Source: Thermoproteota archaeon
GTDB lineage: Archaea; Korarchaeota; Korarchaeia; B14-G2
DNA length: 64,000 nucleotides
Direction of reading: 5' to 3'
NCBI GenBank assembly: GCA_037917675.1
Contig: JAVCBW010000013.1
Span: forward strand, 25,578 to 89,577
Shown piece after piece: positions 1 through 64,000 of this stretch (positions are counted from its first letter, which is position 1; every line of letters begins with the position of its first letter). Both the position numbers and the translations under genes were made by a program. The notes under the pieces are model-generated. The model ran no database searches and was not told where the DNA came from. It saw nothing but the letters and a program-made list of their open reading frames with translations.

Positions 1-1
1 G

Positions 2-460
2 AGAGCAGCTAAGAGAAGCATACTAAACGAGCTGGACTACGAGTATAGCCTCTATGACATAGCAATAGTGACTAGAGCTGCACCAGCTAGAATCTTAGGG
101 TTGACGAGTAAGGGGCACCTTGGTATAGGAGCAGATGCAGACATAGCAATCTACAACCTCAATCCTAAGGAAGTAGACTTCACAAGAGACTATAAGGCTG
201 TTAGAAAAGCGTTTAGGAAGGCAGCATACACCATCAAAGATGGGGAAATAGTTGTAAAAGACGGAGAGGTCGTAAGCTCACGCATGGGAAGGACTTATTG
301 GACAAATATTGAAATGAGAGATCCAAGCCGAGTGGATCAGCTGATTGATGAGATAAGAGATGAATTCCAGGAGTACTACACTGTGTCGCTCTCTAACTAT
401 CCAATAGGTGAAGAGTATCTACGTAAAGGGGAGCCAATTAATGTGAAGGCTGCAATATGA
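2..460 (+). CDS. fwdA: Formylmethanofuran dehydrogenase subunit A, C-terminal part (truncated by window edge)
   Basis: Frame open from the window start; EYSLYDIAIVTRAAPARILGL, KGHLGIGADADIAIY, YTIKDGEIVVKDGEV, YYTVSLSNYPI are typical of the FwdA/FmdA C-terminus. Confidence 0.9.
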   Translation, partial: RAAKRSILNELDYEYSLYDIAIVTRAAPARILGLTSKGHLGIGADADIAIYNLNPKEVDFTRDYKAVRKAFRKAAYTIKDGEIVVKDGEVVSSRMGRTYWTNIEMRDPSRVDQLIDEIRDEFQEYYTVSLSNYPIGEEYLRKGEPINVKAAI

Positions 461-461
461 G

Positions 462-887
462 GTGGGGAATGTGGAGGTGAGGCTTTACAGGCCGATTAAG
501 AGGGGAGAGATCATTAAGCTTGAAGATGACAAGAGCATAGTGCTCTTCAGGCAGATATTGCTTAGAAAGTATGTCCTTAAACTTGACAAGGAGAGGTGTG
601 TTGGCTGTGGTATCTGTGCAGACATGTGTCCTAAGTGGGCCATAACATATTATCCAGCTAAGTTCGATGGGATCAAGAGAGTATCTGAGAGGCCTAGGAT
701 AGACTTTGAAAGCGACAAGTGTGTGCTATGTGGGACATGTGTTACTATATGCCCTATGAGAGCTATTACACTAACACTAAATGATGAAGAGTGGATTCCA
801 GTAATGAAGGGCAACGTGTTCTATACTGTAGCAGTCAAATCATTAGAGAAGAGGTATATTGGAGGAGAGGGGGAGGAAGCTCTCTAA
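462..887 (+). CDS. 2x[4Fe-4S] ferredoxin-like protein resembling the N-terminal part of FwdF
   Basis: CVGCGICADMCP and CVLCGTCVTICP motifs; starts 1 nt after the fwdA stop; N-terminus resembles that of the polyferredoxin at 45955. Confidence 0.8.
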   Translation: MGNVEVRLYRPIKRGEIIKLEDDKSIVLFRQILLRKYVLKLDKERCVGCGICADMCPKWAITYYPAKFDGIKRVSERPRIDFESDKCVLCGTCVTICPMRAITLTLNDEEWIPVMKGNVFYTVAVKSLEKRYIGGEGEEAL

Positions 888-1759
888 GAGATGCTTTCTA
901 GAAACTTTGGTGGTATAAAGTTCTCAGTTAACCCCAGCTCCTCTGGGGTGAAGCCCATTGCTAAGCCTATAAGCTGCGTTATAAATGCTACAGGCACTGG
1001 ATCATCTAGCAGGCCCCTGTCCATGAGCTCACGTTGCCCTGTATCAAACTGGAAGTGACAGAAGGCACATGGGGTAACTATTACATCTCCTCCAGCTCTC
1101 CTTATGTTACATACCTTCTCTAGTGTGAAGTCTAAGGCTACATCTAGTCTACCTGCTCTCACACCTCCACCTGCTCCACAGCACATGAGCTTATCTAGGT
1201 AGTCTATGCTCTCTGCTCCTGTGAGCTCGACCAGCTCATCTAAGTACGTTGGTGCCTCAGGTGAGCCATGTCTCCTTACCTTACTTGGCTTTAGGTAGTG
1301 GCACCCATAGTGGACAGCTACCTTCAAGCCCTTGAGAGGCTTCTTAATTCTCTTCTTCAGCTCCTCTGGTCCAGCATCCTCAAGTAAAACCTCTGTGACA
1401 TGTTTTACTTCGGTTTTCCCCTCATATTTCCTTCCTATTTTCGCTAAAACCTCGTTCACAGCCTCCCTCCTGGCTCTGTCCTCTAGAAGGTGGTGGGCCT
1501 CCTGTAGAGAGCCATAGCAGCCATTACAGGTCACTACTATGTTAGCATCTAGGTCTTCAGCTAAATCTAGGTTGCGTGCGGCTAAGATCAGCCAGTTCCA
1601 TAGGTCAAAGCTCCCGAAGACCCCTGGTGCAGGGCAGCAGGATGCTCCATCAAGCTCTATAACGTCCACACCAAGCTCTCTTAGAACTATCTTCGTGGCA
1701 GCTTCTATTCCAGGGTATCTGAGTGGGGTGATGCATCCGAGGAAGTAGGCATATCTCAA
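884..1759 (-). CDS. hdrB: Heterodisulfide reductase subunit B (methanogen-like)
   Basis: FLGC, SCCPAPG, CNGCYGSL, HYGCHYLKP, CCGAGGG, PCAFCHFQFD CCG-domain motifs. Confidence 0.95.
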   Translation of the reverse strand: MRYAYFLGCITPLRYPGIEAATKIVLRELGVDVIELDGASCCPAPGVFGSFDLWNWLILAARNLDLAEDLDANIVVTCNGCYGSLQEAHHLLEDRARREAVNEVLAKIGRKYEGKTEVKHVTEVLLEDAGPEELKKRIKKPLKGLKVAVHYGCHYLKPSKVRRHGSPEAPTYLDELVELTGAESIDYLDKLMCCGAGGGVRAGRLDVALDFTLEKVCNIRRAGGDVIVTPCAFCHFQFDTGQRELMDRGLLDDPVPVAFITQLIGLAMGFTPEELGLTENFIPPKFLESIS

Positions 1760-1763
1760 GCTA

Positions 1764-2321
1764 TCACCGCTGGATCTTCTTAAGAAAGCTATCTATCTCT
1801 ATTATCTTCTGAACCTCAGCGAGAGCTTTAGGGTAACTTAGGGTTGTAGGTGGGACAGGTGATAGCCCTAATTTCTCTCGCTTCTTCTTCACCTCGTCTG
1901 TTATTGGTATAGCATGCCCCATCTTTGCAAAGTTCCTGGCTACAGCTAGGTGACGCTCAAGAGCATATCCTTCTTCAAATGCTATATTCCTTATTATTCT
2001 GACTATATCGGTGGTAGCTACACCTCGTGGGCACCTCTCTTGGCATGTGTAGCATGTTGTGCAGTTCCATAGAGCTTCATCTGAAAGCACAGCCTCTCTC
2101 ATACCGAGCTGCGTTTTCCTCACTATGTGGCGTATTCTCCAAGCAGTTCTCCTCCCGGAGGGGCAGTCGCCCACGCAAGTGCCACATTGTATGCATGCAT
2201 ATAGGGTTCTGAGATCATCTTCTGGGAATATTCTGCTGCCTCTCTTTATAACCTCATCAGCGAACTCCCAGCTAGGCTGTAGCACTACTACCTGCCTACT
2301 TACAGCAGACAATGTAGTCAC
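1764..2321 (-). CDS. hdrC: Heterodisulfide reductase subunit C
   Basis: CIQCGTCVGDCPSGRRT and LWNCTTCYTCQERCPRGV; directly upstream of hdrB. Confidence 0.95.
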   Translation of the reverse strand: MTTLSAVSRQVVVLQPSWEFADEVIKRGSRIFPEDDLRTLYACIQCGTCVGDCPSGRRTAWRIRHIVRKTQLGMREAVLSDEALWNCTTCYTCQERCPRGVATTDIVRIIRNIAFEEGYALERHLAVARNFAKMGHAIPITDEVKKKREKLGLSPVPPTTLSYPKALAEVQKIIEIDSFLKKIQR

Positions 2322-2549
2322 CTATCTCGCTTGAAAGCCTCTTAGAGCTTAGCTTTTTAACATTTAGGGTCTAAATCTAGCTTCAACTGTAGCAATCGTC
2401 ATGGTGTCAGAGAGCTTTATAGCACTAGAAACGTAGTCTCAAGGTGATGGCTAAGATGATCCTAGCTTAAAGTTTAGGAGTGATTGCGTGAGAAGTGCTT
2501 AAAAAGGGGTGTAGGTGATGGAGCTGCAGGAGCCGCTCTGGTGTTTCAC

Positions 2550-4982
2550 TTGGGAAGTGAGGAGGAAGCTCGCATTGGCGTGTTTATCTGCCATTGTGGC
2601 ACAAATATCGCTGGCATCATCGATGTGAAAAAGCTTGCAGAGTATGCCAGCTCGCTGCCAAACGTAGCTTTTGCTATAGACGAGAGGTACATGTGTTCTT
2701 CCACAGGGCAGGAGCTGCTCAAAGAGAAGATAAGGGAGCTCAGCTTAAATAGAGTGGTTATAGCAGCCTGCTCACCTAGGCTCCATGAAGCAACGTTCAG
2801 AAATACCCTGAGAGAAGCTGGACTCAACCCTTATCTGCTTGAAATGGCTAACATAAGAGAGCACTGCAGCTGGGTTCACAGCGGGGCTCCTGAGACAGCT
2901 GAGGAGAAAGCAAGGGGGCTAATTGCTGCTGCAGTGGCTAAAGCAACCTACTTGGAGCCCTTAGAGCCGCCAGAATTCCCAGTAAAGCAAGCTGCGCTGG
3001 TTATAGGAGGAGGTGTAGCAGGTATACAGGCAGCCTTAGACCTAGCTAATGAAGGCTTTAAGGTGTATATGGTTGAGAAGTCTCCCACAATAGGAGGTAA
3101 AATGGCACTACTAGACAAAACATTCCCTACACTAGACTGCTCTGCCTGTATACTGACACCTAAGATGGTTGATGTTGCTAGGCATCCTAACATAGAGTTG
3201 CTTACGTATAGTGAGGTTACTGGTGTAGATGGGTTTATTGGGAATTTCAGGGTTAGAGTTTTGAGGAAGCCGAGGTATGTGAGGGAGGAGGACTGTAATG
3301 CCTGTGGAGCATGTGTAGAGGTATGTCCAGTAGAGGTGCCAAATGAATGGGACATGGGGCTAGGGGTGAGGAAAGCAATATATCGCCCATTTCCTCAAGC
3401 TATCCCATCAGTCTTCCTGATAGATAGAGATAGCTGTATTGAGTGTGAGAGCTGTATTGAGGCTTGTAGAGAGCAGGGTAGAGACGCCATAGACCTTAAC
3501 ATGAAGCCTAAGGAGATAGAGCTTGATGTAGGTGCGATAATAGTCGCAACAGGATTCGAACTATACGACCCAACAAAAGCAGGAGAATACGGATACGGAA
3601 GATACCCAAACGTAATTACAGCGATGGAGCTTGAGAGGCTTGTAAATGCAGCAGGCCCAACTCACGGCCATGTTATCCGCCCATCTGATGGGAAGGTTCC
3701 GAAAAGCGTTGCGTTCATAACATGTGTTGGCTCGAGAGATGAGCGTGCAGCTCCCTACTGCTCAGGGTTCTGCTGCATGTACACTCTGAAGAACGCTGTA
3801 CTTCTCAGAGAGCACTATCCTGACATGAAGATTTACATCATATTCATGGACATGAGAGCACCATTCAAGGGCTATGAGGAGTTCTATAGGAGAGCTAGAG
3901 GAGAGGGAATAATCTTCCTAAGAGGGAGACCATCTGAGATACAAGAGGATCCATCCACCAGGAACCTGGTAATCTCTGTAGAAAATATAGCTACAGGTGA
4001 GATCATGGATCTAAATGTAGAGATGGTAGTCTTGTCTCCAGCTGCCATACCATCTGAGGGAACCCAGGAGCTTGCTAGGCTCCTGAACGTCACTCTAGAC
4101 TCGACAGGATTCTTCATGGAGGCTCACTTCAAGCTTAGGCCGATTGACGCTGCTACAGACGGCATATTCTTTGCAGGATCGTCGCAGGGTCCTAAGGACA
4201 TATCATACTCGGTTTCTCAGGGGAGTGCAGCAGCTGCTAGAGCTGCTAGGATACTCAGTAGAGGTAAATGGGAGATCGAGCCCATAGTGGCTAGTGTAGT
4301 GCACCCTGAGAGATGCAGGAATATTGAGGGAGAATGTGGTATATGTGCTAGCAAGTGCCCATATGGTGCGATCACGATTGAAGCTGGTAAGCCTGCTGTT
4401 GTAACCCCAGCAAAATGTCATGGTTGTGGGACATGTGTAGCAGACTGTCCATCTGGTGCCTTAACTCAGATGCACTTTACAGATGCGCAGATAATCTCCC
4501 AGATAGATGCTGCGCTCCGTGACAACCCAGAGGAGAAGATAATTGCGTTCATGTGTAACTGGTGCAGCTATGCTGGAGCAGATCTGGCTGGGACAAGCAG
4601 ATTCCAGTACCCAGCGAATGTCAGACCTATCCGGCTAATGTGCTCAGGTAGGATATCAAGAAGATTCGTGCTAGAAGCCTTTAAGAGAGGGGCTGGGATG
4701 GTCTTAGCTTCAGGCTGCAGGTTTGGCGACTGCCACTACATCAGAGGTAACTATAATGCAAAGAAGAGGCTTGAGCCTCTTGACAAGATCCTCAAGGCTG
4801 TGGGGATAAGTCCAAGTAGGTTCAAGATGGCTTGGTTCTCAGCAGCTGAAGGTGAATACTACTCTAGACTTGTTGCAGAGATGGTAAATGAACTCTATAG
4901 AATGGGAGTAGACAGAATAAAGAAGGAGAACGAGGCAGCTAGACCAAAGCTAGAGAGGATACTTGCAAGGATGGCAAGGTGA
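2550..4982 (+). CDS. hdrA: HdrA-MvhD fusion (flavin-based electron-bifurcating subunit fused to a [2Fe-2S] MvhD domain)
   Basis: RIGVFICHCGTNIAG, GGGVAG, LDKTFPTLDCSACIL, CVGSRD...CSGFCC, GPKDI; C-terminal FMCNWCSYAGAD...RLMCSGR...GCRFGDCHY is MvhD. TTG 2550 preferred to the track start 2484 (GGTG upstream). Confidence 0.93.
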   Translation: MGSEEEARIGVFICHCGTNIAGIIDVKKLAEYASSLPNVAFAIDERYMCSSTGQELLKEKIRELSLNRVVIAACSPRLHEATFRNTLREAGLNPYLLEMANIREHCSWVHSGAPETAEEKARGLIAAAVAKATYLEPLEPPEFPVKQAALVIGGGVAGIQAALDLANEGFKVYMVEKSPTIGGKMALLDKTFPTLDCSACILTPKMVDVARHPNIELLTYSEVTGVDGFIGNFRVRVLRKPRYVREEDCNACGACVEVCPVEVPNEWDMGLGVRKAIYRPFPQAIPSVFLIDRDSCIECESCIEACREQGRDAIDLNMKPKEIELDVGAIIVATGFELYDPTKAGEYGYGRYPNVITAMELERLVNAAGPTHGHVIRPSDGKVPKSVAFITCVGSRDERAAPYCSGFCCMYTLKNAVLLREHYPDMKIYIIFMDMRAPFKGYEEFYRRARGEGIIFLRGRPSEIQEDPSTRNLVISVENIATGEIMDLNVEMVVLSPAAIPSEGTQELARLLNVTLDSTGFFMEAHFKLRPIDAATDGIFFAGSSQGPKDISYSVSQGSAAAARAARILSRGKWEIEPIVASVVHPERCRNIEGECGICASKCPYGAITIEAGKPAVVTPAKCHGCGTCVADCPSGALTQMHFTDAQIISQIDAALRDNPEEKIIAFMCNWCSYAGADLAGTSRFQYPANVRPIRLMCSGRISRRFVLEAFKRGAGMVLASGCRFGDCHYIRGNYNAKKRLEPLDKILKAVGISPSRFKMAWFSAAEGEYYSRLVAEMVNELYRMGVDRIKKENEAARPKLERILARMAR

Positions 4983-5455
4983 GCGTGATGTCTCTTGAGA
5001 GCTTAGAGAGTGAAGTCCAGAAACTGATTAAGGAAGCTGTCGCATACTGCTATCAGTGTGGGAAGTGTTCTGGTAGCTGCCCAACTGCTAAGGCCTGCCC
5101 AACATATAATCCAAGAAAGATAGCTGAAGAGTTAATGCTTGGGAGATGGAAGGAGGTCCTGTTTGGAGGCGAAATATGGCTGTGTACACTATGTCACACA
5201 TGCTATGAGAACTGTCCGCAGAACGTCGGCTTTTCACACGTCATAATAGAGCTAAGAAACCTCGCAGCTAAAGCTGGTGCTGCTCCAAGCGAGTTTATCT
5301 CTCGTGTGAGACAGCTTGCTGAGATAGGCTATATAGCTGCTGTCTCCAAGGCCATTGAGAGGAGGAGAAGCGAGCTTTCCCTACCAGGACTACAGGCTTC
5401 ACCCGATGGTATTCCAAAGATAATGGAGGCTACAGGCCTCAAGCTAGAAGAGTGA
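4979..5455 (+). CDS. hdrC: Heterodisulfide reductase subunit C (second copy)
   Basis: CYQCGKCSGSCP and IWLCTLCHTCYENCPQNV; overlaps the hdrA stop (GTGA). Confidence 0.9.
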   Translation: MSVMSLESLESEVQKLIKEAVAYCYQCGKCSGSCPTAKACPTYNPRKIAEELMLGRWKEVLFGGEIWLCTLCHTCYENCPQNVGFSHVIIELRNLAAKAGAAPSEFISRVRQLAEIGYIAAVSKAIERRRSELSLPGLQASPDGIPKIMEATGLKLEE

Positions 5456-5461
5456 TGAGCT

Positions 5462-6343
5462 ATGGGAGAGTACTCGCTCTTTACAGGCTGCCTGATGCCA
5501 TTCAGGCTTCCTCACTTAGAGCAGGCAGCTAGGCTTGCTCTAGATGCCCTTAGGATAACTGTAAGTGACCTAGAGGACGCTAGCTGCTGCGGAGACCCCA
5601 TAGTGCTCAGGTCCATCAATGAGAATACATGGCTTGCTATTGCAGCTAGGAACCTGTGTCTAGCAGAGGAAAGAGGTCTTGACCTACTTGTGCTATGTAA
5701 TGGCTGCTATGAGAGCCTAAAGACCGCAAACGTCATGCTGAAGGAGGATAAGAGCTTAAGAGCCTCTGTAAACAAGGTTCTATCCATGCTAGGTCTAGAG
5801 TTCAATGGGAAGATTGAGGTCCTGAACTTCCTAGAGGTTTTAGAGAGGGAGGTCGGTGTCAGCAAGCTTAAAAGAACCATTAGGCGTGCCCTAAGAGGCC
5901 TACCTGTAGCTGTACACTATGGCTGCCACATGCTCCGCCCTAGCAAATATCTCAAGTTCGATGATGTGTATTCTCCATCAGTGCTCGATTTGTATGTTGA
6001 GGCACTTGACTTACAAAGTGTCCCCTACTTGAACAGGATGTTGTGTTGTGGAGCAGGCCTAAGTATAATCGATAGGGATGCATCATTAAAGCTGGTAAGA
6101 GAGAAGCTTTCTGCTATAAAAGCAGCTGGAGCTGAGGCGCTAGTGGTTCTATGTCCATTTTGCTACCAGCAATACGACCTAGGCCAGAAGCTGGTTAAGC
6201 AGCCTAATGGAGAGAAATTCAGCATACCTGTCTTCTACTATCCAGAGCTCCTCTGTCTATCACTTGGCTACTCTCCAAGCCAGCTGGGGCTAAGATACCA
6301 TAGCACTAAGGTGACATCATTTGTCGAGAAGCTAGGGGTCTAA
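5462..6343 (+). CDS. hdrB: Heterodisulfide reductase subunit B (second, divergent copy)
   Basis: FTGC, SCCGDP, CNGCYESL, HYGCHMLRP, CCGAG, CPFCYQQYD. Confidence 0.9.
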   Translation: MGEYSLFTGCLMPFRLPHLEQAARLALDALRITVSDLEDASCCGDPIVLRSINENTWLAIAARNLCLAEERGLDLLVLCNGCYESLKTANVMLKEDKSLRASVNKVLSMLGLEFNGKIEVLNFLEVLEREVGVSKLKRTIRRALRGLPVAVHYGCHMLRPSKYLKFDDVYSPSVLDLYVEALDLQSVPYLNRMLCCGAGLSIIDRDASLKLVREKLSAIKAAGAEALVVLCPFCYQQYDLGQKLVKQPNGEKFSIPVFYYPELLCLSLGYSPSQLGLRYHSTKVTSFVEKLGV

Positions 6344-6383
6344 TCTTCGGTCTAATTAAGCGATAGCCTCCCTGAATATTTGG

Positions 6384-7148
6384 ATGAACTCTGGAGGAGA
6401 ACTAATACTTGTAGCAGGGATATCATATACCAGAGAGTTCAGCACCATAGCATCAAGAGTTATACGTTACATAACCTATGCTTCAGATAGTACTGTGCTA
6501 CTTGACCTGGATCCAAAAGGGAGTGTAGCTTCACTGCTCAATGACGTCATTGCAGGCTCTCACCCAATGTCTGCTGCTAGCTGGCTGCTTGGAATAGAGA
6601 AGCTCCCATCCCCCAAGGGTAGAGAGCCTTTACACATATTAACAATGGAGTTTACTGCACGCATCCCAGTTAAACATCCTAAGAGATCTATCACACAGCT
6701 CCTAAAGATCCTATTAAGGAAATATCACATGGTAATAGTCTCTTCACCAATCTTATCCTTGAGCATATTATACTCAGCCCCCTACTCCAGGGGAAAGTGG
6801 CTTATAGCTGTGCTATCTAAGGAAGAAACGGATCTCGCATCTCTAATGCTTCTTCATGCCATATTCTCTGGATTCAGGCCTGCTTCGATGATTCTAGTAG
6901 ATCCTACTCTGGCAAGCACCCAGATATCCACAGTCTTAGGGATTCTGGTGGTAAAAGCACCTCCCACTAGCTCCTTCCTAGATCAAGACCTCCCCCTAGT
7001 TGCTAAGCATATAGCTCAGCTGAAAGACGCTCAACGGAGAGAGAGCCTCAGAAGGAGGCTCAAATACTTCCTAAAGGAGAGGACCCGCAGGGATCTCAGG
7101 CTAGATCCACGCGTGCTAGTAGATCTTCTAGCAGATAGAGTGACCTGA
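6384..7148 (+). CDS. Degenerate ParA/MinD-like protein lacking a recognisable Walker A
   Basis: VLLDLDPKGS matches the ParA/MinD switch I motif (DxDPQG); no KGGxGKT. Confidence 0.45.
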   Translation: MNSGGELILVAGISYTREFSTIASRVIRYITYASDSTVLLDLDPKGSVASLLNDVIAGSHPMSAASWLLGIEKLPSPKGREPLHILTMEFTARIPVKHPKRSITQLLKILLRKYHMVIVSSPILSLSILYSAPYSRGKWLIAVLSKEETDLASLMLLHAIFSGFRPASMILVDPTLASTQISTVLGILVVKAPPTSSFLDQDLPLVAKHIAQLKDAQRRESLRRRLKYFLKERTRRDLRLDPRVLVDLLADRVT

Positions 7149-7200
7149 CTCATCTCAGGAAGCTTTAAAGTAATACATTTTAACAGGTGGTGGTAAGGTC

Positions 7201-7506
7201 ATGCAATTCATAGCAGAGTCTATATCGAAGCTTCCTGAAGAGAAAAGGCATGCTTTAGCTGATAAAGCAGTAGGTGTCCTACTTAAGAGCAAGAAGGCAA
7301 AGAAGGTGGTAGATCCGAGATCAGCAAGAGGTATTTTAGAATCTCTCTCACATGAGACTTTACATGAACCAGCTGAGCTAGCAATGCTATTAAGGCTAGC
7401 ATGGCTTTCTGATGCAGAAAAAATGGAGAAAGCACTGGTATCTACCCTGGGGGAAAATGGAGTCACTATCGTACGCGAGCTTAAGGAGAGGTATGGAGGT
7501 GAATGA
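7201..7506 (+). CDS. Small helical hypothetical protein directly upstream of mer
   Basis: 101-aa ORF, GGTGG upstream, TTTAAA TATA-like box about 7164, stop 1 nt before the mer ATG. Confidence 0.7.
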   Translation: MQFIAESISKLPEEKRHALADKAVGVLLKSKKAKKVVDPRSARGILESLSHETLHEPAELAMLLRLAWLSDAEKMEKALVSTLGENGVTIVRELKERYGGE

Positions 7507-7507
7507 C

Positions 7508-8506
7508 ATGCCTGACTTAAAGTTCGGAATAGAATTTGTCCCACAGGATGTATACTGGAGGACAGTAGCCTATGGGATACTCGCTGAAAAAGGTGGATTC
7601 GAGCACATTTGGGTAACAGACCACTTTAACAACAGAAACGTACACCTTATCCTAGGTCTCATCGCAAACTACACCGAGAGGATAAAGCTGGGAACTGGTG
7701 TGACAAACCCGTATCTAAATAACCCCGCTGCCATCGCAAGCGCTATCCTAACTCTAGACGAGGTCTCTGGAGGTAGAGCTATACTGGGAATAGGGGCTGG
7801 AGATAAGATAACATTCAGCTATCTTGGGGTGGAATGGAAGAAGCCTCTTGCTGCCATAAGGGAGACTGTAGAGGTCTTTAGGAGGCTCATTAGGGGTGAA
7901 AGCGTCTCATATGAAGGAGAGTTCGTAAGACTGAGGAATGCGAGGCTGAACTTTAAAACAAAAGGAGAAATCCCTGTCTATATAGGTGCTCAGGGCCCCA
8001 AGATGCTTGAGCTAGCTGGGGAGATAGGAGATGGAATCCTAATAAATGCCTCACATCCAAAGGACTTTGAGAGGGCTATGTTGCATATCCAGAAGGGGCT
8101 TGAAAAAAGTAGAAGAGCTAGGAACCAGATAGATATAGCTGCCTATACGAGCTTCTCCGTACACAAGGACTCTAATAAAGCAAAGGATGCTGCTAGGCCT
8201 GTCGTCGCATTCATAGTAGCTGGAGCTCCTAAGGGAATTCTAGAGTTCCATGAGATACCTTATGAGAAAGCCAGTGAGATAGGGAGGAAGTTGTCTAAAG
8301 GTAAGTTCAAAGAAGCCTTCTCCATGGTATCAGATGAGATGCTATCAGCGTTCTCAGTCTGTGGCTCTCCAGATGAATGTATAGATAAGATTAGAGAGCT
8401 ACAGAAAGCTGGGATATCACAACTAGTTGCAGGCTCACCCATAGGTCCCAATGTAAAGGCTGCAATAGAGCTTATAAGCAAGGAGATAATGCCAGTCTTC
8501 AGGTAG
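7508..8506 (+). CDS. mer: F420-dependent methylene-H4MPT reductase
   Basis: KFGIEFVP, WVTDHFNNRNV, LGTGVTNPY, IPVYIGAQGPKML, LINASHPKDF, VAGSPIGP; GGAGGTGA RBS before ATG 7508. Confidence 0.95.
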   Translation: MPDLKFGIEFVPQDVYWRTVAYGILAEKGGFEHIWVTDHFNNRNVHLILGLIANYTERIKLGTGVTNPYLNNPAAIASAILTLDEVSGGRAILGIGAGDKITFSYLGVEWKKPLAAIRETVEVFRRLIRGESVSYEGEFVRLRNARLNFKTKGEIPVYIGAQGPKMLELAGEIGDGILINASHPKDFERAMLHIQKGLEKSRRARNQIDIAAYTSFSVHKDSNKAKDAARPVVAFIVAGAPKGILEFHEIPYEKASEIGRKLSKGKFKEAFSMVSDEMLSAFSVCGSPDECIDKIRELQKAGISQLVAGSPIGPNVKAAIELISKEIMPVFR

Positions 8507-9253
8507 CTACCTAAACAAATCTTCTCTCTCATCTCTCACTAGGTCCCTTCCCCTCCCTTCTCCTATCAGATGCTCACATCCCCTCACTATCACAACAGGC
8601 ACTCCCCTATTTTTCCCCATAACTAGCTCTGCTGCTGCAGCTATCTCATCAGCCACAGCTATCACAGTAGCTTTCAGCTCTCTACCATACATGTCTAGAC
8701 TACCTCTATAGTCTAGTAATGCTCTTACACCTGATAGCCCAATGGCGAAGTTAACCTGCCCTCTACGCCATGGCCTACCCCACGTGTCCGTTATTATAAC
8801 ACCTACATCGACTCCTGACATCTCCTTAATCCTCACTCTAATTCTCTCAGCGCTGGCATCAGGATCCTCTGGGAGAAGCGACACCATATTTCCCTTCACA
8901 TTAGATCTATCTACACCAGAGTTAGCACAGACAAAGCCATGCTTGGTCTCAGTTATCAGGACTCCCCTCCCCATCTTCACGATCCTCCTGCTCTCCCTGA
9001 GAGCCAACTCCACGAGTTTAGCATCTTTCCCATACTCTCTCGCGATTTCAGTAGCAAACTCTGAGGGATTGATGCTCTCTGGGTTCACGATTCTTCCTTC
9101 AGCTTTTGAAACTATCTTCTGTGTTATAACGATAATGTCTCCTTCTTTAAGGCTAATTCCCATGTCAGAGAGCTTTTGGATTATGATTCCAGCCAAATCA
9201 TCTCCTTCCCTTATGTTAGGCATCCCCTCGACTCCTATGAGCTCAACTCTCAA
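8507..9253 (-). CDS. cofE: Coenzyme F420-0:L-glutamate ligase
   Basis: TQKIVSKAEGR, HGFVCANSGVDRSN, LLPEDPDASA, ITDTWGRPWRRGQV, ADEIAAAAELVMG. Confidence 0.95.
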   Translation of the reverse strand: MRVELIGVEGMPNIREGDDLAGIIIQKLSDMGISLKEGDIIVITQKIVSKAEGRIVNPESINPSEFATEIAREYGKDAKLVELALRESRRIVKMGRGVLITETKHGFVCANSGVDRSNVKGNMVSLLPEDPDASAERIRVRIKEMSGVDVGVIITDTWGRPWRRGQVNFAIGLSGVRALLDYRGSLDMYGRELKATVIAVADEIAAAAELVMGKNRGVPVVIVRGCEHLIGEGRGRDLVRDEREDLFR

Positions 9254-9327
9254 GATCTCCCGCCTATGCAGCAGCTTAGATTATAAAAGAGTTCTCAAAT
9301 CCTTTTATAGCAGGTGAGCATATCCAA

Positions 9328-9387
9328 GACGTGATGTGACCACTCCAGACTGAGCCTACGATGATGAGCCATGGAGTGACTGATAGC
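9328..9387 (+). ncRNA. Box C/D guide sRNA (archaeal 2'-O-methylation guide type)
   Basis: C-like GTGATGT 9331-9337, 12-nt guide, D' CTGA 9350-9353, C' ATGATGA 9361-9367, 12-nt guide, D CTGA 9380-9383; TTTTATA about 25 nt upstream; intergenic. Confidence 0.75.
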
Positions 9388-9396
9388 CACTAGGGG

Positions 9397-11085
9397 GTGG
9401 GAGCCCTAAAGCTAGATAAGAATAAGCCTGTCCTTGTAACATGTGCTCTCCCATATGCAAATGGCCCCTGCCATCTGGGGCACCTAAGGACATATGTTCC
9501 TGGAGATGTATTTGTAAGGTTTCTCAGGAAAATGGGGTATAACGTAGTCTTTATATGTGGATCAGATGCACACGGGACTCCGATTGTTATTGAAGCTGAG
9601 AAAGCCAAGCTTTCTCCAGAAGAACTAGTGAAGAAGTTTCATGGTCTGTTCAAGGAGGTATTTAGGGAGTTAGGTGTCTCATTTGACTACTATGGCTGCA
9701 CACATGATGAGACAAACCACGCGAGGACCAAGAAGATAATAGAGGCTCTATACCAGAATGGCTACATATATGAAGCTGAGACAGTTCAGTACTACTGCTC
9801 GAGCTGTAAGAGGTTCCTCGCTGATCGCTATATAACTGGGACCTGCCCATACTGTGGCGCTGAGGCTAGAGGCGACGAATGCGACCAAGGCTGTGGCCGT
9901 TACCTGTCTCCTGGCGAGGTCCTTAGTCCAAGATGTTCATTCTGTGGCACAACTCCGGAGAAGAAGCCTGTAAAGCATGCATTCTTCAGGCTGACTGCAT
10001 TTGAAAGATTTCTAGCTAAGTTCATAGATAGAGCTGAGATAACACCGAATGCACGAGGTTTAGCAAAAAGCTGGCTAAACAAAGGCCTCAGAGACTGGTG
10101 CATTACAAGGGTGCTGGACTGGGGTGTGAGGTACCCAAGAGACCCTTCTCTAGTCGTATATGTATGGGTAGACGCACCAATAGGCTACATATCCTTCACT
10201 GAAGAGTGGAGCAAGGCGAGTGGTGTATCCTGGGAGAAGTTTTGGAAGAAGGGCGAGGCAACAATCATACACTTCATAGGAGCAGACATAGCATACCATC
10301 ACTGCATATTCTGGCCTGCATTGCTGAAGGGTGCTGGCTATTCTCTACCCACAGCAATACTAGCTCATGGGATGTTGACAATAGACGGTATGCCATTCAG
10401 TAAGACCAGAGGAAACGTCGTTTGGGTCAAGCAGGATCTACTGGATAGAGGGATAGACCCCGATGCAATCCGCTACTTCATCATATCCTCAACACCCTTT
10501 ACTAGAGACCTAGACTTCAATACACCTCTACTCTCTAGTAAGATAAACGATGAGCTGATAGGTATCTTCGGGAACTACGTGAACAGAGCTCTGTCGTTTG
10601 CTTACAGGTACTATAGGCGCGTACCAGATGGCGAACTGGAGGGAGAGGTGCTAAACAGGATAAGAAAGGCGATAGAAGAGCTCAAGATGGCCTTAGATGA
10701 CCTAGATCTGAGACACATCTGCGCATCTTTTATGTCACTGGCCTCTTTTGGAAACGAGTACTTCCAAAGCAGGGAACCCTGGGCCAAGTTTAGAACAGAC
10801 CCTAAGAACTGCTCAGATACTATAAGAAACTGTCTTCAGATAACAAAAGCACTAGCAGTCCTCTCTGAGCCAGTTATCCCAGCTAAAGCTCAAGAGATAT
10901 GGAGTATGCTCGGGCTAAGGGGGAGTGTGCATAACGCTAGTTTAGAAGAATGCCTGGAGCCTCTCCCCATAGGCTTAGAGTTACAGAAGCCTAGGCTCCT
11001 GTTCAGGAAGCTAGAGCCAAAAATGCTAAAGTCTATAGATGATGAGCTAGCTATGAGAAGAGGAGGTATGTTACTTGGACATTGA
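9397..11085 (+). CDS. metG: Methionyl-tRNA synthetase (no C-terminal tRNA-binding domain)
   Basis: TCALPYANGPCHLGH, GSDAHGTPI, Zn-knuckle cysteines, YVWVDAPIGY, FSKT. Confidence 0.95.
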   Translation: MGALKLDKNKPVLVTCALPYANGPCHLGHLRTYVPGDVFVRFLRKMGYNVVFICGSDAHGTPIVIEAEKAKLSPEELVKKFHGLFKEVFRELGVSFDYYGCTHDETNHARTKKIIEALYQNGYIYEAETVQYYCSSCKRFLADRYITGTCPYCGAEARGDECDQGCGRYLSPGEVLSPRCSFCGTTPEKKPVKHAFFRLTAFERFLAKFIDRAEITPNARGLAKSWLNKGLRDWCITRVLDWGVRYPRDPSLVVYVWVDAPIGYISFTEEWSKASGVSWEKFWKKGEATIIHFIGADIAYHHCIFWPALLKGAGYSLPTAILAHGMLTIDGMPFSKTRGNVVWVKQDLLDRGIDPDAIRYFIISSTPFTRDLDFNTPLLSSKINDELIGIFGNYVNRALSFAYRYYRRVPDGELEGEVLNRIRKAIEELKMALDDLDLRHICASFMSLASFGNEYFQSREPWAKFRTDPKNCSDTIRNCLQITKALAVLSEPVIPAKAQEIWSMLGLRGSVHNASLEECLEPLPIGLELQKPRLLFRKLEPKMLKSIDDELAMRRGGMLLGH

Positions 11086-12805
11086 GAAGATGATACGGAG
11101 GCTTGCAGCAGAATCCGGGAAATCTGAGGATGAGGTGCGTAAGCTCTTTGAGAAGACTCTAGAAGAATACGAAGACACCTTAAATGAGGAAGGCGTGTTT
11201 TTCCTAGTAGCTAGAGAGCTTGGCCTCTCTCCATCATATGAAACCTCTACAGGAGAAGCTATTCTCAAGCTCACAATGCTCATACCAGGACTGAAGAACA
11301 TAACAACAGCAGGAAAGGTTGTGAGAGTAATCCCTGCAACCACATTCACGAGGAAAGATGGGTCGACCGGGAAGAGAGCAGAGCTTCTCGTAGCTGATGA
11401 AACCGCTAGGAGACGTGTTATACTATGGGGAGGGACTGCAGACCTAGTTAGCGAGGGTATAATATCCATAGGTGATGTGATAAAAATCAGGGGGGCAAGA
11501 GTTAGGCGAGGGCTAGATGGGTCTCCTGAGATACACGTCGATCGGTCATCGATAGTAGAGCCTCTTTCTGAAGATGAGTTAAAGGCCGACTTGGCGTCCT
11601 TAAAGGCTATAAGGCCAGACGAAAACTTCTATCCGCTGTCTGATCTTGAAGAAGGCATGACAGATGTAGACACACAAGCAGTTGTGCTCTCTATATCCCC
11701 CCCAAGAGAGTTTACGCGGCCAGATGGCAGAACTGGGAGGGTAGGATGGGCTATAGTTGGAGATGCAGGTGAGACTGTAAGAGCAGTCTTCTGGGATTCC
11801 TCAGTCAGGTTCCTAGAGGACTTATCTCCAAGGGACGTTGTGAAGCTGCTAGGTGTAAAGGTGAGGCAGGCAGTAGATGGTAGTAAAGAGCTTCACTTAG
11901 GCTCAAGGTCTAGTGTAGTTATAGTAGGCAGGGAGGAGGCAGCCCAGATTTCAAGGGATTATAGGATAGCAGACCTCGCACCCGGGTTAATCGGCGTGAA
12001 TATAACCTGCAGGCTAATACACGTATTTGACACAAGGGCCTTTCGTAGAGCAGATGGGACTCTATCCTATGTTGGTGACATAATAGTTGAGGATGGCACA
12101 GGTATGATTCGTGTGGTAGTATGGGGTGAGAATGCCAGAAAAATACAGATGATCCCCCCCTCCTCAACCATAAAGATCTTAAACGCATATACCAGAGAGG
12201 ACTCTCGTGGCATATATTTGCAGCTAAGCGATTCTGGCGACATAGAGGTTGTATCAGAGGAGCTGACACCAATACCCCAAAGCATGCTCGAGAAAGCTAT
12301 ACAGCTAAAGTATCCTACGAGATCAATATCACAGCTTGCCGAAGGCTTTTATCAGATCAGGGGGACGATAATCAAGGCTTCAGACTCTGTCAGCATAGTA
12401 CATCTATGCACTAACTGCGGGCAGAAGCTGGCAGTAGAGTATGGAGAGCTCAGATGTCAGATATGCGGGCTGAGGGAAGACTCTGACATACTTCTGGTGC
12501 TTCCAATAGTAATAGATGATGGTACAGGAAGAGCAAGAGTTCTGCTCTACAGGAAGCAAGTGGAGAAGCTCCTTGGCTTATCAAAGGAAGAGATATTAAG
12601 TAAACTAGAAGAGTATGGGCTTCCTCCTGACGCATTTCCAGTAGAGCTCTCGGGAAGGCAGCTTCTTGGCAAAGAAATCGTGGTTAGAGGCCTCGTTAAA
12701 CAAGACATAGAGTCAGGTGAAATAGTAGTTCGCTGTGATGAGGTAGAGGAAGCAGACATAAAGGAGGAATGCGAAAGAATTCTGAGTGAACTAGGCAGCC
12801 TCTAA
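11075..12805 (+). CDS. rpa: Replication protein A (multi-OB-fold ssDNA-binding protein with C-terminal Zn finger)
   Basis: Three repeats of F(T/R)RxDG..G...D.(T)G...v.W, then CTNC...CQIC and IDDGTG. Confidence 0.85.
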   Translation: MDIEKMIRRLAAESGKSEDEVRKLFEKTLEEYEDTLNEEGVFFLVARELGLSPSYETSTGEAILKLTMLIPGLKNITTAGKVVRVIPATTFTRKDGSTGKRAELLVADETARRRVILWGGTADLVSEGIISIGDVIKIRGARVRRGLDGSPEIHVDRSSIVEPLSEDELKADLASLKAIRPDENFYPLSDLEEGMTDVDTQAVVLSISPPREFTRPDGRTGRVGWAIVGDAGETVRAVFWDSSVRFLEDLSPRDVVKLLGVKVRQAVDGSKELHLGSRSSVVIVGREEAAQISRDYRIADLAPGLIGVNITCRLIHVFDTRAFRRADGTLSYVGDIIVEDGTGMIRVVVWGENARKIQMIPPSSTIKILNAYTREDSRGIYLQLSDSGDIEVVSEELTPIPQSMLEKAIQLKYPTRSISQLAEGFYQIRGTIIKASDSVSIVHLCTNCGQKLAVEYGELRCQICGLREDSDILLVLPIVIDDGTGRARVLLYRKQVEKLLGLSKEEILSKLEEYGLPPDAFPVELSGRQLLGKEIVVRGLVKQDIESGEIVVRCDEVEEADIKEECERILSELGSL

Positions 12806-12876
12806 ATTTCATAAGCTACAAGATACATTGAACCTTTTCCACTCAGCTTATAAGGCTCTAGCACCATCATGATCTC

Positions 12877-13569
12877 ATGCCTCTAGGTGGGGATAAAGTC
12901 TTAGTAAAGACGATAGATGATCCTGAGCTGACGAGCATAGCTCAGATACTTTCAAACTCCACTGCTAGAAGGATAATTAAGCAGTTAACCAAGGAAATCA
13001 GCCCTTCTGAGATATCCAGGAGAGAAAAGCTTCCCTTGTCCACAGTATCATTTCACATAGAGAGGATGGTTGAGGCTGGCTTAGTTGAGAAAACAAGGTC
13101 TATAGCTGGAGAGAGGGGAAGGAAGAAACTATATAGGCTTAAGTTTCCATCAATGTTAGTGCTTCTCTCCCCAAATGTACAGTTGACTAAGTCGAGAGTA
13201 TATACACCTTTCCTACTTAGTATCAGAGAGATAGCTCTAGTAGTCTTAGTTGCTAGCATAGCAGCTCCCATTTTAGCTGGGCTAATAGCTCCTCTCTATC
13301 AGTCTGCAGTCCCGCCAGCTCCCCTAAAGCCTGCAGCTGAAAGGAGTGCTCAGGAATCACCTGAGGCTTACACTAGCCCCTCAGCCAATGTCACCTTACA
13401 GCCATTGCCCTTACAGCCAAAGCCCTTCTCCAGCCCTAGCCCATCATCGGAGTACAGCCCAGTATCTCAAGCTAAGTTGATAGCTATATGTGCACTGGCT
13501 TTCATTGTTGTCTCTCTCTTCATAGTTATGGGGATCATTCTAGTAAAGAAGCTTGCTAGCAAGACCTAG
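12877..13569 (+). CDS. ArsR-like winged-HTH protein with two C-terminal transmembrane segments
   Basis: ILSNSTARRII...SPSEISRREKLPLSTVSFHIERMVEAGLVE; hydrophobic IALVVLVASIAAPILAGLIA and LIAICALAFIVVSLFIVMGIILV. Confidence 0.75.
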   Translation: MPLGGDKVLVKTIDDPELTSIAQILSNSTARRIIKQLTKEISPSEISRREKLPLSTVSFHIERMVEAGLVEKTRSIAGERGRKKLYRLKFPSMLVLLSPNVQLTKSRVYTPFLLSIREIALVVLVASIAAPILAGLIAPLYQSAVPPAPLKPAAERSAQESPEAYTSPSANVTLQPLPLQPKPFSSPSPSSEYSPVSQAKLIAICALAFIVVSLFIVMGIILVKKLASKT

Positions 13570-13599
13570 CATGATGATAAAAGTAGGGTATGTGCTACA

Positions 13600-16569
13600 C
13601 TATACCTTCTGTACTCCAATGACTACTCTTACACCTAAGTACTCGAATGCCACTTTCTTTAACTCCTCTCCTGGCTCCTCTATACTAACTGACACTGCAT
13701 TCACTAGCCTCATAAGCTCTTCCAACCTAGCTTTCACAATTTCCAGATAGTTCTTGTCTTCACTCCATACTGACACTCTTATACTCTCAATCCCACGCCT
13801 GAGCCTCATGCTCTTCCGTATACTCTGAAGCCTCCTCACAGTCTCTCTAAAGAGTCCCTCCTCTATCTCTCTCCTCCCTAACCTGGTTTTCACGTATACC
13901 TTCCCATGTGAGAATTCCGCCATAGTATAGCCTGTGCTAATAGCTATCGGCGGCTCTTCTAGAACTCGTAGTGTAAAGCAGTTTACCTCTCTTTTAACGA
14001 TATCTCTCAGTTTCTCAACAGCTTCCTTGACAGACTTGTCTTCAGTCACCACGATGACCTCTCCAACAGGCTGCCTCAGCTTCAGCTTAGCTTCCATCCT
14101 CGCTGCTGCTGTGGCTGCAATGACCTCTCTACAAACTTCCATCTGTCTTTCAAGCTCCAAGTCAATGTAGCCCTCAGGCTCAGGCCATGCTTCAAAACAC
14201 ACGCTTCTCAAGCCATTTCCCTCAATCCTTCTAACTATCCTCTGGTATGATATCTCAGCAAAGTGTGGCACAAATGGTGCTAGCATTATTGATAAGCTCT
14301 TAAGCACCTTATAGAGCACCTTAAGTGCCGTAGTAGCATCGTCTTCCTCCTCCCATATCCTCCTCCTGATCAGCCTTATGTAGAAGTGACTTACATCTTC
14401 TATTGCAAAACTGATGAGCTGTCTAAGTGCGCTATGGATCTGATACTCATTCATTTGCTCTGTGACGCTTGAAATCGTGCTGTTAAGCTTAGAGAGCATC
14501 CACTTATCCTCACTCTTCGTGGGTCTAGGTTCCTGTATAAGCTCATCTGTAGAGATCTTATCTTTAAGAGCTTCTATAGCCGTCAGGAGGAAGGTATACA
14601 TGTTCCATATCACATTGAGGTCTTTCTTGGCATCATCTAGCTTATCCCATATGAACCTAAGATTGCTCCATGTTGTGTTCTGGAGCACGAATAGCCTGAA
14701 CGGATCTCTTCCAACTTCCTTTACTATCTCAGCAACTTCAACAAAGTTTCCAAGCGACTTATGCATTTCTCTTCCCTTCTCATCTAGCATAAAGCCATGT
14801 GCTAGCACAGCTCGATATGGTGGCTCTCCAAATACCATTACTGATATCCTGAGTAGTGAATAGAACCATCCTCTAAACTGGTCATGCCCCTCTATAACGA
14901 GGTCAGCAGGCCACCACTTCTCAAACTCACTTTTCGCTGTCGGATATCCTAGGGATGCAAATGAGGCTGCTCCAGAGTCAAACCACACATCTAGGACATC
15001 TGATACTCTTCTTACATCTCCTCCACATCTCGGACACTTATACATGACTCTATCTATCCATGGCCTATGTAAGCTAGGCAAGTTGAGCTTCTCACCCACT
15101 TTCTCCTCAAGCTCCTTTCTTGAACCAATAACCTCCCAGTACCCACAGCTAACACACCTCCAGACTGGTAGTGGTGTCCCCCAGAACCTCTGTCTTGATA
15201 TTACCCAGTCCCTGATGTTCTCTAGCATGTTTAGCATGCTCTTACTCCATCCCCATCTCGGAACCCATTTGACACTTTCACCAGCCTTCTTGAGCTTTTC
15301 AGCTATCTTAGTCATCTTTATGTACCATTGCCTTGTAGCTCTCAGGATTAAATCACTTTTACACCTCCAGCATACCGGATACTTATGCACTATCGTTCCT
15401 CTAGCGAGCAGCAGCCCTTTCTTTTCTAAATCACTTACTATCTCATGTGATGCTTCCCATATGCTTCTTCCAGCATACTTCCCCGCCTTCTCAGTGAAAA
15501 ATCCCCTGTCGTCGACAAGCATGAGAATCGGCATCCCATACCTAAGGTGAGCAATTTCAAAGTCTTCCTCTCCATGTCCTGGTGCACTATGCACGCATCC
15601 ACTTCCCTCTTCCATACTCACATACTCTCTGCTCAAGACCACCTTATGGGCGCCTGTTATCTCCCTCTGAGACTCTACTTCATCGAGTAATGGCGGTCTA
15701 TACTCCAAGCTCTCCAGTTTTCTTCCAGGGAACTCCTCGATGACCTCTAACGTTGCCCCTAATAGCAGTTCTATCGCATTCAACCTCTTTTTTGCGAGTA
15801 TTAGAACACTATCCCTGTACCTAGCCCTGACATATGTTTCATCTGGATGTACCATTACAGCTACATTGGCTGGGAGAGTCCATGGTGTTGTTGTCCAGAT
15901 TACTATATACTCCCTCCTCTGACCTACTATTGGAAACTTAACGTAGATGGAGTAGTCTTCTTTATCCCTGTACTCTGAGACTTCATAGTCAGCTAAAGCT
16001 GTCTCACAGCGTGGACACCAGTGTACAACCTTTACACCCTCTTCTAACAGCCCCTGCTTAGCAGCACTCTTTATTGCATACCACTCTGCTTCGATGAATT
16101 CATCATTTAACGTCATATATGGCCTCTCCCAGTCCATTGAGACCCCTAGCATCTTAAACTGAGCTGTCATGCTCTTAACATTCTCATATACCATCCTCCA
16201 GCATTCCTCGATGAATCTATCCATTCCAAAGTCTCTGATGTCTTTTTTCGTCTTGAAACCGAGCTTCCTCTCAACAGCAACTTCTATGGGGAGCCCATGG
16301 CAGTCCCAGCCAGGCTGATCTCTCACCAGATATCCTCTAGCTCTCATGTATCTTATCACAGTATCCTTTAACACTTTGTTCCATGCTGTACCTGGATGTG
16401 GAGAGCCACTGGATGGATAAGGTGGCCCATCTAGAAAATAAAACTTCTTACCCTCCCTATCCCTCAGCTTCTCGTATACCTTTAGCTCTCTCCAAATTCT
16501 CTGAGCCTCTTCCTCTACAGCATGTGGGCTATAAAATTTCATTCTTTCAATCTCACTCAAACCAACCAC
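13600..16569 (-). CDS. ileS: Isoleucyl-tRNA synthetase
   Basis: FLDGPPYP, GWDCHGLPIE, WTTTPWTLPAN, DWVISRQRFWGTPLP, EGHDQFRGWF, EMHKS. Confidence 0.97.
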   Translation of the reverse strand: MVGLSEIERMKFYSPHAVEEEAQRIWRELKVYEKLRDREGKKFYFLDGPPYPSSGSPHPGTAWNKVLKDTVIRYMRARGYLVRDQPGWDCHGLPIEVAVERKLGFKTKKDIRDFGMDRFIEECWRMVYENVKSMTAQFKMLGVSMDWERPYMTLNDEFIEAEWYAIKSAAKQGLLEEGVKVVHWCPRCETALADYEVSEYRDKEDYSIYVKFPIVGQRREYIVIWTTTPWTLPANVAVMVHPDETYVRARYRDSVLILAKKRLNAIELLLGATLEVIEEFPGRKLESLEYRPPLLDEVESQREITGAHKVVLSREYVSMEEGSGCVHSAPGHGEEDFEIAHLRYGMPILMLVDDRGFFTEKAGKYAGRSIWEASHEIVSDLEKKGLLLARGTIVHKYPVCWRCKSDLILRATRQWYIKMTKIAEKLKKAGESVKWVPRWGWSKSMLNMLENIRDWVISRQRFWGTPLPVWRCVSCGYWEVIGSRKELEEKVGEKLNLPSLHRPWIDRVMYKCPRCGGDVRRVSDVLDVWFDSGAASFASLGYPTAKSEFEKWWPADLVIEGHDQFRGWFYSLLRISVMVFGEPPYRAVLAHGFMLDEKGREMHKSLGNFVEVAEIVKEVGRDPFRLFVLQNTTWSNLRFIWDKLDDAKKDLNVIWNMYTFLLTAIEALKDKISTDELIQEPRPTKSEDKWMLSKLNSTISSVTEQMNEYQIHSALRQLISFAIEDVSHFYIRLIRRRIWEEEDDATTALKVLYKVLKSLSIMLAPFVPHFAEISYQRIVRRIEGNGLRSVCFEAWPEPEGYIDLELERQMEVCREVIAATAAARMEAKLKLRQPVGEVIVVTEDKSVKEAVEKLRDIVKREVNCFTLRVLEEPPIAISTGYTMAEFSHGKVYVKTRLGRREIEEGLFRETVRRLQSIRKSMRLRRGIESIRVSVWSEDKNYLEIVKARLEELMRLVNAVSVSIEEPGEELKKVAFEYLGVRVVIGVQKV

Positions 16570-16726
16570 CTCTCAACAGGGAATGGTAGTGTCGTCTCCA
16601 TGAGCTCCTGTAAAAGAAGGCACTTGCTACTGAAGCTAGATTTTCCGCTCCCTCACAAAACCCCCAACTAGCCCAGCTTGCTATGAGCTTTTAAAGTTAG
16701 CCTATGTTCCTAACTACAGTGGTAGC

Positions 16727-17638
16727 ATGGTCGATTACATAATCGGCGCCGAATCAGATGAGCTTACCGAGAACTTATCACGGCTATGTGAGGTTGAAGC
16801 TAAATGGGTTAAAATCAGAGTTTTTCCTGACTCAGAAATATGCCCTAGAATTCTAAGCCTAGAAGGGCTCAAAGGAGCTTCTGTAGCAGTAGTCTTTAGA
16901 GCTGAGAGTGGGAGGATAGCTCCATCAAGATATCTCACACTGTACTATCTGACAGCAATGAACCTTAAGGAACATGGTGTCAGTGAGATTACCGCTATAA
17001 TCCCATATCTACCATATTGCAGGCAGGACAAGAGGTTTCTCCCTGGTGAGCCTATTTCACTCAACTATGTAGCTCGACTACTAGAAGCTTCTGGAGTAGA
17101 CTACGTCATAACAGTCTCATCGCATGTAAGGGGAACAAAATCTCCTCTCCAAACATACTTCTCGATTCCAACGTTAGATTTAGATGGGTTTAAGCCGCTA
17201 TCAGAGTATCTGGTTAAATTGGGCCGCGACTACAGCCGAACGGTAGTCATAGCGCCAGATAGGAAGTCTCTAAAGTGGGCTGAAGAGGTGGAGAAAGAAA
17301 TAGGTGCATCTAAATCAATATGCATTGAGAAGACTAGGGACTTGGTGACTGGTGAGCTTCACATAGAGGCTCCCGAAGAGGATCTCAAGGGACTCGATGT
17401 CCTCATAGTAGATGATATAGCATCTACCGGAGGGACTTTAGTGAGAGCTGCAGGTTATGCTCGCTCTCAGGGGGCAATCAGGGTATCTCTGAGCTTTGTT
17501 CATCCTGTCTTAGTTAAAGGAGCGCTAGAGAAGCTCACAAGAGCATCCGATGAGATCATAGCAACTGATACTATAAAATCTGAGGTCAGTAAGGCTTCTG
17601 TTGCAAAACTTATTGCAAGCGCTCTTTCAAAGATATAG
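16727..17638 (+). CDS. prs: Ribose-phosphate pyrophosphokinase
   Basis: FPDSE, IPYLPYCRQDKRFLPGEPIS, VLIVDDIASTGGTL, ATDTI. Confidence 0.92.
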   Translation: MVDYIIGAESDELTENLSRLCEVEAKWVKIRVFPDSEICPRILSLEGLKGASVAVVFRAESGRIAPSRYLTLYYLTAMNLKEHGVSEITAIIPYLPYCRQDKRFLPGEPISLNYVARLLEASGVDYVITVSSHVRGTKSPLQTYFSIPTLDLDGFKPLSEYLVKLGRDYSRTVVIAPDRKSLKWAEEVEKEIGASKSICIEKTRDLVTGELHIEAPEEDLKGLDVLIVDDIASTGGTLVRAAGYARSQGAIRVSLSFVHPVLVKGALEKLTRASDEIIATDTIKSEVSKASVAKLIASALSKI

Positions 17639-18197
17639 CTGCTATCAGCTGCTCTCTTAAATTCTCTAAAGTCCCATCATTTACTATTAGAATATCTGCT
17701 GCTGCAATGACGTCTCCAAGATGAAACTTCACAAGCTCTTCTAGATCACTCTTGAGAAAGTCAGTGAAGCTGCCTACCCCTATATCCTTTAGGCTTTCCC
17801 TAAGCTTTAGCCTCTTAAACCTGATGCTTCTACTTGCTACAACTCCAATAATGATCCCCTCGCCTTTGAACTCCCTCCAGAAGCATATCGCCTCCTCTAT
17901 GTTACGAAGTCCATTTATGATGTATCCATCCCATCTCTCTCCTTTCTCCTCGTATTCTCTGACAACTTCTATAGCTCTCTTCATGATGGCATCCGGACCT
18001 TCCATAATCCTGAGGTATAGCCCGTACCTCCTTAGATTCTCTCTAGTGGCTTCTACACCCAGTTTTCTGAGCTCTTTAGCTATCAGCTCGCTCATCGTAA
18101 TTACTCGCATATTAAATGTCTCTTCTAGTATTCTTGCACACACATCCTTGCCTGAAGCTAGCTGCCCTGTTAGCCCAATGTATCTATATTTCAGCAT
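17610..18197 (-). CDS. CoaE-like P-loop kinase (archaeal dephospho-CoA kinase family)
   Basis: IGLTGQLASGKD Walker A, INGLRN..E, RFKRLKLR, ADILIVNDGTLE. Confidence 0.7.
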   Translation of the reverse strand: MLKYRYIGLTGQLASGKDVCARILEETFNMRVITMSELIAKELRKLGVEATRENLRRYGLYLRIMEGPDAIMKRAIEVVREYEEKGERWDGYIINGLRNIEEAICFWREFKGEGIIIGVVASRSIRFKRLKLRESLKDIGVGSFTDFLKSDLEELVKFHLGDVIAAADILIVNDGTLENLREQLIAAISLKERLQ

Positions 18198-18203
18198 GCT
18201 TCT

Positions 18204-18602
18204 CTAACTGCCTTTCTTCACCCTTATTCTATAGTATCCTCCTGTCCTCTCAAGTTCGATCTTGCCTTCCTCTCTCAGCTTTACTAAGATGGCATTAGCT
18301 ACCTTCCTGCTCACATTGAGAATATTCGCTACGTGCTGTGATGTTTTCCCATCGAACTCATATAACTTCTCCTCTACAGCCTTCTTCTGCTCCTCAGTGA
18401 AGCTTGGGGTTATAGGTTTAACTCTTCTCCTTTTCCTCCTTTTTCTGACAGGTTTTCTGGCTGGTGAGATTTCAGGCCTCATTATATCCTCTATCTTTTC
18501 TTCTATTCTATCGACTTTCACCTCTAATCTGCTCAACCTCTTCAGTATGTCTATTATCTGAGTCTCTATCAAAATTTTCCTTTCTTCACCCAAAACCAAC
18601 AC
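18204..18602 (-). CDS. Small protein: coiled coil, basic patch, C-terminal winged HTH
   Basis: LKRLSRLEVKVDRIEEKIEDI; RKPVRKRRKRRR; TSQHVANILNVSRKVANAILVKLREEGKIE. Confidence 0.65.
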   Translation of the reverse strand: MLVLGEERKILIETQIIDILKRLSRLEVKVDRIEEKIEDIMRPEISPARKPVRKRRKRRRVKPITPSFTEEQKKAVEEKLYEFDGKTSQHVANILNVSRKVANAILVKLREEGKIELERTGGYYRIRVKKGS

Positions 18603-18794
18603 CTTATACTGCTAACCTCTAGCCAAGATATGTTACTATCACTTTATAACCATTACGTCATGTCTAGCTTCGTCATGCTGGCTGCCTCATCTTAGAACAC
18701 ACTTCTCACTTAGAGCAGCTATTAAGATTTTGTTTTCACCATAGTTCTGTTTGTTCGCCTCTATTTACGCCAATAGCAAGCTCTATATTTATTT

Positions 18795-19352
18795 CTATAG
18801 ATTTTTGATAAAAATATCTCTGTATATCGGCCCCTTGTGTGTCAGCTTACTTTCTTTGAGCTTAACCTGCTCAACAAGTTGTTCCCCAAAGCTCTTCTCT
18901 TTGTTCCTCTTGCATACTTCTGATAGCATACTCGTTTTCCTTTTTACTCTGCATACTGTAAGGTGTGGTATAAACTCCTTCCTATCTCTTGCGTATTTCC
19001 CGAGCCTACTGACGAGATACCTATTCACCTCGATGAGCTTTTCTCTCCCACCAACTACATCAATCCAAATGACTCTCGGATTAGATATGCTTGGAAAAGC
19101 TCCAACTTTCCTTAACTCTATCTTAAAGGGTTCTATTATCATCTCCTCAAGGGCCTTCTTGGCTTCCTCAACAATAGGCTCATGTACCTCTCCAAGAAAC
19201 AGCAGTGTAATATGCAAGTTTTCTCTCTCAACACTCTTGACCATAGCTCCAGAAGATGCTATTTCGCTCTGAAACTCCTCTATCTCTCTAATAACAGATT
19301 CCTCTGTGACGTCGACAGCTATAAAGCACCTCATGGCTTCCCACCTAGACAC
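18795..19352 (-). CDS. thpR: RNA 2',3'-cyclic phosphodiesterase / 2'-5' RNA ligase (2H family)
   Basis: RCFIAVD, NLHITLLFLGEV, GAFP..NPRVIW, FIPHLTVCRVK, ESKLT.KGPIY. Confidence 0.9.
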   Translation of the reverse strand: MSRWEAMRCFIAVDVTEESVIREIEEFQSEIASSGAMVKSVERENLHITLLFLGEVHEPIVEEAKKALEEMIIEPFKIELRKVGAFPSISNPRVIWIDVVGGREKLIEVNRYLVSRLGKYARDRKEFIPHLTVCRVKRKTSMLSEVCKRNKEKSFGEQLVEQVKLKESKLTHKGPIYRDIFIKNL

Positions 19353-20005
19353 CAGCTTCCTGCTATCAGCTTAGCTATCGGCTGGATAGCCCACTTAAAG
19401 TTAGCTTCAATGACAACTACATCTGCTCCATGTCTCAAGTAAAACATGGCTAAAGCTGCTTGCTTCGCCATATCATATTCACTTGCTGTGTCCTTTACGT
19501 GTGCAGCTGGGAAGGATACTCTCAGACCTAGCCCTCTTGCTGCAGCCTCCCTTATAAGAGAGGCAGCTTTTAGAGGGCATTGGTCTTTTGATGCTACAGC
19601 AGGACTTATACCTGCTGCCTGTATCACTTTAACCTGCTCCATAATTTCTTGTAATGTGTTCCCTGCAGCAGTAACATACAGGCTTATGCCACCTGCCTTA
19701 ATGCTAAGCTCCTTAGCTGAGCTAGCAGGTACACCACAGAATACAAGCTTCCCATTCCAGTCCTCAGATTCTCTGATACAGTTCTCTGCAACCTCTATGC
19801 TTTCTGTGAGTACTATTATCATACTAGTGTGGCTTAATCCCTCCCTAAAGTGTTCTATGTACATCTCTCTAGTCTCAGTTAACACTTTGATGGCCAACCC
19901 AAGCATCTCTCTTTTGACACCTGCTAGCTTAGCTCTAATGAGCTTATACCTTGTCTCAAGAGGATCCATAAGATCACATGTTGAGATAGCTATCACTTGC
20001 ATCAC
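19331..20005 (-). CDS. Divergent CdhE (CFeSP large subunit) TIM-barrel-only paralogue
   Basis: Hand alignment to the CdhE in this window gives collinear blocks (see findings); no FeS cysteine motif, no corrinoid-binding domain. Confidence 0.6.
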   Translation of the reverse strand: MMQVIAISTCDLMDPLETRYKLIRAKLAGVKREMLGLAIKVLTETREMYIEHFREGLSHTSMIIVLTESIEVAENCIRESEDWNGKLVFCGVPASSAKELSIKAGGISLYVTAAGNTLQEIMEQVKVIQAAGISPAVASKDQCPLKAASLIREAAARGLGLRVSFPAAHVKDTASEYDMAKQAALAMFYLRHGADVVVIEANFKWAIQPIAKLIAGSWCLGGKP

Positions 20006-20637
20006 TCTCGAGCCTCTGATACTAGTTTAACATAGTCAGCTAGCTTTCTTCCTGTAGCCTTCCCCTCCTTAAGTAGCTTGATGACTGCATGCGCAAGAGG
20101 ATGATAGAAAACCACATCTACTTTATCCTGAAGGAAGTAGCCTCCTATAGCAGCCTCCAGCACAGGCAATATGAATCTGTCTTCTCTATCAGACTTTTCT
20201 GAGTGGAGGCCTCTTAAATCAAGTATCACCCTATCTGCTGTAATACCTATCAATTTCCTGAGATCCTCCATGTCTGTGCTGGCTGAAACCTCAACATAGC
20301 ATATACTCTGCTTCATCTCAGATGATTCCTGCAAAACGACATCTATAGGCAGGCTCTTGGAGACTACGGCCATCGTCTTAAGCTCTTCTCCTATGAAATC
20401 TATTTTGGCTTCTTCTGTGAGCTTTAATACTAGCTTGCTACCCCATCTCTCACAAACTTCACGGAGCTCCTCCAGCTGGCCTCCTGACCAGTGCACTACA
20501 ACAAACTCAGGTTTAAGCTCCTCAAGGCACCTTTTCACCCTATCGCTGACATTGAATCCCAAATATGACTGTATAGAGTTAATAGGCTCGCTTACTACAA
20601 GCGATGGATGGTATACTCCGAAGCCTACCCGCATCAA
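20002..20637 (-). CDS. Divergent CdhD (CFeSP small subunit)-like protein
   Basis: Hand alignment to the CdhD in this window, e.g. PVLEAAIGGYFLQDKVDVVFYHPLA vs PIWETITALTLLIAGVDLFMMMHPAA. Confidence 0.6.
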   Translation of the reverse strand: MMRVGFGVYHPSLVVSEPINSIQSYLGFNVSDRVKRCLEELKPEFVVVHWSGGQLEELREVCERWGSKLVLKLTEEAKIDFIGEELKTMAVVSKSLPIDVVLQESSEMKQSICYVEVSASTDMEDLRKLIGITADRVILDLRGLHSEKSDREDRFILPVLEAAIGGYFLQDKVDVVFYHPLAHAVIKLLKEGKATGRKLADYVKLVSEARE

Positions 20638-20686
20638 GTTAAAACCTCACCATTATTATAAAAGACCAGTAGGCCACAGATATAGT

Positions 20687-21175
20687 ATGCTGATTGGAAT
20701 AATATCTGACTCTCATGACCGCCTAGAGAATATATCGAAAGCTGTCAGTCTGTTAAATGAGCAAGGTGTAGATATTGTTCTGCATGCTGGCGACATAGTG
20801 TCCCCGTTTACAGCACGCGTGTTCAGTCAGCTGAGATGTAGGATACACTTTGTCTGGGGGAATAACGACGGTGACAAACTAACTTTAGCCAAGGTGTTCA
20901 GCGGCATAGCAGCCTTTCATGGGTGGGTGATGCATGAAGAGCTTGGAGGACTGAGCATTTACATGGCACACCATATAACTGATGACTTAGCTGAGAAGCT
21001 GGCTAAAGCAGGCTTTGATCTCATCATATCAGGCCATACCCACAATTTGAGCATCAAAAGGTCAGGCCACAGCATGATCATAAATCCAGGCGAGCTCTGT
21101 GGGTATCTGACTGGTAAGTCTACTATCGTAGTACTGGACTCTTCTACTATGCAAGCTAAGGTAATTGAGCTCTAG
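20687..21175 (+). CDS. Metallophosphoesterase, YfcE/MJ0936 family
   Basis: IISDSHD, LHAGD, GNND, SGHTH, INPGE; ATG 20687 preferred to the track start 20357, which overlaps an opposite-strand gene. Confidence 0.9.
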   Translation: MLIGIISDSHDRLENISKAVSLLNEQGVDIVLHAGDIVSPFTARVFSQLRCRIHFVWGNNDGDKLTLAKVFSGIAAFHGWVMHEELGGLSIYMAHHITDDLAEKLAKAGFDLIISGHTHNLSIKRSGHSMIINPGELCGYLTGKSTIVVLDSSTMQAKVIEL

Positions 21176-21822
21176 CTTACTCCTAAAAGGAGCATCAGAG
21201 CTGAAAGCAGCACACCTGCACCCCCCATTATTAGACCATACTTGACTTTGCTCCCTCTAGACACGTGTCCCAGTAGAATACCTAGCATGATAAGCTCCAA
21301 TATAGCTGCAGGAATCGAAGCGATGTAAGCTTTAGCTATACTGATTTCTCCATGTATCGACATGTAGAATGGGAGAATAGGAGGTATGGAGGCTATCATT
21401 GGTGCAGTGCCATCTATGATCGCTACGACTACAGAGGCATATGTCCCCACTTTATCTACTAGAGAGTTCGATAAGTTTACGCCACCCATAGCCCTCTCTA
21501 ATGCTCTTACCCTCTGCTGCTGCTCTGCCTGCTCAGCTAAGAGGGCTCCAACGAATCCAGATAATCCCATTGCAACACATCCACCAAGCCCAGCGCTCAC
21601 TATTATGCTAGGGTTCTTAACTGATATCGCATATGAACCCAGTATGACTCCAAGTATGGTGAGCACTCCATCAAAGGCATTTATGACAAAATACCTCCTA
21701 GCTACCTCCTTTACCCCAGCTATCTCCAAGCAGCTCTTTATGAAGCGTAAGTCTCTCAATGCCATGTAGCTTAGTACACCATGTACTCTGCTTCCAGCTC
21801 TCTTATTTGCTCGTCTACTCAT
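21172..21822 (-). CDS. VIT1/CCC1-family membrane protein (archaeal type)
   Basis: ARRYFVINAFDGVLTILG, AMGLSGFVGALLAEQAE, several TM helices. Confidence 0.85.
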   Translation of the reverse strand: MSRRANKRAGSRVHGVLSYMALRDLRFIKSCLEIAGVKEVARRYFVINAFDGVLTILGVILGSYAISVKNPSIIVSAGLGGCVAMGLSGFVGALLAEQAEQQQRVRALERAMGGVNLSNSLVDKVGTYASVVVAIIDGTAPMIASIPPILPFYMSIHGEISIAKAYIASIPAAILELIMLGILLGHVSRGSKVKYGLIMGGAGVLLSALMLLLGVS

Positions 21823-21965
21823 CTAATCTCATCTCCTACCTGGAGCTGCCTGTAGACTTCTGCTCTAAGCGATGTCGTTCCCAAGTGCTTCAATGATATA
21901 GAGTATGTTGCCTGCTCCACTACTGCAGCCTGGTTAGCTTTTTTCTTGCTTTTCAAGGTCTCCAT
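21819..21965 (-). CDS. Putative 48-aa small protein (METLKSKKKANQAAVVEQATYSISLKHLGTTSLRAEVYRQLQVGDEIR)
   Basis: GGTGA RBS upstream of ATG 21965; its TGA overlaps the VIT1 ATG (ATGA); below the ORF-track cutoff. Confidence 0.4.
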   Translation of the reverse strand: METLKSKKKANQAAVVEQATYSISLKHLGTTSLRAEVYRQLQVGDEIR

Positions 21966-21980
21966 TAGCCTCTTCACCAA

Positions 21981-22065
21981 AGCCCGGGGTGGGATTTGAA
22001 CCCACAGTAAGCGGGTTTCAGCTCGAAGCTGCAGCCCGCCGCCTTTACCACTCGGCCACCCGGGC
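21981..22065 (-). tRNA. tRNA-Cys(GCA) with a 12-nt intron at 37/38 (intron 22017-22028)
   Basis: Reverse strand GCCCGGG TG GCCG AGTGGTAAA GGC G GCGGG CT GCA G [CTTCGAGCTGAA] A CCCGC TTACT GTGGG TTCAAAT CCCAC CCCGGGC T; U73 discriminator typical of Cys; CCA not encoded. Confidence 0.92.
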
Positions 22066-22131
22066 TACTAGAACTTACATCTGGATCTTAAAATAAGTTT
22101 CGCTTAGAACCTCCTCTTATCCAATATGTTC

Positions 22132-22366
22132 TCACAGATTTCTCTCAGCTATGGTATATAGCTTTACCCTCAGGTCACTCATCTTTCTGAATTCAACTAT
22201 CATTCCAGCTTCAAGCAGCTTTTTCAGAGCATATCTAACTGTCCGAAGTGGAAGTCCTGTTTTCCTTGATAAGTCTCTCTGTGAAAGCAGGCTTCCTCCA
22301 CTTAGAGTGCTTAAGACAGCTTGTGCTGAAGGTGGTATTTTAGGCCTAGCAAATACGCTTCCCCAT
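22132..22366 (-). pseudogene. Small MarR-like winged-HTH regulator with a 1-nt frameshift just after the ATG
   Basis: Frame 22350-22132 reads ARPKIPPSAQAVLSTLSGGSLLSQRDLSRKTGLPLRTVRYALKKLLEAGMIVEFRKMSDLRVKLYTIAERNL; the GGAGG-preceded ATG at 22366 is out of frame by one G. Confidence 0.75.
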
Positions 22367-22393
22367 GTAACCCTCCTTCCAGCTGACTAGGTC

Positions 22394-23647
22394 CTATTTA
22401 AGCCAGTACCTTCCAGCTGAAAGTAGTACATCTATCTCCTCTCCTCTAGCTGCTATCACTTTTTTCCCGCTGGCCACTGCTATAGTTTCCATCTCCATCA
22501 ACTGCGATAGCCTTGCTGTCCTCATTCTGAGCGGCTGGGCGGCAAGTCTCTCGCCTGCCATAAGTTTTACTGGTATGAAGTTCACTCTCCCGAGCGCTAG
22601 GCTGGCATCTTCTGAGAGGAAAGCTTTAGCCACCTTGCGATCAGCTATCTCGCCTTCCATCATGCTTAGCACAGGTATAACAAGCATGTAGAATGTGATT
22701 ATACAGGATACAGGATATCCTGGAAGTCCCAGTACTATGGTTTCTCCCATCTTGCCTACAACTGTTGGCTTGCCAGGCTTTGTCCTGATTCCATGAGCTA
22801 GGACTTTACCTCCTATGTTCTCGATAGCTCCAGGCACAAGATCATGCATTCCCTTCGAGCTTCCCCCGGTTACTAAGACCAGGTTGTTTTCTGTAGTAGC
22901 TTTAGCTAACGCCTTGCTGATCTCATCTTGGCAGTCTCCTATAATCCCATACCACTTGACTTTGTACCCTCTAGATCTGAGTTCAGCTATCAGAAAGGGG
23001 GAATTGACATCATACATCTCTGCTCTATCGAGAGGTGTTCCAGCAGGCTTAAGCTCACTTCCACTAGCAATGACGCCTATAGATGGCCTCTTATATACTG
23101 AAACCTTCTCATAGCCTACTGCAGCAAGTAAAGCTATATCCCAAGGCCTGATCCTGGCTCCCCTCCTGACTATGACCTCCCCCTTCTGGATGTCTCCTCC
23201 AAGCTGTGCTATGTTTTCTCCTGGAGCAACACTCTTGTACACAAGTACATTCTTTCCCTCAGTTTCAGTGTGCTCAAGCGGGACTACAGCTGAACAGCCT
23301 TCTGGTATCATAGCTCCTGTCGCGATCTTTATACATCCTCCTGGCTTCACTTTACATACATCTCTGCCTCCAGCAAGAGCCTCTCCTATTAGCTCAAGTG
23401 CTATGGGTTTGTCTTCTCTGGCTCCATAGGTGTCCTCAGCTCTCACAGCATAGCCATCCATCTCTGAGAAGTTGAATGGCGGATATGGGTATTTAGCAGC
23501 TAGATCTTCTGATGCAACTCTTCCAAGCGCCTCTTCCAGGTGAACTTCCTCTGTACCACAGGGTTTGATGTTCATCTTGAGCATATTAAGCACTTTAGTG
23601 AGTGGAGTTAGCTTGAGAAAGAGCCCCCTTCCCATTGCTATCCCCAT
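22394..23647 (-). CDS. moeA: Molybdopterin molybdo/tungsto-transferase MoeA (copy 2)
   Basis: EALGRV, PPFNFSEMDGYAVRAED, IATGAMIPEG, SGSEL, TGGSSKG, KPGKPT, GLPGYPVS. Confidence 0.93.
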   Translation of the reverse strand: MGIAMGRGLFLKLTPLTKVLNMLKMNIKPCGTEEVHLEEALGRVASEDLAAKYPYPPFNFSEMDGYAVRAEDTYGAREDKPIALELIGEALAGGRDVCKVKPGGCIKIATGAMIPEGCSAVVPLEHTETEGKNVLVYKSVAPGENIAQLGGDIQKGEVIVRRGARIRPWDIALLAAVGYEKVSVYKRPSIGVIASGSELKPAGTPLDRAEMYDVNSPFLIAELRSRGYKVKWYGIIGDCQDEISKALAKATTENNLVLVTGGSSKGMHDLVPGAIENIGGKVLAHGIRTKPGKPTVVGKMGETIVLGLPGYPVSCIITFYMLVIPVLSMMEGEIADRKVAKAFLSEDASLALGRVNFIPVKLMAGERLAAQPLRMRTARLSQLMEMETIAVASGKKVIAARGEEIDVLLSAGRYWLK

Positions 23648-24705
23648 ACCGTAGATAGTAGCTTAACTTTAACAATCTCTCCTTCTGAGAAGCCCTCAAC
23701 ATGCTCCTCTATGATGACATATCCATCTGCCCTAAGGAGGGTAGATGTCAGCCCACTCCCTCCTGCCATCACAGGTTCAGCTACGAGCTCACTGTCTTCC
23801 TCCATAACTTTCACTCTGACATAGGTTCTCCTTCCTTCACGTCCTCTTATCCTCCTCTTCAGCCTGCAGTAGACTACTGGCCTGAACTCACCGCCATATC
23901 CAACCATCTTGAGTATAGCTGGCGCTACTAGGGCCTCAAACGCCGTGAACGCTCCAACCGGAAACCCTGGAAGAGAGAAAACAGGTCTGCCATGAGCTAG
24001 CCCAAAGGATATGGGTCCACCTGGAGAGACTGCTACACCACTAAAGAGAAGCTCCCCTATGGAGGAGATAGCCTCTGGAACAAGGTCTCTCTTCCCAACA
24101 GAGCTTCCACCAATGAGGACTATCAGATCACTTAAACCAGATCCTCTAGCTATCGCTTCCTTTATCTCCTCTAAGCTGTCTTTGACACGAGCTACCAGCT
24201 TGCTATCACATCCTAGCTGAGCGCACATCCACCTTATCATAGGGCTATTCGAATCCCATATCTCTCCTAGCTTCAGCTTCTTTCCAGCTGGAACAACCTC
24301 ATCTCCAACAACTATAACTCCTACTCTAGGCTTCCTATATACTAAGACCCTAGAGACTCCTGAGGATATCATTGCAGCCAAATCTACACTCCTGACTCTA
24401 CTGCCCTTCCTAAGCAGGACCTCCTTTGACTTGATGTCCTCCCCCCTCTTAGAGACGTGCTCTCCAACATAAACTGGCTTAAAGATTTCAACAACCCCAT
24501 TAACTTCCCTTGTGTCCTCACACTTGACAACTGCTGTAGCCCCCTCTGGGAGTACTGCTCCAGTCGCAATGGCTACTGCCTGCCCTCTCTCAACTTTAAG
24601 CCTGCTAGCTGACCCAGCATAGGCTTCTCCTACCACTCTAAGCCTCACAGGCTTGTCTTCTCTGGCTCCATAGGTGTCCTCAGCTCTCACAGCATAGCCA
24701 TCCAT
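23409..24705. repeat. Exact 53-bp direct repeat shared by the two moeA paralogues (23409-23461 and 24653-24705)
   Basis: TTGTCTTCTCTGGCTCCATAGGTGTCCTCAGCTCTCACAGCATAGCCATCCAT occurs in both genes. Confidence 0.9.
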
Positions 24706-24891
24706 TGCAGCTCTGTCGAATGGTGGAGAATCCACGACGCTAGCTACGTCTCTGCACAGAAACCTCCCGACACATCTTAATACATCAACTTCTTCACAAT
24801 CAACTTCCCTTATCTTCTCGAGGACTATGGAAAGAGCCTCATGATATGGGATCCACTCTCTACTCGTCTTCCACATGCTTTTCCCTTGCAT
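23638..24891 (-). CDS. moeA: Molybdopterin molybdo/tungsto-transferase MoeA (copy 1)
   Basis: PPFDRAAMDGYAVRAED, IATGAVLPEGA, DSNSPM, GGSSVGKRD, SLPGFP; real start may be the next in-frame ATG (MWKTS). Confidence 0.93.
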   Translation of the reverse strand: MQGKSMWKTSREWIPYHEALSIVLEKIREVDCEEVDVLRCVGRFLCRDVASVVDSPPFDRAAMDGYAVRAEDTYGAREDKPVRLRVVGEAYAGSASRLKVERGQAVAIATGAVLPEGATAVVKCEDTREVNGVVEIFKPVYVGEHVSKRGEDIKSKEVLLRKGSRVRSVDLAAMISSGVSRVLVYRKPRVGVIVVGDEVVPAGKKLKLGEIWDSNSPMIRWMCAQLGCDSKLVARVKDSLEEIKEAIARGSGLSDLIVLIGGSSVGKRDLVPEAISSIGELLFSGVAVSPGGPISFGLAHGRPVFSLPGFPVGAFTAFEALVAPAILKMVGYGGEFRPVVYCRLKRRIRGREGRRTYVRVKVMEEDSELVAEPVMAGGSGLTSTLLRADGYVIIEEHVEGFSEGEIVKVKLLSTVWG

Positions 24892-25411
24892 GATGCAGTA
24901 TATGTGGTAGCTCGCTTAAGATGAGCTTACTCAGGGCAAGCTTGACTGCATGAGGAGACCCAGGCAAGCAGAAAACAGCTGTTCCATGCAATAGTCCAGC
25001 TCTAGCTCTACTCAAGATAGAAGCTGATCCCACAGTCTGATAGCTCAGCATGTGGAACGCTACTGTGAATCCAGTGAGCTCTTTCTCGAGGAGAGGCTCT
25101 ATAGCTTCAATTGTCACATCAGAAGCTGAAATCCCAGTTCCGCCCGAGAAGACTATGCAGTCTACTCCTCCAGCTAGGCTAAGAAGCATACTACGTATCT
25201 CATGGGTATCATCTGGAACATAGTATATATCTCTCAGCTTAACTCCATGTTCAGAGGTGAGCTTCTTAACAATCTCAGCAGTCTCATCCCTGAACTCAAC
25301 TCCTTCTCTAAATAGCTTAGCCCTGCTAGTACTGACTATAACCAACACCATGCTCATGCTTCTGACGCCAGAAGCAGCTTTTCTCTTGTGCTCCAATGTG
25401 ACTGTGCTCAA
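24860..25411 (-). CDS. moaB: MogA/MoaB-family molybdopterin adenylyltransferase
   Basis: VPDD, SGGTGISASDVTIEA, ILSRARAG, FCLPGSPHAV; TTG 25411 with a GGTGG RBS preferred to the track start 25486. Confidence 0.9.
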   Translation of the reverse strand: MSTVTLEHKRKAASGVRSMSMVLVIVSTSRAKLFREGVEFRDETAEIVKKLTSEHGVKLRDIYYVPDDTHEIRSMLLSLAGGVDCIVFSGGTGISASDVTIEAIEPLLEKELTGFTVAFHMLSYQTVGSASILSRARAGLLHGTAVFCLPGSPHAVKLALSKLILSELPHILHHAREKHVEDE

Positions 25412-25491
25412 ACAACCCCCACCAAGCTGCTCCCATGACTTTATTAGCTTACACCTTCCTAGAGTAGGCTCTGGATAGCGGGGCATGCTCC

Positions 25492-26871
25492 ATGTGGAGC
25501 ATATTAGATTTGCTCAGAAATAACACTGAGAAGCTCAGGGAGTCTCAGAGGAGAAGAGGCCTATCTTCAGCTATAGTAGACGAGGCTTTGAAGTATGATC
25601 TGGCCTGGAGAAGGGCGGTCACAGAGCTAAACAACCTGAGAAAGCTGAGGAATGAAGTTACAAGAGAGATAGCTAGAGCTCCTCCAGCCAAGAGGGGAGA
25701 GCTCATCAAGAAGGCTAGAGAAATCTCAGAGAAGGTGAAAAGGAAGGAAAAAGAGGTTGAATCGCTTGAAGAGAAGAGGATGAAGCTCCTACTAGACATA
25801 CCGAACGTCGTCCATGAAGATGTCCCTATCGGAGAAGGAGAGGAAGACAACAAGCCTATAAGATACTGGGGGATACCTAAGGTATGGGAAGGGCACCTAG
25901 ATCAGTTTCTAGCGCAGACAGAAGGGTTCAAGGTAGATTATGAGGTTATAGGGTGGCTTCCAAGACCACATGCTGACCAGCTCAAGTTCCTAGGTGCCGG
26001 AGACACGGAAAGGGCTGCTAAGGTAGCTGGGTCAAGGTTCTTCTATCTATTCCAGGATCTAGTATGGCTTGAGTATGCTCTGGTGCTCTATGCACTAGAC
26101 TATCTCAGCAGAAAGGGGTTCATTCTGGTTGAGCCTCCATTTATGATGCGTCGAAAAATGTATGAGGGTGTAACTGCAATCCAAGACTTTACTGATGCCA
26201 TATACAAGGTTGAGGGAGAAGACCTCTACCTCATTGCCACATCAGAGCATCCTATTGCAGCGATGCACGCCAACGAGGTTCTCCTGGAAAGCGATCTACC
26301 GGTTCTCTACACTGGCATAAGCCCCTGCTTCAGAAAAGAGGCTGGTGCCCATGGAAAGGACACGAAAGGCATATTCAGGGTCCATCAGTTCCTGAAGGTA
26401 GAGCAATTCGTCTTCTCTCTGCCAGAGGAGTCATGGAGGTGGCATGAAGAGCTCATAAGGAATGCTGAAGACCTGTGGAGGGGGCTTGAGATCCCATATA
26501 GGATAGTAGATGTCTGTACAGGAGACTTAGGTGTTGTTGCAGCCAGGAGGTACGATCTGGAGGCGTGGATGCCTGCTCAGGGGAGATACAGAGAGATGGT
26601 GAGCTGCTCAAACTGCACAGACTGGCAGTCATATAGGCTTAACATAAGATACAGGGAGAAGACAGGTGCTCCAGTAAAAGGCCTCGTACATACCCTGAAC
26701 TCCACAGCAATAGCATGTCATAGAGCGATCACAGCGATACTAGAAAACCACCAGGAGGAGGATGGAACTGTAGTTATACCGAAAGCGCTCAGGAAATACC
26801 TTAAAATTTTTCCTAAAGCTCCTGTGGACTACATAGAGCCAACTAAGGTTGTCCCTGACCCCTCAAGGTGA
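25492..26871 (+). CDS. serS: Seryl-tRNA synthetase (bacterial/eukaryal-type class II, with crenarchaeal-like insertion)
   Basis: N-terminal coiled coil, LIATSEHP, CFRKEAGAHGKDTKGIFRVHQF, EMVSCSNCTDWQS, HTLNSTA. Confidence 0.97.
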   Translation: MWSILDLLRNNTEKLRESQRRRGLSSAIVDEALKYDLAWRRAVTELNNLRKLRNEVTREIARAPPAKRGELIKKAREISEKVKRKEKEVESLEEKRMKLLLDIPNVVHEDVPIGEGEEDNKPIRYWGIPKVWEGHLDQFLAQTEGFKVDYEVIGWLPRPHADQLKFLGAGDTERAAKVAGSRFFYLFQDLVWLEYALVLYALDYLSRKGFILVEPPFMMRRKMYEGVTAIQDFTDAIYKVEGEDLYLIATSEHPIAAMHANEVLLESDLPVLYTGISPCFRKEAGAHGKDTKGIFRVHQFLKVEQFVFSLPEESWRWHEELIRNAEDLWRGLEIPYRIVDVCTGDLGVVAARRYDLEAWMPAQGRYREMVSCSNCTDWQSYRLNIRYREKTGAPVKGLVHTLNSTAIACHRAITAILENHQEEDGTVVIPKALRKYLKIFPKAPVDYIEPTKVVPDPSR

Positions 26872-28214
26872 TCTCGTTGTATTCACCTGAAGTCGAGAAG
26901 GCTCTAGAGGCAGCTGGAGCCAAGATTGGAGATGTAATCAGGATCCAAAGGGGAAGCGAGACATATGAGGGAATACTCTTACCGAGAAGCGAGTATGGTG
27001 ATCCAACATGCATAGTCATCAAGTTACCAAACGGCTACAACATAGGAGTAAGATATACCCCTAGCACGGTGATCCAGAGATTGAGGAAGGCAGCTGAAGT
27101 AGGGAAGTTTCCAGCTAGGAAGGCTGTGAAAAAGCCTGGTCTCCCATCAATCTCTATGATTGCTACTGGTGGCACAATAGGGTCGAGAGTAGACTATGTT
27201 ACTGGAGGAGTATATATGTGTGTCAAGCCAGAGGAGCTGCTTTACCTCACTCCTGAGCTGGAGGCTGCTGTATACATAGAGAGGATGAGGTCTCCATTTC
27301 TTGTTGCAAGCGAAGATCTCACACCAGCTGACTGGAAGAAGTTAGCTGAGATGACAGCTGAAGAGCTCAACTCAGACATAAGAGGAGTCGTAATAACACA
27401 TGGAACAGATACCATGCACTACACCTCTGCAGCTCTCTCGTTCATGCTGAGAAACCTCAGCAAGCCAGTCGCCATCGTAGGCGCACAGCGGTCACCGGAC
27501 AGAGGCAGTTTCGATGGTGCAATGAACCTCCTTTGTGCAGCGTACTATGCAGCGAGATCAGATATAGCTGAAGTAGCCATAGTAATGCACGCTGAGAGCA
27601 GCGACACATACTGCCATGCCATAAGAGGGACTAAAGCTAGGAAAATGCATACATCGAGGAGAGATACTTTCAGGCCGATAAACGACCTTCCTCTCGCCAG
27701 GATATGGCCTAGCGGGAAGATAGATGTTATAAACACCCGATATAAGAAGAGGTGCAAAGCTGAGGTCTATGCGGATACAGCCTTCGAGAGGCGTGTGGCT
27801 ATAGTGAAAGCCTACCCTGGATCAGACCCTGAGATAATAGACTACTACACTGATAAGGGGTACCTAGGGGTTGTTATAGAGGGCACAGGCTTTGGCCACG
27901 CACCCATATACCCTAGAGAAAAGAGGCTATCTTGGCTTCCAAGTATAAGGAGAGCTATAGAAGAGGGCCTAATCATAGTCATGACCTCTCAAGCCTTATA
28001 TGGAAGGACAAACCCATACGTGTACCGCAATGCCCGTGTGCTTAAGCAGGCTGGAGTCATATATGCTGAAGACATGCTGACAGAGGTAGCCTACATAAAG
28101 CTAGGCTGGATACTTGGGCATACACAAGACCGCAGTGAGGTAGAGGCTCTCATGCTAACAGATATAGCAGGTGAAATCTCCAGCAGAACATTATTTGACA
28201 CCTACCTGATATAG
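26868..28214 (+). CDS. gatD: Glu-tRNA(Gln) amidotransferase subunit D
   Basis: KLPNGYNIG, ATGGTIGSRVDYVTG, HGTDTMHY, GAQRSPDR, KMHTSRRD. Confidence 0.96.
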   Translation: MISLYSPEVEKALEAAGAKIGDVIRIQRGSETYEGILLPRSEYGDPTCIVIKLPNGYNIGVRYTPSTVIQRLRKAAEVGKFPARKAVKKPGLPSISMIATGGTIGSRVDYVTGGVYMCVKPEELLYLTPELEAAVYIERMRSPFLVASEDLTPADWKKLAEMTAEELNSDIRGVVITHGTDTMHYTSAALSFMLRNLSKPVAIVGAQRSPDRGSFDGAMNLLCAAYYAARSDIAEVAIVMHAESSDTYCHAIRGTKARKMHTSRRDTFRPINDLPLARIWPSGKIDVINTRYKKRCKAEVYADTAFERRVAIVKAYPGSDPEIIDYYTDKGYLGVVIEGTGFGHAPIYPREKRLSWLPSIRRAIEEGLIIVMTSQALYGRTNPYVYRNARVLKQAGVIYAEDMLTEVAYIKLGWILGHTQDRSEVEALMLTDIAGEISSRTLFDTYLI

Positions 28215-28224
28215 GTGGCACACC

Positions 28225-30144
28225 TTGGAGGCCAAGTGCTTCTACAGCAGCATAGGGTTGAAATGTGGGCTAGAAATACACCAGAGGCTCAAGGGAGGTA
28301 AGCTCTTCTGTGATTGCAGCTCTACGTTATCAGAGCAGCCCTCCCTAGAGATAGTGAGGAGGCTGAGAGCAGTATACGGTGAGCTTGGAGCTGTAGACCG
28401 AGCTGCTGTATTTGAGCACATGAGAGGCCGCAGGTTCATATACAAATACTATCCAAATGACTCCTGCCTAGTAGAGTGTGATGAAGAACCTCCACATCAA
28501 GTTAACAGAGATGCTCTAGAGGCAGCTATAATCGCATCGCTGATGCTGAATGCTCAGATTGTTGATGAAGTTCATGTGATGAGAAAAACCGTGATAGATG
28601 GAAGTAACACCTCAGGCTTCCAGAGGACGATGATAATCGCTCTCAATGGCTACCTAGAGTACAGAGGTGAGAAGATACCCATAGCTCAAGTATGTCTCGA
28701 GGAGGAAGCCTGTGGTATAGTAGAGGATCAAGGAGACACTGTGGTATATAGGCTAGATCGGCTTGGAATACCTCTCATAGAGGTCTCAACAGGGCTGCTG
28801 GAAGGCTACTCACCTGAAGAGATTCAGGAGATAGCTCTGCTGATAGGTGTGACACTTAGGTCAACTGGGAGAGTTAGGAGAGGCCTAGGATCCACGAGGC
28901 AGGATCTCAATGTGTCGATAGATGGTGGAAGCAGGGTTGAGATTAAAGGTGTACAAGAGCTGGAGCTGATCTCTAAGGTCATTAAAAACGAGGTGAAGCG
29001 CCAGCTTTCCCTGATAGCGATAGCAAAGGAGCTTAAAGAGGCCGGTGTTAGAAAGGAGGACTTCAAGCAGCCTATAGAGGCTACCAAGCTGTTTTTAGAG
29101 ACCCAGAATAGAGTCATCAGGAAGGCCATAAAGTCGGGTGGAGCTGTGTTTGCTGCTGTCCTACCAAGACTCTCAGGTTTAGCATCGAGAGAGCTATGTC
29201 CTGGACTAACCCTAGGAAGAGAGCTGGCCTACCATGCTCAAGCATATGGTGTAGGAGGTATAATACACTCAGATGAAGACTTAGCTAAGCTTAGACTAGA
29301 GGAGGAGTTTAGAAGTCTGAGAGAGCTCCTTAAGGCAGACAGCAGAGACCTAGTGTTTGTGGTAGCTGGCCCACCAAAGAGAGCTTACGAAGCAGGGATG
29401 GCTGTAGTGGAGAGAGCAAGGCAGCTACTAGATGGCCCACCAGAAGAGACTAGGGCAGCAAACCCTGATGGCACCACAAGGTTCACAAGACCTCTGCCAG
29501 GAGCAGCCAGGATGTACCCTGAAACAGACATACCTCCAATCCCTATCCCCCAAAGTTATGTAGAGTCTCTTAAGGCAAAGCTCCCAGAGCATTGGCAGCA
29601 AAAAGTTAAGAGGTTCAGAGAGCAGCTAGGGCTCTCAGAGGATTTAGCTAAGCAAGTGGTCTGGTCAGAGTATCTTACCCTATTCGAAGAGGCAGCTAAG
29701 AAGACAAGGCTCCCTCCGACACTAATAGCCTCAACACTCCTCTCAACACTCAAAGACATTAAGAGGAGGGATAAGCTTCCAGTAGATCAGCTGCCAGATG
29801 AGAAGATAATGGAGGCATTAATTGCAGTAGACAGAGGAGAGCTATCAAAGGAGGCTCTACCAGATGTTCTAAGGGAGCTTGCCAAAAACCCTGGGAAAAC
29901 CGTGCAAGAAATAGCTGATAGGCTTGGGATAAAGCCTATAACCAGAGAGGAGCTGAGGGAGATAGTAGCCTCCATAATACAGGACAACATGGAGGCTGTT
30001 CTAAAGAGGAGAGAGCGGGCGCTAGGCCTAATTATGGGCCGAGTAATGGCTAAGGTCAGGGGGAGAGTTGATGGGAAGCTGGTCTCAGAGGAAGTCAGAA
30101 GGAAGCTCAGAGAGGTCCTGTCATCTACTGAGGTGAAAACTTGA
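28225..30144 (+). CDS. gatE: Glu-tRNA(Gln) amidotransferase subunit E
   Basis: GLKCGLEIHQRL, MRKTVIDGSNTSGFQRT, YRLDRLGIPLIE, RPLPGAARMYPETDIPP. Confidence 0.96.
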   Translation: MEAKCFYSSIGLKCGLEIHQRLKGGKLFCDCSSTLSEQPSLEIVRRLRAVYGELGAVDRAAVFEHMRGRRFIYKYYPNDSCLVECDEEPPHQVNRDALEAAIIASLMLNAQIVDEVHVMRKTVIDGSNTSGFQRTMIIALNGYLEYRGEKIPIAQVCLEEEACGIVEDQGDTVVYRLDRLGIPLIEVSTGLLEGYSPEEIQEIALLIGVTLRSTGRVRRGLGSTRQDLNVSIDGGSRVEIKGVQELELISKVIKNEVKRQLSLIAIAKELKEAGVRKEDFKQPIEATKLFLETQNRVIRKAIKSGGAVFAAVLPRLSGLASRELCPGLTLGRELAYHAQAYGVGGIIHSDEDLAKLRLEEEFRSLRELLKADSRDLVFVVAGPPKRAYEAGMAVVERARQLLDGPPEETRAANPDGTTRFTRPLPGAARMYPETDIPPIPIPQSYVESLKAKLPEHWQQKVKRFREQLGLSEDLAKQVVWSEYLTLFEEAAKKTRLPPTLIASTLLSTLKDIKRRDKLPVDQLPDEKIMEALIAVDRGELSKEALPDVLRELAKNPGKTVQEIADRLGIKPITREELREIVASIIQDNMEAVLKRRERALGLIMGRVMAKVRGRVDGKLVSEEVRRKLREVLSSTEVKT

Positions 30145-31424
30145 GCGGGAACCCCTATGCTATAGCTGAGATCAAGGCTAGGTGGATCCTAGACTCTCGA
30201 GGGAATCCTACTGTAGAAGCCGAAGCCATATTGGAGTGTGGTGCCAGGGGTATAGCTGCTGCTCCAAGTGGAGCCTCACGTGGAGAGCATGAAGCACTTG
30301 AGATAAGAGATGGTGTCAGGTCAGAGTTCCATGGTAAAGGAGTTAAGAAAGCTATCAGAAACATAGAGGAGGTCATAGCTCCAGCTCTAATTGGATTAGA
30401 CTCTAGGGATCAAAGAGGAATAGATCAAGTCATCACAGACCTAGATGGAACCCAGCAGAAGGCGAGACTCGGTGCGAATGCCTGCCTGCCAGTATCTCTA
30501 GCTGTAGCGAAGGCTGCTGCAGCAGCCAAAGGCGCCCCCTTATACATGCACTTAAGAGAGGCCTATGGAATAGAAAGAAGGCTTATCATGCCAATCCCCC
30601 TATCTAACATGATAAACGGTGGAAAGCATGGGGCAGGCATAGACATACAGGAGTTTCTAGTAATTCCTGTAGGGGCCGAGTCTTTCACTAAAGCCATCCA
30701 AGCTCTATCAGAGATATACCATGCTCTTGGAGACCTCATATCTAGGAGAGGGCACCCTCGAGCTGTAGGCGACGAAGGTGGATACACCTGCATAGAGATG
30801 AAGACTGAGGAAGCTCTCGACCTCCTATCATCTGCAATAGAGGAGTCAGGGTATTCTCTTGGAACCGAAATAACGCTAGGATTAGACTGTGCAGCAACTC
30901 ATCTATATGCTAATGGAGTCTACCACATAGATGGTAAGGTACTAGACAACCTCTCTCTCATGGAGTGGTATATCGAGCTGGTTAGCAAATACCCCATAAC
31001 TTCTATAGAGGATCCATTCCACGAAGATGACTGGGCTGCCACAGCCTCGCTCACAGCAAAAATAGGAGACAGAGTCCAGGTTGTTGGAGACGACATCTTC
31101 GCATCACAGCCATCTAGGCTGCTAGCTGGCGCCAAGCAGGGTGTATGTAATGCTATACTCTTAAAGCCAAATCAGGTCGGCACTCTCAGCGAGGCCATAG
31201 AGACCGCAGATACTGCATTCAACCTAAGATACTCCGTCATAGTAAGCCATAGAAGCGGGGAAACAGAGGACACTTTCATAGCAGACTTAGCTGTAGCCCT
31301 AGGATGTGGGCAGATAAAGACAGGAGCTCCAGCAAGAGGCGAGAGAACTGCAAAGTACAACAGGCTGCTCAGGATAAGTGAGCAGGAGATCATGGAATAC
31401 CCCGGAAGCCTTAGAGTAGCTTAG
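30141..31424 (+). CDS. eno: Enolase
   Basis: ILDSRGNPTVE, PSGAS, VGDEGG, SIEDPFHEDD, LLKPNQVGTLSE, SHRSGETED, IKTGAPARGER. Confidence 0.97.
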   Translation: MSGNPYAIAEIKARWILDSRGNPTVEAEAILECGARGIAAAPSGASRGEHEALEIRDGVRSEFHGKGVKKAIRNIEEVIAPALIGLDSRDQRGIDQVITDLDGTQQKARLGANACLPVSLAVAKAAAAAKGAPLYMHLREAYGIERRLIMPIPLSNMINGGKHGAGIDIQEFLVIPVGAESFTKAIQALSEIYHALGDLISRRGHPRAVGDEGGYTCIEMKTEEALDLLSSAIEESGYSLGTEITLGLDCAATHLYANGVYHIDGKVLDNLSLMEWYIELVSKYPITSIEDPFHEDDWAATASLTAKIGDRVQVVGDDIFASQPSRLLAGAKQGVCNAILLKPNQVGTLSEAIETADTAFNLRYSVIVSHRSGETEDTFIADLAVALGCGQIKTGAPARGERTAKYNRLLRISEQEIMEYPGSLRVA

Positions 31425-31480
31425 ATGGCCTCTCCCATCTCCCTACATGCTTAAAATAACGTATGTACATGGGTTAGAGG

Positions 31481-34400
31481 GTGCCCTTGGATCAGGAAGT
31501 CGCCATATTCATTGAGAGTGTTAAGCAGAAGGATTTAGCTATCATGACACATGACATGTTCACGATTACCACATTAGCTGGTAAGGGGTTTAAGCTTCCT
31601 CATGCCTTCATCATAACAGATGTCGCATTCAAGCTGTTTCTCAAGGCCTCTGGGCTGTTAAAGCAATTCAATAACTTGGTTTCTAAGGCTGCTGATGGCA
31701 TGGACTTCGATGCTGAGCTAAAAGAGTTTTCAGAGAACCTCCTAAAATCAGAGATCCCCAGAGAGGTAGCTGAAGCCCTAAGAGAGGCTTACACTAAGCT
31801 TGGAAGCAGGTCAGGCTCCTTCCCACCTGCTACCTTTCTATATGCTTCAGTCTCAGTAGAGGGCTCTAGCATAACCCTAGGCTCTAGCAGATGGGCTGAG
31901 AAAATAGTGGTGAGCCCTGATGCTCTTCTAGAGGAAGTCAGAAAGATGTGGTCTAGAGTAGTATCTCAGGCAGTGATAGCTGAGCTAGCTAAGTCCAGTG
32001 GCACAGTAGATAAGTTTAAAGTCTCCATTTTTGCAGCCTGCATACCACCAGTCAAGGCGTCTGGGAGGTCAGAAGTCACTGACAACCAGATACTAGTCCA
32101 GTCGACACTAGGCCTCTATATGCCCATCCTAGACTTCATATCATTCGATGAGTTCATCATAGACAAGTCTTCTATGGTAGTTCTTGAGGAAAAGCTCTCA
32201 CCAAAGGAGAAAGCTCTCACCATCTATGGTGGTGTGCCAAGAGTGGAGAGTGTCCTCTCCACCCTGATCAATAGGCCCAGCCTGACGCCTGAAGAGGCTA
32301 TTGAAGCTGCTAACCTAGCATTAAGGTTAAGCGAGCTAGTTGGTAAGCCTGTATCTGTGGTATGGCTTCTCTCTGAGAGGCCGAAAGCACTATATGTACT
32401 TGCATATGAGGAGGTAGCCATGGGACATGAGATATTTGTGATCCCATTTGAGAAGCTCAGAAAGGAGGATTCTCGGTTAGCCGGTGGGAAGAACGCTAAC
32501 CTAGGTGAGCTGGCTGCAGCTGGCTTTCCTGTTCCACCAGGCTTTGCTATAACATCCAAGGCTTACGAGTACTTCTTAGAGAAGTCTAGTGTAAAAGAGA
32601 GGATAGCAAAGATGCTCGAGGAGACGCCTAGAGGAGCCGCTGCTCCTGAGGCATATCAGGAGGCATCTAAGAGGATAAGAGAAGTGGTAGAGGCTGCTGA
32701 AGTGCCTCCGGAGCTGAGGGATGCAATAGTCTTAGCCTACAGAGAGCTATGTAGGAGGCTTGGTAGGGAAGTCTATGTAGCCGTGAGGTCTTCTGCTACA
32801 GCAGAGGACTTGAGTACAGCTAGCTTCGCAGGGCAGCAGGAGACTTATCTCAACATCAGAGGGGAGGAAGAGCTGATAAGAGCTGTGAAGAAATGCTGGT
32901 CAAGCCTGTTTACAGCCAGAGCCATATTTTACAGAGAACAAAAGGGTTTTCCTCACGAGCAAGTTCTCATGGGAGTTGGAGTCCAGGAGATGGTCGATGC
33001 CAAGTCAGCTGGAGTCATGTTTACAATAGATCCTGTAACAGGTGACCCAACGAAGCTTGTCATAGAATCAAGCTGGGGGCTAGGCGAGTCTGTGGTGTCA
33101 GGTGAAGTAACTCCTGACTACTTTGTAGTGGACAAGAAAACCCTAAAGATACTCGAAAGAAAGACCTCCAGAAAGGAAAAGCAGAGAATAAGAGATCCAG
33201 AGACAGGCAGGACAGTTACTGTCGAGGTTCCAGACGAGAAGAAGGAGGCGCCTTCACTAACTGACGATGAAGTCAGAGAGCTAGCCCAGCTAGGCATCAA
33301 GATAGAGAAGCACTATGGGCAGCCACAGGATATCGAGTGGGCTATAGACAGGAACCGCCCATTTCCTCATAATGTAATGATACTGCAAGCCCGTCCAGAG
33401 ACTGTGTGGAGCGCTAAGCGTTTAGAGGAAGCTGAAAAGCCTCCAGAGAAGCCAGCTATAGAAGGCAGAGTAGTCGTGGTCAAGGGGCTTCCAGCATCTC
33501 CAGGAGTGCATACTGGAAGAGCTAAGGTAGCGCTTACAGTAGAGGAAGCCAGCAAAATAGTATCTAAAGGAGATATTCTCGTTACTAAAATGACCAATCC
33601 AGACTGGGTTCCATACATGAGGTTGGCTGGAGCCATAGTCACAGACGAGGGAGGCATGACATGTCATGCTGCCATAGTCAGCAGAGAGCTTGGAATCCCA
33701 TGCATAGTAGGCGCTGGTGACGCTACTCAGCTCCTAAAGACAGGGGAAGTCTATACAGTCGATGCATCAGCTGGCGTAGTATATGAGGGGGTAGTAGAGG
33801 AGGTTCTTGAGAAGCCTTCAGAAGAAGTAGCTCTACCACGGCTGCCAGCGGAAGCAGCTCCCATAACTGGAACCAAGATATACATGAACCTAGGAGCACC
33901 AGACATGATAGACAAGTACAAGAACCTACCATTTGATGGAATAGGCCTCATGAGAATAGAGTTCATCCTAGCATCCTACATAGGAGATCACCCGAACTAC
34001 CTGATTGAAATAGGTCATCCTGAGAAGTTTGTAGACAAGCTTGCTGACGGAATAACTAGGGTAGCTAGAGCAATATATCCCAGGCCTGTTGTAGTAAGGT
34101 TCTCAGACTTCAAGACAAACGAGTATCGGCAGTTGAAGGGTGGTGAGAAGTATGAGCCAGAGGAGAGCAACCCTATGCTAGGCTGGCGTGGAGCTTCAAG
34201 ATATATCTCTCCAGGATACGAGAAGGCATTTAGGCTAGAATGCAAGGCTATAAGGAAGGTTAGAGAGGAATATGGCCTTAAGAATGTCTGGGTAATGATT
34301 CCCTTCGTTAGGACAGTATGGGAGCTACAGAAGTGCCTTGAGATTATGGCAGAGGAGGGCCTGAGAAGAGGAAGAGACTTCAAAATATGGATCATGGCTG

Positions 34401-34819
34401 AAGTCCCGAGCATAATAATTCTAGCAGACGAGTTCAGCAAGTATGTAGATGGCTTCAGCATAGGCTCTAATGACCTAACTCAGCTTATCCTAGGTGTGGA
34501 TAGAGACTCCCAGATCTTACCTGAGATAGACTCCAGGTACTTTGATGAACGTGATCCAGCTGTCAAGAGAGCAATCCACCACCTCATTGAGGTAGCTCAC
34601 GAAAATGGCGTGACGGTCTCGATATGCGGCCAGGCTCCCTCAGTATACCCAGACTTTGTAGAGTTCCTCGTCCGCTGTGGGATAGATAGCATAAGCGTCA
34701 ACCCAGATGCTGTAATAGATACAAGGAGGCTTGTTGCTAGCATAGAGCAGAGGATACTCCTAGAGCAGGCAGTCAACTCAGCAAAGAGTAGAGCTAGACT
34801 GTTCAAAAAGCCCGCTTAG
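31481..34819 (+). CDS. ppsA: Phosphoenolpyruvate synthase with an extra, degenerate N-terminal nucleotide-binding domain
   Basis: From M314 (32420): GGKNANLGEL, AVRSSATAED, SFAGQQET, GGMTCHAAIVSRELG, NPMLGWRG, SIGSNDLTQ; the first 313 aa are a decayed copy of the ATP-grasp domain. Confidence 0.93.
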   Translation: MPLDQEVAIFIESVKQKDLAIMTHDMFTITTLAGKGFKLPHAFIITDVAFKLFLKASGLLKQFNNLVSKAADGMDFDAELKEFSENLLKSEIPREVAEALREAYTKLGSRSGSFPPATFLYASVSVEGSSITLGSSRWAEKIVVSPDALLEEVRKMWSRVVSQAVIAELAKSSGTVDKFKVSIFAACIPPVKASGRSEVTDNQILVQSTLGLYMPILDFISFDEFIIDKSSMVVLEEKLSPKEKALTIYGGVPRVESVLSTLINRPSLTPEEAIEAANLALRLSELVGKPVSVVWLLSERPKALYVLAYEEVAMGHEIFVIPFEKLRKEDSRLAGGKNANLGELAAAGFPVPPGFAITSKAYEYFLEKSSVKERIAKMLEETPRGAAAPEAYQEASKRIREVVEAAEVPPELRDAIVLAYRELCRRLGREVYVAVRSSATAEDLSTASFAGQQETYLNIRGEEELIRAVKKCWSSLFTARAIFYREQKGFPHEQVLMGVGVQEMVDAKSAGVMFTIDPVTGDPTKLVIESSWGLGESVVSGEVTPDYFVVDKKTLKILERKTSRKEKQRIRDPETGRTVTVEVPDEKKEAPSLTDDEVRELAQLGIKIEKHYGQPQDIEWAIDRNRPFPHNVMILQARPETVWSAKRLEEAEKPPEKPAIEGRVVVVKGLPASPGVHTGRAKVALTVEEASKIVSKGDILVTKMTNPDWVPYMRLAGAIVTDEGGMTCHAAIVSRELGIPCIVGAGDATQLLKTGEVYTVDASAGVVYEGVVEEVLEKPSEEVALPRLPAEAAPITGTKIYMNLGAPDMIDKYKNLPFDGIGLMRIEFILASYIGDHPNYLIEIGHPEKFVDKLADGITRVARAIYPRPVVVRFSDFKTNEYRQLKGGEKYEPEESNPMLGWRGASRYISPGYEKAFRLECKAIRKVREEYGLKNVWVMIPFVRTVWELQKCLEIMAEEGLRRGRDFKIWIMAEVPSIIILADEFSKYVDGFSIGSNDLTQLILGVDRDSQILPEIDSRYFDERDPAVKRAIHHLIEVAHENGVTVSICGQAPSVYPDFVEFLVRCGIDSISVNPDAVIDTRRLVASIEQRILLEQAVNSAKSRARLFKKPA

Positions 34820-35440
34820 CTCTCTCACAATACAGATGGCTGCATTCAAGACAGCTAACGTCACCGAAGCAGCCTCCTCTCCCATCCCAATGAGGACCAT
34901 ATCTCCTTCTTCTGGCTGAAGCGTCTCCTCGATCTCAGAATAGAGGCTAGGATACTTCTCACTGACACTCGTGTTCCCCGGTGGAATATACAGGTCAGCT
35001 GACCCCTTAAAGAGAAGAACTGCCCCCTCTCCACCAAACCTGATGACATCATCCCTAACCTTGAGCACATTTACGTCTTCAAGTTTAACGTCGCGTATCA
35101 GAAGAGCAACATTCACTCTCCTGAGTGTAAGGCTGTCTCCCGTCCTAAGCAGTATGGGCTTTGAGATTCTAGATTTGATGAAGCTCACTATGCTCCTCCC
35201 CAAGCTGCTTAGCTTGACCCCCGCCTTGCTTACCTGGATAACTCCTAAGGAGCTAAGCTTACCGAGTATAGTCCGTGTAGTCCCCTCCCCGAGCGACATA
35301 CTCTGACATAGTACTCTCCTCCCAGCTATCTTCATATCCTCTAGAGCAAATAGCAGTAGGATAATGTGTCCTACTGTGACTCCCGTCTTCTTGAGTGACT
35401 TTAAGGCTCTGTTAAGCATCTTCAGCTCGCTCTCTGACAT
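34778..35440 (-). CDS. Archaeal wHTH protein with DUF4443-like C-terminal domain
   Basis: GRRVLCQSMSLGEGTTRTILGKL; LKVRDDVIRFGGEGAVLL. Confidence 0.65.
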   Translation of the reverse strand: MSESELKMLNRALKSLKKTGVTVGHIILLLFALEDMKIAGRRVLCQSMSLGEGTTRTILGKLSSLGVIQVSKAGVKLSSLGRSIVSFIKSRISKPILLRTGDSLTLRRVNVALLIRDVKLEDVNVLKVRDDVIRFGGEGAVLLFKGSADLYIPPGNTSVSEKYPSLYSEIEETLQPEEGDMVLIGMGEEAASVTLAVLNAAICIVRELSGLFEQSSSTLC

Positions 35441-35442
35441 CC

Positions 35443-37536
35443 CTAACCCCTAGGTAACAGCTTAACTCGCCTGCATATCTTGGTAGGTAAGTTAAGCTGT
35501 ATATACATGCCTGCTATCCACAGCTTTAGCTGATCTACATAGTTTGGGCTAAGCCAGTGCCCTCCCTCACCACTGTATAAGATACCTAACACTCTATTGG
35601 GTAGCTTAGCGAATGCTGCTGCAAGCCCTCTCCTGACCCTAAGGTTCTCCTCAATATCTATTACGCAGGCTCCTCCAGAGAAAATCCATTTATGGATTCC
35701 TCTAGCTGCTGCCTCTCCTACCTTTGCAAAGGGGTCTCCTAGAGCTGAGCCTATATGTCTAAAGCACACTGTAGCTTCCTGCTTTCTCATGGTGACAGCT
35801 TCCCTAACAGCCTTCACTATGATGTCGCTCGGAGGAGCTTTTACAACCTCACTTATCCACAGGTCTCCATGCCTAAGCATGTGGATTAGTCTAGCTAAAG
35901 CCCACTGTCTAAAATATACGTATGGATGATATAGATCTCCAAGCTTGCTGAATACTTCTCTAAGCAACACGCTTTCAAAGGCATAGATGGTATAGGGGTC
36001 AGTTAGCCTTTCAGGTATAGCAGCTAGCGTCTCAGCTGTCTCAAGCAGAGCTTCAGCAAAGGGATCATACCCACCCATTATGGCATCAATGCATGTGTCT
36101 CCTGCAATACGCTTACTCCAGTTCACGTAGTATGCTACCTCATCTTTACATGCCTGATGGAGAATCGGGTATATGGCCACGATTCCACCTGTAGCCTGTA
36201 GCATCGTCTTCAGCTTATCAGCTGATACAGCCTCCTTCCAAGCGTACTCCAGGTCAAACAGCGGCTTAACAGCGTTTGGAGCGTTTACATCAGGATAGGA
36301 GCCAAGTATCGCTAGGCTACAGCAGTTGCTGTCAGCAAGCACTATAGCCACAGGTGGAGCATTAAGGACAGCTGTATCGACTCTCCCTCTTATAATAGCC
36401 TCAAGCAGCGCATAAAGCAGATCCCAACTTACCTTAGTGCTCTTGAATGAGAAGTAGCTGCCATATACCTCAGCTAACCTTACTCCTAAGGCTTCATATG
36501 TCGGCTTCTCAACAAACCCACTTGGGGTTCTTATCCTTAGTAATCTGAGCTTAAGAGGATACCATCTACCTCCCTTAAAGATATGTGTCCTATTAGCGAT
36601 AGCAATATAGACGTCAACAGAGTCTGTAGCCAAGCTAATCAGAGCTCCTGCACGTTCTCCTGCTGACCATGCTATTGGCAGTGGGACACCTGGGATAAAC
36701 AGCCCATAAACAGTAATCTCACCGACTTCGATCACAGCGAAGTAATATGGTGCAGGAGCTTTCTCGATACCTGACATGTAGCTACACCATAGGAACCCTG
36801 GTGAAGCTACTGCGAACCCAGATAAGGAGGGGAGCCCAATCTCCTCTAGCTTCTTCTCTATACGCCATAGGGCTAAGGCAGCGCTCGTCAAGGGCTTTTC
36901 GCTTTCCAGAACTGCATCATCTAGACTATAGCCCGCTGGAAGGAGTCCCATAGCATACTGCCCATATCTAGCATATATTGCGCTCCAAGTCAGCTCCATT
37001 ACTGCCTTAGCAACTGGATTCGCTAGTGCAAGCCCAAGAATCCCAAGGCTGTCTTTCATACTCCACTTAAGGCGGCATCTGGAGAGAGGCCCTATGGATG
37101 CTTTAGTTGAGCTCTCAATGTAGGCATTCACTCCCCTCGAGTATGCTGAAAACAGCTGAGAGAGCTCTACCGGAATATTCTCGTCTTCAGTAAAGCACAT
37201 GTGCTGAATTAAGTAATCTACCTCTACGTACTCTGCTCCAAGAAGCTCTGAGAGGCATCCCGATGCAGCTCTACGCAGCAGATCCATTTGAAGAAGCCTA
37301 TCTGATGCCATAGCATATCCTAGTGCAAAGAAGGCATCAGATAAGCTCTCTGCTCTTATGTACGGGATACCCCACCTACTGTACTCTATGCATACAGCTC
37401 CAGCTAGCCCACGCACTCTGGTGGCTTTTTCCCTATAGGGTAGCTCCATACCACCTGAGATCATGTTGACGGCTAGTAAAATGAGCATTATTCCAGCTAG
37501 AGATGCCGTTTTGCCTGCTATCCTAGCACCCCTCAT
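35443..37536 (-). CDS. Penicillin acylase (Ntn hydrolase) family protein, membrane-anchored or secreted, catalytic region degenerate
   Basis: N-terminal hydrophobic segment; WGIPYIRAESLSDAFFALGYAMASDRLLQMDLLRRAASG; C-terminal SPNYVDQLKLW. Confidence 0.75.
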   Translation of the reverse strand: MRGARIAGKTASLAGIMLILLAVNMISGGMELPYREKATRVRGLAGAVCIEYSRWGIPYIRAESLSDAFFALGYAMASDRLLQMDLLRRAASGCLSELLGAEYVEVDYLIQHMCFTEDENIPVELSQLFSAYSRGVNAYIESSTKASIGPLSRCRLKWSMKDSLGILGLALANPVAKAVMELTWSAIYARYGQYAMGLLPAGYSLDDAVLESEKPLTSAALALWRIEKKLEEIGLPSLSGFAVASPGFLWCSYMSGIEKAPAPYYFAVIEVGEITVYGLFIPGVPLPIAWSAGERAGALISLATDSVDVYIAIANRTHIFKGGRWYPLKLRLLRIRTPSGFVEKPTYEALGVRLAEVYGSYFSFKSTKVSWDLLYALLEAIIRGRVDTAVLNAPPVAIVLADSNCCSLAILGSYPDVNAPNAVKPLFDLEYAWKEAVSADKLKTMLQATGGIVAIYPILHQACKDEVAYYVNWSKRIAGDTCIDAIMGGYDPFAEALLETAETLAAIPERLTDPYTIYAFESVLLREVFSKLGDLYHPYVYFRQWALARLIHMLRHGDLWISEVVKAPPSDIIVKAVREAVTMRKQEATVCFRHIGSALGDPFAKVGEAAARGIHKWIFSGGACVIDIEENLRVRRGLAAAFAKLPNRVLGILYSGEGGHWLSPNYVDQLKLWIAGMYIQLNLPTKICRRVKLLPRG

Positions 37537-37588
37537 ACAAGCCGCCAGCTTTTAATCAGCTAGAACCTTAAGCATTAGGGGTTATTTA

Positions 37589-38419
37589 ATGTCTACAACA
37601 GAAGCCCTAAAGCTGCTTGATAAGCTGACACTAGAAGCAATGCACCATCTCAGTAAGCTCCTTAAGAGCAGGAGCTCATATAAGGTAGTAGGCAGCGGTG
37701 CAAGTGGAGATAAGACTCTTGCATTCGATAAGGCAATTGAGGAGAAGATACTTCATGAGATAATCAGCAAGTACCCTGATGCTACAGTGATAAGCGAGGA
37801 AGCTGGTATCATAGGAAGCGGGAGCCCACCTTTCTTCATAGTAGACCCTGTAGACGGGTCTGCAAATGCCGAGAGGGGAGTTCCCTTCTATGCATGCTCT
37901 ATAGCAGTCTCCCACTCAAGGAGTCTTAGTGGAGTGCAGCTTGCTGTCGTGAGAGACCTTACACGAGGTACCCTCTATCATGCTATAGCTGGGCTCGGAG
38001 CATATAGGGATGGAGCTAGGATATCCACCAGAAGCCATGGAGGCAGCTCCCTATATTTCTCAGTCTACCTGGTAGGCAGGAGGAGCAGGTATGCTCGCAT
38101 GCTAAACCCACAGGCTTCAGCTTCAATAAGATCTTTTGGATCGATAGCGCTGGAGCTAGCTATGCTGGCTGAGGGGAAGATAGACGTAGTCGCAGACCTG
38201 AGAGGAGTAGCTAGGCCTGTGGACATAGCTGCTGGCGCCCTGATAGTCAAGGAAGCTGGAGGTATTGTAGTAGATGTTCGAGGTCACATGCTGGATGCCC
38301 CCTTAGACCCAAGGTACAAGCTTTCCTTCATTGCAGCTAAAGACAAGGTTTACCTCAGGAAGCTGAAGAAGGTGCTTGGAGTACAATCTCTACCTGACTA
38401 TGTCACTTGCCTTACATAG
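37589..38419 (+). CDS. suhB: Bifunctional inositol monophosphatase / FBPase
   Basis: GASGD...DKAIE, ISEEAG, IVDPVDGSAN, RSFGSIALE, DIAAGALIVKEAGG. Confidence 0.9.
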   Translation: MSTTEALKLLDKLTLEAMHHLSKLLKSRSSYKVVGSGASGDKTLAFDKAIEEKILHEIISKYPDATVISEEAGIIGSGSPPFFIVDPVDGSANAERGVPFYACSIAVSHSRSLSGVQLAVVRDLTRGTLYHAIAGLGAYRDGARISTRSHGGSSLYFSVYLVGRRSRYARMLNPQASASIRSFGSIALELAMLAEGKIDVVADLRGVARPVDIAAGALIVKEAGGIVVDVRGHMLDAPLDPRYKLSFIAAKDKVYLRKLKKVLGVQSLPDYVTCLT

Positions 38420-38917
38420 AGAGTAGAGCTCAACCCCCAGCTCTGACAGCTTCTCCTGAGCTCCCTCTTCTCTGTCAACCACCACAAAGCAGTAGTCGAC
38501 TGTAAGCCCCTCTTCCCTAACCCTCTTAACAGCTTCAGCTAAGCTTCCTCCTGTTGTCGCAACGTCATCTACTACCACAACATGCTTCCCTGGAGTGAAC
38601 TCTCCTTCTACAGCTTTCATGGTTCCATGCCTCTTTCTCTCCTTTCTAACCTGCAGAAACGGCAGTTTGAGCTTATAGGATACTAGGGAAGCTAGAGGAA
38701 CACCCCTCACTGGTATGCCAGCAATGTACTCAGGCAGCCCAATCTTCTTCATCTTCCATGCTGCAAGCGATGCTATGAGGTCAAACTCCACAGGGTGAGC
38801 TGGAAGGACTCCTAAGTCTATGTAGTAGCTGCTCTCCCTCCCACTTGTTAGCTTAAACTTCCCAAATAGTATGCATCCAGCAGACTTGAGCACTTCACAC
38901 ACTAAAGCTGCTTCCAT
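38390..38917 (-). CDS. pyrE: Orotate phosphoribosyltransferase
   Basis: FGKFKLTSGRESSYYIDL, VRKERKRHG, VVVDDVATTGGS, VVDREEGA. Confidence 0.95.
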   Translation of the reverse strand: MEAALVCEVLKSAGCILFGKFKLTSGRESSYYIDLGVLPAHPVEFDLIASLAAWKMKKIGLPEYIAGIPVRGVPLASLVSYKLKLPFLQVRKERKRHGTMKAVEGEFTPGKHVVVVDDVATTGGSLAEAVKRVREEGLTVDYCFVVVDREEGAQEKLSELGVELYSLCKASDIVR

Positions 38918-39704
38918 AGAGCGGCACCTTACACCCAGACCTATCTAGAGCTAGCTTATCAAGGTCACTTAGCTTAGAGAGAACCTCACCACTGAATACA
39001 GGGCCGTCAGCACATACTCTCATCGAGACTCCTCTCCCTTCAATCAAGCAAGCTCCACATATGCCTATTCCACACTTAATGTACCTTTCTAGTGAACACT
39101 CTACAGTAGCCCCGATGGCAGTACACAGCTCCACTATTTTTCTCAGCATGGCTTCGGGTCCACATGCGAAGACCGCTGTAGACTTAGATATGAACCTGCT
39201 AGCTGCTGTCACAGCATCTCCCTTAACTCCCATACTCCCATCCTCTGTAGATATGATTGTATCTCCAAGCTCATCCAGCAGCTGGACAAGTCTCTCTCCT
39301 ACTCTGCTTTTAAACCCAGCTATAAGCTTTGTTTCGAACCCCTCACGCCTCCTTTCCCTAACAAGGTAGACTAGAGGTGCTATGCCAACTCCCCCAGCTA
39401 CAGCAACAGCAGGCTTCTTAAGCCTATAACTGAACCCTCTTCCCAGAGGGCCTCTTACCCAGAGCTTTTCCCCAGCGTCCATGTTGCACAGGGCTCTAGT
39501 GGTCTTCCCGACAGCAGCTACGATGAGCGTCAGTTCTCCAGCAGAGTACCCTGCTATGCTCAATGGGATTTCTTCGAAACCAGGTGGCTGTACCATGACG
39601 AACTGCCCAGGATATGGTTCCTTGAGCTGGCATGAGACTCTCACCATGAATATGCCTCTAGACGCCTCAGTAGACTCTCTTAACTCCCCTATCACTCTAT
39701 ACAT
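38895..39704 (-). CDS. pyrK: Dihydroorotate dehydrogenase electron-transfer subunit
   Basis: PGQFVMV, RGPLGRGF, AGGVGIAPL, CGPEAM, KCGIGICGAC, VCADGPVF. Confidence 0.92.
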   Translation of the reverse strand: MYRVIGELRESTEASRGIFMVRVSCQLKEPYPGQFVMVQPPGFEEIPLSIAGYSAGELTLIVAAVGKTTRALCNMDAGEKLWVRGPLGRGFSYRLKKPAVAVAGGVGIAPLVYLVRERRREGFETKLIAGFKSRVGERLVQLLDELGDTIISTEDGSMGVKGDAVTAASRFISKSTAVFACGPEAMLRKIVELCTAIGATVECSLERYIKCGIGICGACLIEGRGVSMRVCADGPVFSGEVLSKLSDLDKLALDRSGCKVPLYGSSFSV

Positions 39705-39708
39705 GCTC

Positions 39709-40602
39709 TCACCTCTTATGTGCCAGCCCAACCATCTCACTGACACTCCTGAAGCCTTCAGCTCTCATATACCTAAGGATACCATCTGCTATCTCCTTCG
39801 CTACACCTATTCCATGCATCAGAGCTGTCCCTAATCCGACCGCGCTTGCTCCAGCTAACATGAGCTCTACAGCAGTCTTCCAGTCCACGACTCCTCCTAC
39901 TCCTATTATAGGTATGCTCACTCTCTCATAGATCTCATAAACACACCTCACAGCAATTGGGTGTATTGCTGCACCGGATAGCCCGCAGTAAATGCTCTCA
40001 AACATGGGCTTCTTAGACAGTAAGTCGATCTTTACTGCTCTAACGGTGTTTATTGCTGTTATCCCATCTGCACCAGCTTTCTCACAGGCTTCAGCAACTC
40101 TGCCTATCTCCTGGACGTTAGGCGATAGCTTGACGAAAAGCGGGACTGACAGTATGGACTTCAGGTCTCTAACTAGCCTCCTAACTTGATTCACGTCTGC
40201 GCCTAGCTCCAGGAGTCCTCCTGCATGAGGGCAAGACACGTTGAGTTCTATTGCATCTGCGCCAGCTTCTTCTGCCCTAGAGGCAACATACTCAGGGCTT
40301 TCGCTTCCTATGACACTCACTATAATCGGCTTCCTGCTGAGCCTCTTAAACTCTCTTATCACATGCTCAAAGTACTCTATTCCCGGGTTAGGTAGGCCCA
40401 CGGCATTCAAGAGCCCATATGGCAGCGGGCATACAACGGGGTTCAAGTATCCTTCTCTTCTTCTAGCACCTATGGACTTGGTGGTCACAGCACCCAGGTG
40501 CTCTGATACTCTCACCATGATCTCTGCCGTGATGCCTAGTATGCCTGCAGTCAAGATTAGAGGTGGCCTCAGCTTCAAGCCAGCTACATTAGCTTCCAGC
40601 AT
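39709..40602 (-). CDS. pyrD: Dihydroorotate dehydrogenase (family 1B) catalytic subunit
   Basis: TTKS, NAVGLPNPG, ELNVSCPH, VKLSPNV, AINT, GLSG, IPIIGVGG. Confidence 0.95.
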   Translation of the reverse strand: MLEANVAGLKLRPPLILTAGILGITAEIMVRVSEHLGAVTTKSIGARRREGYLNPVVCPLPYGLLNAVGLPNPGIEYFEHVIREFKRLSRKPIIVSVIGSESPEYVASRAEEAGADAIELNVSCPHAGGLLELGADVNQVRRLVRDLKSILSVPLFVKLSPNVQEIGRVAEACEKAGADGITAINTVRAVKIDLLSKKPMFESIYCGLSGAAIHPIAVRCVYEIYERVSIPIIGVGGVVDWKTAVELMLAGASAVGLGTALMHGIGVAKEIADGILRYMRAEGFRSVSEMVGLAHKR

Positions 40603-40622
40603 GAGCCCTCCAGGCAGGGCTC

Positions 40623-40640
40623 CAGCTTTTTAAAAAGCTG
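40623..40640. promoter_or_regulatory. Perfect 18-bp palindrome CAGCTTTTTAAAAAGCTG, a probable bidirectional TATA box
   Basis: Centred about 30 nt from both divergent starts (pyrD 40602 and aminotransferase 40663). Confidence 0.6.
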
Positions 40641-40662
40641 CCACCAACCACCTGGTGGTCTG

Positions 40663-41793
40663 TTGAAGAGGTTCATTCCAATTAACAGACCTATGTTAGG
40701 TGAAGAGGAGATACAGGAGGTCAGGAGAGTCATCAAGTCAGGTATACTCACATCATGGCATGGTAGTGGCCCGGTCACAGAGAAGTTTGAGGAGGCTTTT
40801 GCAGAGTACACTGGTGTAAAGCATGCGATAGCAGTCAGCTCAGGTACTGCAGCCCTGCAGGCTGCGCTTGCTGCACTAGATCTGAAGCCTGGCGACGAGG
40901 TTATAGTACCTCCTTTCAGTTTTGTCGCGACAGCAAACGCCGTGTTACTCCAAGGGGCTAAGCCTAAGTTCGTCGACATAGAGCCTAAGACAATGAATCT
41001 AGACCCAGAGAAGCTGAATGAAGCCATAGATGATAGAGTGAAGGCTATTATCCCAGTTCACGTCTATGGCCACCCTGCTGACATGAAGCCCATAATGGAG
41101 ATAGCTGAGGATAAGGGGATAGCTGTCATAGAGGATGCAGCTGAAGCTCATGGAGCAACATACATGGGAAAGAAAGCTGGTGCCATAGGCCACATAGCTG
41201 CCTTTAGCTTCTATGCTACCAAGAACATGACTACAGGAGGAGAGGGTGGGATGGTCACAACAGATGACGACGAGTTAGCGAGAAGAGCTCGCCTATATAG
41301 AGCTCACGGCCAAGAGGAAGCCTATCACATGGTAGCTCTCGGCACAAACTGCAGAATGATGGAGATAGCTGCCGCAATAGGCATAGTTCAGCTCAGAAAG
41401 CTAGAGTCGTTCATAGAAGCCAGAAGAAAGAACGCCCAGCAGCTGACAAGTCTTCTATCTTCCATAAGGGGCTTAGAGCATCCCAGCGAGGCCCCATATG
41501 TGAGACATGTCTATTACCTGTACACTGTTAAGGTCAAGGAAAGCTTCCCTCTAAGCAGAGACGAGCTTAGCAAGAGGCTACATGAAGCTGGCATAGGCAC
41601 ATCAGTAAGCTGGCCAACTCCAATACACCTGCAGCCATACTATAAGAAAGCTTTCGGGTACAGAGGTGGAGAGTATCCTGTGTCTGAGCAGGCTGCAAGA
41701 GAGGTGCTCTCTCTTCCCGTCCACCCTGCAGTCACGCGAGATGACATAAAGTTCATAGCTGAGACTATAAGAGAGCTAGCTAAGAGCTGCTAG
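40663..41793 (+). CDS. DegT/DnrJ/EryC1/StrS PLP-dependent aminotransferase
   Basis: AVSSGTAAL, IIPVHVYGHPADM, IEDAAEAHGA, FSFYATKNMTTGGEGGM. Confidence 0.95.
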   Translation: MKRFIPINRPMLGEEEIQEVRRVIKSGILTSWHGSGPVTEKFEEAFAEYTGVKHAIAVSSGTAALQAALAALDLKPGDEVIVPPFSFVATANAVLLQGAKPKFVDIEPKTMNLDPEKLNEAIDDRVKAIIPVHVYGHPADMKPIMEIAEDKGIAVIEDAAEAHGATYMGKKAGAIGHIAAFSFYATKNMTTGGEGGMVTTDDDELARRARLYRAHGQEEAYHMVALGTNCRMMEIAAAIGIVQLRKLESFIEARRKNAQQLTSLLSSIRGLEHPSEAPYVRHVYYLYTVKVKESFPLSRDELSKRLHEAGIGTSVSWPTPIHLQPYYKKAFGYRGGEYPVSEQAAREVLSLPVHPAVTRDDIKFIAETIRELAKSC

Positions 41794-43058
41794 AGCTCTT
41801 CAGCTAGCATTCTGATGATCTCCTCGTCGCTTCTGCTTTCTCCCTGTAGCTCCAGGAAAGGCCTAAGCGTGATCTCCTCCCAATCCATCCTAGTAGCTGT
41901 CCCCCCAGACTCTATTCCTCCAATTGCAGCTGGAAGAACAACTTCAGCAAATCTGGCAGTCAGTGTAAGCTGGTAGTCTATAGATATGATTCGGCTTTTC
42001 CTCAGCTGTGCTACAGCTTGCCTAGGCATGCTTGCCAGTGGGTCCGAGCCTATGACAAGCACGACATCAAACTCTCCTCTAGATAGCCTCCTGATAGCTA
42101 TCTGATCACTGAAATGGGGCTCTTCTTCAGAGAAATCTATGGCATAAGGATACCCTGTCGCCTTTAATGCCTGCTCTACTGCTCCAACCATATTATAGTG
42201 TCCAGACATAGGCATGGCAGTAGCCTTTATACCAGCACCATTAAGGGCATCAATCAGGTTATACAGCTCCTCTACACTATCTCTCCTTCCAGAGGAGTAT
42301 AAGCCGAGCCCATAGAAGACCACCACGTAAGTAGACTTCTTGAGGCTATCGATGAAGCTGTAAAACTCCTCCTCTGGCACCCCTACCTCAGAGAGCTTGC
42401 CTCTGGACCCTGTGAGCTCACCAGCTATCAACTTAGCAAGCATAGCGTCCTTACCAGGCTGCACTATAAGCCTGTGGTTAGCTATCCTCATTGTTCTCGT
42501 AGCTCTAACATCTATCACAGTAACAATCCTGCTCTCAACCCCCTCTGGTGTCCTTTCTCCTCTAGGGAAGACAGCAAACCTGCTGGCATGTCTATGATGG
42601 CTTTCTGCCGGGTTGCACCCCCAGTATATCACGTGGTCTGCCTTATCTAGTACCTCACTGAGCTTCGGGGGTCTGACTCCCTTCACCTTAGCATACCAAA
42701 TGGAGTAGCCATGGCAGACGGACATTGGACCATCAAAGAACCCGCTAATCGCTCCTGCTAGCTCAACTCCGGCTTTCACAGCCTCATTGGCGCTGTTACA
42801 CCACCCGTAGAGGAGAGGCCTCTTAGAATTCTTGAGCATTTCAGTAGCATGCTCAACCGCTGCCTCCAGGCTACAGCTCTTCCCACCTACCCGTGGACTG
42901 AGTACCCTCTCTGGTCCTAAAGCCGACTCCACTTTTTTAGCTCCAAGTGAGCAGGCATGAAGCACTCTCGCTATCTTGTTCCTCTCAAATTCAACGACAA
43001 TGTCATCACATAGCAGGGAACAGCCAGTACACACTACTTCAGCCTTCATCGCTGGCAC
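41790..43058 (-). CDS. fwdB: Formylmethanofuran dehydrogenase subunit B (Mo/W-pterin, Cys ligand)
   Basis: CTGCSLLCDDI...C, PLLYGW, SVCHG, YWGCNPAESHHRHASRF, MSGHYNMVG, GIESGGTATRMD. Confidence 0.9.
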   Translation of the reverse strand: MPAMKAEVVCTGCSLLCDDIVVEFERNKIARVLHACSLGAKKVESALGPERVLSPRVGGKSCSLEAAVEHATEMLKNSKRPLLYGWCNSANEAVKAGVELAGAISGFFDGPMSVCHGYSIWYAKVKGVRPPKLSEVLDKADHVIYWGCNPAESHHRHASRFAVFPRGERTPEGVESRIVTVIDVRATRTMRIANHRLIVQPGKDAMLAKLIAGELTGSRGKLSEVGVPEEEFYSFIDSLKKSTYVVVFYGLGLYSSGRRDSVEELYNLIDALNGAGIKATAMPMSGHYNMVGAVEQALKATGYPYAIDFSEEEPHFSDQIAIRRLSRGEFDVVLVIGSDPLASMPRQAVAQLRKSRIISIDYQLTLTARFAEVVLPAAIGGIESGGTATRMDWEEITLRPFLELQGESRSDEEIIRMLAEEL

Positions 43059-43514
43059 CTAGTATATCTCAATAGCCTTGCTGTAACAGTACTGCTCACA
43101 TAGCCTACAGTTTATCCTGTCTGGTGGAAACCTCCTACACTTCTCTAGGTTAATGATCTTGGCTACACCATTCTCAACCATGAACACTACCTCCCCTGAG
43201 CTAGCTCCTCTCCCTCTTGCTGTTCCAGAGTCAACTGAGGCATTAGCTGGACAGACTACAACACAGTTGCCGCATCCAGTGCACTTATCTTCATCTAGCT
43301 TGAGTCCAGTCTCATAGGCTTCCATCACAGGCTTAAGTAGCTCCCTCAGCTTAGCTAGGTTCTCAGCATACCTGTCTTCAAGCAGCAGAAGACAATCCTC
43401 AAGCTTCACTTCTCTGAGTATGAGCTTTGTTGCAAACGCCAAGCAAGTGTGCCCGCATTTCTTGCAGTTAGTCTTGGGTAGGAGCTTGTAGACGTCCAAA
43501 GGGCTTAGAGACAT
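43059..43514 (-). CDS. fwdG: FwdG-like ferredoxin fused to an N-terminal FeS domain of the CdhE N-terminal type
   Basis: LLPKTNCKKCG.TCLAFA...C, then CTGCGNCVVVCPAN and CRLCEQYC; abuts fwdB. Confidence 0.7.
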   Translation of the reverse strand: MSLSPLDVYKLLPKTNCKKCGHTCLAFATKLILREVKLEDCLLLLEDRYAENLAKLRELLKPVMEAYETGLKLDEDKCTGCGNCVVVCPANASVDSGTARGRGASSGEVVFMVENGVAKIINLEKCRRFPPDRINCRLCEQYCYSKAIEIY

Positions 43515-43574
43515 GGGTGTGAAATCCGTGTGTTGGTTTCATAAACTTTACCTGCGTTTTTAGGCAGGGGGCTC

Positions 43575-45953
43575 TTGCCGAAAGTCGGGAGCGATACCTC
43601 ACCGATACTTCTCTTCATATGCCACTGTGGCACTAATATAGCTGGCACCATCGATATAGACTACCTTATAAAGAGGTTTTCAGACGATGGGATAGCCTGC
43701 TTTGATGAGCTTCACCTGTGTAGCGACGAGGGGCTAAGAAGCCTCAGGGAGAAGATAGCTGAGATAAAGCCTTCGAGAGTAGTCATAGCAGCATGTACAG
43801 AATACCTGCATGGAGAGCTTTTCAAGAAGACTGTCGAGGAGGCTGGCTTAAATAGCAGCTACCTTGCATTCGCAAACATTAGGGAGCAGTGCAGCTGGGT
43901 ACACTGGAGAGAGAAGGAGAAGGCTACTCTGAAGGCTGAAGATCTCATAAGGATGGCTATAGCATATGCTAAGCTATCTAAGAAGTCGAGGAAGCGTGAG
44001 ATAAATGTTGTAAGGAGGGCCCTCGTGATAGGCGGGGGTATCGCTGGGATAACAGCTGCACTGAAGCTTGCTGACTCAGGCATCGAGGTTGTGCTAGTTG
44101 AAAGAGAGGGCTTTATAGGAGGACACATGGCAAAGTGGGATAAGCTATTTCCAACATTTGATTGCAGCATATGCATTCTAGGCCCACTGATGTCCAGAGT
44201 AGCAAGCCATCCTAGTATCAAGCTCTACACCCTAAGCGAGGTCACATCTATAGAAGGCTCTCCAGGGAGATTTAAGGCTAGGATCAAGAGGAAGCCACGG
44301 TATATAGATCCAGAGAAGTGCAATGGATGCAACAGATGCATTGAAATATGTCCAGTTGAGGTTCTAAGCGAATACGAGTACCTGCTAGCAAAGAGGAAAG
44401 CTATCGTGAAGCCCTTCCCAGAAGCAGTCCCCATAGCTCCATATATAGATATAGAGAACTGCATAGGATGTAGGTCATGTATTGGTGTGTGTGAAAAGGA
44501 GGCTATAGACTTCAATGACATGGAAACTGAGCTAGAGGAGGAGGTTGGTGCAGTGATAGTGGCTACCGGGTTCAAGCCATTTGATCCAGCAAAGCTCGGA
44601 GAATATGGCTACGGGAAGTATCTCGATGTTATAACAGCACCAGAGCTGGAGAGGATGCTTAATCCTCTAGGTCCAACTGGAGGCGTTCTAAGGAAGATAT
44701 CTTCAGGTGAAAAGCCTAAGGTGGTATGTTTCATCCAGTGTGTGGGAAGCCGCTCTAGGAGAGAGAGTGAGCACCCCTACTGTAGCAGAGTGTGCTGCAT
44801 GTACGCGCTGAAGGAGGCAATGCAGATTAAAATGCAGAGCTCAGATACAGACGTCTACATCCTCTACATCGATCTGAGGGCTTTTGGAAAGGGATACGAG
44901 GAGCTATATGAGCAGGCAGCCAAGAGCGGAGTGAGGTTTATAAGGGGGAGAGCTTCGGCAGTGCTGAAGGACGAGGATAGCGGAAAGCTGATAGTGAGAG
45001 CTGAGGACACACTAAGCGGAAACCCCATAGAGCTGAAAGCTGACCTCATCGTGCTGAGTGTAGGACTTGAGCCACCTTCTGGAAGCACTAAGCTAGCTAG
45101 GCTCTTAGGGATACCGACAGATGAGAACGGATTCATGATGGAAGCTCACCCGAAGCTTCGCCCATCAGACTCGCCTGCATCAGGAATATTCCTAGCTGGG
45201 ACAGCACAGGGGCCAAAGGACATAGCTGACACAGTTGCTCATTCTGGGCTAGCTGCAGCTGGATGCCTAGCTTTCCTATCTTCAGAGAAGCTCATAATGG
45301 AGGTTACAGCTCCGGAGATAGATCCAGAGAAGTGCTTAGGGTGCTTCGTATGCGCCAGGATTGCATGTAGCTTCAGTGCGATAAGGAAGAAGAGAGACAG
45401 AGTGGTGGTAGACGAGCTGGCATGCAAGGGCTGTGGAGCTTGCGCGACAGTATGCCCAGCTAGAGCAATAAGCACTCCTGAGATCAGCGACGAGCAGGTC
45501 TACGCGATGATAGATGCTGTAACACAGAGGCCATCTGAGACTCCTCTCATAATAGGATTTGCATGCAAGTGGTGTGGATATGCTGCAGCAGACAATGCTG
45601 GAGTAAGGAGGATAGGCTACCCCACAAATGTCAGGCTGATAAAGGTTCCCTGCTCATCTAGAGTAGACCCACTTTTTGCCCTCTACGCTCTAATGAAGGG
45701 AGCTGATGGAGTCATCATAGTAGGGTGCAGGGAGGCAGACTGCCACTACATCTCAGGCTTCAGGAAAGCGAGAGAAAACGTCAGAAGGCTTAAAGAGCTC
45801 CTTAAGACAGTAGGCATCAGCGAGCAGCGGGTTGTAATAGAGAGTGTATCAACATCAGAGGGAGAGAAGTTAGCCAGAGTTCTAAGGGACTTCACAGCAA
45901 AGATATCCGAGATAGGGTCCATAGGAGCCGAATTCAAGGAGAAGGGGGTGTAA
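43575..45953 (+). CDS. hdrA: Second HdrA-MvhD fusion
   Basis: FICHCGTNIAG, GGGIAG, DKLFPTFDCSICIL, QCVGSR...CSRVCC, GPKDI; C-terminal FACKWCGYAAAD...VPCSSRV...GCREADCHY. Confidence 0.92.
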   Translation: MPKVGSDTSPILLFICHCGTNIAGTIDIDYLIKRFSDDGIACFDELHLCSDEGLRSLREKIAEIKPSRVVIAACTEYLHGELFKKTVEEAGLNSSYLAFANIREQCSWVHWREKEKATLKAEDLIRMAIAYAKLSKKSRKREINVVRRALVIGGGIAGITAALKLADSGIEVVLVEREGFIGGHMAKWDKLFPTFDCSICILGPLMSRVASHPSIKLYTLSEVTSIEGSPGRFKARIKRKPRYIDPEKCNGCNRCIEICPVEVLSEYEYLLAKRKAIVKPFPEAVPIAPYIDIENCIGCRSCIGVCEKEAIDFNDMETELEEEVGAVIVATGFKPFDPAKLGEYGYGKYLDVITAPELERMLNPLGPTGGVLRKISSGEKPKVVCFIQCVGSRSRRESEHPYCSRVCCMYALKEAMQIKMQSSDTDVYILYIDLRAFGKGYEELYEQAAKSGVRFIRGRASAVLKDEDSGKLIVRAEDTLSGNPIELKADLIVLSVGLEPPSGSTKLARLLGIPTDENGFMMEAHPKLRPSDSPASGIFLAGTAQGPKDIADTVAHSGLAAAGCLAFLSSEKLIMEVTAPEIDPEKCLGCFVCARIACSFSAIRKKRDRVVVDELACKGCGACATVCPARAISTPEISDEQVYAMIDAVTQRPSETPLIIGFACKWCGYAAADNAGVRRIGYPTNVRLIKVPCSSRVDPLFALYALMKGADGVIIVGCREADCHYISGFRKARENVRRLKELLKTVGISEQRVVIESVSTSEGEKLARVLRDFTAKISEIGSIGAEFKEKGV

Positions 45954-45954
45954 G

Positions 45955-47310
45955 TTGGCTGCTGAGGTCAGAAAGAGGTTTGAGAGATTCGGCGAGAAGC
46001 CTGAGGTCACATCTGAAGTAGTGGATACTACTCTAGTATACAGATGGAAGACCCCCCTAATGCTAAAGGAGCTGAAGTTCTCGATAAAAGACTGTGTGGG
46101 ATGTGATCTATGTCAGATATGCCCATGGGACGCCATATCTGAGGGACCCATAGTAGAGGCTGCAGCAGGCAGGATAAAGGACGCTCCCCTCATTATGATA
46201 GATGAAGACAAGTGCTGCTTCTGCGGGCTATGCGAGTCAGTATGCATATTCAACTCTATATCGCTCAAGATAAATGAGACACCAACCTCAAAGCTCTACT
46301 GCAGATTGAAGGGATATCATTCAATAGACAAAGAGAAGTGCATCCCCTGTCTCCTATGCAGTAAAATATGCCCTAGAGAAGCCATATCAGCGAGGGTAAA
46401 AGTCGAGAAAAAGGAGCTGCTTGTCAGGTACCTAAGTGAGGGAGAGGCTAAGGGCAAGATATCAATAGATGAAGACAAGTGCTGCTTCTGCGGGCTATGC
46501 GAGCTGCTATGCGATGCCATAAAGATATTCTGGAGCGAACCTAAACCTCCAGACTTCAAGCCAGCAATAACTATAAGAGTAAATGAGGAGAAGTGTGATT
46601 ATTGTGGGCTATGTGAGAAAATATGCCCAGTAGAGGCGATAAAAGTTACATGCAAGCAGGCTCCACCAAGAGAGATAGAAGAGCCTAGAATAGCCGGGGG
46701 AATAGAGATAGATGACTGGAAATGCGTTGACTGTGGCCTATGTGCAGCCAAGTGCCCAGTAGAAGCCCTCAGAGTAGAGAAACCCCTCAGAGGAGAGGTT
46801 AAGCTCAGGAGAATAGAGCGATGTGACCCCTCTGGCTGCCATAACTGCTTTAACATATGTCCTGTCAAAGCTATCTACCCAACTGGAGGAAAAGACAAGA
46901 TTGCAGTAGTAGATGACATCTGCATCTACTGTGGAGCCTGTGAGAACGCATGTCCAGAAGATGTCATAGAGGTCACCAGGCTAGAGTTCAACCTAGCATA
47001 TCCAGAGAGAACACCTCCATGGGCCCAAGGCAGGATTAAAGCAATTAACAGGCTAGTAGCTGGCGAGAAGCCTCTCCCCTCGCTGCTTGAGTCAAGGACT
47101 CTGTCACCATTGACTCCAGAATACTTCCAGCTGCCAGAAAAGCTGCCAAAGCCTCCTCCAGTACCACAAGCCGCGAGAGAAGAGGCCTTAAAGAGGCTTA
47201 AGCTCCTATATACATCGCTAACTGAAAGGAAGCTTAGGCTACTACTAGCATTCAGCGATGTAGAGGGTGCTGTAGAGGCCCTAGCTAAACGCCTGAAAAA
47301 AGCTCATTGA
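45955..47310 (+). CDS. fwdF: Polyferredoxin, FwdF-like (about eight [4Fe-4S] motifs)
   Basis: Eight CxxCxxCxxxC-type motifs; starts 1 nt after the hdrA stop. Confidence 0.8.
   Translation: MAAEVRKRFERFGEKPEVTSEVVDTTLVYRWKTPLMLKELKFSIKDCVGCDLCQICPWDAISEGPIVEAAAGRIKDAPLIMIDEDKCCFCGLCESVCIFNSISLKINETPTSKLYCRLKGYHSIDKEKCIPCLLCSKICPREAISARVKVEKKELLVRYLSEGEAKGKISIDEDKCCFCGLCELLCDAIKIFWSEPKPPDFKPAITIRVNEEKCDYCGLCEKICPVEAIKVTCKQAPPREIEEPRIAGGIEIDDWKCVDCGLCAAKCPVEALRVEKPLRGEVKLRRIERCDPSGCHNCFNICPVKAIYPTGGKDKIAVVDDICIYCGACENACPEDVIEVTRLEFNLAYPERTPPWAQGRIKAINRLVAGEKPLPSLLESRTLSPLTPEYFQLPEKLPKPPPVPQAAREEALKRLKLLYTSLTERKLRLLLAFSDVEGAVEALAKRLKKAH
46198..46503 (+). repeat. Exact 39-bp direct repeat inside fwdF (46198-46236 and 46465-46503)
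   Basis: ATAGATGAAGACAAGTGCTGCTTCTGCGGGCTATGCGAG occurs twice, encoding IDEDKCCFCGLCE. Confidence 0.9.
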
Positions 47311-47674
47311 TATCAGTTATATCTCTATCAGCCTTCTTCATGACAGCTGCCACAGCCTTTGGAGGAACTTCTCCCTCAGCTGGTATCAATACATTAGCCC
47401 AAGGTCCAACTGGCATATAAGCCATTCCCTCACTCAGCTCATCATCTACCTTCACCCTCACAACAACAGCTCCACTTTCAGTTGAAACCTCAACAGGATC
47501 CCCCTCTTTAACAGCTAGCTTCTCTAAATCTACTCTCGACACATAGATGCAGCATGCTGAGTCACTATAGAGTTCACTGGGTTTACCTGCCATAGAGGCC
47601 TTACCCTGCTCTGTTGTTCTCACAACAAGCAAGGTAACGCTGGCATATGGATAAAGCAGCTCCATTAAGCTCAT
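47285..47674 (-). CDS. fwdD: Formylmethanofuran dehydrogenase subunit D
   Basis: RTTEQG, DLEKLAVKEGDPVEVSTESGAVVV, AYMPVGPWANVLI. Confidence 0.85.
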   Translation of the reverse strand: MSLMELLYPYASVTLLVVRTTEQGKASMAGKPSELYSDSACCIYVSRVDLEKLAVKEGDPVEVSTESGAVVVRVKVDDELSEGMAYMPVGPWANVLIPAEGEVPPKAVAAVMKKADRDITDINELFSGV

Positions 47675-47825
47675 ACTCTAAGCTATAGCCTCCTCCATCT
47701 TTAAACCTTACGTCTTGCCAAGAAAGCATAGGCGACATGCTTCAGAAAACTGCTATTAACATGCTTGCTTACAACCCAAAGGTTAAATAAGCTAGCTGGG
47801 GCGGATGCCACATGGTGTGACTTCC

Positions 47826-50171
47826 ATGTCTAAGAGAGCACTACATGTTAAGCTGAAGAAGCTTGAAGCTCCAAGCGCTGTCATCGAGGGATTAGAACTC
47901 GGAATTGGTAGGATATTCGAGGAGGAATGGGAGGAGCCACTTGGCCCCACACCATTTCCCTCTATGATAGAGCTGAGAGAGTGGGACATGAAGCTACTCA
48001 AGAGATACAAGCCCTTCTATATGCCATTCTGTGACGTATGCTGCCTCTGTACATTCGGGAAATGTGACCTCACGAAGGGCAAGCGTGGGGCATGTGGCCT
48101 AAACATGGCAGCTCAGCAGTCGAGGATAGTCCTCCTAGCATGCTGCATAGGAGCTGCAACACACTTAGGCCACGCTAAACACCTGATAGAGCACCTGATA
48201 GAGAAGTATGGAAGAGATCACCCGATTGACGTCGGTGGTGAGCGTGTCTACATAGAGGCTCCTGTGACTAGGCTCGTAACAGGAGTCAGACCAAAGACTC
48301 TAGGAGACCTAGAGGACATATGTGAGTACCTAGCTGGAGAAGTCGTACACCTTCTGTCCTGCTGCCACACTGGGATGGAAGGAGACAACCTAGACTTCGA
48401 GTCAAAAGTACTGCATGCAGGGATGATAGACCAAGTTGCGATGGAGCTAGCAGACATAGCACAGATATCAGCACTAGGATTCCCGAAAGCAGATCCAGAA
48501 GCTCCGCTAGTAGACCTGGGAGCCGGCATAGTGGACATAGAGAAGCCTACGATACTCGTCATAGGTCACAATGTCCCACCTGCAGCAGCCATAATGGACT
48601 ACCTTGTAGCTAACAACCTCTATGGCCAAGTCGAGGTAGCTGGAATCTGCTGCACAGCACACGATGTGGTCAGATATAACCCAGGAGCCAAAATAATAGG
48701 TCCAATATCATGGCAGCTAAGGTTTGTCAGAAGTGGCATAGCTGACGTGGTAGTCGTAGACGAGCAGTGTATCAGAACAGACATACTAGTTGAAGCCCAG
48801 AAGGTCAAGGCTCCACTAATAGCTACCTCAGAAAAGGTCTGCTACGGACTAAGAGATAGGACACACGACAACCCAGATGAGATCGTTGAAGACCTTCTAA
48901 CAGGACGTGAACCTGGTGCACTCATCCTTGACCCAGATAAGGCTGCTGAAGTAGCTGTTAAGGTGGCAGTGAAGATAGCTCCTGAGAGGAGAAAGTTCAA
49001 AGTGATACCAGACATAGCTGGTGTAATAGAGGAAGCTAAGAAGTGCACTCAGTGCAAGACCTGTGCGAGAGTGTGCCCAGCTGAGCTAGACATCCCTGCT
49101 GCAATGGCTAAAGCTAAAGAGGGAGATGTATCAGCCCTATCAGCACTCTACGAATACTGCGTAGGCTGTGGTAGATGTGAGAATGCATGTCCACAGGGAC
49201 TAAAGCCACACAGCTACATAGTTGCTGCGGCAGAAAGGGAGATGAAAGCTGAGAGATTCAAAGTAAGAGCTGGGAGAGGCGCAATCGGAGACACGGAGAT
49301 AAGGAACGTAGGCAGCCCGATAGTGCTAGGCGAGATACCTGGCGTGGTAGCTCTAGTAGGCTGTGCAAACTATGCTAATGGAGGAAGGGAGCTAGCTGAG
49401 GTAGCCGAGGAGTTTGCTAGAAGAAGGTATATAGTTGTTGCATCAGGCTGCGCAGCCATGACCATAGGAATGATGAAAGATGAAGAGGGTAAAACTATAT
49501 ACGAAAAGTATCCTGGAGTCTTTGATGCTGGGGGAGTTGTAAACGTGGGGTCATGTGTATCCAACGCACATATAGCTGGTGCAGCTATAAAGATCGCCAG
49601 CATATTCGCGAAGCGTAACCTTAGAGCGAACTACGAGGAGATAGCTGACTATATCCTGAACAGAGTAGGTGCAGTAGGAGTAGCTTGGGGAGCCTTCTCT
49701 CAGAAGGCTGCCTCTATAGCAGCTGGATTCTGGAGACTTGGCGTCCCAGTCATAGTAGGCCCACATGGACTCAAATATAGGAGGCTTCTTCTAGGGAGGC
49801 AAGATCGTGAGGAAGACTGGTATGTATATGATGCTAGGACAGGCAGGAAGGTGTATGTGGGCCCAGCACCAGAACACCTTTTCTACGCAGCTGAAAGCAA
49901 GGATGAGCTAATGGTGATGGTACCGAAGCTCTGCATGAGGCCGAATGATACCACAAAGGGCAGGATGATCAAGCTGACACACTACATAGACCTATACAAG
50001 AGGATATATGGGACACTTCCACCAGACCTACATCTCTTTGTAAGAAGAGTAGCTGACATACCAATTACGATAAAGGAGGAGGTCCTCGAGTTCTTAAAGG
50101 AGAAAGGGTGGAAAGAGATGGAAATACCTGACCCAACACTCCTGCCTAGGCTGATACGTAAAAAGGAGTGA
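47826..50171 (+). CDS. cdhA: CO dehydrogenase/acetyl-CoA synthase alpha subunit
   Basis: EPLGPTPFP, CDVCCLCTFGKCDL, IGHNVPP, GICCTAHD, VVDEQC, two ferredoxin motifs, GSCVSNAH, RPNDTTKGR. Confidence 0.97.
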   Translation: MSKRALHVKLKKLEAPSAVIEGLELGIGRIFEEEWEEPLGPTPFPSMIELREWDMKLLKRYKPFYMPFCDVCCLCTFGKCDLTKGKRGACGLNMAAQQSRIVLLACCIGAATHLGHAKHLIEHLIEKYGRDHPIDVGGERVYIEAPVTRLVTGVRPKTLGDLEDICEYLAGEVVHLLSCCHTGMEGDNLDFESKVLHAGMIDQVAMELADIAQISALGFPKADPEAPLVDLGAGIVDIEKPTILVIGHNVPPAAAIMDYLVANNLYGQVEVAGICCTAHDVVRYNPGAKIIGPISWQLRFVRSGIADVVVVDEQCIRTDILVEAQKVKAPLIATSEKVCYGLRDRTHDNPDEIVEDLLTGREPGALILDPDKAAEVAVKVAVKIAPERRKFKVIPDIAGVIEEAKKCTQCKTCARVCPAELDIPAAMAKAKEGDVSALSALYEYCVGCGRCENACPQGLKPHSYIVAAAEREMKAERFKVRAGRGAIGDTEIRNVGSPIVLGEIPGVVALVGCANYANGGRELAEVAEEFARRRYIVVASGCAAMTIGMMKDEEGKTIYEKYPGVFDAGGVVNVGSCVSNAHIAGAAIKIASIFAKRNLRANYEEIADYILNRVGAVGVAWGAFSQKAASIAAGFWRLGVPVIVGPHGLKYRRLLLGRQDREEDWYVYDARTGRKVYVGPAPEHLFYAAESKDELMVMVPKLCMRPNDTTKGRMIKLTHYIDLYKRIYGTLPPDLHLFVRRVADIPITIKEEVLEFLKEKGWKEMEIPDPTLLPRLIRKKE

Positions 50172-50177
50172 TGTTGG

Positions 50178-50720
50178 GTGGTTATCATGTCTCTGACACG
50201 CTCTTGGATGATAGCTGAGATACCTGGCCCGACTAGAGCTAACGTCATAACTAAGCCTGAGATAGTGGTGGCGCTAATAAGAAGGCACAAAAGGCCTCTT
50301 TTAGTTGTGGGAAGCAGGATAGCCACCGATGTAGGTGAAGAGTCGATGGCAGACTACGTGATAAGGCTTGCAAAGGCAGCTAACATACCCATACTAGCTT
50401 CCCTCCCTGCCCTCAGAGTTCTACGTGAAAAGGGGTTTGAGCCGATAGCAGCTATGCCACTAGCAGACATAGGAGCAAGGCTTGTTGACCCCAGCTGGCA
50501 GGGTGTAGACGGTAAGGGCCCACATGACCTGCTACTGGTCCTGGGATTCAGGTACTATGAGCAGTGGCTCCTCCTCTCTGGAGTAAAGCACTTCTCAGAT
50601 ACGACGCTTATTAGCCTCGACTACAGGTATCAACCTCATGCTAAATGGTCTTTTCTCAATATCTCCCTGGAGGACTGGAAGAAAAACTTAAAAGCCATCA
50701 TCGAGAAGCTTAGCAGCTGA
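50178..50720 (+). CDS. cdhB: ACDS epsilon subunit
   Basis: AEIPGP, KRPLLVVG, DPSWQGVDGKGPHDL, YQPHAKWSF. Confidence 0.93.
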   Translation: MVIMSLTRSWMIAEIPGPTRANVITKPEIVVALIRRHKRPLLVVGSRIATDVGEESMADYVIRLAKAANIPILASLPALRVLREKGFEPIAAMPLADIGARLVDPSWQGVDGKGPHDLLLVLGFRYYEQWLLLSGVKHFSDTTLISLDYRYQPHAKWSFLNISLEDWKKNLKAIIEKLSS

Positions 50721-50743
50721 TACGTAGCCTATGAGGTGGTGTT

Positions 50744-52210
50744 GTGTCGGCAGAAGGATTCCCAGTGGATATAGGCGTCATATATGAGGGAGAGCGTATA
50801 AGGAAGCATGAGATGTATGCTGAGTGGGGTGGGGTTAAACAGAGGTACAAGTTCGAGCTGGTTCGTGTCAGGTCTATAGAGGAAGTCGAAGATGGCAAAG
50901 TTCAGGTTATAGGGCCTGACATAAAGGATCTACCAGAGGGGGCTGCAGCTCAGCCTCTGGGCATACTGGTTGAGGTAGCTGGAAAGCAGCTCAAAGAGGA
51001 GATGGAAGGTGTCATAGAGAGGAGGATACACGATTTCTGCAATTACATCGAAGGGTTCATGCACTTAAATCAGAGATATGACATCTGGCTTAGATTAAGC
51101 AAGAAGTCATTTAAGAAAGGCCTCGACTCATTCACCTGGATTGGAAAAGCGCTATGCAAGCTGTTTAAGAGTGAGCTGCCGATAATCGAGAAGATACAGG
51201 TCACGTTCATAACAGACCTAGAGAAGGTCAAGGAGATGTTTGACAATGCGCTCAAGGTATATGAAGCTAGAGACGCTAGAGTAAGGGGGTTAAAGGACGA
51301 GGAAGTAGACGCATTCTATGGCTGCACACTATGCCAGTCATTTGCTCCAACACATGTCTGCGTCATAACTCCACAGAGATACTCGAACTGTGGTGCTATA
51401 AGCTGGCTTGACGCCAGGATAGCAGCCCAAATAGACCCTAAAGGTCCATTGTTCAGGATGGATAAGGGAGAGTGCCTAGACCCTATGCTAGGAGAGTGGA
51501 GTGGAGTGAATAAGACAGTGAAGGAAAAGTCTCTTGGAGAGGTGACACGTGTATGCTTGTATTCAGCGTTCACATACCCTCATACATCCTGCGGTTGCTT
51601 TGAGTGTGCAGCATTCTACGTACCTGAAGTAGATGGGCTCGGGATAGTCCACAGAGGGTTCGCTGGAAATACGGTGATAGGGCTCCCATTTACGACCATA
51701 GCTGACTCAACAGCTGGAGGAAGGCAAGTCCCTGGCTTCCACGGCTTAAGCTTCGAGTACATGAGGTCACCAAAGTTCCTTCAAGCTGACGGAGGCTGGG
51801 AGAGAGTTGTATGGATGCCATCAGAAGCTAAGGAAAGAGTAAAGGGGTTCGTACCAGATGAGCTATTAGATAAGATAGCTACAGAAAAGGATGTCTCAAA
51901 TGTAGAAGAGCTCAAGGAGTGGCTCAAGGAGAAAGGCCACCCAGTAGTTGCAAGATGGAAGGAAGAGGCTATAGAAGAGAAGAAGCCTCCTGAGGAAGCT
52001 GCCCCTGCTGCTCCCCCAACCGCAATACCTGGAGTTCCAGTAATCACAGCTCCACAAGCTGCTGCAGTCCCCACAGCAGGAGGCTATCAGCTTGTGCTTA
52101 ACCTACCAGCGCCAGCTGCAGGAGGGCCAACCTACAAGATAATACTAAAGGATGTCAAGATCATAGCAAAGAAAATGATCTTAAGGAAGATAGCAGAGGA
52201 GAAGAAATAG
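50744..52210 (+). CDS. cdhC: ACDS beta subunit (acetyl-CoA synthase)
   Basis: YEGERIRK, FYGCTLCQSFAPTHVC, PHTSCGCFE, SPKFLQADGGWERVVWMP; Pro/Ala-rich linker and basic C-terminal strand. Confidence 0.97.
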   Translation: MSAEGFPVDIGVIYEGERIRKHEMYAEWGGVKQRYKFELVRVRSIEEVEDGKVQVIGPDIKDLPEGAAAQPLGILVEVAGKQLKEEMEGVIERRIHDFCNYIEGFMHLNQRYDIWLRLSKKSFKKGLDSFTWIGKALCKLFKSELPIIEKIQVTFITDLEKVKEMFDNALKVYEARDARVRGLKDEEVDAFYGCTLCQSFAPTHVCVITPQRYSNCGAISWLDARIAAQIDPKGPLFRMDKGECLDPMLGEWSGVNKTVKEKSLGEVTRVCLYSAFTYPHTSCGCFECAAFYVPEVDGLGIVHRGFAGNTVIGLPFTTIADSTAGGRQVPGFHGLSFEYMRSPKFLQADGGWERVVWMPSEAKERVKGFVPDELLDKIATEKDVSNVEELKEWLKEKGHPVVARWKEEAIEEKKPPEEAAPAAPPTAIPGVPVITAPQAAAVPTAGGYQLVLNLPAPAAGGPTYKIILKDVKIIAKKMILRKIAEEKK

Positions 52211-52224
52211 AAGCAGGTGATCTG

Positions 52225-52353
52225 GTGGCCGAGGAGCCTCCTCAGGAAGCTGCTGAGCTCTTCGCAAAGTTCCTAGAGCTTGTAAAGAAGTTCGGGTACC
52301 TCGAGCTTGAGAATGTCAGGATAGAGGCAGAAGAACTCGAGCTTGAAGTCTAG
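52225..52353 (+). CDS. 42-aa small protein in the cdh operon (MAEEPPQEAAELFAKFLELVKKFGYLELENVRIEAEELELEV)
   Basis: GTG start with AGGTGA RBS; fills the cdhC-cdhD gap; similar to the CdhD N-terminal peptide. Confidence 0.75.
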   Translation: MAEEPPQEAAELFAKFLELVKKFGYLELENVRIEAEELELEV

Positions 52354-52364
52354 CAGGTGCTAAT

Positions 52365-53588
52365 ATGCCAGGAGATGAGGGCTTATCAATCAACATAGGG
52401 AGCAAACTGGCTAGATACCTAGAGCAGTATGGTGAGATAGAGCTTGAGGACGTTGCAATACAGCTAGAGCACCTAGAGCTCCAAGTCTTGCCTGGAGCTC
52501 CTCCCAGAGCAGTAGTAGCTGCTCCGCCAGTTGTCCCAGCGAAGCCAAAGCCTACTAAGCTCATAGAGGTGGAGTTCAAGCCTCCTGTATATGAGTATGT
52601 GCTGCCAATCCAGGAGGTTACCATAGGTGCTACTAGAGCTGAGGGAGGGACTAGAGCCTACTCACTGACGGTAGGCGGAGAAAAGGCTCCACCCTTCTAC
52701 CTGTTTGAGTCCCCTCCCCCTCACAAGCCTGTGATAGCATGCGACGTATTCGACTGGAAGGTCCCCTTAGCTAAGGCTGTCAAGCAGCATGTTAAGGAAG
52801 TGTATGGCGATCCTGTAGCATGGGCTAAGCTTGCTGTCGAGAAGTTTGGAGCAGAGCTCATAACACTACACCTCATAAGCATAGATCCACTGATCAAAGA
52901 CACGCCGCCAAAGGAGGCAGCTAAAACAGTAGAGGAAGTGCTACAGGCGGTAGATGTCCCCCTGATAGTTGGTGGCTGTGGAGACCCAAAGAAGGATACT
53001 AAAGTATTTGAGAAGGTGGCTGAGGTAGCTGAAGGTGAGAGAATAGTTATAAACTCCATGACAAAGGAGATGCTTGAATATGATACCAAGAGGAATGTTG
53101 ATACCATAATCAAGCATAATCATGTCACCATAGCATTCACTCCCATGGATATGAACCTTGCAAGGGAGCTTAATAGGAGATTGACATCAGAAGGTGTCCC
53201 AAGGAGCTCAATAATCATGGATACAACTACAGCAGCTCTAGGCTATGGCATAGAATACGCTTTCACGATAATGCAAAGATCTAGGCTAGCAGGTTTAATG
53301 GGTGATGAGGAGCTAGCATTCCCTATCTCCTCTGGGACAACCAACGCCTGGGCTGCTAGAGAAGCCTGGCTGAAGCAACTTGATGCAGTATGGGGTCCTA
53401 GGGAGCTAAGAGGTCCAATCTGGGAGACGATAACAGCTCTCACTCTACTGATAGCTGGCGTAGACCTCTTTATGATGATGCATCCTGCTGCAATGAAAAC
53501 TGTAAGAGACGTGATAGACGAGCTCATACAGGGAATGGGGAGAGCAAAGCCGGAGCTCATTGAAAACTGGGTTTCAGCCAGGATGTGA
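52365..53588 (+). CDS. cdhD: ACDS delta subunit (CFeSP small subunit)
   Basis: EVTIGATRAEGGTR, GGEKAPPFY, GGCGDPKKD, AALGYGIEY, NAWAAREAW, MMMHPAA. Confidence 0.96.
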   Translation: MPGDEGLSINIGSKLARYLEQYGEIELEDVAIQLEHLELQVLPGAPPRAVVAAPPVVPAKPKPTKLIEVEFKPPVYEYVLPIQEVTIGATRAEGGTRAYSLTVGGEKAPPFYLFESPPPHKPVIACDVFDWKVPLAKAVKQHVKEVYGDPVAWAKLAVEKFGAELITLHLISIDPLIKDTPPKEAAKTVEEVLQAVDVPLIVGGCGDPKKDTKVFEKVAEVAEGERIVINSMTKEMLEYDTKRNVDTIIKHNHVTIAFTPMDMNLARELNRRLTSEGVPRSSIIMDTTTAALGYGIEYAFTIMQRSRLAGLMGDEELAFPISSGTTNAWAAREAWLKQLDAVWGPRELRGPIWETITALTLLIAGVDLFMMMHPAAMKTVRDVIDELIQGMGRAKPELIENWVSARM

Positions 53589-53598
53589 GGTGGCCTAT

Positions 53599-55017
53599 AT
53601 GCCCAGGAAGGAGCTTAGCCCAATAGACATATACAATCTCCTACCTAGAACAAACTGCAAGGAGTGTGGTGAAGAAAACTGCATGGCTTTTGCTGCCAAG
53701 CTGGCTACACATGAAGCAAAGCTAGAGCAATGCACGCCACTGCTAACAGACCCCAGATATAAGGAAAGCTACAAGAATCTCTGGGATATGCTCAAGCCAC
53801 CAGTCAAGGAGGTGATAATCGGGGTAGGAGACAGAGCTATCAAAGTTGGTGGAGAATACGTGATGTATAGGCATGAGCTCACATACTATAATCCAACAGC
53901 CATAGCCATAGATGTGACAGATGACATGTCAAGTGAGGAGGTCTTAAAGAGGGTGGAGTATGTAGAGAACTTCGTATATACTTATATAGGAATAGATCTA
54001 AGGCTGAACGCCATCGCAGTTAGGTGTGTTTCAGGAGATCCGAAGCAGTTTGCTGATGCAGTCAGGAAGGTGACAGATAAGACCAGCCTCCCACTGATCC
54101 TATGCAGTTTAGACCCAAAGTGCATGGAGGAAGCTCTTAAGGTAGCTGGCAGCAAGAGGCCTCTGATATATGCTGCAAACAAGAGTAACTGGAGAGATAT
54201 GGCTGAGCTTGCCCTCAGATACAAGTGCCCTCTCGCAGTATTTTCACCAAATGACTTAAAGACCCTCAGATCTCTCTCTAAGACTCTCCTGGAGTATGGT
54301 GTAGAGGACCTAATGCTAGACCCCGGCACATTCCCTGGAGAGGGCCTAGCTGACACATGGAACAACTTCGTTATGCTGAGAAGGCTGGCTTGCAAGGAGG
54401 AAGATGAGCTTTTAGGATTCCCTCTGATAGGTGTGCCGCTCACTTCTTGGCTAGTAGACCCATCTGAGCCAGAGACTATAAAGCAGTGGAGAGAAGCCTA
54501 CATAGCTGGGATGCTGATCTCACTATTTGCTGACTTGCTGATTATGCACAGCATAGAAGGCTGGGTTCTACTACCTAACGTGATCCTCAGGCAGAACATT
54601 TACACTGATCCAAGGAAGCCTGTTGCAATTGAGCCTGGCTTAAGGACGTTTGGTAGCCCAGATGAGACGTCTCCTGTCCTGTTAACCTCAAACTTTGCGC
54701 TCACATATTACACTGTAGCTGCTGACATCGAAGCAAGCAAGAAAGACTGCTATCTACTGGTGGCAGACACAGAGGGCCTAGCTGTAGAGTGTGCTGTAGC
54801 AGGGAGGAAGCTCACAGCTGAGGGTATAGCTGACGTGGTAAAGTCGTCTGGGATAGAGCAAAAGGTCAAGCACAGGAAGCTCATAATACCTGGAAGGGCA
54901 GCTAGGCTTAAGGGAGAGATAGAAGATGCTACAGGGTGGGATGTGATGGTAGGCCCACTAGACTCCTCTGGGATACCAAAGTTTCTAGCTGACAACTGGC
55001 CTCCTAGGAACCTCTAG
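53599..55017 (+). CDS. cdhE: ACDS gamma subunit (CFeSP large subunit)
   Basis: LPRTNCKECGEENCMAFA, YRHELTY, RQNIYTDPRKP, NFALTYYTV, VGPLDSSGI; ATG 53599 with GAGGTG RBS. Confidence 0.96.
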   Translation: MPRKELSPIDIYNLLPRTNCKECGEENCMAFAAKLATHEAKLEQCTPLLTDPRYKESYKNLWDMLKPPVKEVIIGVGDRAIKVGGEYVMYRHELTYYNPTAIAIDVTDDMSSEEVLKRVEYVENFVYTYIGIDLRLNAIAVRCVSGDPKQFADAVRKVTDKTSLPLILCSLDPKCMEEALKVAGSKRPLIYAANKSNWRDMAELALRYKCPLAVFSPNDLKTLRSLSKTLLEYGVEDLMLDPGTFPGEGLADTWNNFVMLRRLACKEEDELLGFPLIGVPLTSWLVDPSEPETIKQWREAYIAGMLISLFADLLIMHSIEGWVLLPNVILRQNIYTDPRKPVAIEPGLRTFGSPDETSPVLLTSNFALTYYTVAADIEASKKDCYLLVADTEGLAVECAVAGRKLTAEGIADVVKSSGIEQKVKHRKLIIPGRAARLKGEIEDATGWDVMVGPLDSSGIPKFLADNWPPRNL

Positions 55018-55853
55018 GAGACACCGAGTAGCTCAAGTAGCGTGGTATCAGGTACAAGCCCTATCCTTCCTGCTATTCTTCTTGCAGCAACTACTGAAGG
55101 GCTCTCTGGTGGTAGCTCAAGCAGTGGCTTCCCCTCTAGGTTAAAGATTGCTATGTTAGGGTCTCTAGGGATCACGCCACCGTATTTCACACCGATCTCA
55201 TGAGCCTTTCTCCTTACGATGTTCTCTAGCTCTCTTGGGAACATGTTACCTATCAGATACAGTTCCTTAACGTCAATATGGACCTCCTCGGTGATCTCTC
55301 TGATCCTCTTCGCCGTCTCAAACCCCATCTTAGATGGATCTGTCACAATAAGCATGATATCGACATCTCGATCTGTTCTTCTGCTGAGGTGCTCTAGCCC
55401 TGCTTCCATGTCCATCAACGTGATCTTATAGTTTGAGGTCAGCTTATCAAGTATCCTTGTCAGCAAGCTGTTGACAAAGCAGTAGCATCCCTCTCCCTCA
55501 GTCCTTCCCATAGCTAGCAAATCAAAATCATCTCCCTCAACGAGAGTTTCGAAAATCCAGGACTCAAGCAAATCTCCTTTAGAAACTCCGGGAGGAAGCT
55601 TATCCATCTCAATACTCCTCTTAAGCTTGGTAGCTACATCACCTACGGTTTTAGGCACCTCTACACCTAGTACATCAGGTAGGTTTGTAGCTGGGTCAGC
55701 GTCAACAACCAGGATAGGCCCCTCTCTCTTCTCGAGCAGCACCTTAAGTATAAGCGCTGTCACAGCTGTCTTTCCAACACCACCCTTACCCGAAACTGAC
55801 ACGACTATGTTGCTCAAGTCCTCACCTAACTTCTCGCAGTTCGACGCGTACAC
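55014..55853 (-). CDS. cooC: CODH/ACS nickel-insertion ATPase CooC/AcsF
   Basis: SGKGGVGKT, VDADP, EGEGCYCFVN, DMEAGLEHLSR; true start probably slightly downstream. Confidence 0.92.
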   Translation of the reverse strand: MYASNCEKLGEDLSNIVVSVSGKGGVGKTAVTALILKVLLEKREGPILVVDADPATNLPDVLGVEVPKTVGDVATKLKRSIEMDKLPPGVSKGDLLESWIFETLVEGDDFDLLAMGRTEGEGCYCFVNSLLTRILDKLTSNYKITLMDMEAGLEHLSRRTDRDVDIMLIVTDPSKMGFETAKRIREITEEVHIDVKELYLIGNMFPRELENIVRRKAHEIGVKYGGVIPRDPNIAIFNLEGKPLLELPPESPSVVAARRIAGRIGLVPDTTLLELLGVS

Positions 55854-56499
55854 TACTCCCAGAGTACTCTATGTACGCGTAGCTCCCCCAGCTTAGAGGC
55901 CCAGGGTTCACAATAGTGCTGCTCCCCAGCCTATCGATACACTTCGATTCATGTATATGTCCACATAAGCACAGTTTAGGCCTCCTCTTTTCGATGAACA
56001 TCCTTATACTTCTGCTACCGACATGCCTTATTTTCATAGCTCTATCACATCTCGTCCCATAAGGAGGAACATGTGTCACCAAGACATCTATGCTCCCATG
56101 TAGAAGTGAGAGCCTCTCTGCTATCTCGCTTTCAGATAACTCAAATGGTGTGTGGAAGGGAGACTTATTTCCTCCACCGAACCCTGCTATCATCACTCCA
56201 CTATGCTCTAATACTCTCCCATGGATATTGAATGCTTTACCTATCTTACTGGCCTCAGCAAGGACAGGGAGATCCATATTACCAGGTATAAACACGATGT
56301 CATCCCATCTCCTACCTACCATCTCCAGAACCTCTCTGGCATCATCTATTCCTCCTCTATCTGTTAGATCTCCTGAAATAGCTATGAGATCTGCGTCAGT
56401 GCTACTATCTGATACAAATCTCCTTACTGCAGCCAGGTCACCATGTATGTCTGATATCCCTATCATCCTCAGCATACGCTCTCCCTCATAGGCAATCAT
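55822..56499 (-). CDS. Icc-like metallophosphoesterase
   Basis: ISDIHG, SGDLT, PGNMD, THVPPYGT, HVGS, CGHIHE, VNPG. Confidence 0.9.
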   Translation of the reverse strand: MIAYEGERMLRMIGISDIHGDLAAVRRFVSDSSTDADLIAISGDLTDRGGIDDAREVLEMVGRRWDDIVFIPGNMDLPVLAEASKIGKAFNIHGRVLEHSGVMIAGFGGGNKSPFHTPFELSESEIAERLSLLHGSIDVLVTHVPPYGTRCDRAMKIRHVGSRSIRMFIEKRRPKLCLCGHIHESKCIDRLGSSTIVNPGPLSWGSYAYIEYSGSSVRVELREVR

Positions 56500-56655
56500 G
56501 CTCTCTACACACCTTTAAAGCTAGCTTACCTGAATCGGGCAACCAGGTAGCTAACTTCCTCTATTACTGGCGTACTAGAGCTGCCTACTATAGCAAAGCT
56601 TATAAGCTCATCTTGTCAGAGGACAGGTAGCAAAAAAGATAGCAAATTAGGAAAG

Positions 56656-57036
56656 ATGTGGGTGAGAAACCTAGGTAGACACTTGATATTAGAGTTCTAT
56701 GGGTGCCCTAAAGAGATACTAGATAGTGTAGAGCACATTAGAGATGCGTTGACTAAGGCAGCAGAGGAGGCTAACGCCACGGTCTTAAGTAACACATTCC
56801 ACAAATTCACCCCTCAGGGGATAACGGGGGTAGTAGTCATCTCAGAATCCCATCTCTCCATACATACATGGCCTGAATATGGATATGCTGCAGTTGACAT
56901 ATTTACATGTGGAAACCACACAGACCCATGGGCTGCATATGAAATCCTAGTGAGATCATTAAAACCAAGGAAAGTAACCGTAACCGAGATGAAGAGAGGC
57001 ATTCTGGTGGAGAGTGAGCTGGAAACGCTGGCTTGA
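56656..57036 (+). CDS. speD: Pyruvoyl-dependent S-adenosylmethionine decarboxylase proenzyme (an arginine decarboxylase paralogue cannot be excluded)
   Basis: GRHLILEFYGC, FTPQGITGVVVISESHLSIHTWPEYGYAAVDIFTCG. Confidence 0.88.
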   Translation: MWVRNLGRHLILEFYGCPKEILDSVEHIRDALTKAAEEANATVLSNTFHKFTPQGITGVVVISESHLSIHTWPEYGYAAVDIFTCGNHTDPWAAYEILVRSLKPRKVTVTEMKRGILVESELETLA

Positions 57037-57094
57037 CTAAAAGCTGGCGTGAGCTACAGAAGTATAATAAATCTCAAGCCAGTACCCTACTAGG

Positions 57095-58153
57095 ATGAAG
57101 CCGATACCTATAATCTATGATGAATCGATCAAGAAGTACAGCTTTCCTGGAACTCATCCATTCAAAGGGAGCAGATTCGAGAAGTTCATAAGATACATAA
57201 GGGAGAGCCCACTGATTAGGGAGGGGCTATGCGAGATAACCGGCTTCATAGGCCCAAGCCCCTCAGAAGAGGAGCTTCAGCTGGTTCACTCCCCACTCTA
57301 TATCAGGAAGGTCAGAAGGATGTCTGAGCTAGGAATAGGGCTGCTCTCAATGGATACTCCTGTGTTCAAGGGTGCATATGAGGCGTTCCTAAGCATACTT
57401 CACTCCACCCTATCAGCATATCGTGCTGTATCCTCTGGTGAGTCTAGAATAGCCATTGGGATAGGTGGAGGGCTACATCACGCTGGGAGAAGCTATGGTG
57501 AAGGCTTTTGCATATTCAATGACGTCGCGATCGCAGCTAGATATGCTCAGAAGGAGGGTTTCAAAAAAATCTTCATATTCGACTATGATGCCCATCAGGG
57601 TAATGGCACAATGGACATATTCTATAGTGATCCCTCAGTCTTCTACTTGAGCATACATCAAGACCCTCTCACCCTATACCCTGGAACAGGCTTCATAGAG
57701 CAGGTTGGAACTGGAGACGGAGAAGGCTATACCTGTAACATCCCGCTTCCCCCGGGAGCTGGGAGAAGCTGCTATGAGAAGGCAATCAGGGAGGTGTTTC
57801 TCCCACTAGTAGAGTGTTTCAAGCCAGACCTCATAATCTGCAATGGAGGAAGTGACCCCCATCACAGCGACCCCCTTACCATGCTAAACTTAGATTTCAG
57901 AGGCTTCTGGCTCATAGGCTCCTCTATAAGAGAAGCCTCATCCATAGCTAATGCTCCTGCCATCGACTTGATAGCCAGCGGGTACAATGAGGAGGTCTTA
58001 CCTAGAGCATGGGCATGCATCATAGCTGGAATAGTCAGGTTTGAAGGAGAGCTTTGCAACGAGCCCTCTAGAGAGCTGCCTGAAGCTGCTTCAGCATTCG
58101 AGAAAACACTGAGGGAAGTAAGGATGGTTATGAGGAGGTACTGGAACATATGA
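57095..58153 (+). CDS. Histone deacetylase / AcuC-family amidohydrolase
   Basis: HPF...R, GGGLHHA, GFCIFNDVA, DYDAHQGNGT, LYPGTG, GSDPHHSDPL, SGY. Confidence 0.92.
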   Translation: MKPIPIIYDESIKKYSFPGTHPFKGSRFEKFIRYIRESPLIREGLCEITGFIGPSPSEEELQLVHSPLYIRKVRRMSELGIGLLSMDTPVFKGAYEAFLSILHSTLSAYRAVSSGESRIAIGIGGGLHHAGRSYGEGFCIFNDVAIAARYAQKEGFKKIFIFDYDAHQGNGTMDIFYSDPSVFYLSIHQDPLTLYPGTGFIEQVGTGDGEGYTCNIPLPPGAGRSCYEKAIREVFLPLVECFKPDLIICNGGSDPHHSDPLTMLNLDFRGFWLIGSSIREASSIANAPAIDLIASGYNEEVLPRAWACIIAGIVRFEGELCNEPSRELPEAASAFEKTLREVRMVMRRYWNI

Positions 58154-58685
58154 CAGGCTCAAACAGCGTAAGAAGCTTCTTGACGACTTCCCTTCTCCCA
58201 ATGTCAACCCAGACAACTATAGCTCCAGCGCCTGGCTGCCCATAAACCCAAGCTCCACCTGGAGGTGTGAAGTATGATACAGGAAACCCTAGTAGATCCT
58301 CCTCTCCATCTACTACCACACATACATATCTGCCTGAGGATGCTTCTCTGAATGCTCTCTTAATAGCCCCCCAGGCTTCTCTTGTAATAAAGCCTGCAGG
58401 GTTTCTACACCTATAGACAGCATAGCCATCTGGCACTTTGACTCCAACCTGTCTTCTCTCAACCTTGCCATCGATAACTGCAACCCTAGGCTTGACCCCC
58501 TCTTTGATAAGCCACCATGTCACATAGTCTCCTACAGACGAAAGGAAGACTCCCATAACCTCTCTAACATCTCTTATGAGAGATCCCCTAGGCCTCCTGA
58601 CAGCTTCAGCAAGCCTTCTGGTGGCTCTAAGATCGAACAGCAGGTTATCGTCTGCATCCAATAGCTGGTAGCCTGAGGCAGCCAT
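58128..58685 (-). CDS. DUF359-family protein (GTP-dependent dephospho-CoA kinase)
   Basis: SVGDYVT, IDGKVER, NPAGFIT, VDGEEDLL, YGQPG.G. Confidence 0.88.
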   Translation of the reverse strand: MAASGYQLLDADDNLLFDLRATRRLAEAVRRPRGSLIRDVREVMGVFLSSVGDYVTWWLIKEGVKPRVAVIDGKVERRQVGVKVPDGYAVYRCRNPAGFITREAWGAIKRAFREASSGRYVCVVVDGEEDLLGFPVSYFTPPGGAWVYGQPGAGAIVVWVDIGRREVVKKLLTLFEPVICSSTSS

Positions 58686-58763
58686 CTCTAAGCACCTAAG
58701 CTAATAGAAGTGGAACTAGAACTTTTTTAAGGCAAGCCCCTCAGTAACCTAGAGTGTCGAGGT

Positions 58764-59933
58764 ATGTTAAAAGATATTGCCAGTGTACTATGGGACATCA
58801 AGCCAGTGATAAGTCCAAGAATATCTGAGATAGCTGCTGGAAGGAGGGGTAGTGGTGTATGGCGGATTGCTGACCTCCCAATTGATAACAGTATATTTCG
58901 TGGTCTCAGCATCCTTGCTGACTCACGTGATAAGAGGCTCAGCATAATCCTCACGCTTAGAGTAGCTCCAGCACTGTGGGAGCTCTGGGAAAGCCATCGT
59001 GCAAGGATCTTTCAGACCATTACAAGCAAGCTAAGGGAGTATGGCGTCATGGCCTCTAGAGATCTCTGCAATACATACGTGTATTCTATGGAGAGAGACA
59101 TAGCTGTAGTTACATTAGAGTCCACCTTTTACCACCATGCTCCTCCCCCTGCGCATGTCAAGATAGCTACTCCTGGATACACTAGGCTTTCAAGATCATA
59201 TGACTGGCTTGAAGAGCAGCTTGAGAGGCTTATTCTGCTAACTGAGATAGTAGCTACCGCTGTATCTGAGAGGCTAGGAGAAGCCCAGCTAGAGCACCAG
59301 GCAGAGAGGGGGTGGAGTCAGCTTGAGCTGAGAGCTTATGTCAGTCAGGCTCTCAGAAAGCTGTCCGAGCAAAGGGAAAAGCATCTAGCCTGGGTTAGAA
59401 GAAGCCTAGCTGAAGCTAGGGAGTGGATCAGTGGTCCAGTAGACATGTGGACTGGCAACCGCCCCTATCCTCCAATAGGCAAGCTGACATCTTTCTTCGA
59501 TGATCTAGTCTCTGAGACGATGCACTTGGCCATAGAGAGTAGGCCGACGAAAGCAGTAGATCAGATAGCCTATATCCTCTACATGTCTTCTGCTAACATG
59601 GAGCTTATCTTAAGCAACATGGAGGCTGTTAAAGCTGCTGAGAGGAGCTCCTCCTTCTTCAGTGGGCTATCAGGATACTACCTGATCCTCGCTGATGCCT
59701 TGCATAGCATCGAACCCAGAGGAAGAAGCTTCTCTGAGGCGGCTTCAGTAGACTCTGAGAGGGATATGCTTCTGCCAGCTTCTCTACATGGAGATGCCTG
59801 GGTAGAATGGAATAGTTTTAAGCGTGAGCTAGAGATCAGCAGGGAGAAGCTAGTAGAGTGCTGTCTAGCTCTTTCCAGAACGCTAGCTGGGATAGGGGAG
59901 AGCATAAGAGAGGAGAAGGAGGCAAGCCGCTGA
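58764..59933 (+). CDS. Hypothetical protein, largely helical, no recognisable motif
   Basis: 389-aa ORF with GAGGT RBS and TTTTTTAA upstream. Confidence 0.65.
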   Translation: MLKDIASVLWDIKPVISPRISEIAAGRRGSGVWRIADLPIDNSIFRGLSILADSRDKRLSIILTLRVAPALWELWESHRARIFQTITSKLREYGVMASRDLCNTYVYSMERDIAVVTLESTFYHHAPPPAHVKIATPGYTRLSRSYDWLEEQLERLILLTEIVATAVSERLGEAQLEHQAERGWSQLELRAYVSQALRKLSEQREKHLAWVRRSLAEAREWISGPVDMWTGNRPYPPIGKLTSFFDDLVSETMHLAIESRPTKAVDQIAYILYMSSANMELILSNMEAVKAAERSSSFFSGLSGYYLILADALHSIEPRGRSFSEAASVDSERDMLLPASLHGDAWVEWNSFKRELEISREKLVECCLALSRTLAGIGESIREEKEASR

Positions 59934-59986
59934 ATATACAGTACAGAAGTATTAGGTTTAAAACACATCTGCTAATAGGGGGAAAC

Positions 59987-61204
59987 TTGAGAGATTACTT
60001 CAGGGATACCAAACCATATTGGCTGACAAACCTGGCTGAGCAGCTTAAAAGCCCCACTTTAGTGAGAATAGACATAAACCAGCCTCTTAAAGGCGGCAGG
60101 GTCCTGGAGGTAACTCTCAGAGCAAGAGTATACGCGTATGTACTCCAAGTAATGGCAGAGTATGCTGGCCTCGTAGTCCTAGCACATCAGGGGAGACCTG
60201 GTGAAAGTGACTTCGTAAGCCTAAGAAGCCACTTCGCTCAGCTCAGAAAGCTGCTTCCACTAGACATCGAGATAGAGTTCATACCTCATAACAAGATGTA
60301 CTCTAAGGAGACAATAGACAAGATAAGGAGGATACGTGAGAAGCAGATAATCCTCCTAGATAACGTGAGAATGTTTGAGGAGGAGTTCAGCTTCAATCCT
60401 GAGACATCAAACATGATATCCAAGTTCAGAGGTGTCATTAAGAGGTGTGTGAACGATGCAATGCCAGCATGGCATAGAGCACACACGAGTTTAATGGCAT
60501 TACCTCACATAGCTTACACATATGTTGGGATGAGAGCAGTATATGAGCTAAAAGTACTAAGTGACCTTCTTGGCGAAAAATGGGAGAACTGTGCTATAGT
60601 GATGGGTGGAAGGAAGCTTGAGAAGCTAGAAGTTCTTGAGAGGATCTTGAAGAGAATGGAGGGCTTCACAGGAGGCATACCTGGGCAGCTCATAGCTAGA
60701 GCAAAGGGATATGACTTAGGCCCAAAGAACAATGCCTTCTTGGAGAGGATAGCTAGTATCAAGCAGTTTAAGGCTGCTAGAAGGCTAGCTGATCTCGGAG
60801 TACACCACCCAGTAGACTTCACGGTGTTTGAAAACGGTGAAGCTGAAAATGTCCCGATAGAGAAGATGAAAGGCAAGGATAGCCTCATAGTGGACATAGG
60901 AGAGGAGACTGTGAGGATATACTCACAGCTACTTAGCAAGAAGACGTTTAGGATAAGAGCAGGGCCTCTCGGGATTTATGAAAAAGGCTTTCTAAATGGC
61001 ATAGAGCTTACAAAGAGGATAATGGGGAGCGGTCTGATATTTCTTGGCGGAGACACGTCGCAAGAGGCTCTCGAGACAGGTATAATAGACCAGATAAGAG
61101 ATACTGGAGGGCATTTCCTGCTTAGTGGAGGAGCCTTCCTTCATGGCTTAGCTGGCCTCCCCTACCCGTCTGTTGAAGAAATACTGAAGCAGAACCCATT
61201 ATAG
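59987..61204 (+). CDS. pgk: Phosphoglycerate kinase (divergent)
   Basis: VRIDINQP, LAHQGRPG, LLDNVR, VNDA...HRAHTSL, DIGEET, GPLGIYE, GGDT, SGGAFL; TTG 59987 preferred as start. Confidence 0.82.
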   Translation: MRDYFRDTKPYWLTNLAEQLKSPTLVRIDINQPLKGGRVLEVTLRARVYAYVLQVMAEYAGLVVLAHQGRPGESDFVSLRSHFAQLRKLLPLDIEIEFIPHNKMYSKETIDKIRRIREKQIILLDNVRMFEEEFSFNPETSNMISKFRGVIKRCVNDAMPAWHRAHTSLMALPHIAYTYVGMRAVYELKVLSDLLGEKWENCAIVMGGRKLEKLEVLERILKRMEGFTGGIPGQLIARAKGYDLGPKNNAFLERIASIKQFKAARRLADLGVHHPVDFTVFENGEAENVPIEKMKGKDSLIVDIGEETVRIYSQLLSKKTFRIRAGPLGIYEKGFLNGIELTKRIMGSGLIFLGGDTSQEALETGIIDQIRDTGGHFLLSGGAFLHGLAGLPYPSVEEILKQNPL

Positions 61205-61621
61205 CTACTCTATCTTTATCTCAAATCCTGCAGCTTTCTTTGGCAGCCTCACCTCCAGTACACCATTCCTGAACTTAGCTCTAGCCATATGAGGCCTGAC
61301 TCTAGCTGGCAGATAGACTATCTTATAGTACCTGCAGGCTATGGACTCCTCCCCCCTTAGCCCTCTAAACCTGACGATGTTCCTAGCTTCAGCTCTAAGC
61401 TCGACAGTAGTCTCAGTAGCCTTCAGAGATATGTCCTTCTTATCTACACCAGGGAGGTCGAATGAGACTATGACTTCACTTGGTGTCTCAACTACCTTAT
61501 GGAGTGGCTCAAGGCAGCCAGCTGTTCTCTCAGATGTTGTGAAGAATGACTCTAAAGCTGTCTCAACGCTCTCAAAGTAGCTATCAATTATCTTACGTAG
61601 CCTCTCAAACCACTCCTCCAT
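61205..61621 (-). CDS. Small heat-shock protein (Hsp20)
   Basis: DLPGVDKKDI, YYKIVYLP, AKFRNGVLEVRLPK, GFEIKIE. Confidence 0.92.
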   Translation of the reverse strand: MEEWFERLRKIIDSYFESVETALESFFTTSERTAGCLEPLHKVVETPSEVIVSFDLPGVDKKDISLKATETTVELRAEARNIVRFRGLRGEESIACRYYKIVYLPARVRPHMARAKFRNGVLEVRLPKKAAGFEIKIE

Positions 61622-61631
61622 AGCTATCACC

Positions 61632-62381
61632 CTAGATGAAGTATGATGGTGCAATCTGAGCAGCTCCAGTGACAGGGCTTTTCATAGCAGCCACCGTCTT
61701 CTTCATAAGCTCCTTCAGCTTTATACGCATTTCCTCCGCCTGCTGGAGTAAGGGGTCAATTTTTATCTCGATAGTCAGATAGCTAGCAAGCACCTTAAGC
61801 ACCTCTGCTGCCGCACCTGGATCAGGGTACTCGCCAAAAGCCTCTACCAGCAAAGCTATAGCTGGTACCCTACGCATTATAGCTTCCCTTACGATCATGG
61901 CCTTTACTCCACCAAGGAGCCCCTCTGACATGAACTTCACACCAGCTTTCTCAAGCTTCTCTCTGTCAACTCCATTTCCTACAATACAGTACACGTCTGG
62001 TCTCTCTATGTCGATTCTGTTGGGTGTATTCAGTCCTCCAAGTGATATGACCTGCCTAATTCCCTTTTCAAACCCCCATTCTATAACAGTCTCTGCTACA
62101 GGCCTAGCTATCGCAGGGTGTATCGGTATTTCAGAGATCAAGACAAGGAGGTCATCTTTACCATAAAGCCTGACAGGTTCCAGCACCTCAGAGTTATGTA
62201 GCACTATGAATGGAGGGAAAAGCGGTGAGTCCAAGAAGCCAATTTCCTCCAATTTCAGTTCAGTTATCATGTAACTCGCTGCTATAGCTCCAACGAGGCC
62301 AGGATCAGGCATCCCCTCGATTAACACAGCTCCCTTATATGTCCCCTCTCTCTTCTCAATAACCTTAACTTTCTGCTCCAT
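61632..62381 (-). CDS. PAC2-family proteasome assembly chaperone
   Basis: IEGMPDPGLVGAIAASY, PVRLY, ISEIP, YPDPGAAA. Confidence 0.88.
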   Translation of the reverse strand: MEQKVKVIEKREGTYKGAVLIEGMPDPGLVGAIAASYMITELKLEEIGFLDSPLFPPFIVLHNSEVLEPVRLYGKDDLLVLISEIPIHPAIARPVAETVIEWGFEKGIRQVISLGGLNTPNRIDIERPDVYCIVGNGVDREKLEKAGVKFMSEGLLGGVKAMIVREAIMRRVPAIALLVEAFGEYPDPGAAAEVLKVLASYLTIEIKIDPLLQQAEEMRIKLKELMKKTVAAMKSPVTGAAQIAPSYFI

Positions 62382-62418
62382 CCAAACCCCAAACTCCCTC
62401 TACTTCTACAATATTAAC

Positions 62419-63396
62419 TTATTCCACCTGTCCTGCCGAGGACTGTTCTAGCAGCTCTCTCAGCTTTACCTCCTCAATTTCTCCATTCTCGCTTATCTTG
62501 ATGAATTTGGCATCTTCTAATGGTAGAACTCTACTAAGGGATCTGACTAGCTCCCCTAAGCTCCCAGCTTCGACTGTTGCTCCAGAAGCAGCCCTATGCC
62601 CACCTCCACCAAGTGCCTGAGCTATCTCAGAGCAGTTAAACTCTTCTCTGCAACCTAACATTACCTTCCATCTCCTACTTGAAAGCCTGTAGCATAACAC
62701 CACGAGCTTAGCTCCCTTTCTTTCCAAGCCCAGCATTAAGCCTCTATAAGATATCCTTTTGCTTCTCCTCCTCTCTACTATCAGAACAGTCACTTTAAGC
62801 GGCTCTATCCTCTCGGAAAGTTTTTCCGTGCTCTCTCTTACCTTCCTATTTGCCTCAATCCAGCTTGCTACCTCACTTGCAGAGAAGGCTTCTAGCCCTC
62901 TTTCAGCTAGAAGCTTAGTGAGCTTAATTCTCATCCTAGCTGGGCTTCCTTTCACAGCATCATTAAGAAGCCAAGCTTCATCACGCTCTATGTTGGCTGT
63001 GTCTGTCTCTGTTGCCAGCTCTGCTAGTTTAACAGCCAGAGAATCTCTCTCTAAGCCTAAGGCTCTAACTGCCAGCACAGCTGCGCATGGCGCACTCGGG
63101 TCATGAAAGCTTCTCTTAGCTCTAGAAATGTTACTTTCATGGTGGTCAATCCATAGAACTGTCCTTTTAGGACATGGTAAGTCTAGCACTACATCCCATT
63201 TAATGGCGTTTATTAAGCCAAATCTACCTGCCTTCTGGACTTCATGTGGCGTAGCTAATGCTATAACAGCGTTTGGATATTTTCTCAAGGCTATCGCAGC
63301 TGAAGCTATGCCGTCTCCATCTTCTCCATGTGAGAGGATCCTAGGTCTCCTGAGAGCTGGTGCAAACAGCAGCTTAAACAAGCTCTCAACTATCAA
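62419..63396 (-). CDS. DHH/DHHA1 phosphoesterase
   Basis: HGEDGDG, VVLD, WIDHH, GGGGHRAASGA. Confidence 0.88.
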   Translation of the reverse strand: MIVESLFKLLFAPALRRPRILSHGEDGDGIASAAIALRKYPNAVIALATPHEVQKAGRFGLINAIKWDVVLDLPCPKRTVLWIDHHESNISRAKRSFHDPSAPCAAVLAVRALGLERDSLAVKLAELATETDTANIERDEAWLLNDAVKGSPARMRIKLTKLLAERGLEAFSASEVASWIEANRKVRESTEKLSERIEPLKVTVLIVERRRSKRISYRGLMLGLERKGAKLVVLCYRLSSRRWKVMLGCREEFNCSEIAQALGGGGHRAASGATVEAGSLGELVRSLSRVLPLEDAKFIKISENGEIEEVKLRELLEQSSAGQVE

Positions 63397-63836
63397 GCTA
63401 CCTTCCTCAGGTATCCCAGCTTAATAAGCGTCTTTTTGAGAGCTCCTTCTATAGGAGGCCCTCTTCCCAACCCAGGGCAGTCATCTCTAATATAAACGTG
63501 GACCCCCTCACCTCTACCGATTGGATAGTATGCTAGCCTATCTGCTACCCCTTTCAGAGGTCTTCTAGTTATGACAAACGGAAAGCTGACACAAGCTCTG
63601 GGCTTATCGAAGTTTATTAGGCAGTAAGATCTCCCATACTGGTCTCTTCTGAGGAATGGACATGGTTCACCTGCTCTTTTAAGCCTCCATCCTCTCGGAG
63701 TAAGCTCGGCACGTACCCCATATGCTCTAGCTATCCACTCAGCCTCCCAGCTACCCAAGTACACGTTGTATTCTATGCAACAGTAAAAGCATCTTAGGCA
63801 AGTCCAAGAATCGACTTTTCTCCATGGGATAAGCAT
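63393..63836 (-). CDS. YkgJ/FliB-like cysteine-cluster protein
   Basis: CLRCFYCC, CPFL, C.I..DKPRACVSFPF, CPGLGRG. Confidence 0.85.
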   Translation of the reverse strand: MLIPWRKVDSWTCLRCFYCCIEYNVYLGSWEAEWIARAYGVRAELTPRGWRLKRAGEPCPFLRRDQYGRSYCLINFDKPRACVSFPFVITRRPLKGVADRLAYYPIGRGEGVHVYIRDDCPGLGRGPPIEGALKKTLIKLGYLRKVA

Positions 63837-64000
63837 CCATGGTAACCTCTTGACTCAGTCTATTTAAACTACAGCAAACCGTGAGAGGTGGTCATATTGA
63901 GGATATACACCTATCTTATGCCAAAGGAGTCCATAGGTGCCTGAAGAGGTTTACAGCTGGTAGGCTTTCATGGGTGTATGTGGTTTTGGTCTACTAGCTG

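Follow-up and report, generated by a model that had tools for sequence, protein, structure and literature searches.

The cdh operon and its surroundings

The window, which is the whole 64,000-nt stretch of DNA that was analysed, contains a complete cdh operon on its plus strand. The operon comprises cdhA (CODH alpha, 47805..50171, TIGR00314), cdhB (CODH epsilon, 50178..50720, TIGR00315 and PF02552), cdhC (ACS beta subunit, 50744..52210, PF03598, PF19436 and TIGR00316), cdhD (CoFeSP small subunit, 52365..53588, TIGR00381, NF003375 and PF03599) and cdhE (CoFeSP large subunit, 53599..55017, NF003195), and all five genes exceed the curated Pfam and NCBIfam cut-offs. The ATG of cdhE at 53599 is preceded by GAGGTGG, the NF003195 match begins at residue 17 of a TTG-started ORF, and the TTG at 53560 chosen by the ORF finder is probably too early a start. 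An HdrA2-like gene and a polyferredoxin gene are located upstream of the operon.

Two HdrA2-type genes are present in the 64-kb window, at 2484-4982 (+) and 43575-45953 (+). The first has hdrC and hdrB downstream (4979-6343), while a second hdrBC pair lies upstream on the opposite strand (884-2321). The other HdrA2 gene is followed by the polyferredoxin gene and then directly by the cdh operon. Together with fwd, mer and cofE, the HdrA2 genes point to an archaeon with the H4MPT-type Wood-Ljungdahl pathway. Adjoining fwdB (41790-43058), a gene at 43059-43514 (−) encodes a 151-aa protein whose first ~70 residues correspond to the N-terminal Fe-S domain of CdhE (NF003195 positions 1-68, E 6.5e-19; PF04060) and precede a 4Fe-4S ferredoxin domain; the protein may be the window's second example of part of an ACDS subunit encoded on its own. 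In the PEP synthase ORF at 31481-34819 (+), 1112 aa long, the family match begins at residue 318, so that either the protein has an N-terminal extension of ~317 aa or the start was called too far upstream.

A small ORF between cdhC and cdhD

The 154-nt gap between cdhC and cdhD holds a small ORF (52225..52353, plus strand) with a GTG start, 42 codons and a TAG stop. The predicted product is a protein of 42 aa and ~4.9 kDa, with a pI of 4.2 and a charge of −8.5. A Shine-Dalgarno sequence, AGGTGAT (52215..52221), is found 3-4 nt upstream of the GTG; its AGGTGA part (52215-52220) ends 4 nt from the start codon and the next T completes the heptamer. The Shine-Dalgarno sequence of cdhD, AGGTG (52355..52359), is located 5 nt upstream of the ATG. 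The arrangement of AGCAGGTG followed by 5 nt and a start codon is identical at the small ORF and at cdhD, and similar Shine-Dalgarno sequences precede the starts of the other cdh genes. The original prediction of a GTG ORF with its own AGGTGA ribosome-binding site between these two genes was therefore correct, and the peptide quoted there is contained in the translation.

The small ORF is separated from cdhC by 14 nt and from cdhD by 11 nt. Its reading frame differs from the frames of both neighbours; it cannot therefore be an extension of one of them produced by read-through, and fusion to either was rejected on the same ground. Rfam and tRNA scans gave no match in the small-ORF region. An antisense ORF of 102 aa (52316-52624, minus strand) covers the last part of the small ORF and the first part of cdhD; it is probably spurious, since antisense frames at this place contain stops in one or both of the two species compared below.

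Homology of the small ORF to the N-terminal head of CdhD

A profile HMM of 33 columns was built from the CdhD N-termini (hereafter heads) of 73 other genomes, with the sequences of the window excluded, and was run against all 1195 stop-to-stop pieces of the window of at least 25 aa in six frames. Only two of the 1195 pieces matched: the CdhD N-terminus (E 1.8e-10, at residues 19-50 of its stop-to-stop piece) and the small ORF (E 5.1e-6), the next best piece having an E-value of 4.1. BLASTP comparison of the small ORF with the CdhD N-terminus of the window revealed 14 identities over 30 residues (E 2e-5). The ORF had been predicted to parallel the CdhD N-terminus closely, and both this comparison and the HMM of 73 foreign heads bear this out.

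In a MAFFT alignment of the small ORF with 35 heads no gaps fell inside the ORF, and its end coincided with the exact boundary where CdhD passes into a Pro/Ala linker. Over full length, identity to any head is at most 38%. The head of the cdhD from the same operon is 41-47% identical to the ORF over 29-30 aa, that of locus L049 58% over 26 aa and that of locus L040 38% over 42 aa; these identities span ~30 residues, too few to tell the resident cdhD from a foreign one as the source.

The search against NCBIfam gave as sole matches the N-termini of two CdhD models, NF003378 (positions 4-33, E 0.015) and NF003375 (positions 6-35, E 0.062); no Pfam or NCBIfam family was matched at E ≤0.01. The small ORF was scanned along with its relative P0006 (see below) and five heads. 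Each of these seven peptides had at most two NCBIfam matches, and six of the seven matched NF003378/NF003375 alone, at the same positions as the small ORF. The scores of the small ORF against the two CdhD models are 12-14 bits, compared with cut-offs of 488 and 634.

Because of the HMM, BLASTP and NCBIfam matches and the gapless alignment, we regard the small ORF as a stand-alone paralogue of the CdhD head. It matches the head in the HMM (E 5.1e-6), in BLASTP (E 2e-5), and in NF003378 and NF003375, and has neither the TIM-barrel body nor the Pro/Ala linker of a CdhD, nor a score above the family cut-off. As judged from its sequence, it is a paralogue of one element of CdhD and not a CdhD.

Other searches returned little. 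The protein word-index search recovered, at near lengths, the small ORF alone and missed the known relative P0006; at longer lengths it found no relative among 54 candidates. A search of the ESM Atlas for look-alikes of the small ORF gave no usable match, and Foldseek comparison of its model with the PDB gave 0 matches. When full-length CdhD was used to search the PDB by sequence, four sequences were retrieved; all matches begin at query residue 82 or later and hence cover no head. The head profile found nothing below E 0.65 among PDB sequences.

Coding status and selection

When 1.84 billion representative proteins were searched exhaustively with HMMER, two matches to the small-ORF protein reached E ≤0.001. 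One, P0007, is an 858-aa repeat protein; its match was rejected as a summed-repeat artefact and not a relative. The other, P0006, is 42 aa long and 80% identical to the small-ORF protein (E 9.6e-12). It had been supposed that normal gene callers miss this ORF. That part of the prediction failed: an identical protein (P0005) and the relative P0006 are already present in predicted-protein collections and therefore have been called by at least one gene caller.

P0006 is encoded by a Thermoproteota MAG, hereafter L001, whose CdhD is identical to that of the window at 376 of 407 positions (92%). The gene is an intact 42-codon ORF between cdhC and cdhD with a GTG start and a Shine-Dalgarno sequence (TAGGTGG, 4 nt from the GTG) placed as in the window. 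Between the two genomes, 34 of 42 amino acids and 100 of 126 nucleotides of the small ORF are identical, and there is no indel. The 26 nucleotide differences are distributed over codon positions 1, 2 and 3 as 7, 2 and 17. Seventeen differences are synonymous (over 28.0 sites) and nine are non-synonymous (over 98.0 sites), an excess of synonymous changes with a binomial P of 3e-6. The resulting dN/dS of 0.079 compares with 0.034-0.083 for cdhA-E; dS of the operon genes is 0.68-1.16. The frame of the small ORF is the sole stop-free frame of six. When 26 changes were placed randomly, an open ORF with at most eight amino-acid changes was obtained in one of 20000 trials.

Interruption or lack of conservation in relatives had been named as what would speak against a gene here; in the sole close relative found, L001, the ORF is intact and under purifying selection. 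The cdh operon has a genuine sixth gene here, protein-coding and specific to the lineage; that the small ORF is a real, selected paralogue of the CdhD head is very probable.

In L001 (4984-5000), the stop codon of the small ORF shares bases with an ATG that is in frame with cdhD (TAATG). This ATG is located 12 nt upstream of the ATG that aligns with the cdhD start of the window. The arrangement suggests termination-reinitiation coupling or, in L001, a CdhD that is four residues longer.

Distribution of the small ORF among cdhD loci

A scan with a CdhD alignment, covering one genome per prokaryotic species, confirmed 507 relatives, and the best 80 loci were used for further analysis. Apart from L001, the CdhD relatives among these best 80 of 507 are at most 66% identical to the CdhD of the window and belong, where named, to Bathyarchaeia. 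When the head HMM was run on six-frame translations of the best 80 of the 507 loci, one head was found in 77 and two in L001; no head was found in L020, which is masked, or in L035, which is truncated, and both were left unjudged. The small ORF is narrowly distributed: among the judgeable loci of the best 80 of 507, a second head is present in L001 alone.

The end of cdhC and the start of cdhD could both be located in 75 of the best 80 of 507 loci. In 71 of these 75 the two genes abut, with gaps of −62 to +18 nt. The L001 gap is 136 nt and contains the small ORF; the remaining outliers are L069, L048 and L061. The wide gaps of L048 and L061 proved to be artefacts of the first-start rule. At L069 (4806-5040) head and body are in different frames, separated by a 1-nt indel in the linker of a single MAG. 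The head of L069 was rejected as a separate gene, the split being a 1-nt frameshift; the indel may be a sequencing error or mark a pseudogene, which mimics a free head.

That the small ORF is a decayed leftover of a partial duplication, an ORF open by chance, or one half of a two-headed CdhD made by frameshifting is hardly credible, even though the region resembles a tandem repeat of the 5′ end of cdhD and the frame of cdhD has no stop from 52347 on, a position that precedes the final sense base of the ORF by 4 nt. An intact, indel-free ORF at a dS of ~1 with strong purifying selection largely refutes a remnant or chance origin. As to frameshifting, the frame of the ORF differs from those of cdhC and cdhD, no slippery heptamer is seen by eye in the 4-nt overlap, and the one split head found elsewhere, that of L069, results from a simple 1-nt frameshift seen in one MAG.

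Another possibility is that the ORF is a leader, in which the act of translation couples or controls cdhD and the peptide itself is irrelevant. The short gaps to cdhC and cdhD and the TAATG of L001, which links the end of the ORF to an ATG in frame with cdhD, would fit. A freely varying peptide is, however, not what is observed: purifying selection acts on the encoded amino acids (dN/dS 0.079, codon positions 7/2/17). In addition, cdhD owns a Shine-Dalgarno sequence, and elsewhere cdhC is coupled directly to cdhD (71 of 75 loci among the best 80 of 507). We consider a leader function very improbable.

Predicted structure and charge of the two heads

An AF2 monomer model of the small-ORF protein, built with the MAFFT head alignment, contains a helix at residues 7-23 (mean pLDDT 83.4). 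The acidic element YLELENVRIEAEELELEV follows the helix and is without regular secondary structure in the model. In CdhD of the window, the head motif occupies residues 13-44 (52401-52496), the Pro/Ala linker starts at residue 45 and the TIM-barrel body at about residue 76. The AF2 model of full-length CdhD has a short helix at residues 13-22 and pLDDT below 50 at residues 1-11 and 18-114.

The net charge is −8.5 for the small ORF, −6.4 for the CdhD head and +5.8 for the last 30 aa of CdhC. The basic tail of CdhC consists of its last ~30 residues (52118-52207) and comes after a Pro/Ala-rich linker; both translations show the linkers that the original prediction described next to the tail of CdhC and the head of CdhD. 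The tail is very conserved and amphipathic, its motif being anchored in 76 of 76 CdhC sequences. Within the N-terminal 45 residues of CdhA a basic stretch gives way to an acidic one. The CdhC C-terminus had also been proposed to echo the ORF with opposite charge. The opposite charge was confirmed (+5.8 versus −8.5 and −6.4) and the echo was not: BLASTP of the CdhC tail gave an E-value of 7.2, and the best correlation of the hydrophobicity profiles of tail and head (r 0.71) was equalled in 219 of 2000 column permutations. Since the echo is not significant, charge is the one feature that speaks for a pairing with CdhC.

These charges bear on the idea that the peptide is an assembly chaperone, an acidic shield that covers the sticky basic and hydrophobic CdhC tail until docking and does not stay as a permanent subunit. 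Its gene is directly downstream of cdhC, the charges are opposite (+5.8 for the tail, −8.5 for the ORF), and all 76 CdhC sequences have the strongly conserved, amphipathic tail. Against this, 77 of the 78 judgeable loci (best 80 of 507) have the same tail and no such peptide, and the sequence complementarity to the tail is limited to charge. A chaperone is unlikely.

The helix segments of the heads were scored with a PSSM. The two free copies reached 3.5 and 12.1 bits and both resident CdhD heads, from the window and from L001, −9.7 bits; the lowest of 72 reference heads scored 2.2 bits and their median was 31.2 bits, a range that is flattered because the reference sequences contributed to the profile. 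The resident helix of this clade has Arg, Tyr and Gln instead of the usual Leu and Phe. It reads SKLARYLEQY in the window (52401-52430) and SKLVRYLEQY in L001 (5031-5060), and both score below all 72 other heads. The resident segment is unusually degenerate and that of the free copy closer to the canonical form. The comparison hints that the free copy and the resident head may have divided the roles of the ancestral head after duplication.

The divergence could also be read as a sign that the protein is real and has a role unrelated to ACDS, the operon being merely its birthplace. The peptide is far from all heads, none exceeding 38% identity over full length, and its score on the head profile is near the bottom of the range. 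On the other hand, place, orientation and operon coupling are kept in both species, and the hydrophobic and acidic pattern of the head is retained, which makes an unrelated role improbable.

Relation to the published CdhD N-terminal region

ACDS is a complex of five subunits and ~2 MDa whose cohesion was an open question until a 2026 preprint implicated disordered termini, chiefly the CdhD N-terminal region (Zimmer et al., bioRxiv 2026, PMC13370988). According to the part of that preprint available to us, CoFeSP of M. acetivorans forms hexa- to octamers via the CdhD N-terminal region, which serves as the scaffold of the ACDS supercomplex, and the disordered CdhA N-terminus and CdhC C-terminus are proposed to dock on it. 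The construct tested there was M. acetivorans CdhD 43-88, which contains a Leu-zipper helix at residues 45-68; AlphaFold runs on the three termini gave structure for this helix alone (PMC13370988).

The linker and body of the CdhD of the window (residues 45-406) correspond to positions 79-441 of the 442 positions of NF003375, and the small ORF to positions 6-35. CdhD of the window type thus has ~34 fewer residues where the tested helix would lie and seems to be without a Leu-zipper helix 45-68. Because the ORF aligns with NF003375 positions 6-35 and the linker begins at position 79, the copied element appears to differ from the tested segment 43-88; it appears to be N-terminal of the tested helix and another stretch of CdhD's N-terminal region. 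By profile position the small ORF is not homologous to the M. acetivorans helix 45-68, a mapping that is indirect in that it was made through NF003375 and not with the M. acetivorans sequence itself. An F-G-Y likeness noticed by eye between the end of the preprint helix and the end of the small-ORF helix was dropped, as the profile places the ORF upstream.

In the available part of the preprint, the CdhD N-terminal region as a hub is thus already published for segment 43-88 (PMC13370988); for the head element we infer such a role. Full-text literature searching retrieved no paper that describes a small ORF between cdhC and cdhD or a CdhD head standing free.

Possible origin and role of the small ORF

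The small ORF could have arisen by tandem duplication of the cdhC/cdhD junction (stop, Shine-Dalgarno sequence and start) together with the first ~45 codons of cdhD, in a common ancestor of the window organism and L001. The product would be a free head without the Pro/Ala linker or the TIM-barrel body, consisting of an amphipathic helix and an acidic element in which hydrophobic residues and Glu alternate. We propose that, in the flexible centre of ACDS, it would engage in the contacts of the tethered head of CdhD; its partners would be other heads, the basic CdhC C-terminal tail together with the basic N-terminal stretch of CdhA, or both. Head positions occupied by the free copy would bring no CoFeSP module. 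The peptide would then be a small structural filler or adaptor that sets the number of CoFeSP, ACS and CODH modules tied together.

The ORF lies between cdhC and cdhD in both the window and L001, the place expected of an ACDS subunit. Being embedded between these two genes with a strong Shine-Dalgarno sequence, it should be made in subunit-like amounts, and a stoichiometric part therefore fits better than a separately regulated switch. As the ORF is absent at the other judgeable loci, it would be a clade-specific subunit, if a subunit at all. It is plausible from the sequences that the head motif is a docking or oligomerising element, and the "hub subunit or stoichiometry regulator" of the original prediction may describe the micro-protein.

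Several observations count against a role in ACDS or against the proposed contacts. Two genomes of uncultured archaea carry the ORF, and 77 of the 78 judgeable loci (best 80 of 507) have one head. The segment shown to oligomerise in M. acetivorans appears to be another one than the copied element. The head has low confidence in the AF2 model of full-length CdhD, and the acidic element of the ORF is unstructured in the monomer model. Strongly acidic peptides would also repel one another in the absence of basic partners. Co-folding of three copies of CdhD(1-55) with three copies of the small ORF, run without controls, scored 0.00 (mark 0.32) and speaks neither for binding nor against it. Overall, we lean slightly towards the complete reading, in which the selected free head would be a small sixth part of ACDS.

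The same homology and charge evidence is compatible with a decoy, or dominant-negative, peptide: a free head that competes with the tethered heads for their partners and loosens or shrinks ACDS. The peptide has the head and nothing to tether, a pattern known among eukaryotic microProteins. The gene is, however, tightly packed and co-transcribed between two structural genes and has a strong Shine-Dalgarno sequence. Since co-transcription makes the peptide whenever the complex is made, this would be an odd design for an inhibitor, and we consider a decoy rather unlikely.

A broader version of the sixth-subunit reading is that the extreme N-terminal head, and not the Methanosarcina-type helix 45-68, is a general docking module of archaeal ACDS whose partners are the basic tail of CdhC and the N-terminus of CdhA, and that in this Thermoproteota clade it has become a free sixth subunit, with the acidic heads, tethered and free, doubled relative to the basic CdhC and CdhA termini. 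Drawn from sequence comparison, this generalization is doubtful, and we put it forward tentatively.

Comparison with known systems

The closest known relative of the ORF is the archaeal CdhD N-terminal region itself. The ORF is homologous to the extreme N-terminal element conserved in TIGR00381, NF003375 and NF003378, and shares with it the operon and the acidic character; the parent element precedes the Pro/Ala linker. The ORF differs in being a separate polypeptide, without linker and without TIM barrel.

MicroProteins, of which LITTLE ZIPPER of plants and the Id proteins of animals are examples, are small proteins that duplicate the interaction domain of a larger one and stand alone. These are regulators of eukaryotic transcription factors, are separately regulated and form non-productive dimers. 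The small ORF is likewise small (42 aa), homologous to an interaction part of a multi-domain protein and devoid of the working domains, keeping the head only, where the head is the presumed interaction element. It differs in that it lies inside the operon of its presumed target, and a titration role could be proposed only by analogy.

The cooC gene belongs to the P-loop ATPase family. The cdh operons of M. acetivorans are described as cdhA, cdhB, cdhC, cooC and cdhD in the part of the source available (bioRxiv 10.1101/2022.07.20.500911). Like the small ORF, cooC is an extra gene in the cdhC-cdhD gap; its sequence is unrelated. In the window, a P-loop ATPase of the CbiA/MinD/ParA type (55014-55853, minus strand) is encoded convergently with cdhE and is possibly a CooC-like nickel-insertion factor.

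The small-ORF product would join the few small archaeal proteins for which an action on central metabolic complexes has been proposed, namely MtrR on the Mtr complex of methanogens (FEBS J 2026, PMC13370731) and sP26 on glutamine synthetase (bioRxiv 2020). Like the small-ORF product they are archaeal, shorter than 100 aa and proposed to bind a central metabolic enzyme. Unlike it, in the available parts of these two sources they are not reported as paralogues of pieces of their targets, and ACDS is not their subject; in the available text of the MtrR paper ACDS occurs in the abbreviation list and the introduction alone (PMC13370731). The segment tested for ACDS itself (CdhD 43-88, with helix 45-68; PMC13370988, in the part available) appears to lie downstream of the element carried by the ORF and is seemingly missing from CdhD of the window type.

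Implications

If the head is a general docking element, the organism provides a natural experiment on the wiring of a 2-MDa complex. A free, selected copy of this other conserved N-terminal element of CdhD would be a ready 42-aa probe of its binding partners. Even if the peptide is inactive in ACDS, its gene of 42 codons illustrates cleanly how coding status can be demonstrated from two genomes alone. The small ORF may represent a prokaryotic micro-protein that arose from the interaction tip of the protein encoded next to it in the operon, and a possible sixth ACDS subunit in a lineage with the archaeal Wood-Ljungdahl pathway.
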